DNA of 64,000 nucleotides from an uncultured Methanomassiliicoccales archaeon (GCA_963695345.1 OY968769.1:1728001-1792000); one strand, 5' to 3'. Counted from the stretch's first letter, positions 1 through 64,000 are shown. The notes: generated by a model from the letters alone, not told the origin. Made by a program: numbers and translations.

Positions 1-179
1 AAAGCGGCGGTGAAGGAGGCAGCGGTATAGACGGCACTTCCTCCCGAATCAAGAACGACGTTCGATGAGACCTTATAATCATAGGTCCCCACAGCGTCGG
101 CATCACTCGCCATAATGGGAAAGGTAGATATCGTCAATCCCATGATGAGGAACACAAGAAGGCATTTTTTGAGTTTCAT
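1..179 (-). CDS. 5' part of a secreted/surface protein (truncated by window edge)
   Basis: Hand translation from ATG at 179: MKLKKCLLVFLIMGLTISTFPIMASDADAVGTYDY..., signal-peptide-like and open to the window edge; GGTG-type RBS upstream. Confidence 0.7.
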   Translation of the reverse strand, partial: MKLKKCLLVFLIMGLTISTFPIMASDADAVGTYDYKVSSNVVLDSGGSAVYTAASFTAA

Positions 180-827
180 TCCCTTACCACCTTACCAGTA
201 GAACAAGTACATCTCGCACCAGGCGAAATTGTAACCAAGATATCAATATCCAGCCGGCGGTCTATTTGGCCGGCCTGGCCGCGGTCATGGCTCCTTTCAG
301 TCCAAGAATCACAATTGAAGGTCAGTGTCGTCATTTTTATACCTCCCGGCTAGTGTTTGCTTAGTTACGTATTGAAAGGAACAACGACACCATTGACGTC
401 AAATGTTAAGATACGGCTATCAGTATCGATATTGAAACGATGGAAAATTTAGAGATGCTGGACATCACAAAATCACACTCCCCATCGCCAGTTGACACGA
501 CCGGGAATAGTGACCCCCCACTCCGGCTCCGGGGCATCGGTTCCCTGCGCCTAAATTGATGATTTCAACATGTTCGAAACCGACCCTGTCGACGTTCTAC
601 GACTTACGAGCATATTACCGGGGTACAATGTAAACCACTCCCTTCACATACCTTGTGAAAGAGGGAATGGCGGTATTTCGGACAGTCACTGATCAGAGGT
701 ACCCGACAAGCTCCAACTGGGTTATTCCGAATTACCATTCGTTGAAAGAGGAGCACACTAGCATTAGGTTTGAACCGTTTTCAGAAGAGAGAATGAAACC
801 TAACGCTGAAATCACCTTACTGAGATC

Positions 828-3800
828 CTATTCCTCTGAATACAGAGGATAACGGATATCGATGATGGCATTGTCCACGATAGGCTGTCTCCGGTACCAT
901 GTGGTGTAGGAAAATACCGGTGTGTTTACGCTCCTTTCTTTTTCCTCCTCACCACGATAGACCATGGCTATTATTGCAGCAATAAGGGCCAGAACCCCCA
1001 CGACATAGATCGCGCCATCATCTCCGGGGGATGTCGCAGATGGGGTGGAAATCGAAGCACTTGGTGAGACGATCTTGGCCGAAGACAGGTTTCCCACACC
1101 GCCGGAGTTGTGCGCTGCCACAGCAAAGGAATAGTTCTGTCCATTGATCAACCCGGTGACTATGGCTGAGGTGGCCGATGTATGGTCTACCTCAACACCA
1201 TCCTTGTAGATGATGTAGTAATCCATGCTGGAATTGCTCGATGGGGCTGCCCATGCCAGGCTCACCGTTCCATTGCCGGCAATGGCGATCAGACCGGTCG
1301 GGACTCCCGGAACCTCGACGCCGGAAACTGGGTGGGCCACGAGGGCCGATGTCTTGTCTCCGGTCCCTATCGAGTTATGTGCTGCCACTGTGTAGCTGTA
1401 CGATTGCCCGTTCGTTAGATTGGTTATTGTTATCGAGGTTGCCGTGGGATGAGATAGGTCGATTCCGTCCTGGTAGACAATGTAGTGGTCGATCGATGCC
1501 CCACCGTTACTCGTCGGTGCGGTCCATGAGAGGGTAGCCTGAGCGTTGCCTGATGTGACAGAATGACCAGTTGGTACTCCTGGAACAGTTGGGGCGGAAG
1601 ATGGCGTGGCGTTAGTGGTCGGTGATTTCTCACCCTCACCAACGGAATTGTGTGCCGCGATGGAAAAGCCATACTGTTGGCCGTTCGTCAATCCAGCGAT
1701 CGCCGCGGATGTGGTCGGGTACTGGTCAGATCTAACGGTTCCGTTGACATAGACCAGGTAATAGTCGATGTTCGCTCCTCCGTTGTTGCTGGGAGCCGTC
1801 CACGTTAGCGATACCTGTGAATTGCCGGAGGTAGCTGTGAGCCCGTTAGGAATCCCGGGGACGGTCGGGGTAATACTCGGGGTCGCCGAAACGCCCGAGG
1901 AACGTGATCCAGTTCCTTCGGAGTTATTTGCGGCCACGCTGAAATCATAGCTTTGTCCATTGGTGAGTCCCGTGATAGTAGCGGAAGTGCCCGTCGATTG
2001 CTGTACTTCGGTTCCGTCCCTATACACGACGTAGTGGTCTATGGCCGCGCCCCCGTCGCTTACTGGTGCGGACCACGACAGTGCCACCTGGGCGTTGCCC
2101 GGAATTGCCGTCAGTCCGCCCGGCGAACCTGGAACAGTGATAACCGTGGTCAGGGCAACCGGGGTCGCCGAAACACTGGACGACTGCGATCCTTTTCCAG
2201 CCGCGTTGTGAGCGGCAACGGTGAAAGTGTAAGAGACTCCGTTCGTCAGCCCGGATACAACTGCGTCCGTCGATGTCGGTTGCGCGATCTCAGTTCCATT
2301 TTGGTAGACGATGTAATGATCGATGGAGCCTCCTCCGTTCGAGGAGGGTGCTGACCAGCTGAGCGACACCTGTCCGTTCTTTGGAGTTGCGGAAAGATCG
2401 GTCGGGGCGCCTGGAACGGTCGGGGCGGGGGATGGTGTAATTGTCACTGCGGTCGTCTGTGCACCGACACCTGCCAAGTTATGTGCGGAGATGGTGAAGG
2501 AGTATGCACGGCCATTTACCAGACCGGTGATAATCGTGGTCGGACCGGTCAGTTGGTAGGGCAATGCCTCCCCGTCCTGGTACACTACGTAATAATCAAC
2601 CGTCCTGCCGCCATCAAAGGCCGGAGCGGTCCAGTTCAAGGTCACCTGACCGTTGCCAAGGGCACCTTTCAGTCCGGTCGGAACATCGGCTACCGTGTAT
2701 GGAACAGATGAGACAGCATTGGATGGGGCTCCGGTACCGGCCATGCTGTGCGCCGCGATGGTGAAGCCGTATTCATGGCCATTGATCAGACCCGTGACGA
2801 CGGCCGTCAGACCTACCTGATGATCGACCAGGGCGACCCCGTCCTGGTTGACGACATAGTAATCAATGGCACTACCTCCGTTGACTGAAGGTGTGGTCCA
2901 GGTAAGTGTGACCGTCTTGTTGCCGGGGGTTGCCGAGATCAGGGTCGGGGCGGAGGGTACAACATCGGGATTCATCGGCATGGCCGTGACCTCGTTGGAC
3001 ACAAGTCCCTCACCGACCGAGTTGATGGCGCTTACCTTATAGTAGTAAGTCTGACCGTTGGTGAGGCCTATGTTGGAGTAGCTGATGGCGTTGCCCAGCG
3101 TAATCAGCAGGGTCTCCGTTCCAGAGGTCGTTCCGCGGTATATGCTGTAGCCGGTGATCGCAGAACCTCCGTTGCTGCTTGGTGCGGTCCAATTGAGAGT
3201 AACCTGAGCGTTACCTGGAATGGCGACTACCCCTGTAGGGGTTCCAGGTTTCGCTGCAACGACCTCGCCCATGATCAGTCCGTTCCAAACCCCTCCTGGT
3301 GGGGGGAAGTTCGAAGAGGCGTATGCGTGACCCCTTATTCCATCTGGAGTGTTGACTATCCAACCCGAACCAACAACGGCCGGTGCTGTGGATTGCGAGA
3401 AGGTCATCGACATCAGGGAGCTGCATTCTTGGAACGCATTGTCTCCGATGGACGTGACACCGCTTCCGATGGTGACCGAGGTGAGAGAGGTGCAAGTATG
3501 GAACGCCCCGAACCCTATGGACGTGACGCTATTGGGAATGGTCACAGACGTTAGGGAGCCGCATTCTCCGAACGCGCTATCCTCAATGGACGTGACGCTA
3601 TTGGGAATGGTCACCGATGCCAGGGAATGGCAGGAAACGAACGTGGAGCTCCCGATGGAGGTGACCTTATCGGGGATGATAATGGAGGCCAGGGAATCGC
3701 ATTTAGCGAAAGCACCGCCTCCAATGGACGTGACGCTATTGGGAATAGTAACCGATGCCAGGGAATAGCAGTATCCAAAGGCACCAACTCCAATCGACGT

Positions 3801-4181
3801 GACGCTATTGGGAATGGTCACAGACGTCAGGGAGCTGCAGAAATAGAAGGCATTGTCCCCGATCGAAATGACGCCTTCTGGAATGGTCACCGAGGTAATG
3901 GATGAGAGCCTCGCAAATGCACTATCACCGATCGCTACAACGGAATACCCATCCATTGTGGAAGGGATCGCGACCGCCTCTTGCTCACCAGTATAGCCTG
4001 TGACAGTGGCAACGGTCGGGCTGCCGCTCGTTTCGTAGGTATAGTCGCCGCTCGTCTCCGCGACGGCCGTTTGCGCCAAGATCAGCGATGCGATCACAAA
4101 GCCAAATAAGACAAGTACCAGGCACCCTAAATGCCTGAACAGCTGTTTTCTCTCGTTGTGCGTTATGTCATTTGACTCCAC
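828..4181 (-). CDS. Cell-surface protein: signal peptide, ~7 BspA-type LRRs, 8 FN3 domains, C-terminal TM anchor
   Basis: SLTSVTIPNSVTSIGxxAFxxC repeats and WTAP..GG..I..Y FN3 repeats. The true end is probably IVVRRKKKGA* (TAA at 926-928) in another frame, via a 1-nt indel near 960. Confidence 0.9.
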   Translation of the reverse strand: MESNDITHNERKQLFRHLGCLVLVLFGFVIASLILAQTAVAETSGDYTYETSGSPTVATVTGYTGEQEAVAIPSTMDGYSVVAIGDSAFARLSSITSVTIPEGVISIGDNAFYFCSSLTSVTIPNSVTSIGVGAFGYCYSLASVTIPNSVTSIGGGAFAKCDSLASIIIPDKVTSIGSSTFVSCHSLASVTIPNSVTSIEDSAFGECGSLTSVTIPNSVTSIGFGAFHTCTSLTSVTIGSGVTSIGDNAFQECSSLMSMTFSQSTAPAVVGSGWIVNTPDGIRGHAYASSNFPPPGGVWNGLIMGEVVAAKPGTPTGVVAIPGNAQVTLNWTAPSSNGGSAITGYSIYRGTTSGTETLLITLGNAISYSNIGLTNGQTYYYKVSAINSVGEGLVSNEVTAMPMNPDVVPSAPTLISATPGNKTVTLTWTTPSVNGGSAIDYYVVNQDGVALVDHQVGLTAVVTGLINGHEYGFTIAAHSMAGTGAPSNAVSSVPYTVADVPTGLKGALGNGQVTLNWTAPAFDGGRTVDYYVVYQDGEALPYQLTGPTTIITGLVNGRAYSFTISAHNLAGVGAQTTAVTITPSPAPTVPGAPTDLSATPKNGQVSLSWSAPSSNGGGSIDHYIVYQNGTEIAQPTSTDAVVSGLTNGVSYTFTVAAHNAAGKGSQSSSVSATPVALTTVITVPGSPGGLTAIPGNAQVALSWSAPVSDGGAAIDHYVVYRDGTEVQQSTGTSATITGLTNGQSYDFSVAANNSEGTGSRSSGVSATPSITPTVPGIPNGLTATSGNSQVSLTWTAPSNNGGANIDYYLVYVNGTVRSDQYPTTSAAIAGLTNGQQYGFSIAAHNSVGEGEKSPTTNATPSSAPTVPGVPTGHSVTSGNAQATLSWTAPTSNGGASIDHYIVYQDGIDLSHPTATSITITNLTNGQSYSYTVAAHNSIGTGDKTSALVAHPVSGVEVPGVPTGLIAIAGNGTVSLAWAAPSSNSSMDYYIIYKDGVEVDHTSATSAIVTGLINGQNYSFAVAAHNSGGVGNLSSAKIVSPSASISTPSATSPGDDGAIYVVGVLALIAAIIAMVYRGEEEKERSVNTPVFSYTTWYRRQPIVDNAIIDIRYPLYSEE
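3420..3905 (-). repeat. 69-nt tandem BspA LRR coding repeats
   Basis: Recurring gacgtgacgctattgggaat unit with 23-aa periodicity. Confidence 0.85.
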
Positions 4182-4246
4182 GTGAATCCCTCCTTCATCA
4201 ATCGGGACGACATTTCCTTCACTGTCTCCCGACTAGATACCCCGGG

Positions 4247-4303
4247 TAGAAGCCATCTTGAAAATTTATGATGGGAGTTATCTTTCGGATGTATTAATAA
4301 ATT
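4247..4303 (-). promoter_or_regulatory. Promoter/leader of surface protein 1, conserved with 8314-8369
   Basis: TTTATTAATA TATA-like box on the - strand; block alignable to the upstream region of the paralog. Confidence 0.6.
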
Positions 4304-4557
4304 GCCGATGGCCTCTACGTTGGAACATGCTCCCTTCATGTTTCCCTACCTATCCGCCTCAGTGATACACTTGCGATCATTCCCCGACCGACCTCTGAAT
4401 GAGATCCAGGCAATTGTCTCCACATTACCAACGTTTCGAACAATGCCTGTGCCCGGGGTACCGGAACGGTTTGTCGGATCGAGAACCGGGATCCGATCAA
4501 CGTCACCATCTCACGACATCCCGTCGTTTGTTTTGATCCAAGACCGAGAGAAGCAGT

Positions 4558-7500
4558 TTACGCATCCTTCTCCCTCCCCAGCCAGAAGTAAGTGGCCGCT
4601 CCTGCCACACCCCCGATCGCGATTGTTCCGATGGCGACAAAGAACAAGGTGTCGTTATCGCTCCAGCCATTGGGCTTGGCTTCAAGCAGATCGGTCAAGG
4701 TGCCGTTTCCGACAATGCTGTAGGCGCGCACCTTGTAGTAATAGACCTGGCCATTGTTCAGGTTCTTGTCGGTATAGCTGGTCGCGTTCACAGTTCCAAG
4801 CAGGGTCATCGAGGTCGGGCTCGTTCCCCGGTAGACCATGTAGCCGGAAACCGCTGCCGATCCGTTGCTCGATGGCGCTTTCCAGGTTAACGAGACCGAT
4901 TTGTCTCCCGCCGCACAATGGAGATCGGTCGGAGATCCCGGAGGCGCCGCTACTACACTGGTCGGCGTGGCATTCACGCCGCTTGAGTTCGGCCCCCAAC
5001 CCACAGAGTTCATGGCGCTAACCCTGTAGTAATAGACCTGGTCGTTGGTCAGGCCCGCATCGGTGTAGGTGAGCACATTGCCCAAGGTGAACCGCTTGGT
5101 CTCCCCGCCCGAAGCCATATCGCGATAGACCGAGTAATTGGTGACAGCGGCGCCGCCGTTGTTGGATGGCACGGACCAGGTCAGGACAACAGTTCTGTTA
5201 CCCGCGGTTGCGACGAGGTTACGAGGCGCGGAAGGCACTATCGCCGTTTCGATCGATGTCACTGACGCTTCGCTCGAGTTCGATCCCAAGCCTCGGACGT
5301 TCTCCGCCTTGATGAAGTAGTAGTAGCCCTGGCCATTGGTAAGACCGGTGTTGTTGTACCAAAGCTTCGTACCGGCGTCGGCGAGGAACGTTTCCGTTCC
5401 CGACGCCGCCCCCCTCCAAACCTCATAGTTGGTGATGGCGCTCCCGCCGTTGTTGGCAGGGGGTTGCCAGGTGAGATTGATATATGCGTTTCCGGGGGTT
5501 GCCTGAAGATCCTGCGGAGCGGTCGGCACGCCGGCAGGGTTCGTCGAGGCCTCTGCGGACCCTACACTTTCACCGACGGAGTTCACGGCCGAGACCCTGT
5601 AGTAATAGGTCACACCATTGATGAGACCCGTATCCGTGTAAGTGAGGACGTTGCCTAATGAGGTCAGGAGGGTCTCCGCATTTGCCGTCATGCTGCGGTA
5701 GACCTTGTAACCGGTGACACTGGCACCGCCGTTGTTGGCGGGAGCAGTCCAATTGAGGACGACCCGGGCATCTCCGGGGACGGCTGCCAGGTCTGACGGG
5801 GCGGCAGGCACGCTCATCGTTACACCCGACGCCTTGGGCATGGCTGATATTTCGTTCGAGCTCTGACTCAAACCTTGCGCGTTCTCCGCCTTGACGACAT
5901 AGTAGTAGACCTGGCCGTTGGTCAGACCGGTGTTGTTGTACCATAGTCTTGTGCCGGCATCATTCAGGAACGTCTCGGCACCGGCGGCAGACCCGCGCCA
6001 TATCTCGTAGTTGGTGATGGCGTTGCCGCCATCGCTGGCAGGTGCCTGCCATGTCAGATTGACATAGCCGTTGCCGGACGATGCATGGAAGTTCTGCGGG
6101 GCGGTAGGACTCCACAAGGGTCTAACGCTGCGCTCGTTGGATTGCGCCCCTTCCCCGACCGAGTTGATTGCCCTGATCTTGTAATAGTAGGTTACACCAT
6201 TGGTCAGACCGGTATTGGTGAAGGTGTTGACGTTACCGAGTACGGCGTACAGGGTCTCCCCGCCCGCCGTGGCGCCGCGGTAGACTGTATAGTTGGTGAT
6301 CGTGGAACCGCCGTCGAATGGCGCTGTCCATACCAGCACCACCTGTCTGTCGCCTGGGGTGGCGGATATCAGGCTCGGTGCGGAAGGAACGGTGGCAGGT
6401 ATGGCGGATATCTCGTTCGACCTAGCGCTCTCCCCGATCGAATTCACCGCGCTTACCCTGTAGTAGTAGGTCATACCATTGGTTAGACCGGTATTGTTGA
6501 ACGTGAGCGCGTTCGTGACGGTGGTCAGGAACGTCTCGCCTCCAGCGGTCGCGCCGCGATAGATCCGGTAGCTGGTGATGGCGTTGCCGCCATTGTTGCT
6601 GGGAGCCGTCCAGACGAGGACGACCTGGGCATTGCCCTTGGTAGCCGAACTGATCCTCGGAGCCGCTGGCACAGTGGCCGGTGTGGCCGAGTCCTCACTG
6701 GACTTAGCCCCCTCCGCCTTTGAATTGACCGCACTGACCTTGTAGTAATAGGTCACTCCGTTGGTCAATCCAGTGTTGTTGAAGGTAAGTACGTTGCTCA
6801 GATTTGCGATCGGGTTCGTTCCCTGCCTGCCGGGGGCAGTTCCACGATAGATATTGTATCCAGTGATCGGAGCCCCGCCATCGTTGGCCGGTGCGGTCCA
6901 GCTAAGGACCACATACCCGTTGCCTCTGTTCGCATCGAGGTTCAGAGGTGCGGTTGGTGGCGCGATGGGGGTGGCCGAAGCCTCGTTGGAAAGGGGCCCC
7001 TCACCGACCGAGTTGACGGCGCTTACCTTGTAATAGTAGGCCACACCGTTGGCGAGACCGGTGTTGGTGTAGGTGAGGACATTTCCCAGGGTTATGAGCA
7101 GAGTCTCCCCTCCGGCGGAGTTCCCGCGATATATCTTGTAGATGGTTATCGCAGAACCGCCATTGCTGCTTGGCGCGGTCCAATTGAGGGTGATCTGGCC
7201 GCTACCGGAGGTGGCAAAGAGGCCCACGGGGGCCTCGGGCGCCACCGGAATGACATCGCCCATCGTCAGTCCGTTCCAGATACTTCCAGGTGAGGGGAAA
7301 TTAGAGGCGGCGTACGCATGACCTCTCAATGCTGTGGAGGCACCGGATATCCAATTCGAACCGACATTGGTCGGTGCAGTTGCTCCTGGGAAGGTCATTG
7401 AGGTGAGGGAGGTGCAGGAGGCGAACGCATTACTCCCGATGGAACTGACGCTGCTGGGTATGGTCACGGAGGTGAGGGATGTGCAGGAGGCGAACGCGGA

Positions 7501-8229
7501 AACCCCGATGGAGGAGACCCCGGAAGGTATGATGAACGCCCCAGATTTCCCTTCAGGATACTGGATCAAGGTAGTTGTGGCCTTGTTGTAAAGCACACCG
7601 TTGACGCTGGCATAGTTCGGGTTACTCGAATCAACATTTATGAAGGTCAAGGCGGAGCAATGGGAGAAAGTCCCTTCGCTGATCGAGGTGACGCTGCCGG
7701 GCACCGTGATCGCTCCCGCCTTTCCGTCAGGACAGTCGAGCAATATGGTCATGACCTTGTTGTAAAGCACACCGTTGACGCTGGCATAGTTCGGGTTGCC
7801 TGAATCAACATCTATGGAGGTTAAGGCTGGACAGGAGGCGAAAGCGCCGTCACCGATGTCCGTCACGCCACTACCGATGGTCACGGAGGTCAAGGCAGAG
7901 CACTGGAAGAACGCCCCTTCGCCGATGTATGTGACGCTGCCGGGGATGTTCACGGAGGTCAGGGTAGCGGTCGATTCAAAAGCGAAATTCCCTATGGCTT
8001 CAACTGGATACTCATCTATCGTTGAGGGGATTGTGATGTCTCCGCCCGAGCCAGTATATCCCGTGATAGTGGCAAAGGTCGGGAGTCCACTCGTTTCATA
8101 GGTATAGTCGCCGCTCGTCTCCGCGGCGGCCGTTTGCGGAGCGAATATCAGCAATAGGGCAATAAACGCAAATAGAACAAGTATCTGGCACCCAATGTGC
8201 GTAAAGGGTTTTCTTTTCTGCATTGTCAT
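4558..8229 (-). CDS. Cell-surface protein: signal peptide, BspA LRRs, 9 FN3 domains, C-terminal TM anchor
   Basis: Paralog of 828..4181 (shared AETSGDYTYETSG and RGHAYA.SNFP); hydrophobic C-terminus FFVAIGTIAIGGVAGAATYFWL; start codon uncertain (8223-8268). Confidence 0.9.
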   Translation of the reverse strand: MTMQKRKPFTHIGCQILVLFAFIALLLIFAPQTAAAETSGDYTYETSGLPTFATITGYTGSGGDITIPSTIDEYPVEAIGNFAFESTATLTSVNIPGSVTYIGEGAFFQCSALTSVTIGSGVTDIGDGAFASCPALTSIDVDSGNPNYASVNGVLYNKVMTILLDCPDGKAGAITVPGSVTSISEGTFSHCSALTFINVDSSNPNYASVNGVLYNKATTTLIQYPEGKSGAFIIPSGVSSIGVSAFASCTSLTSVTIPSSVSSIGSNAFASCTSLTSMTFPGATAPTNVGSNWISGASTALRGHAYAASNFPSPGSIWNGLTMGDVIPVAPEAPVGLFATSGSGQITLNWTAPSSNGGSAITIYKIYRGNSAGGETLLITLGNVLTYTNTGLANGVAYYYKVSAVNSVGEGPLSNEASATPIAPPTAPLNLDANRGNGYVVLSWTAPANDGGAPITGYNIYRGTAPGRQGTNPIANLSNVLTFNNTGLTNGVTYYYKVSAVNSKAEGAKSSEDSATPATVPAAPRISSATKGNAQVVLVWTAPSNNGGNAITSYRIYRGATAGGETFLTTVTNALTFNNTGLTNGMTYYYRVSAVNSIGESARSNEISAIPATVPSAPSLISATPGDRQVVLVWTAPFDGGSTITNYTVYRGATAGGETLYAVLGNVNTFTNTGLTNGVTYYYKIRAINSVGEGAQSNERSVRPLWSPTAPQNFHASSGNGYVNLTWQAPASDGGNAITNYEIWRGSAAGAETFLNDAGTRLWYNNTGLTNGQVYYYVVKAENAQGLSQSSNEISAMPKASGVTMSVPAAPSDLAAVPGDARVVLNWTAPANNGGASVTGYKVYRSMTANAETLLTSLGNVLTYTDTGLINGVTYYYRVSAVNSVGESVGSAEASTNPAGVPTAPQDLQATPGNAYINLTWQPPANNGGSAITNYEVWRGAASGTETFLADAGTKLWYNNTGLTNGQGYYYFIKAENVRGLGSNSSEASVTSIETAIVPSAPRNLVATAGNRTVVLTWSVPSNNGGAAVTNYSVYRDMASGGETKRFTLGNVLTYTDAGLTNDQVYYYRVSAMNSVGWGPNSSGVNATPTSVVAAPPGSPTDLHCAAGDKSVSLTWKAPSSNGSAAVSGYMVYRGTSPTSMTLLGTVNATSYTDKNLNNGQVYYYKVRAYSIVGNGTLTDLLEAKPNGWSDNDTLFFVAIGTIAIGGVAGAATYFWLGREKDA

Positions 8230-8313
8230 GATTTTGATCGATTGCACACAAATCCCCCCAAACCCCAATCAAGGTTTTACTACTCAACACTTGCCCGAAT
8301 TGGTCCCCCGCTA

Positions 8314-8369
8314 TAGAAGCCGAATGAGAATATTTGAAGATAGTTGTCCTTCGTGTGTATTAATAAATT
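8314..8369 (-). promoter_or_regulatory. Promoter/leader of surface protein 2
   Basis: tagaagcc...tgtattaataaatt shared with 4247-4303. Confidence 0.6.
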
Positions 8370-8614
8370 CGCAGGTAACAGGGGGAATACGCCCTCTTGC
8401 CAACCCGACGAGTTCAATCGATCATCGGCATGAATCTTGATTCCCGGCTATCCCAGATCGATGCTATCCCCCAAACGAAAGTTCGGGAGTAACAGTGCCG
8501 GACATACTCTGTTTGTATCTGCCGGGATCGGGAGGGATCAATTGTCTGAAATTCCTTTAGCATTCCGTGTCAGGAAGCCAACGGAATGGACAGCCCTCAG
8601 TGAAAGATCTCATT

Positions 8615-10064
8615 TCAAGGGACAAAGATGAAATTCTTGAATTGCCACATATCATCGTCCGGGAGGGTGGCGAGGTTTTCCTTGAAATAGATCTTCCGGT
8701 TTTTGAGCGGATTCCAATCCGATGGCACTGAAATGAACTTGCCCAGGTAGGGCTTGGCTATCTTCAGGACGTAGTCATGGGGCAGGTCTTCGGGGGTGCA
8801 CAAGCCCTCGCGCGGGTGCTCTATCATCCACATGATCGCGGAGACGACACCTATGGCCACCTGCACCGTGGTCGCGTTCTGTCCCGGAGCGAGCTTCCTC
8901 GCCTCCTCGATGGACAGGATGCTCCCGCACCACCATGCTCCGTATTCGTGGCCCATCAGCAGGGCTCCGAGCATATCGGCCCCGGCGACTATCTCCTTCT
9001 CCCTCAGGATCCTGAGCTTCGGCTGCATCTCATAGTTCCTGCACCTCAGCTCATGCAGCGAGACGATGGTCTCATCGCATGGCATGTAGGAATAGCAGAC
9101 CGTCGGGCGGTAGACGACCTCGCCGTTCTTCAGCACCGTGAACTTGTCCGACAGCCCGAAGGCTTCCCCGTGCCTTATGGCCATCCCGACTATCTCGCAA
9201 TCGGGGACCCAGGACCTCACCCAGGTGTTCATCCCCATCTGGGCCAGCATGATCTGGTTCCTCGGCCCGGTGGACGGCACGAACGCCATCGGCGGCAACG
9301 TGGTCTCGTGAGTCCCCCAGCCGATCTCCGCCGGAGCGGTGCCCTCTTCCCTCAGGCCTTCTATGCTCCAGGTCCCGACGAACTCGTCCACTTTTTTCGG
9401 GTTGTTGGTGATCTGGGTATCCCTCTCCGAGCAATGGATGACCTTGACGTCCAAGGCCATCGACAGTTCGGCGAAATTCCGTTCCCTCACCAGGCTTCTG
9501 AGGTGCTCTGCTCCTTCGCCGCCTACTTTATTTTCGGCGATCAGACTCTCGGAAATGTCGATGAGGGCTTGTTTCACGAAGTGGGATATCAGACCTGGAT
9601 TGGCACCATGGTCTATGACCGAGGTCACTCCGACACCCCAGCCCCTGGTCATTTCCCGCAGGTGTATCTGTCTGCTGTAGAGCGATTTCTCGACCGGACC
9701 TTTGGATTCTATCTCGCGCGACGGAATCCCAGACCTCCAGCGACGTGTTCACGAACAGCACATCGTGCTCATGACACCACTTCAGTAGCGTGCACGTGTC
9801 CAGGTTCCAGGAGAGGTCGATGAGGAGCCCGCCGGGCGACAGATGTTCCGAAAGGACTGAGTCGATGTTGTCTGGAGTTATCCTCAGCTGTTGATATCCG
9901 ATGCCCTGGCTGGTCCATTCCATCAAAGCGGAGACCTTGTTCTCGAAGTCAATCACGGTGATGTTGCCTAAAGGTATCCTTACATGCTCCAAAAGGATGG
10001 GAAGGGTACATCTCGCTACGGAACCGTATCCAATTATCAGCACCTTGCCGTCGAATTTCATCAT
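8615..10064 (-). CDS. hss: Homospermidine synthase (one frameshift near 9715)
   Basis: Rossmann IIGYGSV, HGANPGLISHFVK, TWSIEG and QNATTVQV motifs spread over two overlapping ORFs. Confidence 0.85.
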
Positions 10065-10435
10065 CGGAAATAATCCTCTTTGATCATTGAGAACTCAACG
10101 TTGAATACTTCACAAATATATAAAATCAAAAGACGGGGCGCTTCCCCAGACAGAACCTGGACCATCAGTGGAAATGGATATGCTGGACAGCTCGTGATAC
10201 GATTCATTTCCTCCAATCGTTTCCTTCAATCAGGTTATGATTGTCCTTACGTCCGGGTGGCAGGAATGAAAGGGATTCCTCTACTGAAATTCTCTCCGAG
10301 AGACTTAGGGATCAAGGAACACCTCCCGGTCCGGTTATGGAGGAAGAAAAATTAAGAATCCGCACGGGGATTGAACAATTGAAGGCCGAGCGACAATCGA
10401 TCGCATCAGAAAATGTCTCAGGCGAACATGAACGA

Positions 10436-10831
10436 TCACCTGGTCGCCTTTACGTTCCCCATGTCATCGTAGACAAAACCGGTGAAATGAAAATCCTTGC
10501 CCGACCGCTTCCTGACCTCTGCCACTATGGTCGTGTAGATCGCAGCCGCCATGTCCCGGGGGAACCTCGACTCGGGGAACATGATCCCCAGTATCGGGAC
10601 GCTGTCCACCACCGCCGCGTAGTCCTCCAGGTTCTCCACTCTTCCAGCCGTGTGTTCCGATTCGATGAACTCCATCGAGCTGATCGCGCCGGCAGAACTT
10701 ATTCTGACGACCCCCCGTTCACCGGAATCGTCGACCACGCACTCACAGACCGCGCCAGGGTCCTTTTTCAGGACCTGAGCGATCCGGTGCTGCCCGACCA
10801 TTCCCATAAGGGCTCTCGTCTCCTGCCTCAT
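10436..10831 (-). CDS. Hypothetical protein downstream of cheD
   Basis: 131-aa ORF with normal composition; no family recognised. Confidence 0.65.
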   Translation of the reverse strand: MRQETRALMGMVGQHRIAQVLKKDPGAVCECVVDDSGERGVVRISSAGAISSMEFIESEHTAGRVENLEDYAAVVDSVPILGIMFPESRFPRDMAAAIYTTIVAEVRKRSGKDFHFTGFVYDDMGNVKATR

Positions 10832-10889
10832 CGGGGACGATAATGGATGGCAATATGTTTATCCTTTCGTGTTGAAAAATAATTGCGGA

Positions 10890-11471
10890 TCAGAGATGGG
10901 TGATCTCTGACCCCTTCTGGATCCTCATGACCCCGTCCTTCGGGGTGAAGAAGACGGTCCTTCCCTTGTTGCCTCCGGTCTCTTCGCCCAGCAACGGGAT
11001 CTTCTCCTTCCGCAAAGCCGTCTTGGCCGACTCCGTGTTCCTCTGACCGATGTTCAGCGTGTCGTTGTTGGAGAAGGAGAACATCTGCGCCCCACCGGCG
11101 ATCTTGGCCTTCAGGTTGGAGCGGCTGGCTCCCATGTCCACCATCTCGTCCACCATCAGGAATGTCGCCGAATCGGCATACTTCGATGCGTTGACCTTGT
11201 CCTTGCCCTCGTCGTAGGAGGGGAGCATCGCGTGTGCCACACCGCCGATCTCGACCCGGCTGTCCCATATGGCGATCCCCACGCATGAGCCTAGGCCGAT
11301 GCACATCAGCTCCAGCGGGGAGGAAACGATCTTATACTCCCCCACCCCGACGATGAGTTCCTTGTCCAGGTAGTTGACCTTCGGCCTGACCACAGCCACC
11401 GGTGTCTGTAGGGTGCCGATCGCTACCCGCTCGCAGCTCTTGACGGACTCCATCAGATCACTGGATTCCAA
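10890..11471 (-). CDS. cheD: Chemoreceptor glutamine deamidase CheD
   Basis: GLGSCVGI, AHAMLP, KIAGGAQMF and IGQRN motifs. Confidence 0.95.
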   Translation of the reverse strand: MESSDLMESVKSCERVAIGTLQTPVAVVRPKVNYLDKELIVGVGEYKIVSSPLELMCIGLGSCVGIAIWDSRVEIGGVAHAMLPSYDEGKDKVNASKYADSATFLMVDEMVDMGASRSNLKAKIAGGAQMFSFSNNDTLNIGQRNTESAKTALRKEKIPLLGEETGGNKGRTVFFTPKDGVMRIQKGSEITHL

Positions 11472-12087
11472 ACTTTTCCATCAGGAGCTTTTCGGTCTCT
11501 CGGTCTGGTATGTATATGAAGTATCCGGGGAATCTCTGTTTGTCAGTGACGAAATGTGTCTTGATTATCACCAGGTAGTCATAGTCTTCGGAAGCCATCG
11601 TGGCTGGATACTGGAGCACCGCTCCTAGCATGCCTACGGCGAAACCGGGCGGGGACGGGAGCATGGTCACCCCCAGCAGGTTCGAGATCGCGTTCAGGTA
11701 GGCGGAACCGCAAATGTTGCCAATCTCCGATATGGCATCCTTGTCCTCCTCGGATATCTCCCTCGTAGGATCGTGATTTCTCCAAAGGAGCATGTCGGTC
11801 ATCTTCCTGGCGATCTCCTCGGTCAGTATCAGCAGCATGCTGCCCTTGCCCTTCCCGTAGGCGTCCAGATAGACGGCCACAACGGTCTGTTCGGCATCGC
11901 CGAGGACGTACGGGGCTTCCAGAGTCTTGCAAATAAAGCATTCCGGCACATCCACCAGGATGTCCTGGTTCAGCAGGGTGGTCAGCGCCGTGGAGGCATG
12001 TGAGGCACCTATGTTGCCGACCTCTCGCAAAGCGTCGATCTGGTCTGGTGTGTATGTTGGTTGAAAGTCAGTACTACAATTGTCCAT
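11458..12087 (-). CDS. cheC: CheY-P phosphatase CheC
   Basis: Two DxxxExGN motifs (DALREVGN, DAISEIGN). Confidence 0.92.
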   Translation of the reverse strand: MDNCSTDFQPTYTPDQIDALREVGNIGASHASTALTTLLNQDILVDVPECFICKTLEAPYVLGDAEQTVVAVYLDAYGKGKGSMLLILTEEIARKMTDMLLWRNHDPTREISEEDKDAISEIGNICGSAYLNAISNLLGVTMLPSPPGFAVGMLGAVLQYPATMASEDYDYLVIIKTHFVTDKQRFPGYFIYIPDRETEKLLMEKFGIQ

Positions 12088-12099
12088 TTATTCACCCGT

Positions 12100-12756
12100 T
12101 CAAACCCCGAATTTCGCGTACATAGCCGATTGCGACTCCGTGTCAACCCCGAACTTCTTGAACGTCAGGTCCTGCGTGGCTTCATCTGGCAGGAACATTA
12201 TCGTACCGTGGTATTTCTTGGCCCGATCTACATAATCGGTCATGATCCTGATCTCATAGGGTGCGTTCAGTCCCAACACCGAATTGGCCTTGGCGGCCGA
12301 CGCTCCCACATATTGGATATGCACGACCGGCGCGGACGGCATCGGCGAGATCTTCAGGAATTTCGATATCGGTGCCAGGTACTCCCTGATGCAGACATCC
12401 CCCATCTCGGTCAGGACCTCCTTGTCCTCTTCGGTGGGCATCCTGCCCGGGGGGTTCTGTGTCCCCATCATCAGGTCCGACAGCATCGTCGCGATGCCCA
12501 TCGGAAGGATCATCAGGACCCGGCTTCCCTTGGCGGTGGCGACATCGATGCATATGGTGGCCACTATGTCCTTCGGCTGGCCGAAGCGGCTGAGGTGCTT
12601 GTCCATAGGTTCCAGGTAACACTCGGTAACGTCGATCAACACCTCTTTCTTGACCAGGTTGGTCAATGCCCCGCAGGCATAGGAGGCCCCTACATTGCCA
12701 ATTTCCCGCAGCGCGTCGATCTGCAGCTCGTCCAGGCTCTCTGTCCTTTTGCTCAA
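12100..12756 (-). CDS. cheC: Second CheC-family protein
   Basis: DALREIGN motif; second motif degenerate (EMGD). Confidence 0.85.
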   Translation of the reverse strand: MSKRTESLDELQIDALREIGNVGASYACGALTNLVKKEVLIDVTECYLEPMDKHLSRFGQPKDIVATICIDVATAKGSRVLMILPMGIATMLSDLMMGTQNPPGRMPTEEDKEVLTEMGDVCIREYLAPISKFLKISPMPSAPVVHIQYVGASAAKANSVLGLNAPYEIRIMTDYVDRAKKYHGTIMFLPDEATQDLTFKKFGVDTESQSAMYAKFGV

Positions 12757-14727
12757 ATGAATGCCCCCACGTCAAGTATCATTGCTACCTTACCATCGCC
12801 TAGTATCGTCGCCCCGGAGAAGAATCCCGCCGACCTCAGGTCGCGTCCCAGGTTCTTCACCACTATCTCCTGCTGCCCGATCAGTCTGGTCACCAGCAGG
12901 CAGGCGGAATTCTCGTTCTTTTCGACGATGATCGCTGGCATGTCCTTATGCTCCGTGACCATTCCGCCGAACTCCGAGTGTATGTTCAGCACCGGCAGGA
13001 CCTCGTCCCTCAGCCGGAACACTCCCTGGTGTGCCACCTCGATGACCTGGTCCATGTTGACCCGGACCGTCTCCCGGACGTTCTCGAGCGGTATGGCGTA
13101 CTTCTCGTTATTGACCTCGACCAGCATCGCCCTGATGATGGACATGCTTGGAGGCAGCTTGAGCGTGAACTTGGTGCCCTTTCCGACCTGTGTGTCCATC
13201 TTCACGAACCCGCCCAGGCCCTCGATCTTGGTCTTGACCACGTCCAGTCCGACGCCCCTTCCGGAAATGTCCGATACCTTTTCGGCGGTCGAGAAGCCGG
13301 GGAGGAACACGAAGGAAAGGATCTTCTTCTCCTCCATGCGTTCGACATCCTCCTGGGAGACGAGGCCTTTCTGCACCGCCTTCTTGGCGATCTTCGCCGG
13401 GTCCATCCCGCGACCGTCGTCCTCGACCGTGATGACAATGCTGCTCTGTTCCCGGAACGCGGACAGGACCAATGTCCCTTTGGCCGGTTTGCCGTTGGTC
13501 TTGCGCTGTTCCTCCGGCTCGATCCCGTGGTCGACAGCGTTGCGCAGCAGGTGCACGAGGGCGTCCCCGATCTCGTCCAGGAGACTTCGGTCTATCTCTA
13601 TGTCGTTCCCCTTCATGGTGAACTCGACGTCCTTCTTGCTCTCCTCGCTGACGTCCCTGACCATGCGCGGGAAGCGCTTGAATATGAAATCCACCGGCAC
13701 CATCCTCGTCCGGAGAACGATGTCCTGCATCTCGGTCATCAGCCGGGAGTTGTTCTGCAGCGTCTGCTTGAGCTCCCGGTGCTTCAGGTCGGTGGCGATC
13801 TGGTTGATCCGGATGTTGTTGATCATGATCTCGCCCACCAGGTCCAGCAGCTGGTCCAGCAGCTTGCTCTTCACCCTGATGGTGTTACCGGTATTGAGAC
13901 GACTTTTCCGATGAGGAGCCCTCCGAGGTCCTTGTTGCCTCGCAGGTGTCCTGGGTGACCGCGGTGATGCTCTCCTCTTCCTTGAAGCCCATGAGCATCT
14001 CGGTGTCGACCTGCTCCATTCCGATGACGTCCTTGGCCGCGATGGCGATGGCCTCCGCGTTCTCCTGGGTCGCCAGCACCAAGGTCATGCCGTCGTCATC
14101 TTCCTTGACCTCGGTGGCCAGAGGCTTGGATGTGATCAGGGTGCCCATCTGTGACATGCGACGGACGAGCTGGAAGGCCCTGCCCTCCTTGAACTTCAGG
14201 TTCTTCTCATAGGTCACGACTATCTCGTAGACCAGTTTACCGCTGCCGATGGCGTCGTTGACCTGCTTCTTCTGCTCGGTGGAAAGGGGCAGGTTACCTC
14301 CCTGCTCCTCCTTCTGCTCTTCCTTGACCGCGCCGGGCTTTGACGCCAGGTCCTGGAACTTCTTCATCTCGGCGATCAGGCCGTCGACCTTGATGTCGGT
14401 GGTCCCGTCCTTTTCCAGCTGCACGATCATCTTTTCTATCGTGTCCGCCCCCCGGAAGAGCAGGTTGAGCAGTTTCTTCTCCGGTGTCTTCTTCTGCTCG
14501 ACGAGAATGCCGAAGAGGTCCTCCATTACGTGGGCAAGTTCGCTTATGGACTCGATGCCGATCACTGCCGCCGTGCCCTTGATGGTGTGCACGACCCGGT
14601 AGGCGACCTTCATCGATTCCTCGCTGAAGCCCTTCTCCTCCAGCTCTAGAAGGACATTGTTCACTCCCTGTAGGTTCTCCCGGGCCTCCTCGATGAACAC
14701 GTCCAGATACTTTGATTTGTCAACCAT
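12753..14727 (-). CDS. cheA: Chemotaxis histidine kinase CheA (frameshift in the P2-P3 linker near 13890-13960)
   Basis: HPt HTIKG, TIRV at the P3 start, RNAVDHG, DDGRG, GFST and SGRGVG motifs, C-terminal CheW-like domain. Confidence 0.93.
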
Positions 14728-14738
14728 TAGACTATCCC

Positions 14739-15770
14739 CTAGTCCTTCAATGCGATCATGATGTGGTCTGCTATGTCCTCCAGCGGAACGACCATATCCG
14801 CTGCGTGGGAGTCGACCACTGCCTTAGGCATGCCGTAGACGACGCACGAGGCCTCGTCCTGCACTATGGTCCTGCCTCCGAAATCCTTTATCATCTTCAT
14901 CCCCTCTGCCCCGTCGTAGCCCATTCCAGTCAGCACAACGCCTACGATCTTCTTGCCGTAGATCGGTGCCGCTGTCTTCATCATCACGTCGACCGCTGGG
15001 CGGACGAAATGTATCTTGGGGTCCTCGTTCAAATGCACATGGTTGCCGACGACCTCCATGTGGTGGTTGCCAGGCGCGATGAGCACGTGGCCACGCTTCA
15101 GTTCGTCCCCCTCCTCCGCCTCCTTGACGTCCAGGGACGATGTCCAGTTCAGCCGTTCCGCGAAAGATTTGGTGAAACCTTCCGGCATGTGCTGAACCAC
15201 CAGTATCGCTGCCGGGATGTCCCCGGGAAGACGCGACAGAACCTCGGGCAGAGCCTTCGGACCGCCGGTCGAGGAACCGATCAGCACCAGCTGGTCTCCC
15301 TTGACACCCCTCACATGATGGTCCATTATGTTGTGGACGGGGGCGTTGGCCTTTACCTTCACCTTGCTCGCTATCTTGATCGTCTCGATGATCGTCTTAG
15401 CCACTTTGTCTATGTCGAGAGAGAGCGATCCAGATGTCTTCGGTATGAAATCGATGGCCCCGAGCTCGAGCGCCTTCATGGTGATGTCCGCCTGTTTCTT
15501 GTCGGCGGAGCTGATCATGATGACTGGACATGGCGAGTCCCTCATGATATGCTTCAGCGCGGTGATGCCGTCCATCTCGGGCATCTCGATGTCCATGGTA
15601 ACCACGTCCGGGGCAAGCTCTCGTATCTTCTGTAGGGCTTCCCTCCCGTTCCTGGCCGTACCTACGACAACGATGCCCTGGTCCTCCTGGAACAGGTCCG
15701 TGAGGATCTTGCGCATCACCAGCGAATCGTCAACCACCAGCACTCTGATTGGTCCATCCATTTTTTTCAC
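14739..15770 (-). CDS. cheB: Protein-glutamate methylesterase CheB
   Basis: REC domain plus GSSTGG, QHMP and LTGMGYDG motifs. Confidence 0.97.
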   Translation of the reverse strand: MKKMDGPIRVLVVDDSLVMRKILTDLFQEDQGIVVVGTARNGREALQKIRELAPDVVTMDIEMPEMDGITALKHIMRDSPCPVIMISSADKKQADITMKALELGAIDFIPKTSGSLSLDIDKVAKTIIETIKIASKVKVKANAPVHNIMDHHVRGVKGDQLVLIGSSTGGPKALPEVLSRLPGDIPAAILVVQHMPEGFTKSFAERLNWTSSLDVKEAEEGDELKRGHVLIAPGNHHMEVVGNHVHLNEDPKIHFVRPAVDVMMKTAAPIYGKKIVGVVLTGMGYDGAEGMKMIKDFGGRTIVQDEASCVVYGMPKAVVDSHAADMVVPLEDIADHIMIALKD

Positions 15771-15773
15771 ATC

Positions 15774-16142
15774 TCATCCGATTGTCTTGGCCGCCGCTTC
15801 CAGCAGGGCTGATTCGTCGAACGGTTTGACCACGAACTCCCGGGCCCCGTTCTCCATGGCCTGGAGCACCAGGTTCTTCTGGCTCAGACCGGTGACCATC
15901 ATGATCCTGGCCTTGGAATCGAGGGTCACGATCTTCTTGACGATCTCCACCCCCGGCTCGCCCGGCATGATGATGTCCATCGTCACCAGGTCTGGTTGTA
16001 GTTTGGAGTAGAGTTCGACGGCCTCGGCCCCGTTCTTCGCCTGCCCGACCACACTGAACCCGTTCCGGGACAGTATGTCGTTGATCATCTTCCTCATGAC
16101 GATCGAGTCGTCACAGATCAGAACCTTCTTTGGGTCGCTCAT
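15774..16142 (-). CDS. cheY: Response regulator CheY
   Basis: Single REC domain (DD, MDIIMP, KPF) inside the che cluster. Confidence 0.95.
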   Translation of the reverse strand: MSDPKKVLICDDSIVMRKMINDILSRNGFSVVGQAKNGAEAVELYSKLQPDLVTMDIIMPGEPGVEIVKKIVTLDSKARIMMVTGLSQKNLVLQAMENGAREFVVKPFDESALLEAAAKTIG

Positions 16143-16672
16143 ACTGATATCTCTCCTTTCTTCTCTTCCTTGATCTTAAACACGTTCTCCATCTCTTCCT
16201 TGGATAGCATGATCTTGTTCAGATCGAGCAGCATTACCAGTTTGTCCTGCAGCTTGCATATGCCGGTGAGCAGTTCCGTGTCCATGGCGGAAGCCAGCGT
16301 CTTGGGCGGAGGTGAGATGCTGTTCTTGGGCACTCTCATCACATCCTCGACCGAATCCACGATTATTCCGATCTGGTTGTCGCCTACCTCAGCCACGATG
16401 ATACGCGATTGGGCTGTCCTTCCACCTACCCCATCGTCGATGTTGAACCTCTTCCGGAGGTCGATCACGGTGGTGATCTGACCCCTCAGGTTCATGACTC
16501 CCTCGATGTAGTCCGGCATCTTGGGGATCTTGGTGATGTCCTGGACCTTCCCGATCTCTCTGACCTGATTGACACTCACGGCGAAGGTGCTCTTTCCCAG
16601 TTGGAATGACACGATCTGTTCCTCATCGCCGGTGAGCTCGACCTTCTCTCTTCTCCTGCGCATGTTAGACAC
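16139..16672 (-). CDS. cheW: CheW adaptor
   Basis: IPKMPDYIEGVMNLRGQI motif. Confidence 0.96.
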   Translation of the reverse strand: MSNMRRRREKVELTGDEEQIVSFQLGKSTFAVSVNQVREIGKVQDITKIPKMPDYIEGVMNLRGQITTVIDLRKRFNIDDGVGGRTAQSRIIVAEVGDNQIGIIVDSVEDVMRVPKNSISPPPKTLASAMDTELLTGICKLQDKLVMLLDLNKIMLSKEEMENVFKIKEEKKGEISV

Positions 16673-16673
16673 C

Positions 16674-19600
16674 TCAGTTCTCTGCCTCTATCCCTCTCTT
16701 GCGGAGGGCCTCTTTGACCTTGGTCGGCATCCTGGCATCGTCAGTCCCTGTCATGTTGGCAGGTGCCTTCTTGGTCACTGCTTTCTTAGGGGCGGCCGTC
16801 TTCGGCGCCTCTGCCTTTCTTTGTACCGGTGCGACCACCGCACCGATGTTGAATTGTCCCGCGATCTTCTGCAGGTTGACGGACATCTCCGACAGCGCCT
16901 GGGCCCTGGCGGTCATGTCCTCCATGCTGGCGGTCAGCTCTTCGGTCGAAGCGGCCGATTCCTCGGCGGACGACGCGGTCTCCTCCGCGATGCTGGCGAT
17001 GCCGTCCACCGACTTCGCCGCCCGCTGGGTCCCTTCCTTCTGCGAGTTCATCAGGTTCGATATCTCAATGACCCCGGCGGTGGTGGTGGCGGCCAGTCCC
17101 TGGATGTCACCGAACGCCTTGCCGGTCATTTCCACGAATTGCATTCCTTCCGCGGTCTCCTTGGTGCCGCGGTGCATGGCTTCAACGGCCTTGGCGGTCT
17201 CGCTCTGGACCTCCTTGATCATCTTGGCGATGCGCTCGGCAGCCTCTCTCGAGTCCTCGGCCAGGTTCTTGACCTCTTCGGCGACGACGGCGAAACCGCG
17301 TCCCTGGTCCCCGGCCCTGGCGGCCTCGATGGCGGCGTTAAGTGCCAGCAGGTTCGTCTGGTCAGAGATGTTGGTGATGACGTCGACGATCTCGCCGATC
17401 TCCTCGGACCTCTTGCCGAGCGATTCGATGACCTTGGCGCTCTCGACGACGACCTTCTGGATCTCCTGCATCTTCTTGATCGTCGATTCGACGGTCCCCT
17501 TTCCGGCATTGGCGCTGTCGTTGGCCTTCTTTGCCGCCTCTGACGCCGCCATCGATTGGGTGTAGGCTTCCTGGACCGACGTCGAGATCTCCTTCATGGC
17601 CTTGGCCGTCTCGTCGACCTGCGAGGCCTGGCTCTGGGCGCCCTTGGATATCTGTTGGATGGCCGAGGACACCTGTTCGGTCGAGGCATTCATCTCCTCT
17701 GCCGAGGATGCCAGCTCCTGCGATGTCGATGAGACCATGCCGACCGAGTTGTTGACCTCGACCAGCAGCGCTGTAAGGCTCTCCCCGATCGCGTCCAGCG
17801 AGGCGGCGAACTTGGAGAAGTCTCCCTGGGTCTCGATCTCGACCCGGGTCGTCAGGTCCCCGTCCGGCGTAGGAATCGGCGATGCGCATCGCTTCCTCGA
17901 TCGGTCCGATGACCGCGTCCAGCGTGTCATTGACACCCTGAACGATCTTGCGGTAGTCGCCCTGATGCTTGCTCGCGTCAGCCCTGGTGGATAGTTTCCC
18001 TTCCACCGCCGCCTTGCTCAGCATTCCAGCGTCGGCTACCAACGCATTGACCGCATCGATCGCCTGGTTCAGGTTGTTCTTGATGTTGTTGAAATCGCCA
18101 TTGTACGAGTCGGTGATCTTCGCCGGGATCGCTCCCTTCGAGATCTCATCGACGTACTTCGCTGCCACGTTCAACGGTCCGATGACCGCATCCAGCGTGT
18201 CATTGACACCCTGAACGATCCTCTTGTAGTCTCCATGGTGCTTAGTGGCATCGGCCCTGGTGGATAATTTCCCTTCCACCGCCGCCTTGCTTAGCATGCC
18301 AGCATCGGCGACAAGCGCATTCACCGCATCGATCGCCTGGTTCAGGTTGTTCTTGATGACATTGAAGTCACCGTTATATGTGTCAGTGATCTTCGCCGGG
18401 ATCGCTCCCTTCGAGATCTCATCGACGTACTTCGCTGCCACGTTCAACGGTCCGATGACCGCATCCAGCGTGTCATTGACACCCTGAACGATCTTCTTGT
18501 AATCTCCCTGGTGCTTGGAAGCATCGGCGCGGGTCGCCAACTTGCCTTCGACGGCCGCCTTCCTCAGCATTCCAGCATCGGCGACAAGCGCATTGACCGC
18601 GTCGATCGCCTGGTTCAGGTTGTTCTTGATGTTGTTGAAATCGCCATTGTAGTGTCGGTGATCTTCGCCGGGATCGCTCCCTTCGAGATCTCATCGACGT
18701 ACTTCGCTGCCACGTTCAACGGTCCGATGACCGCGTCCAGCGTGTCATTGACACCCTGAACGATCTTGCGGTAGTCGCCCTGATGCTTGCTCGCGTCAGC
18801 CCTGGTGGATAGTTTCCCTTCCACCGCCGCCTTGCTCAGCATTCCAGCATCAGCAACGAGGTTGTTGACGGCGTCGATCGCCTGGTTCAGGTTGATCTTG
18901 ATGGTGTTGAAATCGCCGTTGTAGTTGTCGGTGATCTTCGCCGGGATCGCTCCCTTCGAGATCTCATCGACGTACTTCGCTGCCACGTTCAACGGTCCGA
19001 TGACCGCGTCCAGCGTGTCATTGACACCCTGAACGATCTTCTTGTAATCTCCCTGGTGCTTGGAGGCATCGGCGCGTGTGGCCAATTTGCCCGCGACCGC
19101 CGCCTTGCTTAGCATGCCCGCATCAGCTACTAGTCCTCTTATGGCATCTCTTGCTTGAACGAGGGAGGCATTGATCGGCACATACATCTCGTGGAGATCC
19201 TGGGTGTACTGGTCCGCATCCTTCAAGAGAGGTTCGAATGCCAAATCTCCTCTGGCCAACTCGATCAGATTAGCCTTATGGTGCTCTAACCATTCCGTAC
19301 GGTAGGCCAGACCACGGGCAGATGCGGTGACGTCTTGTACGATCTCGATGTGACCCATCTTGTCGCCCTTGGAGTCCTTGAGGTAGGCTATGTCCACTTG
19401 GAAGTTCATGTTAGCCTGCTCGAAGAACGTCCTCGGCTTTCCTGACTTAAGGCAAGCGATACCGCAGTTGTCGGTCTTGCATATGCCAGCTCCCCAGTTG
19501 CTGCAATGCTTGCCCATCATGTCAGCACGCTTAACGCCGAGCATCGTCTCGACGGGCTTATTTATGAACAACCACCTCATTTCATTGTCCGTGACTGATA

Positions 19601-19697
19601 GGGGCCACGGTAGTGAGTCAAGTACCTGCTCGTAAAGGAAGACTCTGGTCTCAAGCTCTTTTATCGTCTTTTCCATTGCATTAATTTCCATTGTCAC
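16674..19697 (-). CDS. Soluble methyl-accepting chemotaxis protein 1 (Cys-rich PAS, poly-HAMP; two frameshifts near 17865 and 18655)
   Basis: [17 protein letters not shown] signalling domain; 91-aa HAMP-like repeats; no hydrophobic TM segment. Confidence 0.9.
17903..19130 (-). repeat. ~4.5 near-identical 273-nt tandem repeats (poly-HAMP units)
   Basis: ggtccgatgaccgc anchors at 17903, 18176, 18449, 18721 and 18994 (spacings 273, 273, 272, 273). Confidence 0.92.
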
Positions 19698-19790
19698 GAC
19701 AACTCAACTCACATTGATGCTGACGACAGGCATTAGCCCTGAATGGCATTGCCTTGTTTCAGTGATATGATTCCAAAAACTCCCCTTACC

Positions 19791-19831
19791 CTAATAAAGG
19801 GCAAACAGATGGCAATCAGCCATGATAATCA
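19791..19831 (-). promoter_or_regulatory. TATA box plus upstream 21-nt motif of the MCP1-cheW-cheY-cheB-cheA operon
   Basis: - strand TGATTATCATGGCTGATTGCC-N11-CTTTATTA; 19/21 identical to 26686-26706. Confidence 0.7.
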
Positions 19832-19910
19832 TTCGAGAAAGGCAAGGTTAGTTTGCGTACGCAAGAAAAGTTGAAAAATTGAAGGGGTTTGGAAACATAT
19901 CGAGAAAGGA

Positions 19911-22900
19911 TCACTTACCTGCCTCGATCCCTCTCCGGTTCAGTGCTTCCTTAACTTTTCGAGGTACCTGGGCCTCTTCCCTCGAGGTCTTGGGTCGGTG
20001 ACTTCTTGATCTCCTTCGTGCGGGTATAGAGCGGGGCTACTTCCGGTCCGTTCGCCTCACTTATCTCGTCGGGGTCCGCGTCGATCTTGAACTGGGCAGA
20101 TACCCTCTGTAAGTTCACCGCCATCTCTGACAGCGCCTGGGCCCTGGCGGTCATGTCCTGCATGCTGGCGGTCAGTTCTTCCGTCGAAGCGGCAGATTCC
20201 TCTGAGGACGAAGCGGTATCATCCGCGATGCCCGCAATGCCGTCGACTGACTTTGACGCCCTCTGGGTCCCTTCCTTCTGGGCTTTCATTTCTTCCGAGA
20301 ACTTACCCATCATTACCTCGAACTGTGCAGACATGTCCGATATCTCACGGAACGCCTTCCCAGTCACTTCGACATGCTGCATTCCCTCGGCGGTCTCCTT
20401 GGTGCCGCGCTGCATCGCCTCGACCGCCTTGGCGGTCTCGCTCTGGACCTCCTTGATCATCTTGGCGATACGCTCGGCGGCCTCCCTTGAGTCCTCGGCG
20501 AGGTTCTTGACCTCTTCAGCAACGACGGCGAATCCACGGCCCTGCTCTCCTGCCCTGGCCGCCTCTATCGCCGCGTTCAGCGCCAGCAGGTTGGTCTGGT
20601 CAGAGATGCCGGTAATGACGTTCACAATTTCCCCAATCTCCTCGGAACGTTTGCCCAGTGTGTGGATCACCTTGGCCGATTCCTCGACCACGTTGGACAC
20701 TTCTTGCATCTTTTTTATGGTGTTCTCAACGGTCTTGACACCAGCGTTGGCCCTTTGGCTTGTCGTCCTTGCCCCCTCCGATGCTAGGGCCGACCTCTTC
20801 TCCGCCTCGTCCACGGTCTTGGAGACTGAGGCCATTGCCTTCGCGGTCTCGTCGACCATCGCCGCCTGGGTCTGAGCTCCTTTCGATATCTGTTGGATGG
20901 CTGAGGCGACCTGTTCCGTCGAGGCGTTCATCTCCTCAGCCGATGAGGCCAGTTCCTGCGATGTGGATGAGACCATGCCTACGGAGTTGTTAACCTCCCT
21001 CAGGAGGTCGGTCAGGCTCTCCCCGATATGGTCCAATGATTCTGCCAGTTTCTTGAAGTCTCCCTTCGTTTCAATTTCCACTCGGACCGTAAGGTCCCCG
21101 GCCGCGTAGGCGTCGGCGATCCGAACGGCTTCCAATAGAGGCCTGGTGAACGCGTCCAGCGTATCATTGACTCCACGTATCGCATTCCGGTACTCGCCCT
21201 CGTGCTTCGCGATATCGGCCCTGGTCCTCAGCTGTCCTTCCATCGCCGCCTTAGAAAGCATGTTGGCATCATGAACCAACAGGGATATGGCATCCCTGGC
21301 CTTGACCAGGCTCTTACTTATGGTGATGAAGTTCTCCCTAATCGCCACGGTGTACTTGTCGCCCTCGCTGACCGTCAGGTCCAGCGACAGGTCACCGTCG
21401 GCGATCTTGATCAGGTTCTTCGCCAGACGGTCTATCTCGACATTGCGGTAGATGTCGTTCACGGTCGTGGCGGTCACATCGCTCACGAACCCTTCGATGG
21501 TGAGCAGCGACCCGTCACTGCCATAGACCCCCCTGCCCTGTTCCCAGACCCACTTGATCTCGCCGGAGGCGGTGCGGAGACGGTAGTTTGTGGTGTAGCC
21601 GCGCTTCAGATTGAGGCCTGCTTGGATATCGTTCCACACCCGATCCCCATCCTCTGGCAGGATGAGCGAACCATAGGTCAGCTTCTGGTTGTTCATCAGG
21701 TCTGATGCTTGGTATCCAGTCATCTCCCTTGCGCCATCGCTGATGAACTCCATGGTGTAATCCTTGTCGTTCCGGCAGCGGAACGCCATCCCTGGCAGGT
21801 TGCTCAGGAGAGTAGTGGTCTTCCTCTCGTTCTCCTTCAGTGCCTCCTGCGCCCTGGTCTGTTCGGTGGTGTCGGAGACGAAACCCTCGATGGCGATGAC
21901 TGCACCTTCCGGTGACATCACTGGGAGCCCTTGTTCCCAGACATGCTTGATATCTCCGGAGGCGGTACGTATTCTGTATGTCGACGTGTACCTGCGCTTC
22001 TCCTTGATGCCTTCGGATATGTCCCTTCCTACCTTGTCCAGGTCATCTGGGAGGATCAAAGAGCCATAGGCCTTGTTCTTGCTGAAAGTGAGGTCGGTGG
22101 AGGAATAGCCGGTCAGATTTTGGCATCCATCGCTGATGAACTCCATGGTGTAATCGGCGTCGTTCTTGCAGCGGAACGCCATCCCTGGCAGGTTGCCGAT
22201 GAGGGTCGAGGTCCTCCGTTCGCTCTCCTTGAGGGCATCCTCTGCCTTTTTCTGTTCCGTGACGTCCTGGACCATCTCGACATGCCCGATGATCTCGCCA
22301 TTGGCGTTCCTCAGATGGGACAGGCTGATCTCCGAGGTTTGTCCGTCCTTCTCGACTAGGGTCATATTCTGACCCTCCTTCAGACTGATCATACCGCAGC
22401 GTTCTGTCCTGCAGATCGGAGAATTGAGCATATTGCACGGCTGTCCGAGCAAGTCTCCGGCCTTGTGCCCCATCCTGTCAGCAGCTGGCTTGTTGAGGAA
22501 TGTCAGCTTCATATTCGCATCGGCCGCTATGACCGGGAAAGGAATGGCATCGAAGATCTGCTGGTATTGGTATACCAGGCCCTCGGCACGTGACTCAGCG
22601 GCTTGCTTGGCATAGGCCATGATGGTGGCGGTCCGTCCGTCCGCGCCGGGCGTGGACTTCAGCCTGAGGGAGATCATAAATGGCTTTCCCGCTTTCGGGC
22701 GGACCTCGGCCCGGTCGACATCGACCGTCTGCCCTTTAGCGAAGGAATCCATCATAGCGGGATTGCCTGGTGTGTTTGGCAGGTCTATGATGGCCTTGAT
22801 GCCCATCTTCATTGCCTCATCCAGCCGGTAACCGGTCAGATTCTCCATTCCCGTGTTGTACGCGATCAGCGAAAGTCCGCCGTCCATCGCGAACGCGGAA

Positions 22901-22965
22901 AGGGGGATGCTGTCGATCAGGTCCTCTATCATCTTTCTCGACGTGTCCGGTTCCATGTATGTCAC
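19911..22965 (-). CDS. Soluble MCP 2 (four PAS/PAC domains; frameshift near the C-terminus ~19995)
   Basis: Duplicated [22 protein letters not shown]_3 domains and an MA domain; the alternate frame gives [18 protein letters not shown], matching MCP3. Confidence 0.9.
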
Positions 22966-22990
22966 GCTCCAATGGGTCGGTCCTTGACCA

Positions 22991-25900
22991 TCACTTTCCT
23001 GCTTCTATCCCTCTCCGGTTAAGGGCTTCCTTTACCTTTCGAGGCACCTGGGTCTGATCCCTGGATACCTTAGGCGGAGATTTCTTGACCTCTTTCTTGC
23101 GGGTGTAGAGAGGGGCCACTTCCGGTCCGATCTCCTCACACACTTCGTCAGTGTCCACATCGATCTTGAACTGTGACGCTACCTTCTGCAGGTTCACCGA
23201 CATCTCCGACAGCGCCTGGGCCCTGGCGGTCATGTCCTCCATGCTGGCGGTCAGCTCCTCGGTCGAAGCGGCCGATTCCTCGGCGGACGATGCGGTCTCC
23301 TCTGCCACGCTGGCGATGCTGTCGACCGCCTTGGCGGCCTTGGCGGCGCCTTCCTTCTGGGCCTTCATCTCCACCGAGAATTTACTCATCATGTCCTCGA
23401 ACTGTCCGGACATGTCCGATATCTCACGGAACGCCTTCCCGGTCACTTCCACATGCTGCATTCCCTCGGCGGTCTCCTTGGTGCCGCGCTGCATCGCCTC
23501 GACCGCCTTGGCGGTCTCGCTCTGGACCTCCTTGATCATCTTGGCGATACGCTCGGCGGCCTCCCTTGAGTCCTCGGCGAGGTTCTTGACCTCCTCCGCG
23601 ACGACTGCGAATCCGCGTCCCTGCTCTCCTGCCCTGGCCGCCTCGATGGCGGCGTTCAGCGCCAGCAGGTTGGTCTGGTCCGATATGTTGGTGATGACGT
23701 CGACGATCTCGCCGATCTCCTCGGACCTCTTGCCGAGCGATTCGATGACCTTGGCGCTCTCCTGGACGACCTTCTGGATCTCCTGCATCTTCTTGATCGT
23801 GTTCTCGACGGTCGCGACACCGGCGTTTGCCCTCTGGCTTGTCGTCTTGGCCCCTTCCGACGCGCTCACAAGGCGCTTCTCAGCCTCGTCTACCGTCTTG
23901 GTGACCACGGCCATGCCCTTGGCTGTCTCGTCGACCTGGGCCGCCTGGTTCTGGGCGCCCTTGGATATCTGCTGAATGGCCGAGGAAACCTGCTCGGTCG
24001 AGGCGTTCATCTCCTCAGCCGATGAGGCCAGCTCCTGGGATGTGGACGATACCATGTTGACCGAGTTGTTGACCTCCGATAGCAGTGAGCACATGCTCTC
24101 GCCTATCTTGTCAAGCGAGGTGGCGAAAGCCGCGAAGTCACCCTTAGCTTCGATCGAGACGCGGGCTGTCAGGTCGCCATCTGCGTATGAATTGGCGATC
24201 CTCATGGCTTCCTCTATCGGTCCGGTAACCGCATCAAGTGTTTCATTGACGCCCTGAACGATCATCTGGTAGTCTCCCTGATGCTTGCTTGCGTCCGCCC
24301 TGGTGGATAGTTTCCCTTCCACCGCCGCCTTGCTCAGCATGCCCGCGTCGGCCACCAACGCATTGACCGCGTCGATCGCCTGGTTCAGGTTGTTCTTGAT
24401 GTTGTTGAAATCGCCATTGTACGAGTCGGTGATCTTCGCCGGGATCGCTCCCTTCGAGATCTCGTCGACGTACTTCGCTGCCACGTTCAACGGCCCTATG
24501 ACCGCGTCCAGCGTGTCGTTCACACCTTGTACGATCTTGCGGTAATCTCCATGGTGCTTGGAGGCATCGGCACGCGTGGCCAATTTACCCTCGACCGCCG
24601 CCTTGCTCAGCATGCCAGCATCGGCGACCAAGCGCATTGACCGCGTCGATCGCCTGGTTCAGGTTGTTCTTGATGTTGTTGAAATCGCCATTGTACGAGT
24701 CGGTGATCTTCGCCGGGATCGCTCCCTTCGAGATCTCGTCGACGTACTTCGCTGCCACGTTCAACGGCCCGATGACCGCGTCCAGCGTGTCGTTCACACC
24801 TTGTACGATCTTGCGGTAGTCGCCCTGATGCTTGGAGGCGTCGGCTCTCGTGTCCAGCTTACCGTTGATGGCCGCATCTACTAATGCATCCGCGTCTTTC
24901 GCCATCGATGATATGGCCTCCACCACCTGCATCAGGTCCTTGTTCACGGTCTGGTATTCCTGGCTGATGTCCTTGGTATAATCATCAGCGGGGGTCACAT
25001 TTAGGTCCAGGTTCATGCTTCCAACTGACAGGCTCTTGAGGTTGCTAGACAACCGTTTGAACTCGCCTGCCTGATATTTCTGCTGCCGTATGGTCTTGGT
25101 GACATCCTGCATGACCTCGACATGGCCGATCTTTTCGCCTTTGGCGTTGGTCAAGAAGTTCACGTCGATCTTTGAGTTCTTGCCGTCACGGTCGGAGATA
25201 GTGGAACGCTGTCCTTCCCTCAGACGGATGATGCCGCAATTCTTCGTGTTGCATATCGGGCCGTTCCATGCTGCGCAGTGCTTGCCCAGCAGGTCCTTCC
25301 GGTCCACCTTCAATATGCCCATGGCTGGCTTGTTGATGAAGGTGATCTTCATGCTCATGTCGGTGACCGATATGGGCCATGGAATCGAGTCCAGGATCTG
25401 CTCGTACCAATAGGTCTTCTCCACGACCTTGTCCAGTGTCTGGTTGAAACCGGAGATTACCTTAGCGAAGTCTCCCTTGTGCCGGCTCAGGTCCGCACGG
25501 ACCTCGAACTTCTGTTCAGCCGCCGCCTGTTCCAGCATCTTCGAGTCGTCGAGCATGCAGGTGATGGCGTCGATGCACATGTTAAGGTTGGTCTTCATAA
25601 TGTTGAAGTCGCCGTTCCAGTTCGCCGTGATCTTGCCGGGCATGTCGCCCTTGGAGATCATCTTGACGTAGTGGGCAGCTACCTTTAGCGGGGCCAGATA
25701 GGCATCGAGGGTATCGTTGATGCCTTTGACGATCTTCCGGTCATTGCCTTCGAACTTGTCCACGTTGGCCCTTGCCTTCACATCGCCGGCGATCGCCTTC
25801 TCGGTAAGCGCGAGGACCTCCTTGGTGTACTCCATTTCCCTGGTGATATCGTTGAAGTATTCAACGACGCCTTGAACCTTGCCAGCGTCGTCCTTGCGGG

Positions 25901-26549
25901 CAGTGGCTGTGATCCGGAACTGCTTGTCCTCCCCATGGATCTTCATCACCACATCGCCTTTCGACATCTCTCCGGTCCTGAGGACGGCCTCAAGGACGAC
26001 ATCCGGTTTATTGCCTATGCCAGAATCGAATATCTCATAGCACTTCTTGCCCAGGACGTCCGACTCATTGAGCCCCAAGACCTTCAAGGCGGTCTGGTTC
26101 ACGAAGCTTATGCTCAGGTCTGATTCAATGGATATGACCATATTGGGGGCGTGGTCCACGACCGATCGGGTCAGTCCTTCAGAGACCGCTCCCAGAGGCT
26201 CAAGGTAACCGACTCCACCCATTATCTTCCCAGATTGATCGAAAAGCGGGATCGCTTTCATGTGGATGTTAAGCTTTTCATTCTCCGAGTTCATGATCTC
26301 CATGGAGCTGATCTCGATTCCCTTGCCGCTGTTCAGTGCGTCGATGACCGGACACCCTTTCTTACCAATGGTGTTGCCAAAGACGTCCTTGAGGCGCATG
26401 CCCAGTGCCTCCACCAATGGATACCCCGTCATGTCTTCGGCGGCCTTGTTGAAATGAGTGATCTTTGCGCTCGCGTCGATCGCGAAGGTGGCGACCGGCA
26501 CCGAGGATACGATCTCAGCCAATACTGTAGTTCCTTGGTCATTTTCCAT
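22991..26549 (-). CDS. Soluble MCP 3 (three PAS, poly-HAMP; frameshift near 24628)
   Basis: PAS domains, HAMP repeats and an MA domain; one repeat spacing of 274 instead of 273 marks a 1-nt insertion. Confidence 0.9.
24219..24860 (-). repeat. 273-nt poly-HAMP repeats nearly identical to those in MCP1
   Basis: Anchors at 24219, 24492 and 24766. Confidence 0.88.
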
Positions 26550-26665
26550 TTCTAGTACTCCCCTAGTTTCAATTTTTTTATAACAATCCCGATCTTAGAT
26601 TGTCAGGGCTCTTGCATTTCATGTGCAAAATGCCAAACTCTTGGACAAATGCAGGAATTATGATG

Positions 26666-26706
26666 ATTATAAAGACCAAAGAATCGGCAATCACCCGTGA
26701 TAATCA
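26666..26706 (-). promoter_or_regulatory. TATA box plus upstream 21-nt motif of the MCP3-MCP2 operon
   Basis: - strand TGATTATCACGGGTGATTGCC-N11-CTTTATAA. Confidence 0.7.
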
Positions 26707-26830
26707 AAAAGAGGCCTTGTCACGCTCGCTCCGAATTCATACTGAAATCAGGCCAGATATCATGGACTCGCTTCTTAAAGTGAGATTCAAGCCGTCGTGT
26801 TTTCTATACTAGCAAGACTCTTTTCAATGG

Positions 26831-27667
26831 ATGGCACCAGAGCGAGTCTGCACAGACAAGGATTTTATCACTTTAAAGAAGAAGATATTCCACTCCACCT
26901 CCCTCGATCTCGGCCAGTACAAGGATACCTATCTGCAGAGACGGATCGGGGTACGGATGCGGAGCTGCGGATCCAAAGTGTATGCGGATTACAGCAGCTT
27001 TCTCGATTCCAATCCCAAGGAGTACGACCATCTCCTTGACGACCTGACGATCAATGTGACCCAGTTCTTCCGGGACCCGATCGTATTCAAGGCGATGGAA
27101 GAGGAGGTGTTACCCCTTTTGATCTATGACAAGGTCAAACACGGGAAAAGGGACATAGCGATTTGGAGTGCCGGATGTTCCAGTGGGGAAGAGCCATACT
27201 CCATCGCGATCATGATGCGGGAGTTGCTGGGCGAGGAGATGGACAATTTCAATGTCAATATCATCGGCTCGGACATAGATGACTTCAGCCTCGACGCTGC
27301 CGCCGTCGGGAAGTATCTCCCGCGCCAGGTGACGAATATCAAAAAAGAGTACCTGGAAAGGTACTTCACGTTGGAGGATGAGATGTATCAGATATCCCAG
27401 GACATCATGGATATGGTGGACCTGCGCAAGATAGACCTGATCGCCTCCAAACCTCCCACCAAGTTCGACTGCATATTCTGCCGCAACGTGGTCATCTACT
27501 TCACCCGCGAGATGCAGGAGCATCTTTACATGAAGTTCTACGACTTCCTGAACGAAGGGGGATATTTCGTAATGGGCAACACTGAGACCCTGGTCGGGGA
27601 GGCTTCGCAACTGCTGACCACGTTCAAGAGCCGGGAAAGGATCTACCAGAAGATCGCCACCGTTTGA
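26831..27667 (+). CDS. cheR: Chemotaxis methyltransferase CheR
   Basis: TINVTQFFRD, WSAGCSSGEEPYS and CRNVVIYF motifs. Confidence 0.97.
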   Translation: MAPERVCTDKDFITLKKKIFHSTSLDLGQYKDTYLQRRIGVRMRSCGSKVYADYSSFLDSNPKEYDHLLDDLTINVTQFFRDPIVFKAMEEEVLPLLIYDKVKHGKRDIAIWSAGCSSGEEPYSIAIMMRELLGEEMDNFNVNIIGSDIDDFSLDAAAVGKYLPRQVTNIKKEYLERYFTLEDEMYQISQDIMDMVDLRKIDLIASKPPTKFDCIFCRNVVIYFTREMQEHLYMKFYDFLNEGGYFVMGNTETLVGEASQLLTTFKSRERIYQKIATV

Positions 27668-27755
27668 TGGAGTTTAGCAGAATAGAATATGGCCAGTGTA
27701 TTCGGGGAAGGCCCCGAAACCTATATTAGCTTCAATCGGGTCATGTCCGATCGTT

Positions 27756-28754
27756 ATGTCGGGAACCCCTCTCGGTGATCCTGAGAAAGTCATCGAAGTC
27801 AAGGATCTGGTGCGAATCTACCGGACGAGCCAGGGTTACATTCATAAGAAGAGAAAGGAGACCTTGGCAGTGGACCACATATCCTTCTCGGTGAACAAGG
27901 GGGAGCTGTTCGGGATACTGGGACCCAACGGGGCCGGGAAGACCACCACAATAAAAATGCTCACCACTCTTCTCATACCGACCTCCGGGAGAGCGACGGT
28001 GCTCGGACTCGATGTCAGCAAGGACCCGTACGAGATCAGGAAGAGGATAGGTCTGATCATCGGAGGCGAGCGCGGTCTGTACTATCGCATCAATGGCAGG
28101 CAGAACCTGAGATATTTCGCCGACCTGTATGGAGTGCCGCGCCATGAAAGGGAGCAGCGCATCGAGGATGTGCTTCGAAGGGTCGACCTTCTTGACCGGG
28201 CGGACGATCGGGTGGAGGATTACTCCAGGGGCATGAAACAGAGGCTTCACATCGCCAAAGGCCTGATCAACGACCCGGAAGTAATATTCATGGACGAACC
28301 GACGATCGGTCTCGATCCACAGGCCTCCCGGGATACCCGGAACCTGATTAAGGACCTAATAGCCAGCGGCAAGACCATCCTTATGACCACTCATTACATG
28401 TTCGAGGCGGACGATCTATGCGACCGGTTGGCCGTGATCAACAAGGGGAAGGTCGTAGCAATGGATACCCCCCGGGGGCTGAAGTCCCTGATGAAGGACA
28501 CATGCGTGATCGAGGTGGAAGGTTTTGGTCTGACGGAAAAGGACATCGAGGTTCTAAGAACGGTTCCTGGTGTCCGAGCGGTCAGCTCGGCCATGAACGA
28601 GGACAAACAGGTCCTGCGAGTGCAGGTGACGGACGCCGGAGAGATGCTGGCCCCGATAGCGGGGTGCCTGAGCGGAAAGAACATCATCGACATGAAGGTC
28701 AAAGAGCCCACGCTCGAGGATGCCTATCTATGGCTGGTCGAGAATAATGACTAG
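27756..28754 (+). CDS. ABC-2 exporter ATP-binding subunit
   Basis: GPNGAGKT, YSRGMKQ and DEPT motifs. Confidence 0.93.
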   Translation: MSGTPLGDPEKVIEVKDLVRIYRTSQGYIHKKRKETLAVDHISFSVNKGELFGILGPNGAGKTTTIKMLTTLLIPTSGRATVLGLDVSKDPYEIRKRIGLIIGGERGLYYRINGRQNLRYFADLYGVPRHEREQRIEDVLRRVDLLDRADDRVEDYSRGMKQRLHIAKGLINDPEVIFMDEPTIGLDPQASRDTRNLIKDLIASGKTILMTTHYMFEADDLCDRLAVINKGKVVAMDTPRGLKSLMKDTCVIEVEGFGLTEKDIEVLRTVPGVRAVSSAMNEDKQVLRVQVTDAGEMLAPIAGCLSGKNIIDMKVKEPTLEDAYLWLVENND

Positions 28755-29532
28755 GTTACGGGCCCTCACTTCATCGTTCCGCCATCAGATGCTCCACTTC
28801 TTTGCGGAGCCCCAATGGCTCATCCCGAACATCATCGCCCCGTTCGTGATGACCCTGGTGGCGCTGATGCTCTTCCGCAACGCCGATGGCAACTTCATCC
28901 TCTACGCCATCCTGGGAGGAGGAATGATGGGGATGTGGGGGAACACCCTGTACTCTTCCGGATATTCGATACAGTTCGATCGATGGAACGGTACCTTGGA
29001 AGCGGTGCTGGCCACCCCGGCGCCGCTGGTATGGATAATCGCCGGCAGGTCCCTCTGGAACGCTCTAATCGGCATACTCAATGCGGTGTTCATCTTCATC
29101 ATCGCGGTGTTCTGGTTCAAGGTCCCGATGGTCCTGGTTGACCCCCTGTTGTTCTTCTTGGCTCTGTTCGTCACCCTGCTTTCGCTGGCGGCGTTGGGGT
29201 TGGTCTTCAGTTCCGCCTTCGTTCTGACCCGGAACGCCAGCGTTTTCACAAACGGGCTGGAGTTCCCCATCTACGTCGGCACGGGAACGATGTTCCCGAT
29301 CGCCATGCTGCCGGCCTGGAGCGGACCCCTCTCGCTTTCGCTGGCGCCCTCCTGGGGGATCGACGCGATGAGATATTCCGCCCTCAGCGCCTACGTCGGG
29401 CTCGAGCCCGGTTACTGGGGAGACATGGCGGCAATGGTCGGACTGGCCCTGGTCTATGTTTCCGTGGCATTCTTGCTCTTCCAGGCCATCGAGAGAAGGG
29501 TTCGGGTCAAGGGCGACGCGGGGAGGATCTAG
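28747..29532 (+). CDS. ABC-2 exporter permease
   Basis: About 6 TM segments; DRWNGTLE motif. Confidence 0.9.
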   Translation: MTRLRALTSSFRHQMLHFFAEPQWLIPNIIAPFVMTLVALMLFRNADGNFILYAILGGGMMGMWGNTLYSSGYSIQFDRWNGTLEAVLATPAPLVWIIAGRSLWNALIGILNAVFIFIIAVFWFKVPMVLVDPLLFFLALFVTLLSLAALGLVFSSAFVLTRNASVFTNGLEFPIYVGTGTMFPIAMLPAWSGPLSLSLAPSWGIDAMRYSALSAYVGLEPGYWGDMAAMVGLALVYVSVAFLLFQAIERRVRVKGDAGRI

Positions 29533-30339
29533 ATGTTAGGCCGGTTCTCCGGATTCGTCCGTGTGTTCTGGTCGTCGGCCGTTCTGGCCAAGAACGCACT
29601 GTTCAACTGGCTATCCCCTCCCATGTGGATAATGCAGCTCTTCTCCATATCGCTGTTCCAGATCGCGTTCTTTGTCTACGTCACCAATTTCGCGGGGAAC
29701 CCGGACATCAGCGTTACCTATGTCGCCATCGGGAACGCGCTGCAATCGATTTCCTATGTCACCGTATTCGCCGTCTGCAACATCACCGGGGAGGAGAAGC
29801 AGCAGGGTACGCTGGGACCGATACTATCCACACCGGCGAACCGCATGGCCATGTTCATAGGGCGCGCCCTCTTCCAGATAGTCAACGGCATTGCCACCGC
29901 GGTGATCGCGTTGTTCTACGCCGCCTTCCTTTTCGGGGTGGATTTCTCCCGCACGGACATGCTGGCATTGGGAGTCGTTGTGGTCATTACGGCCTTCGCC
30001 ATGACCGGGTTCGGCCTGATGCTCAGTTCCGTAGGGCTGTACCTTAGAACATCGATGATAATCGCCAACATCTTCCTTTTCATTGGCCTGCTTTTCTGCG
30101 GGGTCAACTTCCCCGTATCCTACCTTCCCGGATACCTGCAGCCGATCTCCTACGGCATACCGATGACCTTCGGCACCGATGCGGCCAGGGCGGCGGTCGA
30201 GGGCACATCGCTGTTCGGAATGGCGGGAACGCTCGGATTGGAGGTGCTGGTAGGCCTGGTGGCCCTATTCCTGGGCTACTTGATGTTCATTATGTTCGAG
30301 AACCTGTCGAGAAGGCGCGGGACGATGGACCGGTATTGA
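29533..30339 (+). CDS. ABC-2 exporter permease
   Basis: About 6 TM segments; EKQQGTL motif. Confidence 0.9.
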   Translation: MLGRFSGFVRVFWSSAVLAKNALFNWLSPPMWIMQLFSISLFQIAFFVYVTNFAGNPDISVTYVAIGNALQSISYVTVFAVCNITGEEKQQGTLGPILSTPANRMAMFIGRALFQIVNGIATAVIALFYAAFLFGVDFSRTDMLALGVVVVITAFAMTGFGLMLSSVGLYLRTSMIIANIFLFIGLLFCGVNFPVSYLPGYLQPISYGIPMTFGTDAARAAVEGTSLFGMAGTLGLEVLVGLVALFLGYLMFIMFENLSRRRGTMDRY

Positions 30340-30436
30340 CCAGCCGAGGATATCGTGGCCATTCCAGAACGTAAAATTTACCTATTCATCCATAACGGAC
30401 CCGAAGAATGACGTTCGAACCTTGCCCAAGAACAAT

Positions 30437-30826
30437 TTACCTGACGACGGTGACCGTGCAGGTGGCCGTCTTGTAGATGGATTCAGCGGTGCTGCCGGAG
30501 AATTTCGCCTTCATTCCGGTCTTTCCAGAGCTACCCATTATGATCATGTCGGCCTCGATCCTCTCCGCCGCCTCCATGATCGTGTTGAACGGGTCACCGG
30601 CTTCCAGGAGCGTGTTCAGCTCCACGCCGATCTCAGCCGCCTTGATCTTGGTCCGGCCAAGAACCCTCATTCCGTTCTTGATGTTCTTGTCCTTCTCCAG
30701 CTCCGCCTTGGGGCTCACCACGTAAATGGCATAAAGATTGCATCTGAGAACCTTGGCAAGCACGATCGCATAATGTGCTGCCTTCTCTGAGTGCGGTTTT
30801 CCGTCATTTGCCACTATCACGTTCAT
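30437..30826 (-). CDS. Universal stress protein
   Basis: IVANDG; IIMGSSG...GSTAE motifs. Confidence 0.93.
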   Translation of the reverse strand: MNVIVANDGKPHSEKAAHYAIVLAKVLRCNLYAIYVVSPKAELEKDKNIKNGMRVLGRTKIKAAEIGVELNTLLEAGDPFNTIMEAAERIEADMIIMGSSGKTGMKAKFSGSTAESIYKTATCTVTVVR

Positions 30827-30946
30827 TAAGCTCTCACCCTATTGCCATTCCGTTATCATGTGGCTTATTGGGGACCTCGTCCATCCTTCCGATGGAAATC
30901 CGACAGTCCCTTTGAGTTGGATTGAAAATGAGGAGCGCAAAGAGGA

Positions 30947-30989
30947 TATTAAAACAGACATCCCCCGGAAATCATCGATGATAACATCA
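30947..30989 (-). promoter_or_regulatory. TATA box plus a degenerate copy of the che-promoter motif upstream of usp
   Basis: + strand taaaac-N11-ggaaatcatcgatgataa aligns with ataaag-N11-ggcaatcannnntgataa. Confidence 0.5.
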
Positions 30990-31115
30990 CCCCAATGAAT
31001 CTGGCTATCGATTTCCGATAATCGGGTGCCATTCATCGGTCCGCGGGACAACTTTATATCCGACCGCAGGATGACACAATCCTGACGCTCAGGCGTCGAA
31101 GCGAGACAGATCCGA

Positions 31116-32108
31116 ATGAACGACTTAGCTCTGAGGTGCATGCCAACGGCCGTCTGGAAGGAAGACGACGTGATCGGTACGGACAAGGTCAAGGCAATGG
31201 TGGCCATACTGCGCACCAAGGGCTGTTGGTGGGCGTTCAAGAAGGGCTGCACCATGTGCGGCTATAATGTCGAGAGCGATCAGGGAATAACCACCGACGA
31301 CCTGAGGGCCCAGTTGGCCAGCGTCAAGAACAAGTACGCTGGAGAGCCGATGGTCAAGATATACACTTCGGGAAGCTTCCTGGATGACCGGGAGATCGTG
31401 CCCGAGCTGCGGCTGGAGATATTGGACTCGTTCCCCCAAGCGCAGAAGATCATATTCGAGACCCGGCCGGAGTTCGTTACCGATGAGGCATTGGCGCCGC
31501 TCCCGAAGGAAAAGGTGCTGGTTGCGCTCGGGCTCGAGTCAGCCGATGATGAAGTGCTACGCCATTCCATTCGGAAAGGGTTCACCGTCGCCGATTACGT
31601 CAAGGCCGCCGAGACGCTGAGACGTCACGCCATACCGGTGAGGACATACCTTCTATTGAAACCGCCGTTTCTGACCGAGGCCCGCGCCATCCACGACACT
31701 ACCGCCGCCATCGAGTTCGCCCGGCCCTACTCAGAGAGCATTTCGATCAACCCGGTCAATGTCCAGTCCAGTACCATCATTGAGGACATGTGGCGGAGGG
31801 GCGATTACCGGTCCCCCTGGATCTGGTCATTGGTGGACGTGCTCAGGGCAGGTTGGAGGCAGGGCGGACCTAGGCTTTTCAGCTCCCCGAGCGGTGCGGG
31901 AACATTGCGCGGAGTGCATAACTGCGATAAATGTGACAGAAAGGTACTTGATGCGGTCCAGCGTTTCTCGTTCGAGCAGGACCCGAAGTACCTCGACGGC
32001 CTTGAATGCGGCTGCAAGGACGAATGGAAGATGTTGCTCCGGGTGGAGGACCTGATGGAGACCACGGTGGACCTCTCTCGGCACCTCGAGGACGAGATCC
32101 GGCTCTGA
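31116..32108 (+). CDS. Archaeosine biosynthesis radical SAM protein RaSEA (TIGR01210-like)
   Basis: ILRTKGCWWAFKKGCTMCGY, KIYTSGSFLD and RGVHNC..CD motifs. Confidence 0.88.
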   Translation: MNDLALRCMPTAVWKEDDVIGTDKVKAMVAILRTKGCWWAFKKGCTMCGYNVESDQGITTDDLRAQLASVKNKYAGEPMVKIYTSGSFLDDREIVPELRLEILDSFPQAQKIIFETRPEFVTDEALAPLPKEKVLVALGLESADDEVLRHSIRKGFTVADYVKAAETLRRHAIPVRTYLLLKPPFLTEARAIHDTTAAIEFARPYSESISINPVNVQSSTIIEDMWRRGDYRSPWIWSLVDVLRAGWRQGGPRLFSSPSGAGTLRGVHNCDKCDRKVLDAVQRFSFEQDPKYLDGLECGCKDEWKMLLRVEDLMETTVDLSRHLEDEIRL

Positions 32109-32125
32109 GATTTCAAGGTGATCCA

Positions 32126-32446
32126 ATGGATTATGATGTTAAGAAGGGACACGGAAAGGAACTTGAGGGCGACGGATTGAGGAGGATCGCCGAAGAGGTG
32201 TTCGGAAGCGCGAAGGTCGAGGGCGACATGGTTGTGGCCAATTACGGCGCCATGACCCACCTGGAAGCCAAGTTAAAGGACAAGTCCACGATCACCCTCA
32301 ACACCACAACCGACACGAAGGCAAGCGTGGAGCTAGCCGCGGACACGATAAAGCAGTATAACGTGTTCTTGGAGAAGGTCACCGGGTTCACATCAAAGGA
32401 GAGGCGGACCCGATTGCAGAAGAAGGCAAAAGAAGGCAAGCTCTGA
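32126..32446 (+). CDS. DUF5611-like small protein
   Basis: YDVKKGH...YNVFLEKVTGFTSKERR; GGTGA RBS. Confidence 0.8.
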   Translation: MDYDVKKGHGKELEGDGLRRIAEEVFGSAKVEGDMVVANYGAMTHLEAKLKDKSTITLNTTTDTKASVELAADTIKQYNVFLEKVTGFTSKERRTRLQKKAKEGKL

Positions 32447-32536
32447 TTTCCTTATCAATCCGTCCTTCGGAAAATGGATGGAAAAAACGATGTCTGGCTG
32501 GGGGTGTTTTTTCTTACCTCCGGCAGACCGTATAAC

Positions 32537-32752
32537 TTATATACCAATATCAGTATGCGAGAGGTGCTCAACGCACTGAGGACGTTCGACCAGACCCCAT
32601 GGGCAATGCACACGCAACCCTATACCCTTCCCAAGGCTAAGTTCTGGGGAAGCAAAACGGTGTCACGGTCGAAGGTGCTGACCTCAACACTCTTGAGAAC
32701 AGGCGTTAGCAACTGAGAGTGTGCTCTCCAATCAACGTTGGGAGAGGGAATC
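32537..32752 (+). promoter_or_regulatory. Promoter and structured ~190-nt 5' leader of the ribosomal operon
   Basis: TTATATA at 32537; complementary pairs tgagg/cctca, ttcgacc/ggtcgaa, cttccc/gggaag, acactct/agagtgt and ctctcc/ggagag. Confidence 0.6.
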
Positions 32753-33754
32753 ATGCCAAACAGAAGACGTCCGAGACAAGGTTCGATGGCGTATTCGCCA
32801 AGGAAAAGGGCTTCGAGACAGACGCCCAAGCTGGATGCCTGGCCCGAGATCAGCGAAGGCCCTAAGATACAGGGATTTGCTGGTTACAAGGCCGGAATGA
32901 CCCACGCGTTCATAGTGGACTACAACAAGACCAGCACGACTGCGGGACAAGAGATCAGGATCCCGGTAACCGTGCTGGAAGTGCCGCCGATGAAGATCGC
33001 GGCAATAAGGGTCTACGAGAACACCCGGTATGGACTCAAGACCGCAGGAGAGGTCTGGGCCAGCGGAGTGGACGAGGTACTTTCCAGGCGCGTGCCGATA
33101 CCAAAGAAGTATGATGCTGACAAGGCTTGGGAGAAGCTGAAGACGGTGGATGTCGAGGATATCCGCGTCCTCGCCTATACCCAGCCGAAGATGGTGAAGG
33201 GAGTGCCCAAGAAGGTCCCGGAGCTCATGGAGCTCAGGATCGGCGGGGCGACGATGGACAAGAGGATGGAGTACGCCAAGGCCATCCTCGGCAAGGACAT
33301 CAACGTCACCGATTTCGCCAAGGAAGGCAACCTCATCGATGTCGCAGCGATCACCAAGGGAAAGGGTTTCCAGGGAGCCACCAAGAGATGGGGCATCAAG
33401 CTGCTGTCCCACAAGAACAGCAAGCACAGAAGGATGGTCGGTACCCTCGGTCCGAAGAGGCCCGGGTACGTCAGGAACACCGCCCCGCAGTCCGGTCAGA
33501 TGGGTTACCACCAGAGGACCGAGGTAAACAAGCTGGTACTGAAGATCGGAGCTACCGGAGAGGAGATCAACCCGAAGGGAGGGTTCATTCACTACGGAAC
33601 CATCGTCAACCAGTACGTTCTGATCCACGGATCCGTGCCCGGCCCGACCAAGAGGCTTGTGCGCCTGAGGGACCCGGTAAGGAACCACGGTGGCAACATG
33701 AAGGAAGCGCCCACCATAGTGTATGTATCTACTGAATCCAAGCAGGGGGCGTAA
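32753..33754 (+). CDS. rpl3: 50S ribosomal protein uL3
   Basis: RPRQGSMAYSPRKRA and GYKAGMTH motifs. Confidence 0.98.
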   Translation: MPNRRRPRQGSMAYSPRKRASRQTPKLDAWPEISEGPKIQGFAGYKAGMTHAFIVDYNKTSTTAGQEIRIPVTVLEVPPMKIAAIRVYENTRYGLKTAGEVWASGVDEVLSRRVPIPKKYDADKAWEKLKTVDVEDIRVLAYTQPKMVKGVPKKVPELMELRIGGATMDKRMEYAKAILGKDINVTDFAKEGNLIDVAAITKGKGFQGATKRWGIKLLSHKNSKHRRMVGTLGPKRPGYVRNTAPQSGQMGYHQRTEVNKLVLKIGATGEEINPKGGFIHYGTIVNQYVLIHGSVPGPTKRLVRLRDPVRNHGGNMKEAPTIVYVSTESKQGA

Positions 33755-33757
33755 TCA

Positions 33758-34534
33758 ATGGCTGAAAAGAAGAGCGAAGTCAACGTTTATTCCATTAAGG
33801 GCGACGTCGTGAAGACGGTCGCACTGCCGCAGGTGTTCCAGACCCTGTACCGCCCTGACGTGATCAGGAAGGCAGTCGTCGCTGAGGAGGCGAACGGACG
33901 GCAACCTTACGGGTCCAAGCCGGGCGCCGGTACCAGGCACGCTGTCTCCACCTGGGGCAAAGGCCGTGGAGTCGCCAGGGTCCAGAGGCTTACATCGGGA
34001 GCGAAGGCCGCTGAATCGCCCAACAACGTGGGCGGCAGGAGGGCATTCCCCCCGATGGCAGACAAGGACTGGTCCCTGAAATGCAACCGGAAGGAGAGGA
34101 CGCTCGCAAGGTTCTCCGCCCTCGCCTGCACCGCTGACGCGGTACAGGTCAAGAAGCGCGGTCACCAGTTCGACGAGAATGTCACCCTGCCGGTCGTGGT
34201 AGAGGACAACATCGAGGCGTTGAAGACCACCTCCGAAGTGCTGCTGGCTCTCAGGAGCATGGGGCTAGAGGGAGACGTCATCAGGGCCAAGGAAGGCAAG
34301 AAGGTCAGGCCGGGCAAGGGCAAGATGAGAGGCAGGCGGTTCAAGGCGCCTCGCGGAATACTCATCGTTGTCGACGACCCGCAATCCGCGCTGTTCATCG
34401 GCGCCAAGAACCTGGCCGGAGTCGAGATCGCAACCGCTGAGAAGCTTAACCCGGGTCTACTGGCCCCAGGTGGCGACGCAGGAAGGCTGACGGTGTTCAC
34501 CGAGTCGGCCATAAAGAAAGTAGGAGCGTGGTGA
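33758..34534 (+). CDS. rpl4: 50S ribosomal protein uL4
   Basis: WGKGRGVAR and LAPGG motifs. Confidence 0.97.
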   Translation: MAEKKSEVNVYSIKGDVVKTVALPQVFQTLYRPDVIRKAVVAEEANGRQPYGSKPGAGTRHAVSTWGKGRGVARVQRLTSGAKAAESPNNVGGRRAFPPMADKDWSLKCNRKERTLARFSALACTADAVQVKKRGHQFDENVTLPVVVEDNIEALKTTSEVLLALRSMGLEGDVIRAKEGKKVRPGKGKMRGRRFKAPRGILIVVDDPQSALFIGAKNLAGVEIATAEKLNPGLLAPGGDAGRLTVFTESAIKKVGAW

Positions 34535-34536
34535 GA

Positions 34537-34821
34537 ATGGTCTCAAAGAGGGACGTTCTATTGCATCCGTTCGTCACAGAAAAGACGATGAACCACATGA
34601 CGGGCACCCCGACCCAGGACTTCAAGGACGGAAACAAGCTGGAGTTCATTGTGTTGAGGAGCGCCACGAAGGAGCAGCTAAAGACAGCGTTCGAGGAGCG
34701 CTTCGATGTCAAGGTATCGAAAGTATGGACCCGGGTAGCCCGCGATGGCAAGCACGCCATCTTCAAGCTGGCCGAGGGATACTCCGCTGAAGACATCGGA
34801 ATGAGGATCGGCGTGTTCTAA
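34537..34821 (+). CDS. rpl23: 50S ribosomal protein uL23
   Basis: HPFVTEK, NKLEF motifs; operon position. Confidence 0.95.
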   Translation: MVSKRDVLLHPFVTEKTMNHMTGTPTQDFKDGNKLEFIVLRSATKEQLKTAFEERFDVKVSKVWTRVARDGKHAIFKLAEGYSAEDIGMRIGVF

Positions 34822-34832
34822 GGGGGGTTATC

Positions 34833-35537
34833 ATGGGTAAGAATTTAAGACAGCAAAGGAGAGGCCGCGGGGGATCAGTATACCGCTCACCGAGCCACAG
34901 GCACCTGGGCGTCATGAAGCACCCCCTGGCGGAGAAGAAGTCGGGCAAGGTAGTGGATCTCATTCACGCACCGGGCAAGACCTGCCCGGTGGCAAAGGTT
35001 GACTTCGGCGGCAACATCGAGATGATGATCGCCGCCGAGGGTATGATGGTGGGACAGAAGGTCATGGTGGACGGAACACCGGAGATCGTCTCCGGCAACA
35101 TCATGCCGCTGGCGAATGTCCCGGAAGGAACGCTGGTCTTCAACGTCGAAGGCCGGCCAGGCGACGGTGGAAAGTACATCAAGACGGCCGGAACATCGGG
35201 AACGGTCATCACCAAGGGCGAGAAGGTCTCCCTGCTGATGCCGTCCGGAGCGTTCCGCAGCTTTGACCCGCTGTGCAGGGCATCGATAGGGATCGTTGCC
35301 GGCGGCGGTGCAAAGGAGAAGCCATTCGCAACGGCCGGAAGGAAGTTCCACGCGTGGCGCAGCAAGTCCAAGGCTTACTTCAAGGTCAAGGGTATCGCGA
35401 TGAACCCAGTTGACCACCCGCACGGCGGTGGCGGTCACCCGCACGTCGGTAAGCCAAGCACTGTGTCGAGGAACGCACCTCCAGGAAGGAAGGTAGGACG
35501 CCTCTCGCCCCAGAAGAAGAAAAAGGAGAAGAGGTGA
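34833..35537 (+). CDS. rpl2: 50S ribosomal protein uL2
   Basis: MNPVDHPHGGG motif. Confidence 0.98.
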   Translation: MGKNLRQQRRGRGGSVYRSPSHRHLGVMKHPLAEKKSGKVVDLIHAPGKTCPVAKVDFGGNIEMMIAAEGMMVGQKVMVDGTPEIVSGNIMPLANVPEGTLVFNVEGRPGDGGKYIKTAGTSGTVITKGEKVSLLMPSGAFRSFDPLCRASIGIVAGGGAKEKPFATAGRKFHAWRSKSKAYFKVKGIAMNPVDHPHGGGGHPHVGKPSTVSRNAPPGRKVGRLSPQKKKKEKR

Positions 35538-35542
35538 TCTGA

Positions 35543-36004
35543 ATGGCTGAAGAAAAGATGTCAGGTACCAAGTCCTCGAGAAGGAAGCTTAGGAAGAAGA
35601 AGGGAGTCCTCCAGGCAAAGCGGAAGAAGGAGTTCACCTACCGCGGCTTTACCATGGAGCAGCTTCTCGAGATGCCGTTCGAAGAGGTCCTCGACCTAAT
35701 GCCCTCCCGGATAAGGAGGAGCTTCGTCAGGGGCTTCAACGACGAGCAGAAGACCGCCTTCGAGAAGATCAAGGCGAGCGAGGGAGAAGCCGTCCGGACC
35801 CACCGGAGGGACATACCAATCGTTCCCGCGATGGTCGGCAAGAAAGTGGCAATTCACAACGGAAAGGAGTTCAAGGAAGTGGAGCTCAGGGCCGAGATGA
35901 TCGGGCACTTCCTGGGAGAGTTTGCTCTGACCCGCAAGATCGTCAAGCATTCTGGACCAGGTGTCGGTGCGACCAGATCGTCGAAGTTCATGCCGCTGAA
36001 GTAA
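35543..36004 (+). CDS. rps19: 30S ribosomal protein uS19
   Basis: MIGHFLGEF and ATRSSKFMPLK motifs. Confidence 0.97.
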   Translation: MAEEKMSGTKSSRRKLRKKKGVLQAKRKKEFTYRGFTMEQLLEMPFEEVLDLMPSRIRRSFVRGFNDEQKTAFEKIKASEGEAVRTHRRDIPIVPAMVGKKVAIHNGKEFKEVELRAEMIGHFLGEFALTRKIVKHSGPGVGATRSSKFMPLK

Positions 36005-36013
36005 GGTGAGAAC

Positions 36014-36460
36014 ATGGCTGGATACACACAAAGTACAGACCCGGACACTACCGCCCGAGCAATCGGGAAGGAGAATCCCATTTCACCTAAGTTCTCCCGT
36101 GAGATCGCCAGGATGATAAGGGGAAAGAAAGTCACCGTCGCGTTGAAGATGCTGGAGGAGGTCGCCGAGCTGAAGAGGCCGGTCCCGATCCGCCGCTACG
36201 ACACAGGTGTCGCGCACAAGCCCGGGGTAGGACCCGGACGATACCCGCAGAAGGCGGCGAAGGCCTTCATCGAGGCCATCGAGAGCGCGAAGCACAACGC
36301 CGAGTACAAGGGCCTCGACGCCGAGAACATGAGGCTTAAGGTCATAGCCACCCACCTCGGACGCACCCAGAAGGGACAGATGCAGAGGGCCTACGGCAGA
36401 GCCACCCAGTGGAACCAACAGACCGTGAACATCGAAGTCATCCTTGAGGAGATGGAGTAA
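36014..36460 (+). CDS. rpl22: 50S ribosomal protein uL22
   Basis: GRYPQKAA and RAYGRA motifs. Confidence 0.97.
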   Translation: MAGYTQSTDPDTTARAIGKENPISPKFSREIARMIRGKKVTVALKMLEEVAELKRPVPIRRYDTGVAHKPGVGPGRYPQKAAKAFIEAIESAKHNAEYKGLDAENMRLKVIATHLGRTQKGQMQRAYGRATQWNQQTVNIEVILEEME

Positions 36461-37198
36461 ATGGCAAGCGAGAGGAAGTTCGTCGCGGAGAACATCAGGA
36501 GGACCCTGCTGAGGGAATACCTGATGAAGACCGTAGACCGGGCAGGCTTCGGCGGCGTTGACGTCCAAAGGACCCCAATGGGCACCAGGGTGACGCTGAT
36601 AACCGAGAGGCCAGGAATCGTAATCGGACGCCGCGGCGCAGCGATCAAGACGCTGACCAAGGCGATCGAGGACAATTTCAAGTACGACAACCCCCAGATC
36701 GAGGTCCAGGAAGTTGAGGAGCCGAACCTCAACGCGCAGATCATGGCCGAGAAATTGGCCTTTGCGCTTGAGAGGGGATGGCACTTCAGGCGCGCAGGGC
36801 ATTCCACCGTCCGCAGGATAATGGACTCTGGCGCCAGAGGATGCCTCATCATCATCTCCGGAAAACTGACCGGGGAGAGGCACAGGACCGAGAAGTTCAA
36901 AGAAGGCTACATCAAATACTGCGGTGAGACCCGAAACCTGTTCATCAGGCAAGGATTCGCCGTGGCCAAGCTGAAGCCCGGAGTAATCGGGGTCAAGGTA
37001 GAGATCATGGACCCGAACGCCAGGCTGCCGGCCGAGATAAGCGTTAAAACGATGGAAGAGGCAATGGCGGCGATCCCTGAGATGGCCGCTCTGCTGGCCC
37101 ATCAGGACGACATCCCGGACGCAATAGCTTCCGCCGCTGACAGGGCCATAATGGACGCCTCCAGGGAGCCCGCCGAGGGCGACAACAAGGAGGCGTAG
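36461..37198 (+). CDS. rps3: 30S ribosomal protein uS3
   Basis: KH motif RPGIVIGRRG; ISGKL. Confidence 0.97.
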   Translation: MASERKFVAENIRRTLLREYLMKTVDRAGFGGVDVQRTPMGTRVTLITERPGIVIGRRGAAIKTLTKAIEDNFKYDNPQIEVQEVEEPNLNAQIMAEKLAFALERGWHFRRAGHSTVRRIMDSGARGCLIIISGKLTGERHRTEKFKEGYIKYCGETRNLFIRQGFAVAKLKPGVIGVKVEIMDPNARLPAEISVKTMEEAMAAIPEMAALLAHQDDIPDAIASAADRAIMDASREPAEGDNKEA

Positions 37199-37203
37199 AC
37201 GAA

Positions 37204-37405
37204 ATGGCGCTGATCAAAGTCAAGGAGATCAAAGTCCATGAGCCTGAACGACCGCGGCGCGAAGCTCCGCGAGTTGCAGGACGAGCTCATGCACGAGAGG
37301 GGCACGGCAGCGATGGGCGGTGCTCCTGCCAACCCTGGCAGGATTAGGGCGATTAGGACCAACATAGCCAGGATACTCACCGTCCAGCAGGAGGAAGAGA
37401 AGTAA
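37204..37405 (+). CDS. rpl29: 50S ribosomal protein uL29 (1-nt insertion near 37232)
   Basis: Hand translation [13 protein letters not shown]...[18 protein letters not shown]. Confidence 0.9.
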
Positions 37406-37704
37406 TGGCTGAAATTTGCTCCGTATGTGGGCTCCCAAAAGAACTGTGCATGTGCGAGGAGATCGCACGTGAGCAGCAAACGGTGAAGATATACACCGAC
37501 AGCAGGCGATACGGAAAGATCGTCACGGTCATCGATGGTATCGACGATAACGACATCGACATCAACGATCTGGCCAAGAAGTTGAAAAACAAATGCGCTG
37601 CCGGCGGCACCGCAAAGGACGGTAAGATCGAACTGCAGGGAGACCACAAGAAGAAGGTCAAAGAGGCCCTGGAAAGCATGGGCTTCAAGACCGAGGTCAG
37701 ATGA
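37405..37704 (+). CDS. sui1: Translation initiation factor aIF1/SUI1
   Basis: [11 protein letters not shown] and IELQGDH motifs. Confidence 0.96.
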
Positions 37705-37711
37705 GCGTTCC

Positions 37712-37972
37712 ATGGATAAAAGGGATTTCATGAAACAGGAATTCATCGGTCTGGAAGTTGAGGTCGTCTCGACGGCGCATCCTGGTTACAGGATGCGCGG
37801 CGTCGTGGTCGACGAGAGCAAGAACACGCTCTCCATCGAGCATGACGGAAAGGCGAGGACGGTCCCCAAGAAGGGCAACGGATTCCAGTTCACATACGGA
37901 AGCGAAAAGATCACAGTAATGGGATCAGAGATTCAGCACCGACCGGAAGATCGGATCAAGAAAACGAGGTGA
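37712..37972 (+). CDS. rnp1: RNase P protein component 1 (Rpp29)
   Basis: EFIGLEV, GVVVDESKN and RPEDR motifs. Confidence 0.93.
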   Translation: MDKRDFMKQEFIGLEVEVVSTAHPGYRMRGVVVDESKNTLSIEHDGKARTVPKKGNGFQFTYGSEKITVMGSEIQHRPEDRIKKTR

Positions 37973-37977
37973 ATCTT

Positions 37978-38307
37978 ATGAATGGTGAGGTTAAAGATAT
38001 CGGCATTGATGTTAAGGCCCCGACGGCCACCTGCGACGACAAGAACTGCCCCTTCCACGGCGAATTGCCAGTGAGGGGACAGATCATCGACGGGACGGTA
38101 ATCTCCGTCAAGATGAACAAGTCCGCAGTGGTCGAGAGGAAATACTTGAAGTATGACCAGAAGTACGAAAGGTACGCAAAGAGGACCAGCCACTACACGG
38201 TCCACAACCCGGCCTGCCTAGGCGTAAAGCCAGGCGACCAGGTGCGGATCGCGGAGTGCAGGCCGCTCAGCAAGACAGTATCGTTCGTGATCATCGAGAA
38301 GAGGTGA
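37978..38307 (+). CDS. rps17: 30S ribosomal protein uS17
   Basis: [10 protein letters not shown] and ECRPLSKT motifs. Confidence 0.97.
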
Positions 38308-38312
38308 ATGAC

Positions 38313-38711
38313 ATGAAGGGAATAGCAGGCAACCAGACCAGGGGAGTATGCACCGGCACGATCCTCTCTGTCATTGACAACACCGGCGCGAAGACCATAT
38401 CGGTCATTGCGGTCCCGGGATACCACGGCGTGGTAAGGCGCTACCCGTCCGCAGGCGTCGGCGACATCGTCGTCGCCTCGGTCAAGAAGGGAACGCCGGA
38501 GATGAGGCGGCAGGTCATATACGCGGTCATCGTCCGCCAGAGGCGCCCGTTCAGGCGCGCTGACGGGACATGGGTCCAGTTCGAGGACAACGCAGCGGTC
38601 ATTACTACAGAGGAAGGAGAGACCAAGGGCAGCGACATAAAGGGCGCAGTCGCCAGGGAGGCCGCCGAGAGGTGGCCCCGTATCGCAGCCACGGCCTCGA
38701 CGATTATCTGA
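38313..38711 (+). CDS. rpl14: 50S ribosomal protein uL14
   Basis: DNTGAK and FEDNAAV motifs. Confidence 0.97.
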
Positions 38712-38720
38712 GGTGAGAGA

Positions 38721-39095
38721 ATGGAAAAGAGCAAACAAGCAAGGAAGCAGAGGAAGGCCCTGTACAACGCCCCGACGCACGTCAAGGGGAAGACGGTCTC
38801 TTCACACCTCAGCACGGAGCTGGCCGAAGATGTCGGCAGGCGCTCGGTTAGGGTCGTCAAGGGCGACACCGTTAAGATCGTCCGCGGCGACGCGGCGATC
38901 CTGGGGCTGGAAGGGAAGGTCACTGAAGTGAAGACCGAGACCGGCCGGATCATAATCGAAGGCGTCACCGTCAAGAAGGCCGACGCCAAGATGGAGAGCC
39001 GCTCGGTCCACGCGTCCAACTGCGTGGTCACCAAGCTGGAACTCAAAGACCAGTGGAGAAAGGACAAGCTCCAGAAGAAGGAGGCATCCTCATGA
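38721..39095 (+). CDS. rpl24: 50S ribosomal protein uL24
   Basis: KOW motif KGDTVKIVRG. Confidence 0.96.
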   Translation: MEKSKQARKQRKALYNAPTHVKGKTVSSHLSTELAEDVGRRSVRVVKGDTVKIVRGDAAILGLEGKVTEVKTETGRIIIEGVTVKKADAKMESRSVHASNCVVTKLELKDQWRKDKLQKKEASS

Positions 39096-39802
39096 GCAAC
39101 GATATGAAGAGACTGACCGCTCCCCGGAGCTGGCCAGTACCAAGAAAGTCCCATGTGTGGATCACAAGCCCAAGCCCGGGACCGCACTCGATCGAGGTCA
39201 GCATGCCGATCATGGTCATCATCCGTGACATGCTCCACCTGTGCGACACCGCGGCGGAAGGCGTCAAGCTGCTGCACGCCCGCGAGATCAAGGTCGACGG
39301 ACGCGTGGTCACCAACCACCGTTTCCCGGTCGGACTGATGGACGTAGTGTCCATCCAGAAGCTCGGACAGAACTACCGGATGGTCCTCGATGAGAACGAC
39401 AAGATGCGCCTGGTCACGATCCCCAGCGGGAAAGAGGCCTGGAAGCTGTGCCGCGTCGAGAACAAGACCACCCTGCCGGGCGGAAAGACCCAGCTGAACC
39501 TGCACGACGGACGCAACATCATCGTGGCCAAGGACGGCTGGAAGTCCGGAGATGTGCTAAAGCTAGAGGTCCCATCCCAGAAGATCCTGGAGACCTACAA
39601 GCTGGCCAAGGGCAACATGGTCCTCGTGATCGCCGGTGCCCACGCCGGTCGGCTGGAGGCCATCGAGGAGTACATCATCACCCGCTCATCCGCCCCGAAC
39701 CTGGTCAAGTTCAAGGACGGGACGACCACGGTGAAGAACAACGTCTTCGTCGTCGGCGCCAAGGTGCCGGAGATATCCCTGCCGGAGGCCAGCGCACTAT
39801 GA
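39092..39802 (+). CDS. rps4e: 30S ribosomal protein eS4
   Basis: PSPGPH, PVGLMDV and LHDGRN motifs. Confidence 0.97.
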
Positions 39803-40322
39803 GCGACGAGAAGAACGTCATGCGCGAACCGCGCATCGAGAAGATCGTCGTCAACATCGGCGTCGGCGAGGCCGGCGAGCGTCTCCAGAAGGCCGAGAAG
39901 GTCCTGGAGATGGTCACCAAGCAGAAGCCGAAGACCACCTTCGCCAAGGTCACCAACAGGGACCTGGGCGTTCGTGAGGGCATGCCGATCGGATGCAAGG
40001 TCACCCTGCGCGGAGAGACTGGCGGAGGATTTCCTGAACAGGGCGCTCACCATCCGTGAGAGGCGGGTTGCCACGCTACTCCTTCGACCAGGAGGGCAAC
40101 CTGTCCTTCGGTATCAGCGATTACACCGACTTCGCAGGGATGAGATACGACCCAGAGATAGGCATCTTCGGTATGGACGTCTGCGTGTCGATCCAGAGGC
40201 CCGGAAGGCGGATCACCCGGCGCCGTATCATGAAGAAGAAGCTGCCCAAGGAGCACCGGATGACCAGGGACGAAGCGGTCAATTTCATGAAAGAGAAATA
40301 CAACGTGGATGTGGTCGAGTGA
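39799..40322 (+). CDS. rpl5: 50S ribosomal protein uL5 (frameshifts near 40020 and 40072)
   Basis: [20 protein letters not shown] and [11 protein letters not shown] motifs. Confidence 0.94.
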
Positions 40323-40468
40323 CGAAGCCAAAGAAAGTGTTCGGCAGGACAGTAGGCTGCACGCGCTGCGGAAGGAAGCGTGGAATAGTGAGGAGGTACG
40401 GCATGCACCTGTGCAGGCAGTGCTTCCGTGAAGTCGCGCCGCAGATCGGGTTTAAGAAGTACTCGTGA
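40319..40468 (+). CDS. rps14: 30S ribosomal protein uS14
   Basis: CTRCG...LCRQCFRE motif. Confidence 0.96.
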
Positions 40469-40477
40469 GGTGAGAAG

Positions 40478-40868
40478 ATGCAGAACGACCCATTAAATGA
40501 TGCAATGTCAACAATAAAGAATGCGGCGACAGTGGGAAAGAGCGAGTGCCAGATAAAGCCATCCTCTAAGCTCATCGGCCGCGTGCTCAAGGTCATGCAA
40601 GAAAACGGCTACATCAACCAGTTCGAGTTCGTCGAAGATGGTAAGGCCGGTGTCTTCAAGGTCAAGATGCAGGGAAAGATCAACAACTGCGGAGTCATCA
40701 AGCCGCGCTACTCGGTCAAGAAGGTCGACCTCGAGACAGTTCGAGGCCCGTTTCCTCCCGGCCCAGGACTTCGGCGTGTTGATCGTCTCGACCACCGAGG
40801 GCGTAATCAGCCACGTGAAAGCAAAGGAATTGGGCGTCGGCGGCAAGCTGCTGGCGTTCGTGTACTGA
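40478..40868 (+). CDS. rps8: 30S ribosomal protein uS8 (frameshift near 40737)
   Basis: [16 protein letters not shown] and GGKLLAFVY motifs. Confidence 0.95.
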
Positions 40869-40878
40869 GGGAAAAGAG

Positions 40879-41432
40879 ATGACGGTAAGCGGATACATCG
40901 AGGAAAAGATCGAGATTCCCAAGGACGTGAAGGCATCCCTGGATAACGGGATCGTCACGCTCAAGGGGAAGAACGGTCAGCTGTCAAGGAACTTCTCCCA
41001 CCCCAAGGTCAAGTTGGCCATCGCCGACAACCACGTCGATCGTCGAGCAGCGAGATGCCGAAGGTGCGCGAGAAGGCCATCGTCGGTACCTACGCAGCTC
41101 ACGTCAGGAACATGATCGTCGGAGTCACCATCGGGTACGAGTACAAGATGAAGATCGTCTACTCTCACTTCCCCATCAAGGCGGCAGTGAAGGGAAACAA
41201 GTTCTCCATCGAGAACTTCCTCGGGGAGAAGGCTGCCCGCAGCGCGAACATCATCGGAGAGACCAAGGTCAAGGTCGCGGGCAGCGGAAGTACGTGCTCA
41301 CCGGCGCTGACCTGGAGACAGGTCTCCCAGACCGCCGCGAACATCGAGCGGGCCACCAAGATCAGGGGATTCGACCCCAGGGTCTTCCAGGATGGTATAT
41401 ACATCACGGAGAAGGCAGGGAGGTCTATCTAA
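40879..41432 (+). CDS. rpl6: 50S ribosomal protein uL6 (frameshifted)
   Basis: YSHFPI, NFLGEK and [11 protein letters not shown] motifs. Confidence 0.95.
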
Positions 41433-42130
41433 TGGCCAAGAACAAGAAGGAAATCAAGGAACTGGCGGACCTGCCGTACTACCGCGAGGAGTACACCGCT
41501 CAGCTGGCGAAGATGGACATCAACGACTCTGCCCGAGCTGCTGGCGGCGCTGAAGGAGAACAAGAAGAAGCAGAAGATCATCGATGACCTTGATGGCGTC
41601 GGCGTCAAGATCGCCGACCACTGGATCGAGGTCATGGAACCGGAAGAGTCCACCGCGTTGGCCACCAAGGAGTCCAAGACCGAGATCATCGAGGAAGCCG
41701 AGGCCGAGGTCGTGGAGAAGGGCGAATACGTCGCCAAGATCAAGCCCGTTCTCTCCGCCGAGGTCAAGGCCATGCTCGAGAAGCGCGCAGAGATATCTGG
41801 GCGCAGGCCGGAGTTCCTCCGTCAGGAGTGGTTCCGGTACGCCAAGCTCGGGCAAGAAGTGGAGAAAGCCGCAGGGGAATGCACTCGAAGATGAGAAGGC
41901 ACTACAAGTACAGGCCGACCATCGTCTCGATCGGATTCCGCGGACCGGCATTGGTCCGTGGTCTGGCATCCTCCGGATTCCAAGAGGTATTGGTATACAA
42001 CCCGTCGAACCTCGACATAATCGACCCGAAGACCCAGGCGGCCAAGATCGGCGGCACCGTCGGCGGGAAGAAGAGGGCGGCAATCATAGAGAAGGCGGAC
42101 CAGCTGAAGATCCGCGTATTGAACAGGTAA
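41432..42130 (+). CDS. rpl32e: 50S ribosomal protein eL32 with N-terminal HhH-like extension (frameshifted)
   Basis: RPEFLRQEW, WRKP.GMHSKMR and KIRVLN motifs. Confidence 0.9.
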
Positions 42131-42145
42131 TTTGGAAGTGAAGAT

Positions 42146-42602
42146 ATGGATCTGAAGAATCAAAAGCGCATGGCGGCCGAGATCCTCAAATGCGGACACA
42201 CCCGTGTCTGGATCGACCCGAACAGGATCGAGGATGTCGCAGACGCCATTACCCGGGCGGACATAAGGACGGCCATCGAATCCGGGACCATCCGCGCAAA
42301 GCCCGAAAAGGGCATCTCCCGTGGCAGGGCCCGCTACATGGCGGCCCAGAAGGCCAAGGGACGCAGGCGTGGACAGGGCAGCAGGAAGGGTACCGCAGGT
42401 GCCCGTACCCCCAGGAAGAGAAGGTGGATCCAGACGATCCGCCCGATCCGTGTCGAGCTGGCTAAGCTCCGCGACGAGGGGACAGATAACCAAGACAGTC
42501 TACAGGGAGTTCTACATGAAGGCCAAGGGCGGCATGTTCAAGAGCAGGAACAATCTCCTGATGCACCTGAAGACCGCGGGATACCTGAAGGAGGCTAACT
42601 GA
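42146..42602 (+). CDS. rpl19e: 50S ribosomal protein eL19 (frameshift near 42480)
   Basis: QKRMAAEILKCG..RVWIDP and GSRKG motifs. Confidence 0.95.
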
Positions 42603-43102
42603 TGGCAACGGGACCGAGATACAAGGTAGCCTTCCGCCGCAGGCGTGAGGGCAGGACAGATTACAGGCAGAGGGCCAGGCTGCTCCGGGCAAGGATCCCG
42701 AGGGCGGTCGTAAGGAACTCCCTGCGCCACACCAGCATACAGATCATTGCCTACGACGCGGTCGGAGACAGGGTCCTGGCCACGGCACACTCGCGCGAGC
42801 TAGTGGACCTCGGCTGGAACAAGGCCACCGGCAACCTGCCGGCAGCCTACCTCACCGGCTACCTGGCCGGGAAGCGGGCCAAGAAGAACGGCGTCACCGA
42901 GTGCGTGCTCGACATCGGGCTCAAGGTACCGGCCAAGGGAGCGGCGGTCTTCGCCGCCCTCAAGGGCATGGTCGACGCAGGCGTCGCCATCCCGCACGGA
43001 AAGGAGATCCTCCCGTCCGAGGACAGGCTGAACGGCGCGCACATCGGCGAGGATGTCGCCAAACTAGTACAGGAAGTCAAGAACCGCATGGAGGCTGCTT
43101 AA
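42602..43102 (+). CDS. rpl18: 50S ribosomal protein uL18
   Basis: [11 protein letters not shown] and NLPAAYLTG motifs. Confidence 0.97.
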
Positions 43103-43103
43103 G

Positions 43104-43802
43104 ATGGAATGGGTTCCAAAGACCAGGCTCGGCAAGATGGTCCTCACCGGAGAGGTCACCAGCATGAGCCAGGCGCTAGCCACGAAGCTACCGCTGCGTG
43201 AGGCGGAGATCGTGGACATACTACTGCCGGACCTCAAGGACGAGGTCATCGACGTCAACATCGTGCAGAGGATGACCGACTCCGGAAGAAGGGTCAAGTT
43301 CAGGATCACCTGCGTGGTCGGAAACGGCGACGGTTTCATCGGCATCGGCCGCTGCAAGGGCAAGGAGGTCGGGCCATCGATCCGGAAGGCCATCGACAAC
43401 GCCAAGCTGAACATCATCGAGATCAAGCGCGGCTGCGGTTCGTGGGAATGCGGCTGCGGTACGCCGCACTCATTGCCGTTCGAGGTCATGGGCAAGTCCG
43501 GCTCCGTCGAGGTCATACTCAAGCCGGCCCCCAGGGGAATATCCCTGGCCGTCGGCGATGTCGCCAAGAGCATCCTGACGCTGGCCGGCGTGAAGGACTC
43601 CTGGGGATACGCCAAGGGCCACACCAAGACCACCGTCAACTATGCGCAGGCAACGTACAACGCGCTGAAGAAGACCACCGAGATGCGTGTCACCGAAGAC
43701 CAGGAAAAGAGGCTGAAGATCGTCTCCGGACCGGTCCAGATGCACGTGGCCCAGACATCGGTCGATTCCATGTCGGCACCGATGGACGTAAAGGGAGCGT
43801 GA
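43104..43802 (+). CDS. rps5: 30S ribosomal protein uS5
   Basis: WVPKTRLG and RGCGSWEC motifs. Confidence 0.97.
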
Positions 43803-43807
43803 ACTAA

Positions 43808-44272
43808 ATGGCATTCGCAGTCATCAGGGTGCGCGGGCACTCCGGCGTTAACAGGGACATAGAGGACACCATGAAGATGCTCCGCCTGACCCGGATCAAC
43901 CACTGTGTGGTCCTGCCGCAGACGGCGGACATCCAGGGCATGCTCTACAAGGTGAAGGACTACGTCACCTGGGGCGAGGTCACGGAAGAGACCTTGGCCA
44001 GAATGATCAAGTTCAGGGGCCGCATCATCGGCGACAAGCCCATCGACGACGCAGTGGTCAAGGAGAACATCGACTTCCCCTCGATCATGTCGTTCGCCCG
44101 GGCCGTCTCCAAGGGCGAGGTCCGGTACTCGGACATGAAGAACATCAAGCCGCTGTTCCGTCTGGCACCTCCGAAGAAAGGGTACGGCGGAAGCAAGCGG
44201 GCATACCAAGCCGGCGGTGCCCTGGGCTACCGCGGCAAGGAAATAAACGAGATCATCGAGAGGATGATGTAA
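43808..44272 (+). CDS. rpl30: 50S ribosomal protein uL30
   Basis: AVIRVRG and FRLAPP motifs. Confidence 0.96.
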   Translation: MAFAVIRVRGHSGVNRDIEDTMKMLRLTRINHCVVLPQTADIQGMLYKVKDYVTWGEVTEETLARMIKFRGRIIGDKPIDDAVVKENIDFPSIMSFARAVSKGEVRYSDMKNIKPLFRLAPPKKGYGGSKRAYQAGGALGYRGKEINEIIERMM

Positions 44273-44291
44273 GGATAACCGGGTGATTCCA

Positions 44292-44721
44292 ATGGTTAGC
44301 AGAACCGACAAGTTCAGGGGAAGCAGGACCCACGGCCGCGGCAAGAAGAGCGGAAGGGGCGCAGGCAAGCACGGAGGTACGGGCAACGCCGGATTGCACA
44401 AGCACAAGATCCATGCACATGCTGAAGTACATGCCGGACCACTTCGGCCGCCACGGATTCAAGAGGCCACAGAGCATGGTGGGCGCCAAGATCACCATGA
44501 ACGTCTGCGACATCGACCAAAGCGTCGAGAAGCTGGTCATGGACGGCTCGGCCCAAAAGCAGGGCGAGACGTACACCATTAACCTGACGGAGCTGGGCAT
44601 CGACAAGCTGCTCGGTTCCGGTAAGATAGGGGTCGCAGTCGAGATCACGGTGGCTGAGGCCACGGAGACCGCAAAGCAGAAGGTTGAAATGGCTGGCGGC
44701 CATATCCTCCTACCGCAGTAA
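44292..44721 (+). CDS. rpl15: 50S ribosomal protein uL15 (frameshift near 44411)
   Basis: RGSRTHG, GGTGNAG and KLLGSG motifs. Confidence 0.95.
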
Positions 44722-44737
44722 GTCTCCCGTGATCCAC

Positions 44738-46323
44738 ATGGCGGAAGAAAAGAAGAGCAGGCTTTACAGGCTAAAGCCAATAACGGACAGGCTACCGGCT
44801 GTAAAAAAGCCGGAGGGCCACGTCCACTTCAGGACCAAGATGCTATGGGTCATCGTGATCCTCGTCTTCTATTTCGTGATGACCAACGTGTTCATCTATG
44901 GTCTTGACCAGACACAGACTTTGGACATATTCGCCCAATACCGGGCAATCCTGGCGGGCGCACAAGGATCACTGATGCACCTGGGCATCGGCCCCATAGT
45001 CACCGCTTCGATCATCATGCAGCTGTTCGTCGGTGCCAAGATCATCAAGCTTGACCTGACGAACAAAGAGGACAAGGCGGTCTATCAGAGCACGCAGAAG
45101 TTCCTCGTCATCGTCATGATTCTGGTGGAAGCGGTGCCGCAGGTCTTCGGCTATCTCGTTCCGTCCACCAATTTCACCAGCGGGTTGAATACGGTGTTCG
45201 CTCCGGGAGGGTTCATCGACGGCCAAGGCATGGCTCAAATAATCATCATCATCCAGCTGTTCGTTGGCTCATATCTCGTGTTCCTCATGGACGAGGTCGT
45301 CTCCAAATGGGGCATCGGTAGCGGGATATCGCTCTTCATCGCCGCGGGAGTGGCGCAAGCCATATTCACCGGTACGGTCAATTGGGAGCCGTACGACCTC
45401 AGGAAGTCCGCTGAGCCTGTCCAATCCGCCGGTCGGGACCATCCCGAAAACGCTTTACATCCTGCATGAGAGCTCAGCATCGTCTCTGGCGAGCGGAGGC
45501 TACGAACGGATATTGCTTCAGAATCCCAATCCAATGATAGCTTTGGTGGGAACGATCGTGATCTTCATGTTCGTCGCCTACATCGAGTCAACCAGGATCG
45601 AGCTGCCGTTGGCTCACGGCACCTCCAGGGGCGCTCGGGGCCGATATCCGATCAAGCTGCTCTACGCGTCCAACATCCCGGTCATCCTGATGGCCGCAGT
45701 GCTGGCGAACGTCAGCATGTTCAGTTTACTTCTTTGGAACAGCGAAGCGCTAAGACAGATCCCGCTCATCGGAGGACAATGGTGGATCGGATTCTTCGAT
45801 GCTGGACAGACTACGCCTTCGGGAGGTCTCGCCTGGTACCTATCCACTCCGCGGGGGGCGGGTGATTGGCTATTGCCTATCCTGAGCCCGGATAGCTATG
45901 GCAGTCTGGCTTTAGGGCATCAGACACTGGCAGATCGGGGTGCACGTGCTGGTGTACTTCGCGGTAATGGTGTTCGGGTCGATACTGTTCGCCAAGTTCT
46001 GGATTCAGACCACAAACATGGGTCCGGAAGCCGTGGCCCGTCAGATCGAGTCCTCCGGACTTCAGATACCTGGGTTCCGGCGTGATCCGCGGGTCCTCAA
46101 GCGGGTGCTGGAACGGTACATACCGGTAGTGACCGTGATATCCGGTGCGACAGTGGGAGCTCTGGCCGCTGGGGCGGACCTGATAGGTACGGTGGGTAAC
46201 GCCAGCGGCACCGGTGTGCTGCTGTCGGTCGGTATCCTAATACAGTTCTATGAGGCGATAAGCCGGGAACAGATGATGGAGATGCATCCAGTGCTGAGAG
46301 GCTTCTTCGGAGGCGGAGAGTAA
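44738..46323 (+). CDS. secY: Preprotein translocase SecY (frameshifts near 45400 and 45938)
   Basis: LGIGPIVTA, YPIKLLYASNIP and IPGFR motifs. Confidence 0.96.
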
Positions 46324-46324
46324 G

Positions 46325-47041
46325 ATGGCTGAGAAGATCGCATCCCCAGCCCCGGTAGCCGCGACGGCATCGGCGGCCAAGCCCAAGGGCGGAATGTCGA
46401 GGATGGTCACCATCTTCATCTTCGTCCTGGCGATATTCATCCTCTTCGACCCGTCGCTCAGGGACGCCCTGGGAACGGCGGTCGGCTACGGACTCGACCC
46501 GCTGGTCTCCTTCAACCATGAGTTCCCTGTCGTGACTCTAGTGCTCACGGGTCTGTTGATGGCCGCGCTGACCATCATAGTCCGGCACTTCTTCACCGAC
46601 TACGTGGAGCAGGCAAGGAGCCAGAAGATTGTCGCGGCGTTCAACAAGGAATTGCGCGACGCCCGTAAGGAGAACAACTCCTTCAAGATGAAGAAGCTCC
46701 TGGCCGAACAGCCGAAGATCATGCAGAAGTCGATGGCCCAGACCACCACCCAGTTCAAGCTGTTGCCGGTATCGATGATCATCGTCATCCCGATATTCGC
46801 TTGGCTCTCGGTGTTCATAAACGGTTTGTCTGCTATCAATCACCCCGGTACCACGATCTCTATGCTGTACTATAGCGTACCCTGGTCGAGCATGGCTAAC
46901 TTCAATGAGGCATACCTCTTCCCGCAGTGGGTGCTGGTATACACACTGGTGAGCATACCGTTCGGACAGGTGCTATCGAGAGCGCTCAGGTATTTCTCCT
47001 TCGCGAAACGCCTGAAGGAACTCAAGGCAGCAAAGGCATGA
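46325..47041 (+). CDS. DUF106 / EMC3-Oxa1 superfamily membrane protein
   Basis: TM-coiled coil-TM layout; conserved position after secY. Confidence 0.85.
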   Translation: MAEKIASPAPVAATASAAKPKGGMSRMVTIFIFVLAIFILFDPSLRDALGTAVGYGLDPLVSFNHEFPVVTLVLTGLLMAALTIIVRHFFTDYVEQARSQKIVAAFNKELRDARKENNSFKMKKLLAEQPKIMQKSMAQTTTQFKLLPVSMIIVIPIFAWLSVFINGLSAINHPGTTISMLYYSVPWSSMANFNEAYLFPQWVLVYTLVSIPFGQVLSRALRYFSFAKRLKELKAAKA

Positions 47042-47583
47042 GGATCACGATAAGCGGTCCGATCGGTTCCGGCAAGACCACCGTCTGCAACCTGCTCTCA
47101 AAGAGGCTTGGCTACCGTAGCGTGGTGTCCGGCAATATATTCCGGGAGATGGCCAAGGAGCACAAGCTGACCCTGGCCGAGTTCGGGGCCCTGTGCGAAC
47201 GGGACATGCGCTACGACAGGATGCTGGACGAACGCATGGTCGAGCTCGCCCGGGACAATCCGGACCTCATCCTGGAAGGCCGCCTGGTCGGGCATATGCT
47301 GAAGAAGAACGGCATACCGGCATTGAAGTTCTATCTCACCGCCGACCTGGAGGTCCGGGCCAAGCGTGTCGTGGAGCGAGAGGGCCAGCAATTGCAGGCC
47401 GCATTCCTGGAAATGAAGGAGCGGGAGGAATCGGAAGCGGTCCGCTACCTCTCCTACTATGGCATTGATATCAGGAACGAGGATGTCTACGATGTCGTCA
47501 TCGACACGGCGGACAAGACCCCGGAACAGATCGTCGAGATAATGATCGGGAAGGTAGAGGAATGGAATCCCCAAGTATGCTGA
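47038..47583 (+). CDS. cmk: Cytidylate kinase
   Basis: ITISGPIGSGKTT, FREMA and LEGRL motifs. Confidence 0.93.
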   Translation: MRITISGPIGSGKTTVCNLLSKRLGYRSVVSGNIFREMAKEHKLTLAEFGALCERDMRYDRMLDERMVELARDNPDLILEGRLVGHMLKKNGIPALKFYLTADLEVRAKRVVEREGQQLQAAFLEMKEREESEAVRYLSYYGIDIRNEDVYDVVIDTADKTPEQIVEIMIGKVEEWNPQVC

Positions 47584-48539
47584 TCAAGGACTCGGCACCG
47601 CGTTCGCTCAAGGCGGGTAAGAAGCCTTCGGAGCGAAGCATAGAGGAACTCCTGTCCGCCGGTGTCATCGACCTGGACAAGGTACAGGGACCGACCTCTC
47701 ACCAGGTGACCGCCTGGGTCCGGGACATCCTGGGCATCAAGCGGATCGGCCACGGCGGAACACTGGACCCTCATGTAAGCGGGGTTCTGCCCATCGCCCT
47801 CGGCAAGGCCACCCGGGCCACCGACCTGGTCCTGCGCTCCGATAAGGAGTACGTCTGTCACGTCAAACTGCACAGGGACGTCCCCAAGCAGAAGGCCCTG
47901 GCGGTCATCGCCACGTTTGTCGGCAACATCTACCAGACACCGCCGGTGCGGGCAGCCGTCAAGAGGCAGCTGAGGATCAGGAGGGTCCATTACATCAATG
48001 TCATCGAGATCGAGGGCCGGAACGTGCTGTTCCGGGTCGGGTGTGACGCCGGCACATACATCAGGACGCTGGCGGTCGACATCGGGGAGGCGCTGGGCGT
48101 GGGGGCCAACATGGAGGCGCTGAGGCGGACCCGCTCGGGCCTGCTGTCCGAGAACGGTTCCGTTACATTGCAGGAGCTGAAGGACGCCGCAGTCGCCTGG
48201 AAGGAGGAAAAGGACGACTCCCAGCTGCGGGCCATGGTAAGCCCTTTCGAGCTTTTATTGGAGCCGCTGCCTAAGATAGTGATCAAGGACAGCGCGGTCG
48301 ACGCGATCTGCCACGGGGCGGACCTGGCGGCGGCCGGCATCATCCGGCTGGACCCTGGAGTTTCAAAAGGGGCGACGGTGGCATTGTTCACCCAGAAAGG
48401 GGAGGGTGTGGCCCTGGGGGTCACCCTGATGGATTCGGAATCCATTTTCAAGGCGGTCGAAGGGAACGTCGTCCGGTCGGACCGGGTGTTCATGCCGGCG
48501 GGGACCTATCCCAAGATGTGGATCAAGCAACAGTGCTGA
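47562..48539 (+). CDS. cbf5: H/ACA pseudouridine synthase Cbf5
   Basis: GHGGTLDP and GTYIRT motifs; C-terminal PUA domain. Confidence 0.96.
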   Translation: MESPSMLIKDSAPRSLKAGKKPSERSIEELLSAGVIDLDKVQGPTSHQVTAWVRDILGIKRIGHGGTLDPHVSGVLPIALGKATRATDLVLRSDKEYVCHVKLHRDVPKQKALAVIATFVGNIYQTPPVRAAVKRQLRIRRVHYINVIEIEGRNVLFRVGCDAGTYIRTLAVDIGEALGVGANMEALRRTRSGLLSENGSVTLQELKDAAVAWKEEKDDSQLRAMVSPFELLLEPLPKIVIKDSAVDAICHGADLAAAGIIRLDPGVSKGATVALFTQKGEGVALGVTLMDSESIFKAVEGNVVRSDRVFMPAGTYPKMWIKQQC

Positions 48540-48767
48540 TCACTCGTAAAGGTCGTACTCGCGGAAATTCAGCTCTCCCTTGCGGAAGTGCCGGAACCCG
48601 ATCTCCACCACGGAGACGTCGGCGTTGATCCTGTCCCTAAGTGACTTCGAAACGCCGATGCGGCTTAATCTAGGACTAATGGAAGGAACGGTCTCGATGC
48701 TCTGCACAACTGATTCCAGGTCGTCGAATGTCGCGTCCCGGCCGGATTTGTATGTGGTCTCGCTCAT
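48540..48767 (-). CDS. Small hypothetical protein
   Basis: 75-aa ORF with an AT-rich TATA-like element upstream (~48810). Confidence 0.55.
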   Translation of the reverse strand: MSETTYKSGRDATFDDLESVVQSIETVPSISPRLSRIGVSKSLRDRINADVSVVEIGFRHFRKGELNFREYDLYE

Positions 48768-48902
48768 CTAGAATCCCTACTTCGTTATTTGTCTTGAGGA
48801 AGTGCAGTATTTATTAGCGTTGTTAGGCAATTGTCAGTACCGATACTGAGACCAGCTCCCGATCTTGTCGCTATCAATAACGGCCGAACGGATGTCTGGG
48901 GC

Positions 48903-49919
48903 CTAGTCGAAATCGCCGAGGCGGCGTTGTTTCGGGGGCGGCAAAAGCGATCTCGCCTCTATACCTAGGCGCCGTTTGATCTCTCCTGCCAGAGTATCGG
49001 CAGAACCGTGATGCGTGTAGACGACCTCCGGGTCGCAGCCCTTGACGAACTCGATCAGCTCCTCGAAGTCGGCATGGTCGGAGAACGGGAACGCCTCATC
49101 CACTCCCATCTGGTATTTGAAGGACGAGCTGATCGCCCATCCAGATACGGCGGCGGTCCTGAGCTGTCCCCTCTTCATCTTGCTGGTGAGGCCATATTTG
49201 GCGGCGGTGGAACAGACCATCACGCTGGGGGAGTCGAACCCGTTGGCGGCCTCGAACGGCCGGTAGCAGTATTCCGCTCCGTGGGATTCGATGTGGCGGG
49301 TGCATTCCAGAACGCTGCCCTCTATGAACGGTTCGAAATCGCTCAGCATCCGGATAAGCTCCTGCGACTTCCCGAGCGGGTAGGCGAAAAGCGCGGTCGA
49401 ATAGCCGCTGGAAATGGAGTCCTCCACCCAATCCTTGATGACCCGGGCGATCTTGTCCGTGGCCGGGAATCTGTAAGATGGGTCCCCGTAGGTGGATTCG
49501 ATGATCAGGACGTCCGTCTTTACCGGCGTCGCCCCTTTCATGCCGAAGCGGTCCCGGGTGCTCATGTCCCCGGTGTACAGGACCGTCTTCTCTCCCTTTA
49601 CCAGGAACATATTGGAGCCGGCGATGTGCCCGGCGTTCAGCATCTCCACCTCTGGGTGGGTGGATGGGACAATGGGTCTGGCGAGCGGCCGTTTCAGCCT
49701 TTTTGAGGCGAGCGTCGCGGTGATGGGCGAACAGACAATGGACCGCCCTTCCAGCTTCTTTGTGGCGCTGGGCAGATGGTCCGAATGGGCGTGGGAAATG
49801 CAATGCACACCGTCGTCGGGGGTGCTCCTGGGGTCAAAGAAGAACTTGGTCCCGCCCATGTGGAGCTCCACTCCCTGACCCCCCGGGCAAAGCCTGACCT
49901 CCAGCACATCCCCTGCCAT
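48903..49919 (-). CDS. MBL-fold/beta-CASP nuclease (SNM1-like / ligase-associated exonuclease type)
   Basis: SHAHSDH, AGHIAGS, YTGD, ESTYG and SDHADF motifs; C-terminal QRRLGDF. Confidence 0.88.
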   Translation of the reverse strand: MAGDVLEVRLCPGGQGVELHMGGTKFFFDPRSTPDDGVHCISHAHSDHLPSATKKLEGRSIVCSPITATLASKRLKRPLARPIVPSTHPEVEMLNAGHIAGSNMFLVKGEKTVLYTGDMSTRDRFGMKGATPVKTDVLIIESTYGDPSYRFPATDKIARVIKDWVEDSISSGYSTALFAYPLGKSQELIRMLSDFEPFIEGSVLECTRHIESHGAEYCYRPFEAANGFDSPSVMVCSTAAKYGLTSKMKRGQLRTAAVSGWAISSSFKYQMGVDEAFPFSDHADFEELIEFVKGCDPEVVYTHHGSADTLAGEIKRRLGIEARSLLPPPKQRRLGDFD

Positions 49920-50007
49920 CGGGCGCGTCTATCGCGGCGCTAGTATTTACTGGTTGCAGGAAGTGCACCGAAACTACTGGATACGAACTTTCGTGCGATC
50001 ATCGGCA

Positions 50008-50388
50008 CTAGATGTCGTGCCCGGCCATGCGGAGAGCCTCGGACGCCTTCTGGATGTCCTGCTTCCTGACCAGCACATAATCGGTATTGTAGGTGGACAT
50101 GACGAAGATCGGGACGTTGGCTCCGGCCAACGGAAGCGCCAGCTGCGACAGGATGCCGATCTCGGTGAAATCAAAATGGCCGTCAGGCCTTATGCATTTC
50201 CAGCCCTTGCTGCACGTGGCGCCCTCGGGTACAAGGTCCTCGCTGCACACGATCGTCACTTCATCATCGGTGCGCATCACTGAGAAAATGCCGGTGCCGT
50301 CGCTCCATTCCTCGACCTCGGAACCAGGCTCCAGCTGACAAATTGCCAGCGTCACGTCCAGAACCTTGAGCGTCAGCCTCATTATCAT
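50008..50388 (-). CDS. ACT-domain protein (ACT_7/CASTOR-like)
   Basis: RTDDEVTIV, GILSQL..PLA and STYNTDYVLV motifs. Confidence 0.9.
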   Translation of the reverse strand: MIMRLTLKVLDVTLAICQLEPGSEVEEWSDGTGIFSVMRTDDEVTIVCSEDLVPEGATCSKGWKCIRPDGHFDFTEIGILSQLALPLAGANVPIFVMSTYNTDYVLVRKQDIQKASEALRMAGHDI

Positions 50389-50535
50389 GACGTATGCCGT
50401 TGCCCATAAATATCCCTCTGAACAAATTATCGCAGTTCGTTACTCAGTCCGAATTGGCAACTGGCACACTTTCGGTCACCTCTCCCCTTCAATCCTTTAT
50501 AGGCAGAAGGCGAAAGCGGTGTATAGTGAGAGCCG

Positions 50536-51282
50536 ATGGAACTAAGCACTACAGATCAGAGGGAATATGCCAGCATCGGCATTTCGCATGAAACGCCCTA
50601 TGCCGACCGCACCGACCGGTCAGTGCGCACCTATGTGCCGCCGATCGACACGCTGATAGGCGGACTCCAGCCCAGGACCATGACGCTGATCGACAGCGCC
50701 GACCGGATCGTCTTCGGCATGGTCAACATGATGTCTGTCAATGCCGTCAGCGAGAACCATGATGAGGTGATCTGGGTGGATGGAGGGAACTCTGCCAACC
50801 CTTTCGAGCTCACCGCGGTCTGCAAACGTTTCCGCCTATCCTCGGACGAGGTGCTCTCCTCGGTGACGATATCGAGGGCGTTCACCGCGTACCAGATGTC
50901 CACCCTGATCGAGGACATGCTGGAGAAGGAGGTGCGGCGCATCCGCACCGGCATGGTGGTGATATCGTGCTTCCCGGACCTGTTCCAGGACAAGGACATG
51001 GACTGGTCCGAGTCGTTCCAGCTGATGCGGCGGTCGATGGACAAGCTGCGGGAGCTTACGGAGAAGCATGACCTGGTCACCGTCATCACGAACTTCGGCC
51101 TGGCCAAGATGTTCTACCGCAAGGGACTGAGGCCGCTGCTGTACGACGGCGTGGACCGGGTGGTGCGCATCGAGACCTACGGGAAGGCGCTGCGCATCAT
51201 GCTGCCGAAGGAGAACATCGGCACCCTGTACCGCCCGGTGCCGCGTAACCAGACCACCCTGGACGAGTTCGGGGGGTGGTGA
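50536..51282 (+). CDS. Inactivated RadA/RecA-like protein (PolB2-associated)
   Basis: IDTLIGG, WVDGGN and ISRAFTAYQ motifs; Walker A absent; C-terminal QTTLDEF. Confidence 0.85.
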   Translation: MELSTTDQREYASIGISHETPYADRTDRSVRTYVPPIDTLIGGLQPRTMTLIDSADRIVFGMVNMMSVNAVSENHDEVIWVDGGNSANPFELTAVCKRFRLSSDEVLSSVTISRAFTAYQMSTLIEDMLEKEVRRIRTGMVVISCFPDLFQDKDMDWSESFQLMRRSMDKLRELTEKHDLVTVITNFGLAKMFYRKGLRPLLYDGVDRVVRIETYGKALRIMLPKENIGTLYRPVPRNQTTLDEFGGW

Positions 51283-51530
51283 CGACGGGACGGACGGTGC
51301 CCACCTACCGCATGAACGCGGAGGGCATGATCAACAGCTGGTCCGATTATAGGCGGGCGTTGCCGCAGGACGACAAGACGGCCTTCGACTCGATGTGCAA
51401 CCGGGTGCGGATGCACGCCTCCGCCGCGACGTACGCCGCGTTCACCGATCCCTTCGAGAGCGCCGTGCTCTCGATCCTGCTGGAGCAGGAGAAGGAGATC
51501 CTGGCGTTGCGAAAGAGAGATGTCCGATGA
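51276..51530 (+). CDS. Small helical PolB2-associated protein
   Basis: GRTVPTYR...YRRAL...D...FD...LSILLEQ; overlaps both neighbours. Confidence 0.82.
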   Translation: MVTTGRTVPTYRMNAEGMINSWSDYRRALPQDDKTAFDSMCNRVRMHASAATYAAFTDPFESAVLSILLEQEKEILALRKRDVR

Positions 51531-53896
51531 GAGGCTGGATCATCGATTGCTACGCCGACACCAAGGACGATTCCATGGTGCTGTGGCTGTGGACGGCCCA
51601 GGGCGTCCGGAAGATCGTGGACAGGAAGTTCCGACCGGCCTTCTTCGTCTGGGCCCCGGAGGAGAAGATGGCCGACCTGCGCTCCGGGCTGCGCATCGCC
51701 GGCATCGGCGAGCAGACGGTGGAGAAGCACCGGACCTGGCTTGGGGAGAAGAAGCGGGACGTGGTGAAGATCGTGCCGGACTGCTATCTGTCGATGATGC
51801 CCACGGCGAAGATGATCGACCGCTGGGGACTTTACCGGGACTATAAGCTGTTCAACGTCGACTTCCGCATGGACCACCGATACTATCTGGCGCACGGGAT
51901 ATTCCCCATGGGCCTGCTGGACACGGGAGATGGGTACCGCCACCTGGACCAGCCGTACCGGCTGGACTATCCCATACCGGACCTTAGGGTGATGCGCCTG
52001 GACATCAAGGTCGATGCCCGGAACCGCATACCGACCTATGAGGACCCGCTGCGTTCCGCGTCGCTCGCCGGGGATGAGGTGGACGGCACCGAGGAGGACG
52101 TGCTCCAGGGCGTGCTGGAACTGGTGCGCCGCAAGGACCCGGACATCATCCTGACGCAGAACGGCGACAGCTTCTACCTGCCCTACCTCTCGCACCGGGC
52201 GGAGAAATTAGGGATGGAATTCGACCTGGGCCGGGAGAAAGGAGTACGGAACGCCAAGGGCAAGAGCTACTTCACCTACGGCCGCATCGTCTACAAGCCG
52301 CCGGCGCAGAAGCTGCGGGGACGGATACACATCGACGCTGACAGTTCCTTCACCTTCGAGGAGGGCGGACTTTACGGGCTGATCGACATGACCCGGATGT
52401 CCCGCATATCGCTGCAGGAGATGTCCCGGTTATCGCCCGGTACGGCCATCAGCTCGATGCAGGTGAACGAGGCGGTGCGCTGCGGGACGCTGGTGCTCTG
52501 GAAGAAGAACCTGCCGGAGAACTTCAAGACCGCTGGTGAGCTGATCGTCTCGGACCGGGGCGGGTTCATCTACGAGCCGAAGGTCGGCATCCATGACCGG
52601 GTGGCAGAGTTCGATTTCGCGTCGCTCTATCCCAGCATCATGGTGGTGCACAACATCTCCCCGGAGACGCTGCAGTGCGACTGCTGCCCCGACTCCAGAC
52701 ACCTGGTGCCGGAGATAGGATACCGTCTCTGCGAGAGGGGTCCGGGACTGTTGCCCCGGGTGCTGGAGCCGATCGTCCGGCGCCGGATCGCGCTGAAGAA
52801 GCTGTCCAAGGCAGGGTCCCGGCACGCCAAGATATATGATTCACGGGCCAAGGCTTTGAAATGGGTGCTGGTGACCTGCTTCGGCTACACCGGTTACCGG
52901 AACGCCCGCTTCGGGCGGATCGAGTGCCATGAGGCCATCAACGCCTTCGGCCGGGAGATATTGCTTCGCACGTCCGCATTGGCGGAGCAGCGCGGCTTCC
53001 GCGTGCTGCACGGAATCGTCGACTCGCTCTGGCTCCAAGGGGATGGAGACACCGCCGCGTTCTCTACCGACGTGAAGAAGATCGAGAAGATACCGCTGGT
53101 GCTGGACGGCATATACAACTGGATAGTCTTCCTGCCGAACATCACCACCGGCGTGGGCGCGCTGAACCGCTATTACGGGGTGTTCGAGAGCGGCGAGGTC
53201 AAGATCCGCGGCATCGCGCTGAGGAAGCATGACACCACCACCATCGTACGGGAACTGCAGCAGGCGATGCTGGACCGATTGGCCCGGTGCCAGGACTCAG
53301 GAGAGTTCAGGGAAGCGATACCGGAAGTGCTGGACATCGTCGGCGGGTACGTGGAGACGCTGCGCTCCGGCTCCGTGCCATTGGACAAGCTGGTGATACG
53401 GAAGAGCGTCTCCAAGGAGTTGGAAGAGTACACCCAGCACAACGAATCCTTCGAGGCGCTGCAGCAGATGAGGCGCAACGGGTTCTCGGTGCCGCCCGGG
53501 GAGGCGATAGAGTATGTCGTGCTGGCCGGTGAGGAGCGGGTCAAGGTGGCCAAGTTCCTGGACGGTGACGAGAGATACGATCCGGAGAAATACGTGGAGC
53601 TGTCGCTGCGGGCCGCATCGGAACTTCTGGTGCCGTTCGGGTACGACATCGCGACGATGCGCACGATGTACTCAGATGAAAAGGGGCAGCGGGCAGCACA
53701 GCAGTCCCGCCCAGCACACCAATCGGGCCTTGCGGGGATCGCGCCAGCGGAACTGGAAGGCAACGAGGCGGAACCGTTCGTCCACCAGACGGACCTCTTC
53801 GCCGGACAGACCGTCCAGGAGTATGTGGCACAGGGCGCCGAGGGCGGGGAGGAACAGTACGGTCCCTTCGCCGGTGAGTCCGGCGAGGACGGTTGA
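51527..53896 (+). CDS. polB2: Family B DNA polymerase, PolB2 (Dpo2) group
   Basis: DFASLYPS and KWVLVTCFGYTG motifs; HGIVDS in place of YGDTDS; exonuclease motifs degenerate; ATGA overlap at the start. Confidence 0.92.
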   Translation: MRGWIIDCYADTKDDSMVLWLWTAQGVRKIVDRKFRPAFFVWAPEEKMADLRSGLRIAGIGEQTVEKHRTWLGEKKRDVVKIVPDCYLSMMPTAKMIDRWGLYRDYKLFNVDFRMDHRYYLAHGIFPMGLLDTGDGYRHLDQPYRLDYPIPDLRVMRLDIKVDARNRIPTYEDPLRSASLAGDEVDGTEEDVLQGVLELVRRKDPDIILTQNGDSFYLPYLSHRAEKLGMEFDLGREKGVRNAKGKSYFTYGRIVYKPPAQKLRGRIHIDADSSFTFEEGGLYGLIDMTRMSRISLQEMSRLSPGTAISSMQVNEAVRCGTLVLWKKNLPENFKTAGELIVSDRGGFIYEPKVGIHDRVAEFDFASLYPSIMVVHNISPETLQCDCCPDSRHLVPEIGYRLCERGPGLLPRVLEPIVRRRIALKKLSKAGSRHAKIYDSRAKALKWVLVTCFGYTGYRNARFGRIECHEAINAFGREILLRTSALAEQRGFRVLHGIVDSLWLQGDGDTAAFSTDVKKIEKIPLVLDGIYNWIVFLPNITTGVGALNRYYGVFESGEVKIRGIALRKHDTTTIVRELQQAMLDRLARCQDSGEFREAIPEVLDIVGGYVETLRSGSVPLDKLVIRKSVSKELEEYTQHNESFEALQQMRRNGFSVPPGEAIEYVVLAGEERVKVAKFLDGDERYDPEKYVELSLRAASELLVPFGYDIATMRTMYSDEKGQRAAQQSRPAHQSGLAGIAPAELEGNEAEPFVHQTDLFAGQTVQEYVAQGAEGGEEQYGPFAGESGEDG

Positions 53897-54082
53897 TATG
53901 GGCAGAATGAGCAGCAGATAGGGCGAATGCAGGAAACGGTCGTGCCGGACCGACGGCGAGAGCGTCCGGTCCAGGTCGACAAGGATGGCGACAACGACCG
54001 ACAGGAATGCCAGCGGCAATGGCAGACCGAGCGATCGGAGCAGCGTCCCCGAGACCGAGAAGGCGAGGCCGGCATGGTACAA
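53672..54082 (-). CDS. Membrane metal-dependent hydrolase (YdjM-like)
   Basis: H..., LVDLD, RHDRFLHS and HILLD motifs with TM segments; start uncertain (TTG 54082 or CTG 54094). Confidence 0.65.
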   Translation of the reverse strand: MYHAGLAFSVSGTLLRSLGLPLPLAFLSVVVAILVDLDRTLSPSVRHDRFLHSPYLLLILPISTVLAGLTGEGTVLFLPALGALCHILLDGLSGEEVRLVDERFRLVAFQFRWRDPRKARLVCWAGLLCCPLPLFI

Positions 54083-54090
54083 CGCTTCGG

Positions 54091-55723
54091 TCAGACCAAC
54101 CCCTCCAGGAACCTGGCGAAGGGCAGATCCAGACCGAAGAAGAACAGCGTTATCGGCACCAGCAGGCACCCGGTGAGATGCACCCGGTTCGTTCCGATGC
54201 GGGGCGGGACCATGCCGATCAACGTCGAAGCGATCAGCAGGAGCAGGCCCGGTATGCCGCTCATGAGCAGCACCAGCAGGATCAATGACACCACGATGGC
54301 TTTTGTCATCCGGTCCAGGTCGAGGTCGCCCACCTTGGCCGCGAACAGTCTCCCCAGGCGAAGGGTGATGGCGTAGCCGAGCAGCGCCGCGGCGAACACC
54401 GACAACAGAAGCGCGACCGTCTCTGCGGACGCCACCGACGAGAGCGCCCCGACACCCTCGGCACCGAGCATCTGCTTCACCGCCAGCAGGGCTCCGGTTC
54501 GGCCCTTGCCGGTCACTGCCAGCGCGACGATGCCGAACACCGCCGCGGCTGTGCCCACCGATGAGACCATGGTGATGAACCTCCGGGCACCATCGTCCCC
54601 ATCGTCTCCCCGGCCCGGGTCCAATATCGAGCCGATCATGGTGCCGGTGGTGGAGGTGACGCCCGGGACCCAGCCCACGAACCCGCCGGCCAGCGCCCCG
54701 CCGATGGCGGCCTTGCCGTAGAGGTCCCGGCCGACCTCGGCCGACTGTTTCGGGACCGGTCCGGAGGAGACCGAGGCAAGCAGGGCGGGCAGCCCGAACA
54801 GTCCGGTGAGCAGGGGGAACAGCATGCTTCCATCGGCGCCGTCCCAAACCCCGCCCAATGGCAGCCTCCCGTTCAAGGCAATGAAGCCCAGAAGCCCCGA
54901 TGACATGAGCAGGACCAGGGCGGAGAGCTTTCGGCGGATCCGGTGGCGTCTCACCTTCCATACGCCGTTAACCTCTGCCCTGCCCGCCAGCGTGCCGGCG
55001 CGTGCCCTCACCATCCATTTCCCCTGGGGGTTGTGCAGGATGAACTTCTTTCGGGAGATCCTCTCCAGCCTGCCCCACGCCCTGACCTTCTCCCCCTCCC
55101 GGGGGACCAGAGACGGGAACGCCGATCCGTTCCAGATGGAGGACCGAACCGCGTCGGGCATCGATCGACACAGATATGACCGGGTCATCCCGCTCTCCCA
55201 TCACCAGCAGCACCATGACGATGATGAGGACACCCGGGACGAGCGGTTCGAATCGGCCGTAGAGATCGATCGGACCCGACATGACCACGAACATCGGCAC
55301 CGCCAGGACGATGGCCATACAGGCTCCGGCCAGGCTGCCCTTGGCCGCACAGCTGATGGCATCCAGGCCGTTCCCGGAAAGCAGGAGGCGATGGCCCGGA
55401 AGGACGGAAAGCACAGTGTCCTCGTCCGGTGCTCCCAGGAAGACCGATGGAATGAAATCCACGAAGGAATGCACCACCGAAGCGGAGATGATGACGGAGC
55501 AAACCAGCAGCGGGACGTGAACTGGATCGATGCCAAGCGCCTGGCATGCCGATCCCATCAGGGCGGCTATCCAGGGGTAGGAGACCAGCATGATCAGGGC
55601 CAATGTGTTGACATGGATCCCCGGGGCGATGCCGGTGAACGTGCCCAGGGCCGCCCCGAAGCAGGTGCAGTACAAGACCATCAGGAGCAGTCCGATCTCC
55701 ACGTCCTGTCTATGGAGGTACAT
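54091..55723 (-). CDS. TctA/DUF112-family membrane protein (frameshift near 55110)
   Basis: GIAPGIHVN, FIPSVFLGAP, LPGHRL and GWVPGV motifs. Confidence 0.85.
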
Positions 55724-55805
55724 TACGTCATCCAGCCCGCTACAGTCAGCTTTCGCCGAACGAGAGAACGGTTTAAATCCGTTCGGCGGCATTCATTCCA
55801 ATGCC

Positions 55806-56721
55806 ATGACCCCGGTGATCACAGCCATCAACCTGCGTAAGGAATTCGATGAGCTAGTCGCGGTCGCTGGCATCGATTTTTCCATCGAGGAAGGCGAGTG
55901 CTTCGGCTTCCTCGGACCGAACGGGGCGGGAAAGAGCACGACCATGCGCATGATCTACTGCGTCTCGCCCTTGACCTCCGGCACGCTCAAGGTCCTGGGC
56001 ATGGACGTGAAGGAGGACCACCAGCGCGAGATAAAGGCGCTGATCGGAGTGGTGCCGCAGGAGAACAACCTGGATGTGGACTTTTCCGTGCACAAGAACC
56101 TTACGGTCTATGCCAGGTATTTCCAGGTCGATCCGATGGAGGCTTCGAAGAGGGCCGACGACCTGATCGAGTTCATGCAGCTCAAGGACAAGCGGGATTC
56201 CAAGATAGACGAGCTTTCCGGTGGGCTGAAGCGCAGGCTGATCATCGCCCGGGCGCTGATCAACGACCCCCGAATACTGATCCTCGATGAACCGACCACC
56301 GGTCTCGACCCTCAGGCCAGGCATCTCATATGGGAGAGGGTGAGGGAGCTCAAGAAGCGGAAGGTCACGGTGATCCTCACCACCCATTACATGGATGAGG
56401 CGGAACAGCTCTGCGACCGTCTCATCATACTCGACAAGGGCAAGATCGTCGCCGAGGGAAACCCCCGCGACCTCATCGACCGGCATGTCAGCTCCCAGGT
56501 GCTGGAGATGATCCCGCCCTCGGATGAGCTCATCCAGCTGGTCAAGGAAAACGGATGGAACCACGAAAGTTACGCCGACCGGGTGTTCGTATACACCGAT
56601 GACAGCGCCGCCGTCCTCTCCCGAGATCAAGGGCAAGGTGACGCTCGACCGGAGCATCATCCGGAACGCCACGCTGGAGGACGTATTCCTCAAACTGACC
56701 GGCCGGGGGCTGATCGAATGA
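55806..56721 (+). CDS. NodI-like ABC ATP-binding protein (frameshift near 56622)
   Basis: GPNGAGKS, LSGG and DEPTTG motifs; the alternate frame ends ATLEDVFLKLTGRGLIE*. Confidence 0.9.
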
Positions 56722-57503
56722 GCCTCGTCAGGAACATCAGCTGGCGGTCCTGGGATGCCTGGAGGCGGAACAAGGACGTGTTCCTCAAGACCTGGAAGAC
56801 GAACTTCCTCCCGCCCTTCATCGAACCGGTGCTGTACCTTCTGGCAATGGGCTTCAGCTTCGGGGCGGCGGTGACGCTTCCGCCCTACGAGGGGAGGCAG
56901 ATCAGCTACGTGGCGTTCCTGGCTCCCGGTCTGGTCGCCATATCGATCATGAACAACTCATTCTACGAATGCACCTATGGTTCATTCGTCCGCATGCATT
57001 ATCAGAAGACCTTCGACGCCATGATCGCGACCCCGCTGTCGATCGAGGACGTCATGCTGGGCGAAGTGCTCTGGGGCGCGACCAAGGCCATGATCAATGC
57101 CAGCATAGTCCTGGTGGTGATCGCGGCGGTGGGCGCTGCAAGCTTCCCGGGTCTGCTGCTCATTCCGTTCATCGCCTTTTTCGGAGGCCTGTTGTTCTCA
57201 TCGATGGCATTGATCTTCACCGCCATCGTTCCGAACATCGACTCCTACAACTACCCGTTCTTCCTGTTCATAACTCCCATGTTCCTCCTCAGCGGCACAT
57301 TCTTCCCGCTCTCCCTGCTGCCCTCCTGGGCCGCCGTCGGGGCATACGCTTTGCCGCTGACCCATGTCACGACGCTCACCCGTGACCTCTGCCTGAACAT
57401 GTTCACCATAAACAGCGTGATAAGTATCGTCTACATTGGCCTGCTGGCATTGGTCCTGACCTTGGCCGCCGTGTTCATGATGAAGAGGCGGCTGATCAAG
57501 TGA
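56718..57503 (+). CDS. NodJ-like ABC-2 permease
   Basis: EPVLYL, Y..FLAPG and PMFLLSGTFFP motifs. Confidence 0.9.
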   Translation: MSLVRNISWRSWDAWRRNKDVFLKTWKTNFLPPFIEPVLYLLAMGFSFGAAVTLPPYEGRQISYVAFLAPGLVAISIMNNSFYECTYGSFVRMHYQKTFDAMIATPLSIEDVMLGEVLWGATKAMINASIVLVVIAAVGAASFPGLLLIPFIAFFGGLLFSSMALIFTAIVPNIDSYNYPFFLFITPMFLLSGTFFPLSLLPSWAAVGAYALPLTHVTTLTRDLCLNMFTINSVISIVYIGLLALVLTLAAVFMMKRRLIK

Positions 57504-57518
57504 TGGCATGAAAGTAGG

Positions 57519-58077
57519 CTAGTTCAGAACGACCAGCTTCCCGTCCCTCACCTCAACCTTGACCAGCGTCTTGATCTTCACCTCGAGCTCGGCCTCCAGC
57601 TCTTCCTTCCGGTCCCCCTTTTCTATGACCACGATGATGTCGACGATCTCGACACCCATCCGCCGGAAGGCGGTTACCAGGGCTTTCATCGTGCCGCCCG
57701 TCGAGATGACATCGTCCACGATCACCACCCGGTCCCCGGATTTGATGCCGTTGATGTACATCTCCTTCTCCGAGTATCCGGTGACCTGATGGACGCTCAC
57801 CTCCCCGGGAAGCTGGTAGCGCCTCTTCCTGACCACGTTGTAAGGGATGCCCGGTACGCAGGGAGAGAGGGACCGCCAGCGGTATTCCCATAGCCTCCGG
57901 GGCGACGATATAGTCGCAATTGAAATCCCCCATGTTCTGCATCCGGTCGATGATCTCCTTCATCACTTCGGATTCCATGAAGGGGATGCCGTCGGTGACC
58001 GGGTGAACAAAGTAATCGTAATCGCCCATCCTGACGATGGGGGCTGCCTCCAGGCTCCTCCTGAGGTTCTCCAACAT
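57519..58077 (-). CDS. hpt: Archaeal hypoxanthine/guanine phosphoribosyltransferase (frameshift near 57850)
   Basis: [15 protein letters not shown] and [10 protein letters not shown] motifs. Confidence 0.88.
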
Positions 58078-58185
58078 GTTCGAAAGTAACGACGTTCCGA
58101 CGATTTATAGTCACCCGGAAGGCCGACATGCGCTGATCAGGGCCTGCGAAAGGATTATCGGTTCGCTCCATCGATTGTTCTTATC

Positions 58186-58492
58186 ATGGCCCGGATCAAG
58201 ATAGCCACACTTGCAGACCTCTCAGAGGAAGCAATGACCAAGATCGAGGTGGATGGAAAGATCCATCGTAGTCGGAATGGTGGACGGTAAGCCATACGCC
58301 ATGGAAGGGAGATGCTCCCACATGGGCCAGGACCTTGCCCAAGGTACGAGGGAGGGGCACATCGTCCGCTGCCGCCTCCACGGAGCCGAGTTCGACATTC
58401 GGACCGGCGAGGTGCTGCGCAATATGCAGGCCAGGAAGCTCAACACCTATCCGGTCACGGTCGAAGGGGAAGAGGTCTTCATCGAGCTGTGA
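58186..58492 (+). CDS. Rieske [2Fe-2S] ferredoxin (frameshift near 58258)
   Basis: CSH...CRLH..FD..TG motif. Confidence 0.88.
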
Positions 58493-58502
58493 GGCTCGCT
58501 CC

Positions 58503-59165
58503 TCACTTGGACCTGGACCAGGCGTCCCCGTCCCGGTGAACCGATCCCTCAAGGGAGAGCTCCAGGAGCGTCTCCCGGATTAGGTCCATGGGCACATCTA
58601 TCGAGAACTGCTCCTTGAACGCGACCTGCACGGCCTCTTCGTTCTTGGTCCGGTGAGGGTCTTGGGCAGGATGGTCCGCAGGTCCTCGTGCAGGTTCCAG
58701 GGGAATATGAACCAGGTCCATTCCTCCTTGGGCACGTTGACGCAGAAGAAGTCGGGCTGGATCTTGGAATGGGCGATGTGCAGCAGGGTGGAGCTCTTCA
58801 GTTCCCTGGGCTTCATCTTCATCAAATGGCCCAATGCCAGGATCAGGCTCTCGCCGGTGTCGGTGATGTCGTCGACGATCAGAACGTTGTCGTTGACGAT
58901 GTCCATGCTCAGCTCCTGGGTGAGCAGGGCCTTCCCGTCCTGGTTGGCGGTGACGCCCCAATGCTCGGTCTTGACCGCGTACAGCTTCTTCACCTTGAGG
59001 TGATCGCAGATCAGCCGGGCCGGGACCCAGCCTCCGCGGGTCAGGCCTATGACCACGGTGGGGCGGAAACCGGTCTCGGTGATCTTCCTGGCCACCGTCT
59101 CGGTCCACTAGCGCGATCTCGTCCCAGGTCACCAGTTTGCATCGGAAGCTCTCGACCTTCTCCAT
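58503..59165 (-). CDS. Type I phosphoribosyltransferase (two frameshifts)
   Basis: LVTWDEI, RGGWVPA, VDDITDTG and WFIFPW motifs. Confidence 0.88.
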   Translation of the reverse strand: MEKVESFRCKLVTWDEIALVDRDGGQEDHRDRFPPHRGHRPDPRRLGPGPADLRSPQGEEAVRGQDRALGRHRQPGREGPAHPGAEHGHRQRQRSDRRRHHRHRREPDPGIGPFDEDEAQGTEELHPAAHRPFQDPARLLLRQRAQGGMDLVHIPLEPARGPADHPAQDPHRTKNEEAVQVAFKEQFSIDVPMDLIRETLLELSLEGSVHRDGDAWSRSK

Positions 59166-59259
59166 ATTAACGCCTCGGTCTAGGGCCACGCTTAGCGGAG
59201 CCAGCGGTCGCCGTTCCGGCAATGGCGTTCCATGGAAAATAGTTTGCCTGACGGGACGA

Positions 59260-60891
59260 TCATTCCTGGACCACGACGTCCACGAAACTCATCCGCTGAG
59301 AGTCGAACAGACCCTTGTCTGATAGCTTGAGCTCCGGTACGACCAGAAGCGCCTGGAACGACATGGTCATGAACGGTGCGGTCAGATTGCACCCCATGGA
59401 GTGGGCCATGTTGACCGCCCTGGTCTCCTCCTCGGCCACGGAATGGCACGGGTCCGTGCTCATGAGGCCGGCGACCGGAAGGCGCATGGACTCGTTCCTT
59501 TCCCCGTCGGTGACGTAATAGCCACCCTGCTCGGAGACCCGGTTCACCACCTCCGCCAGGGACGCCGCGTCCGCCCCCACCGCGATGATGTTGTGGGAAT
59601 CATGGGCCACCGTCGAGGCCATCGCTCCCCGCTTGAGATCGAACCCGGACACGAACGCCACCGACACCGGCGCCTCCTGATAGCGGTTCACCACCGCGAT
59701 CAGGTTGATCCCCCTGGCCAGGTCCGGAAGCACCGTGCCGTCGCTCACCTTGAGGAGCGCGGTCTCGCCCCGGCTCTCGATCTCGTCCGGGATCACCCGG
59801 ATGACCCTCACCCTGGCGCTCGAACCGGTAGCCGATATCCCGAACTCGACCGGCTTCCTGTCCTGTCTGAGGATCGCCAGCGGCGCCTTCAACGGGTTCA
59901 CGGCGAACAGGGCCTTGCCGTCCTTGGCCACCAGCTCACCGGCGATGTAGACCTCCCTCACCTTGAAGTCCTTCAGGTCGTCCACGATGACGATGTCGGC
60001 CGGCTTGCCGACGCTGAGGACCCCGCCGGGCAGATAGTAATGCCATGCTGGCCATGCGGTCACCGCCCGGATGGCGTGGATGGGGTCCATGCCCATGGAG
60101 ACCGCTTTCCGGAGCAGGACATCCACGTGTCCTTTCATCAGGTCGGTCGCCCGCAGGTCGTCGGACACCAGGAAACACTCGTTAGCCTTGGCGAACGGCA
60201 TCAGGTCGCGCATGTTCTTCTCCGTGCTGCCCTCTCGTACCATCACCCACATTCCCAGGTGGAACTTCTCCTCCGCCTCGTCCGCGGTCAGGCATTCATG
60301 GTCCGTCCTGATGCCCGCGTTTATGTACTTGACCAGGTCCGGTCCGACGAGTCCCGGGCTGTGCCCGTCGATGGGTTTCCAGAGGGCGTGGGCCGCCTTG
60401 ATCTTGTCCATGACCTCCGGTTCCCCGTTTATGACACCCCGGTAGTTCATGACCTCGCCCAGTGCCACGAACTGTTTCATGCCCAGCAGTTTCTCTATCT
60501 GTTCCGCGTCGATCCTGGCCCCGGCCGTCTCGAACGCGGTCGCCGGGACACAGGAAGGTGCGGTGTAGAATATCCGCAAGGGCACGGACTCGGAATCCTG
60601 GACCATGTACTGGATGCCCTCCATGCCCATTACGTTGGCGATCTCGTGCGGGTCGGATACGGTCGCAGTGGTCCCGTGCGGGACCACCGCCTCGGCGAAG
60701 CGCGATGGGGCAAGCTGCGAGGATTCGATGTGGATGTGGGCATCGATGAAACCGGGAAGGATGAAATGGGATGGCGCCGAATCCACCTTTTCTACCGCCA
60801 GTACCTTTCCGTCCGCGAAGGACAGCTTTGCCGGGTATATTTTTCCTGAAACCACATCGACGAAGTTGCCCGTGATCGACCTGACATCCAT
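59260..60891 (-). CDS. ade: Adenine deaminase
   Basis: DAHIHIESS, DPHEIANV, DHEC and AHDSHN motifs. Confidence 0.95.
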   Translation of the reverse strand: MDVRSITGNFVDVVSGKIYPAKLSFADGKVLAVEKVDSAPSHFILPGFIDAHIHIESSQLAPSRFAEAVVPHGTTATVSDPHEIANVMGMEGIQYMVQDSESVPLRIFYTAPSCVPATAFETAGARIDAEQIEKLLGMKQFVALGEVMNYRGVINGEPEVMDKIKAAHALWKPIDGHSPGLVGPDLVKYINAGIRTDHECLTADEAEEKFHLGMWVMVREGSTEKNMRDLMPFAKANECFLVSDDLRATDLMKGHVDVLLRKAVSMGMDPIHAIRAVTAWPAWHYYLPGGVLSVGKPADIVIVDDLKDFKVREVYIAGELVAKDGKALFAVNPLKAPLAILRQDRKPVEFGISATGSSARVRVIRVIPDEIESRGETALLKVSDGTVLPDLARGINLIAVVNRYQEAPVSVAFVSGFDLKRGAMASTVAHDSHNIIAVGADAASLAEVVNRVSEQGGYYVTDGERNESMRLPVAGLMSTDPCHSVAEEETRAVNMAHSMGCNLTAPFMTMSFQALLVVPELKLSDKGLFDSQRMSFVDVVVQE

Positions 60892-60956
60892 GGGGGAATG
60901 CAGGCATTGTGACGCCAGAAAAAGCTTTTGCCGCGAACATCCGATTAGATGGATCG

Positions 60957-61209
60957 ATGCCATATCCGAGGGAGATCCTGAACCGCCTGAAATGGAAGGA
61001 CGGCAGTCTGGAGGGGGTCAGGGTCACTTATGTGCATCGGGGAGCCCCGGGAGACGTCCTGACGATACCCGGCCGAGGACATCACTCAGCTGGGGCACTC
61101 CTTCTTCTCCACCGCTGACAGCGAGATCCCCTACCATCGGATCGTGTTGATAGAAAGGGGCGGGGAGGTCCTTTTCGATATCAAGGACATTCGAAAAGAA
61201 AGAGAATAG
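60957..61209 (+). CDS. DUF504/MJ1316 RNA-repair domain protein (frameshift near 61070)
   Basis: REILNRLKW, YVHRGAPG and IPYHRI motifs. Confidence 0.85.
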
Positions 61210-61227
61210 CACCACCTAGAGGTGGTG
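61210..61227. terminator. Hairpin between convergent genes
   Basis: caccacc-taga-ggtggtg, followed by a T-rich tract on the - strand. Confidence 0.55.
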
Positions 61228-61238
61228 AAGGGGTTTGA

Positions 61239-61910
61239 TCACCTGGACTTAGGCTCGTTGCAGTTCGGGCAGGCGTGCATGAAGGACGGGTACTGGACTC
61301 CGCACTTGCTGCACTTGATCATTTCTGTCTTCTGGTCTTCTTCTTCTGCTCGGCCGTTGCCTGGTCCTGCTTTATCCCCTCACGCAGCGTCTGCATCTGG
61401 TCCTTGTTGCGGTGCCTGCTGGTACTGCGGTGCGGGTTGCTGATAGGCCTGCTGATATTGGGCAGGTGCCTGTTGCTGCGGCGCCTGTTGAGGCGGGGCG
61501 ACGGTCGCATTCTGCGGCTGGTACTGTTGGTACTGCGGCTGGAACACTTCCTGCATCCTTACATAGCCGAGGATGAGCAGTATTCCTGGAATGCCTCCGG
61601 CGAAAAGACCGATGATCCCGAGGATCAGCATGCGGTCGCTCGCTTCCTTGAACTTGCCCTGGTCGAGGATGTCGAAGAGCATCCCCTTCAGGAGGACGGC
61701 GAACGCAAATGCGATGATCGCATCGACGATGTAGAGCACTCCCAGGAACCTGTCCCATGTCATCAGGTTGACGATTCCAACGAGTAACAACAGGACTCCC
61801 AGGACTCCAGCGATTATCTGAGCCCAGTAAGCTAGCTTTCTTGCCTCAGCGACGCTTGCGGGAAGCCATGGGGGGCCGACCGGGTTCGCCATGTACGGTA
61901 TTGATGCCAT
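61239..61910 (-). CDS. Membrane protein with Q/P-rich linker and C-terminal zinc ribbon
   Basis: 3 TM segments, QQAP repeats, and CSKCG...CPNC downstream of the TGA at 61380. Confidence 0.75.
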
Positions 61911-62147
61911 AATCTATGTCTCCCATCTCTAATAATGCCCAGATATTGCACTGGACTATGGATTGCGAAAGGCATTCAGGTATAATGAATGTATCGAATG
62001 GCCGGCGATGCGAGAATAAGTCACCAGAACATGCGGGTATCCATTGGCTCGTTTCTAGACCTATCCAGATGTTCTCATTATTAATCTAATTTACAATAGA
62101 TTTATATATTGAATCCCTTGTACGAAGGAATAACAAAGTGTGAACTG

Positions 62148-62906
62148 ATGAAGCATAATGATTTCAAGGTGATCTACGACCGACTGAACGAGCCGGCGGA
62201 CATCACCAAACTCTCTCAGGAACTCGGTCTTGACCTTGAGCTCTTGGATGTAATTTTTACACAGCGAACGGTCCGCGAGACCACCAAAAGCTTCTACAAG
62301 GTTCAGAGGAACGCGCAGAAGCTGGTCTATGACTGGAATCACGGACTGACCCTGCTCGAGGTGGCGAGGAAATGGAACTTCCCGCCCATCCTGACCGGTC
62401 TGATGATCTACCAGGTGAGCGGCCGTTCGAAGAAACAGTTCTGGAACATGGTCCGCAATGTGGACACCATACCGACGAGTCGCTGAGGCAACAGATCAAA
62501 GAGATAACCGAAGAGGACCTCGGTCTATTCTCCCTGGGCCACGGAGAAGCAGTACAAACGGGGGACCTGGGGCGAGGAGAAGCTGCAATGCTGGCTTGAT
62601 GGCCAGAATATCACCTACCGGACGGAAAAGGACCTCCGCGGAGAATTCCCGAAGACTCCGGACTGTCTTCTCGACAAGCCCATCAAGGTCAACGGATGGG
62701 ATGTCAACTGGATCGAGTCCAAGGCCACGTTCGGCGACCGGGTCGAGGTGAACAAGAACATGAAGAAACAGCTGGAGCCATACCTGGAGCTATTCGGAAA
62801 GGGCGTGGTCATCTACTGGTTCGGTTTCGTGGATGAGATAACCCCGCCCGAGGGGATCTACATATCGGATGCGTCCATCACCAACCTCATTTGCAGGATG
62901 CCTTAA
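62148..62906 (+). CDS. TPD-motif / C15orf41(CDIN1)-like PD-(D/E)XK nuclease (two compensating indels at 62475-62525)
   Basis: Hand translation gives YRTEKDLR..KTPDCLL...WIESKATFG...GVVIYWFGF. Confidence 0.85.
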
Positions 62907-62948
62907 CCAGATGGCAACCGACAAATATCCACAGCACATCTTTTGACC

Positions 62949-63933
62949 GTGGACCCTGAGTTCATTTCCGCCAGCGACCTTGAACGATTCGGCTATTGCC
63001 CCCTCAGCTGGTGGCAAGGGCCGGACGGCCCAGGCAAGCTCGGAAGCGCTGAAGCAGGGGACCAAGAACCATGACCGGATATCCGACGACCTCAGATCCA
63101 TCATGGTCAGCGAGGAGAAGGCCGGTTCCTGGGAAAGGGCGGTGCTGTGGTTCTCGGCGGTATCCACCCTAATGGCCATCGTCGGATTCCTAGTGACCGA
63201 GTCCGAGACCCTCAATGGGTGGCACTGGACTCCTGACATTGCTGTCAGTTTTCTGGGTCGCCTGCCGTTTCCGTCCTGGTATACAGCGTCTCCGCCCAAG
63301 GAAAACGGAAACATCCGCAAGGAACGTCTGATCGCGGTCGCCGGCATCGTGGTAATGGTGTTGGCGCTGAACGCGGTGACATTGCTTCAGGTCGACCAGG
63401 AAGTGGCCGGGATATTCGAGGTCCTGGCGCTGATATGGCTCATGGGAGCTAGCTTCGCCCTCTACTATTCGCTCATGGCGGAGAGCCTGGCCAAGAAGAA
63501 GCGCAGCAAGGTCAACGTGGACGGCAAGTTGCTGTATGTCGGAACCGATGACCAGAGGTTGTTGGTATCGGACAGGTACAAGCTCACCGGCCGTCCCGAC
63601 TACATTCTGATGGTGGGCAACGAGCGGATCCCGGTCGACCTGAAGACTGGAAGGCAACCCCGGGGGCCGCTCTTCTCTCACATCCTTCAGATCGCGGCCT
63701 ATTGCCTGCTTCTGAGCGACGAGACCGGAAAGCGCGTGTCCCGCGGCATCCTGAAGTACGGCGACGTCGAGCATGAGATCGAGTTCGACGACGAGCTCGA
63801 AAGCCTTCTGCTGGGAAAACTTGACGAGATGCGTGCGCTGATGAGGAGCGGTGAAGTGCACCGCAATCACAACCGTATCGGCAAGTGTGTAGGGTGTTCC
63901 CGCAAAGAGAACTGCCCTGAACGTCTCGATTGA
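62949..63933 (+). CDS. Solo Cas4-family nuclease with internal transmembrane insert (frameshifted)
   Basis: ISASDLERFGYCP; G..H; GRPD..VDLK; Q...Y; CxxC-x5-C; hydrophobic block at ~63140-63480. Confidence 0.82.
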
Positions 63934-64000
63934 TCACTCGATCGTGACGCTCTTTGCCAGGTTCTTCGGTTTATCTATGGAGCAGTTCCTCTTCTTGGCA
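63934..64000 (-). CDS. glmS: 3' end of glucosamine-6-phosphate synthase
   Basis: Hand translation ...IDKPKNLAKSVTIE*, the GlmS C-terminal signature. Confidence 0.85.
   Translation of the reverse strand, partial: AKKRNCSIDKPKNLAKSVTIE

Follow-up and report, generated by a model that had tools for sequence, protein, structure and literature searches.

A palindrome at a fixed distance from TATA boxes before swimming and chemotaxis genes of a Methanomassiliicoccales archaeon matches the site of haloarchaeal CsmR

The window analysed here, 64,000 nucleotides from the genome of an uncultured Methanomassiliicoccales archaeon, carries two groups of receptor and chemotaxis genes and a gene for a universal stress protein (usp), all on the minus strand, together with a divergent cheR. 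A TATA box and, upstream of it, a short palindromic box precede each of these minus-strand units. The features are as follows.

30967–30984, minus strand: box 3, putative operator of the usp promoter; core palindrome 30971–30982
30437–30826, minus strand: usp, after box 3 (Pfam)
26831–27667, plus strand: cheR (Pfam)
26747–26758, plus strand: ATCAGGCCAGAT, proposed earlier as a weaker copy of the box; one mismatch to the palindrome, CTTAAA also present
26686–26706, minus strand: box 2, GGCAATCACCCGTGATAATCA, putative operator for two MCP genes, in a region divergent with cheR; core palindrome 26690–26701
26667–26674, minus strand: TATA of the box-2 promoter (TTATAAAG on the plus strand, CTTTATAA on the minus strand)
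19951–26549, minus strand: genes after box 2 (Pfam)
24585–26549 and 22991–24637, minus strand: PAS/HAMP/MCPsignal receptor, in two pieces (1-nt frameshift)
19951–22965, minus strand: second receptor after box 2, 1004 aa
19811–19831, minus strand: box 1, GGCAATCAGCCATGATAATCA, putative operator; core palindrome 19815–19826, third half-site ATCA at 19828–31
19792–19799, minus strand: TATA of the box-1 promoter (TAATAAAG on the plus strand, CTTTATTA on the minus strand), 15 nt from the palindrome
10436–19697, minus strand: operon after box 1, MCP-cheW-cheY-cheB-cheA-cheC-cheC-cheD (Pfam, NCBIfam, frameshift junctions)
18615–19697, 17362–18570 and 16674–17936, minus strand: MCP, in three frameshifted pieces
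16139–16672, minus strand: cheW
15774–16142, minus strand: cheY
14739–15770, minus strand: cheB
13885–14727 and 12753–13874, minus strand: cheA, in two pieces
12100–12756, minus strand: cheC-like
11458–12087, minus strand: cheC
10890–11471, minus strand: cheD
10436–10831, minus strand: ORF of unknown function, box-1 operon

The split receptor after box 2 has an intact orthologue of 1140 aa in one relative (G007). Boxes 1 and 2 agree at 19 of their 21 positions, and each stands exactly 11 nt from ATAAAG (19794–19799 and 26669–26674), which is CTTTAT on the minus strand, just as the first-pass annotation had described. They are the only matches in the window to their shared 21-nt pattern with up to three mismatches (0 expected, from 100 shuffles), and the only ones in the whole genome with up to two. 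Counted from the core, ATCA-N4-TGAT, the TATA box lies 15–16 nt downstream. The third copy noticed at that stage, before usp, holds up too: its core is present, and its gap to the TATA, TTTTAATA (the reverse complement of 30947–30954), is 16 nt, the same as that of box 2, under one TATA alignment. On the gene strand the three boxes read TTATCA-N4-TGAT(T/A), and the longer 21-mer, which takes in the GGCA flank and some of the spacer, is peculiar to the MCP promoters of this genus.

Conservation in sister genomes had been suggested as a check, and the boxes pass it. The box-2 palindrome is found, exact and in the same place, in all seven genus relatives; half-sites and TATA are invariant there, with ATTATAAAG unchanged in each, whereas N4 is free and the flanks on the cheR side have diverged. 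Box 1 has orthologues with equal TATA spacing in three relatives (G007, G006 and G002), in all of which AATAAAG is unchanged, and box 3 has an orthologous site in G004 (L070). In genus g5 (G023), a palindrome-TATA pair precedes usp-usp-archaellin.

The fourth, weaker copy proposed before cheR fared less well. Its sequence and its CTTAAA are physically present, but neither the palindrome nor this TATA is retained in the seven genus relatives. What persists there is a CCAG(A/C)T core: CCAGAT, at 26753–26758 within the proposed copy, is a separate, semi-conserved element. cheR has a conserved promoter-like block of its own, TTTCTATAC (26801–26809), about 25 nt 5' of its ATG. When the TATA is read on the opposite strand in the divergent regions of boxes 2 and 3, the palindrome would fall over a start site facing cheR or the radical-SAM gene.

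The genome, of 2.56 Mb, contains 84 copies of ATCA-N4-TGAT, 39 of them in non-coding DNA—17.5% of the genome on a gene map made with a crude ORF caller, so that intergenic counts are approximate. Seven of these 39 have a TATA at 13–17 nt that matches TTTAWATA at 7 or more of 8 positions, where 0.37 would be expected; with 6 or more of 8, the figure is 19, against 2.7 expected. Composite sites, defined as a palindrome with at most one mismatch plus a TATA of at least 6/8 at 14–17 nt, number 60, of which 44 are in non-coding DNA. Among the 19 exact composite sites, 15 are followed on the TATA side by a co-directional gene; a gene lies solely on that side at six, and solely on the other side at one. 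The exact 17-mer ATCA-N4-TGATAATCA occurs six times in the genome, and five of the six precede archaellin-family or MCP genes. The first-pass annotation had proposed to test for enrichment at motility and signalling genes, and the placement of the 17-mer shows it at motility genes. The BRE position follows the palindrome at a distance of about 9 bp, and these promoters are poor in A at BRE positions −3, −4 and −6 (11 of 57 at boxed promoters versus roughly 42% at 193 generic TATA promoters).

The motif precedes four tandem archaellin genes (one with a single mismatch), a fifth archaellin, an MCP gene at 50 kb, and the operons of boxes 1 and 2. Palindrome-TATA pairs also precede usp, pilin, histidine-kinase and large surface-protein genes (the last of NosD/beta-helix/Ig type), and three paralogous genes for winged-helix proteins of about 120 aa. 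For the archaellin at 543 kb and the MCP at 1694 kb, no palindrome-plus-TATA site was found upstream. 'Chemotaxis regulon', as the set was initially called, is thus apt insofar as the candidate regulon is rich in motility and signalling genes, but too narrow, for it extends beyond chemotaxis to archaellins, pilin, surface proteins, histidine kinases and regulator genes. Of 16 archaellin-bearing relatives, nine have the exact site before archaellins and two more have a one-mismatch form. Across this genome and its relatives the consensus is ATCA-N4-TGAT, frequently with T/A flanks.

The winged-helix proteins deserve attention in their own right. The genome encodes six such paralogs, of 120–123 aa, and none of their genes lies inside the window, in keeping with the earlier remark that no regulator is encoded there. 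At least three of the six have the same palindrome-plus-TATA in their own promoter; paralog P3, beside cheC, has a degenerate site, ATCAAAAACAGT. At 28 of 30 winged-helix gene loci in relatives, which span several families within the order, an exact palindrome occupies a fixed place 15–16 nt upstream of the TATA, and at the other two GTCATTNCTGAT stands at its position. The recognition helix, PIAxCYRKI, is invariant, and common to all six paralogs. In G010 and G023 the winged-helix gene adjoins che/arl clusters; in this genome one paralog adjoins a CheC-like gene and none of the six is beside archaellins.

A model of the monomer (pLDDT 84.8) comprises four helices followed by five strands. Among its structural matches 2p4w—the heat-shock regulator Phr of Pyrococcus furiosus, grouped with ArsR-SmtB winged-helix proteins—ranks second to third and is the best full-length one (TM 0.63, normalised to the query); it is also the best PDB sequence match, at E 0.13. 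Identity is 19–20%, and Phr differs in being about 200 aa long and in acting at heat-shock promoters. A homodimer with a two-fold symmetric interface is predicted, with an ipSAE of 0.62 against 0.02 for the best control, a mark attained by 20 of 30 proteins whose solved structure pairs one chain with itself, and by 1 of 23 solved as single chains; contact agreement between runs is at least 94%, and partner pLDDT at least 84.

Searched with the family profile, a haloarchaeal-looking protein is matched at E 3.5e-14. The best 80 genome loci of that protein are all from Halobacteria; at 33 of these 80 archaellin genes follow just after the homolog, and at 25 a composite site lies downstream of it. 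At one Haloferacaceae locus (L178), no archaellin was found within the 2.5-kb flank. hhalign of the family profile (A1) against the haloarchaeal alignment (A2) gives a probability of 99.6% and an E of 8e-25 over 88 columns, and BLASTP gives a pairwise identity of 38–44%. The gap to TATA at haloarchaeal archaellin-side sites equals, within 1 nt, the gap here, whereas the site before the haloarchaeal regulator gene itself abuts the TATA, 3 nt away. By sequence, then, the family is homologous to a haloarchaeal, archaellin-adjacent family to which CsmR of Haloferax probably belongs. The link to CsmR itself would run through gene neighbourhood and protein size, through fold and motif, and through homology to proteins of haloarchaeal genera other than Haloferax, and csmR and the Methanomassiliicoccales family may well be orthologous.

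CsmR (HVO_1209) of Haloferax volcanii was described recently (PLoS Genet 2026; preprint 10.64898/2026.02.03.703544; PMC13286277). According to the paper, 50 of 65 ChIP-seq peaks contain the motif TATCA(N4)TGATA, placed upstream of the BRE/TATA of arl and che genes, and CsmR is a 13-kDa winged-helix protein, a dimer through a beta-sandwich, with Phr 2P4W as a Foldseek match (PMC13286277). Overexpression leads to hypermotility; deletion raises arl/che transcripts and yet abolishes motility, leaving the cells without archaella, and the authors leave the sign of control open (PMC13286277). The rise of target transcripts upon deletion counts against simple activation, and the 'master activator' of the first-pass annotation was to that extent premature. 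csmR transcript levels are described as stable, the stem 'autoregul' appears nowhere in the paper, and the family survey given there, in which Methanomassiliicoccales do not feature, places csmR almost exclusively in Halobacteria and Nitrosopumilaceae (PMC13286277).

The likenesses are close. The boxes, candidate protein-binding sites to judge from their conservation before swimming and chemotaxis genes, match the CsmR site, with identical half-sites and an identical 4-nt spacer. Both lie at a fixed distance upstream of BRE/TATA, both stand before archaellin and chemotaxis operons and are linked also with pilin and signalling genes, and both go with a small winged-helix protein (about 13 kDa) that has a beta-rich dimer interface (predicted, in our case) and Phr as its nearest solved fold. 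A regulator of this type is already published. There are differences, too. The relatives named here are Methanomassiliicoccales MAGs, of another phylum; there are six paralogs per genome rather than one described gene, none beside archaellins; the palindrome-TATA pair is conserved before the regulator genes themselves; the family extends to relatives without archaellin matches; and the candidate regulon takes in usp and the NosD/beta-helix/Ig surface proteins.

We consider it probable that the boxes serve as operators in a regulon of the CsmR type, bound by a homodimer of one or several of the small winged-helix paralogs and most likely activating. Such a dimer would bind the palindrome (T)ATCA-N4-TGAT(A) before both receptor/che operons and usp in the window and, elsewhere in the genome, at the promoters of archaellin, receptor, pilin, surface-protein, histidine-kinase and regulator genes. 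Placed 15–16 bp upstream of the TATA, the dimer would most likely help TFB/TBP onto promoters with an A-poor BRE position, and so activate them. The present analysis supplies the motif, with its fixed spacing, conservation and enrichment at motility genes, as well as the protein homology and the predicted symmetric dimer; the binding of the motif by a CsmR protein comes from the paper (PMC13286277). That these particular paralogs bind it, how they pair with promoters and in which sense they act we infer, and because all six have a common recognition helix, assigning paralog to promoter is ambiguous. The spread of the family speaks against this reading: 38 of 41 relatives have it, most of those lacking archaellin matches among them, so that it is not motility-specific. 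The regulator first put down as unidentified has, at any rate, six candidates.

The sense of control might be the reverse. The same operator and the same protein family could serve repression or damping by the bound dimer, with motility genes derepressed once the protein leaves the DNA. This we rather doubt, while taking it seriously: Phr, the closest solved fold, is a repressor, and the haloarchaeal regulator-gene site is close enough to its TATA to suggest the same. The boxes here, however, stand upstream of the BRE/TATA position and overlap neither TATA nor start site, the A-poor BRE position fits dependence on an activator, and the hypermotility and the loss of archaella reported for CsmR overexpression and deletion point the same way (PMC13286277). 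TrmBL1/Tgr, a dimeric winged-helix regulator, is instructive here. Its sites activate when upstream of BRE/TATA (two of three templates) and repress when downstream (nine of nine), and the Thermococcales glycolytic motif, TATCAC-N5-GTGATA, has the same outer half-sites, TATCA/TGATA (PMC4706686). Membership of the TrmB family, or of that motif, was considered and rejected: the inner spacing is 7 nt there and 4 nt here, TrmBL1 is a large sugar-sensing protein that governs sugar metabolism whereas the proteins here have 120 aa, and their matches to the TrmB HTH of Pfam are weak and sub-threshold.

Another factor altogether might bind the palindrome, and the winged-helix genes be mere targets of it, for their autoregulation is deduced from position. 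This seems improbable given that the homologous haloarchaeal family probably includes a protein mapped by ChIP-seq on the identical motif (PMC13286277), and that neither the recognition helix nor the half-site varies within the order. Three f7 genomes without the family had no strict composite matches, a weak point since two genomes with the family had none either. Less probable still is that boxes 1 and 2 are alike only through duplication of receptor operons along with their promoters, and have no regulatory meaning. The genes downstream are indeed paralogous MCPs, and the shared 21-mer is confined to MCP promoters of the genus, but core and spacing recur before unrelated usp, regulator, pilin and surface-protein genes, half-sites are fixed across genera where N4 varies freely, and in another phylum this motif has been mapped as a binding site (PMC13286277).

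To a divergent EarA site, finally, we give almost no credence. EarA, known from Methanococcus maripaludis and the Thermococcales, is likewise a small winged-helix protein, often encoded near arl/che clusters, with a site some 9–11 bp upstream of a weak BRE at the archaellin promoter, where it is proposed to recruit TFB (PMC5512572, PMC10665913, PMC10117864); the distance of about 9 nt to the BRE found here resembles that of EarA boxes in Thermococcales (PMC10665913). EarA belongs to a separate protein family, however, and its boxes are tandem, TACATA-type, of 6–8 bp (PMC5512572, PMC10665913, PMC10117864), whereas ours are palindromes with a free 4-nt centre. Its Pfam family, PF07381, was found in none of 41 genomes (this one and 40 relatives) at E ≤ 0.001; the only match in this genome scored 12.4 bits (cut-off 22) and is not one of the paralogs. 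In the control, PF07381 exceeded its cut-off in one of 14 control genomes, and Methanocaldococcus jannaschii and Sulfolobus acidocaldarius are the two named as responding. EarA is described, moreover, as always adjoining a methyltransferase gene (PMC10117864). This trait is missing at the paralogs of our genome (G000), whose neighbours are genes for an acetyl-CoA synthetase, a kinase and a biotin carboxylase, and aconitase-X-like, CheC-like and KaiC-like genes; only G010 has an adjoining cheR. The first-pass annotation was right, then, to set the box apart from those of EarA.

To our knowledge, archaeal swimming has known regulators in three settings only: the Arn network of Sulfolobales, EarA, and, since 2026, CsmR. 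The same operator, at the same spacing and with a homologous protein, in a methanogen-related lineage that lacks EarA would extend CsmR-type control far more widely among archaea. With it would come a list of some 20–45 candidate target promoters, and a proposed function for a widespread family now annotated as 'hypothetical HTH'. The natural variation on offer—an N4 that varies freely, a BRE position poor in A, several paralogs, a second element, CTGGC—should be useful for understanding how an upstream dimer communicates with TFB/TBP.

A larger picture can be sketched, more tentatively. CsmR might be an ancient, cross-phylum regulator family that is not confined to haloarchaea. From Halobacteria to Thermoplasmatota its recognition helix (PIAxCYR+I) would have stayed the same, as would its operator, TATCA-N4-TGATA some 15 bp upstream of TATA at A-poor BRE positions. 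In Methanomassiliicoccales the family might have grown to as many as ten paralogs under their own control, which might jointly run a surface programme of archaella, chemotaxis, pili and giant adhesin-like proteins, and in non-motile, gut-type relatives the family might regulate surface and adhesion. It is an appealing scheme that we stop a little short of endorsing.

Two 21-mers in the window, which the first-pass annotation had picked out as boxes of a candidate chemotaxis regulon, prove to differ at 2 of 21 positions, and each stands 11 nt from ATAAAG on the + strand, that is, CTTTAT on the - strand. No further match with up to three mismatches occurs in the window (or in 100 shuffles), and none with up to two in the whole genome, G000, a single contig of 2.56 Mb with 56% G+C, of which the window is bases 1728001-1792000. 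The core palindrome, ATCA-N4-TGAT, is present in the window in four copies, the three sites of the annotation and one more. Pfam confirms the following gene map:

Palindromes of the window and the genes beside them
19811-19831: box 1; to its left, on the - strand, an MCP gene, then cheW, cheY, cheB, cheA, two cheC-like genes and cheD
21695: the additional copy of the palindrome, within an MCP coding region
26686-26706: box 2; two MCP genes to its left, cheR and an ABC transporter to its right
30971-30982: core of box 3, between usp (- strand) and a radical-SAM gene (+ strand)

Genome-wide, ATCA-N4-TGAT occurs 84 times, and 39 of these copies fall in the non-coding 17.5% of the genome according to the crude ORF map that we made for this analysis, on which all intergenic counts depend. 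Their placement is not random with respect to TATA boxes. A match of at least 7/8 to TTTAWATA lies about 15–16 nt away at 7 of the 39 intergenic palindromes, where a sample of 20,000 random intergenic positions predicts 0.37; at a cut-off of at least 6/8 the figure is 19 of 39, against 2.7. If one mismatch is allowed in the palindrome, there are 60 such composite sites—palindrome plus TATA—and 44 are non-coding. At 15 of the 19 exact composite sites the TATA side holds a gene read in the same direction; the gene is on that side alone in six, and on the opposite side alone in one. Because genes stand mostly on the TATA side, the palindrome is placed upstream of the promoter. At the regulator genes to which we come below the arrangement is unambiguous: TATA, then 37 nt with a GGTG ribosome site, then ATG. 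Taking the TATA from the + strand, instead, would make the palindrome an operator at the start site; we rejected this for box 1, the archaellins and the regulator genes, since there the only gene lies on the TATA side, or a well-formed TATA, 37 nt and an SD-ATG follow. At the divergent boxes 2 and 3, a start-site operator is possible as a second role. Two exact composite sites outside the window, at 145544 and 2406741 of the genome, lack any ORF in the next 450 nt downstream, and one of them lies some 400 nt ahead of a small CsbD-like ORF; non-coding RNAs or small genes missing from the annotation may be transcribed from them.

Motility genes figure prominently behind the sites. The genome has six exact 17-mers of the form ATCA-N4-TGATAATCA, five of them in front of genes of the archaellin family or for MCPs. 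At 687-692 kb, four archaellin genes in tandem, after which come flaC/D/E-, F-, G-, H- and I-like genes, each have TTATC(A/G)-N4-TGAT followed, 15–17 nt on, by TTTAT, and the full composite site recurs at a fifth archaellin (894 kb) and at an MCP gene at 50 kb. The palindrome is also present at an archaellin-like gene at 2066 kb, where the TATA spacing is unclear, and in a cheW region at 29 kb, where the TATA match falls under the 6/8 cut-off; upstream of an archaellin at 543 kb and an MCP gene at 1694 kb no site was found. Sites also precede a range of other genes.

Other genes of G000 downstream of composite sites
usp
two histidine kinases
an archaeal type IV pilin
a TetR-family gene
several very large NosD/beta-helix/Ig/fn3 surface proteins, 367 to 2802 aa
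three paralogous winged-helix genes of ~120 aa, at 2443 kb, 2173 kb and 305 kb

We searched 40 relatives of the same order, fetching at most two loci per genome per search, and boxes 1, 2 and 3 each proved to have orthologous sites among them. All seven genus relatives—non-independent samples, as are all the relatives counted here—keep ATTATAAAG, the spacer ACCnnAGAAnnnGnA and ATCA-N4-TGATAATC at box 2, while the N4 is free to vary and the DNA on the cheR side has diverged. Box 1 and its AATAAAG are preserved in G007, G006 and G002, and box 3 has an orthologue in G004; in genus g5 (G023), palindrome and TATA stand in front of usp-usp-archaellin. Of the 16 relatives with archaellin matches, 9 have the exact composite site at archaellin genes, and two more, G003 and G006, a site with one mismatch; it is absent from the fetched flanks of G009, G010, G012, G020 and G032.

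The same comparison disposes of the weak fourth copy that the annotation had placed before cheR as an operator. That gene has a block of its own, CGTTNTCTATACTAGCA, at 26801-26809, conserved throughout the genus relatives at ~25 nt from the start codon ATG, which suggests a separate, nearly leaderless cheR promoter in place of the proposed CTTAAA. On the other side of box 2, the presumed 5' leader of the MCP operon contains two inverted repeats, ACAATC..GATTGT (26582-26603) and GCATTT..AAATGC (26614-26633), both preserved in genus relatives amid diverged DNA; they could be hairpins or a second operator.

What protein might bind the palindrome? The candidate is the winged-helix family itself, which is found in 38 of 41 genomes and has six paralogs in G000. 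The exact palindrome stands at one set position, 15–16 nt upstream of TTTATATA or TTTAAATA, in 28 of 30 fetched winged-helix loci from several families of the order; the other two have GTCATTNCTGAT there. Such fixity before the gene is what one classically sees when a factor regulates its own gene, and autoregulation is the putative reading here. All 51 aligned members share the helix PIAxCYRKI without a change. Members of the family keep motility company, too: one adjoins cheR and the arl cluster in G010, another is separated from the che operon of G023 by 1.3 kb, and paralog P3 of G000 (2515.4-2516.1 kb, L063) immediately precedes a co-directional gene for a CheC-like phosphatase. A search of 10 genomes with a strict pattern, (ATCANNNNTGATN{14,17}TTWAWAWA), gave 10 matches, against 0 for the reversed pattern; as a test of co-occurrence it is underpowered, with 0 matches in three genomes that lack the family but also 0 in two that have it.

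The AlphaFold model of the protein (pLDDT 84.8) is a four-helix wHTH followed by five strands; its closest full-length solved fold is Phr (2p4w), and ArsR-type proteins come next. Modeled in two copies, it reaches an ipSAE of 0.62, against 0.02 for the best control, a mark attained by 20 of 30 proteins solved as same-chain pairs and by 1 of 23 solved as single chains. The runs share no fewer than 94% of their contacts, the partner pLDDT is at least 84, and the interface is two-fold symmetric, with strand 79-89 paired with itself. These models support a predicted dimer of a kind that would fit a palindrome.

EarA, from whose boxes the annotation had set its own apart, is excluded. PF07381, the Pfam family of that name, has no match over the cut-off in G000 and none at E <= 0.001 in the 41 genomes (it exceeded the cut-off in one of 14 control genomes, of which two are named, Methanocaldococcus jannaschii among them), and NCBIfam and Pfam scans of the paralogs likewise led us to reject it.

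Both the cis-element and this type of regulator have already been published, in 2026. CsmR (HVO_1209) of Haloferax volcanii is reported to be a wHTH protein of 13 kDa that dimerizes through a beta-sandwich interface, its gene lying upstream of arlA1/arlA2; its promoter-proximal binding sites contain TATCA(N4)TGATA (50 of 65 ChIP-seq peaks) and are upstream of BRE/TATA at arl and che units, and its Foldseek neighbour is Phr, 2P4W (PMC13286277). Motif, position and fold are those found in G000. A family-profile search of 1.84 billion representatives returned 980 matches at E <= 0.001. One of these, P0254 (E 3.5e-14), acidic and low in lysine, we traced to named genomes. Its best 80 loci are all in Halobacteria; 33 of these 80, mostly Haloarculaceae, have an archaellin gene that starts, on the same strand, 0.7-1.1 kb further downstream, and the interval contains the composite site, with the same spacing to within 1 nt, at 25 of the 80. 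Profile–profile comparison of the two families gave 99.6% probability, with 35% identity across 88 columns (E 8e-25), and pairwise BLASTP 38-44% identity. Membership of the CsmR family is probable, then, by way of these haloarchaeal proxies for HVO_1209: loci, sites, profile and BLASTP.

What is new is the presence of a CsmR-type element and regulator in a Thermoplasmatota lineage, along with the expansion of paralogs, the conserved palindrome-TATA before the regulator genes, and the candidate surface-protein targets. The named protein relatives of the family are Methanomassiliicoccales MAGs, a group absent from the family survey in the text of the CsmR paper (PMC13286277). In the literature searched on Methanomassiliicoccales together with the archaellum or chemotaxis, we did not find such a regulon described; for Methanomassiliicoccus, one preprint reports that an archaellin/pilin gene is regulated.

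On the palindrome, a dimer would sit ~9 bp upstream of the BRE position, and would most likely influence the recruitment of TFB/TBP. We lean toward activation, as the annotation did, and count the position of the palindrome upstream of the promoter in its favor; TrmBL1, whose TGM has the same outer half-sites as the G000 palindrome but a longer spacer, activates from upstream sites and represses from downstream ones (PMC4706686). The BRE position is poor in A, too (11/57 at -3, -4 and -6, versus ~42% at 193 generic promoters), which recalls the weak-BRE model for EarA (PMC5512572). Haloferax points both ways. Overexpression of CsmR brings hypermotility and deletion abolishes archaella, as activation would have it, yet target transcripts go up in the deletion strain, which the authors term a paradox (PMC13286277). 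Repression or dampening, which that rise favors, is a serious possibility, if the less probable one.

The sites are not all alike. Those of motility genes read TTATCA-(GC-rich N4)-TGAT(T/A)(C/G)C, whereas in front of regulator genes the sequence is (A)ATCA-(AT-rich N4)-TGATAA, its TGATAA end toward TATA; judged from these promoter sets, the differences may reflect differing preferences of the paralogs. The site of P3 itself has a degenerate half, ATCAAAAACAGT. Another paralog, P5 (6.2-8.4 kb, L064), lies beside a KaiC/GvpD-like ATPase gene, a neighborhood that recalls the csmR-cirA (KaiC-like) arrangement described in Haloferax. Throughout the order, most promoters of regulator genes (L031-L058), including those at 2443.9, 2516.0 and 305.3 kb of G000, have a second conserved element, (A)TCTGGC, 17-18 nt upstream of the palindrome; its reverse complement, GCCAGAT, precedes the palindrome by ~30 nt in the archaellin promoters of the genus, and the CCAG core is retained near cheR (window 26753-26758). 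In the haloarchaeal loci L165-L202, an exact palindrome ~1.45-1.7 kb upstream of the csmR-like gene is conserved across Haloarculaceae, with ATAAA 15 nt off one side and TTTAT/TTAAG 15 nt off the other; this symmetric arrangement looks like one operator common to two divergent promoters.

Frameshifts split cheA and two MCP genes of the window into adjacent or overlapping ORFs (12753-14727, 16674-19697 and 22991-26549); near 24620, for example, CTTGGTCGCC has one G more than the CTTGTCGCC of the paralog. Marker-based completeness is only 85% for this one-contig genome, which points to assembly indels; real decay of the che system is possible. The orthologues in relatives are unbroken: MCPs of 1140 and 1130 aa, and a CheA of 656 aa.
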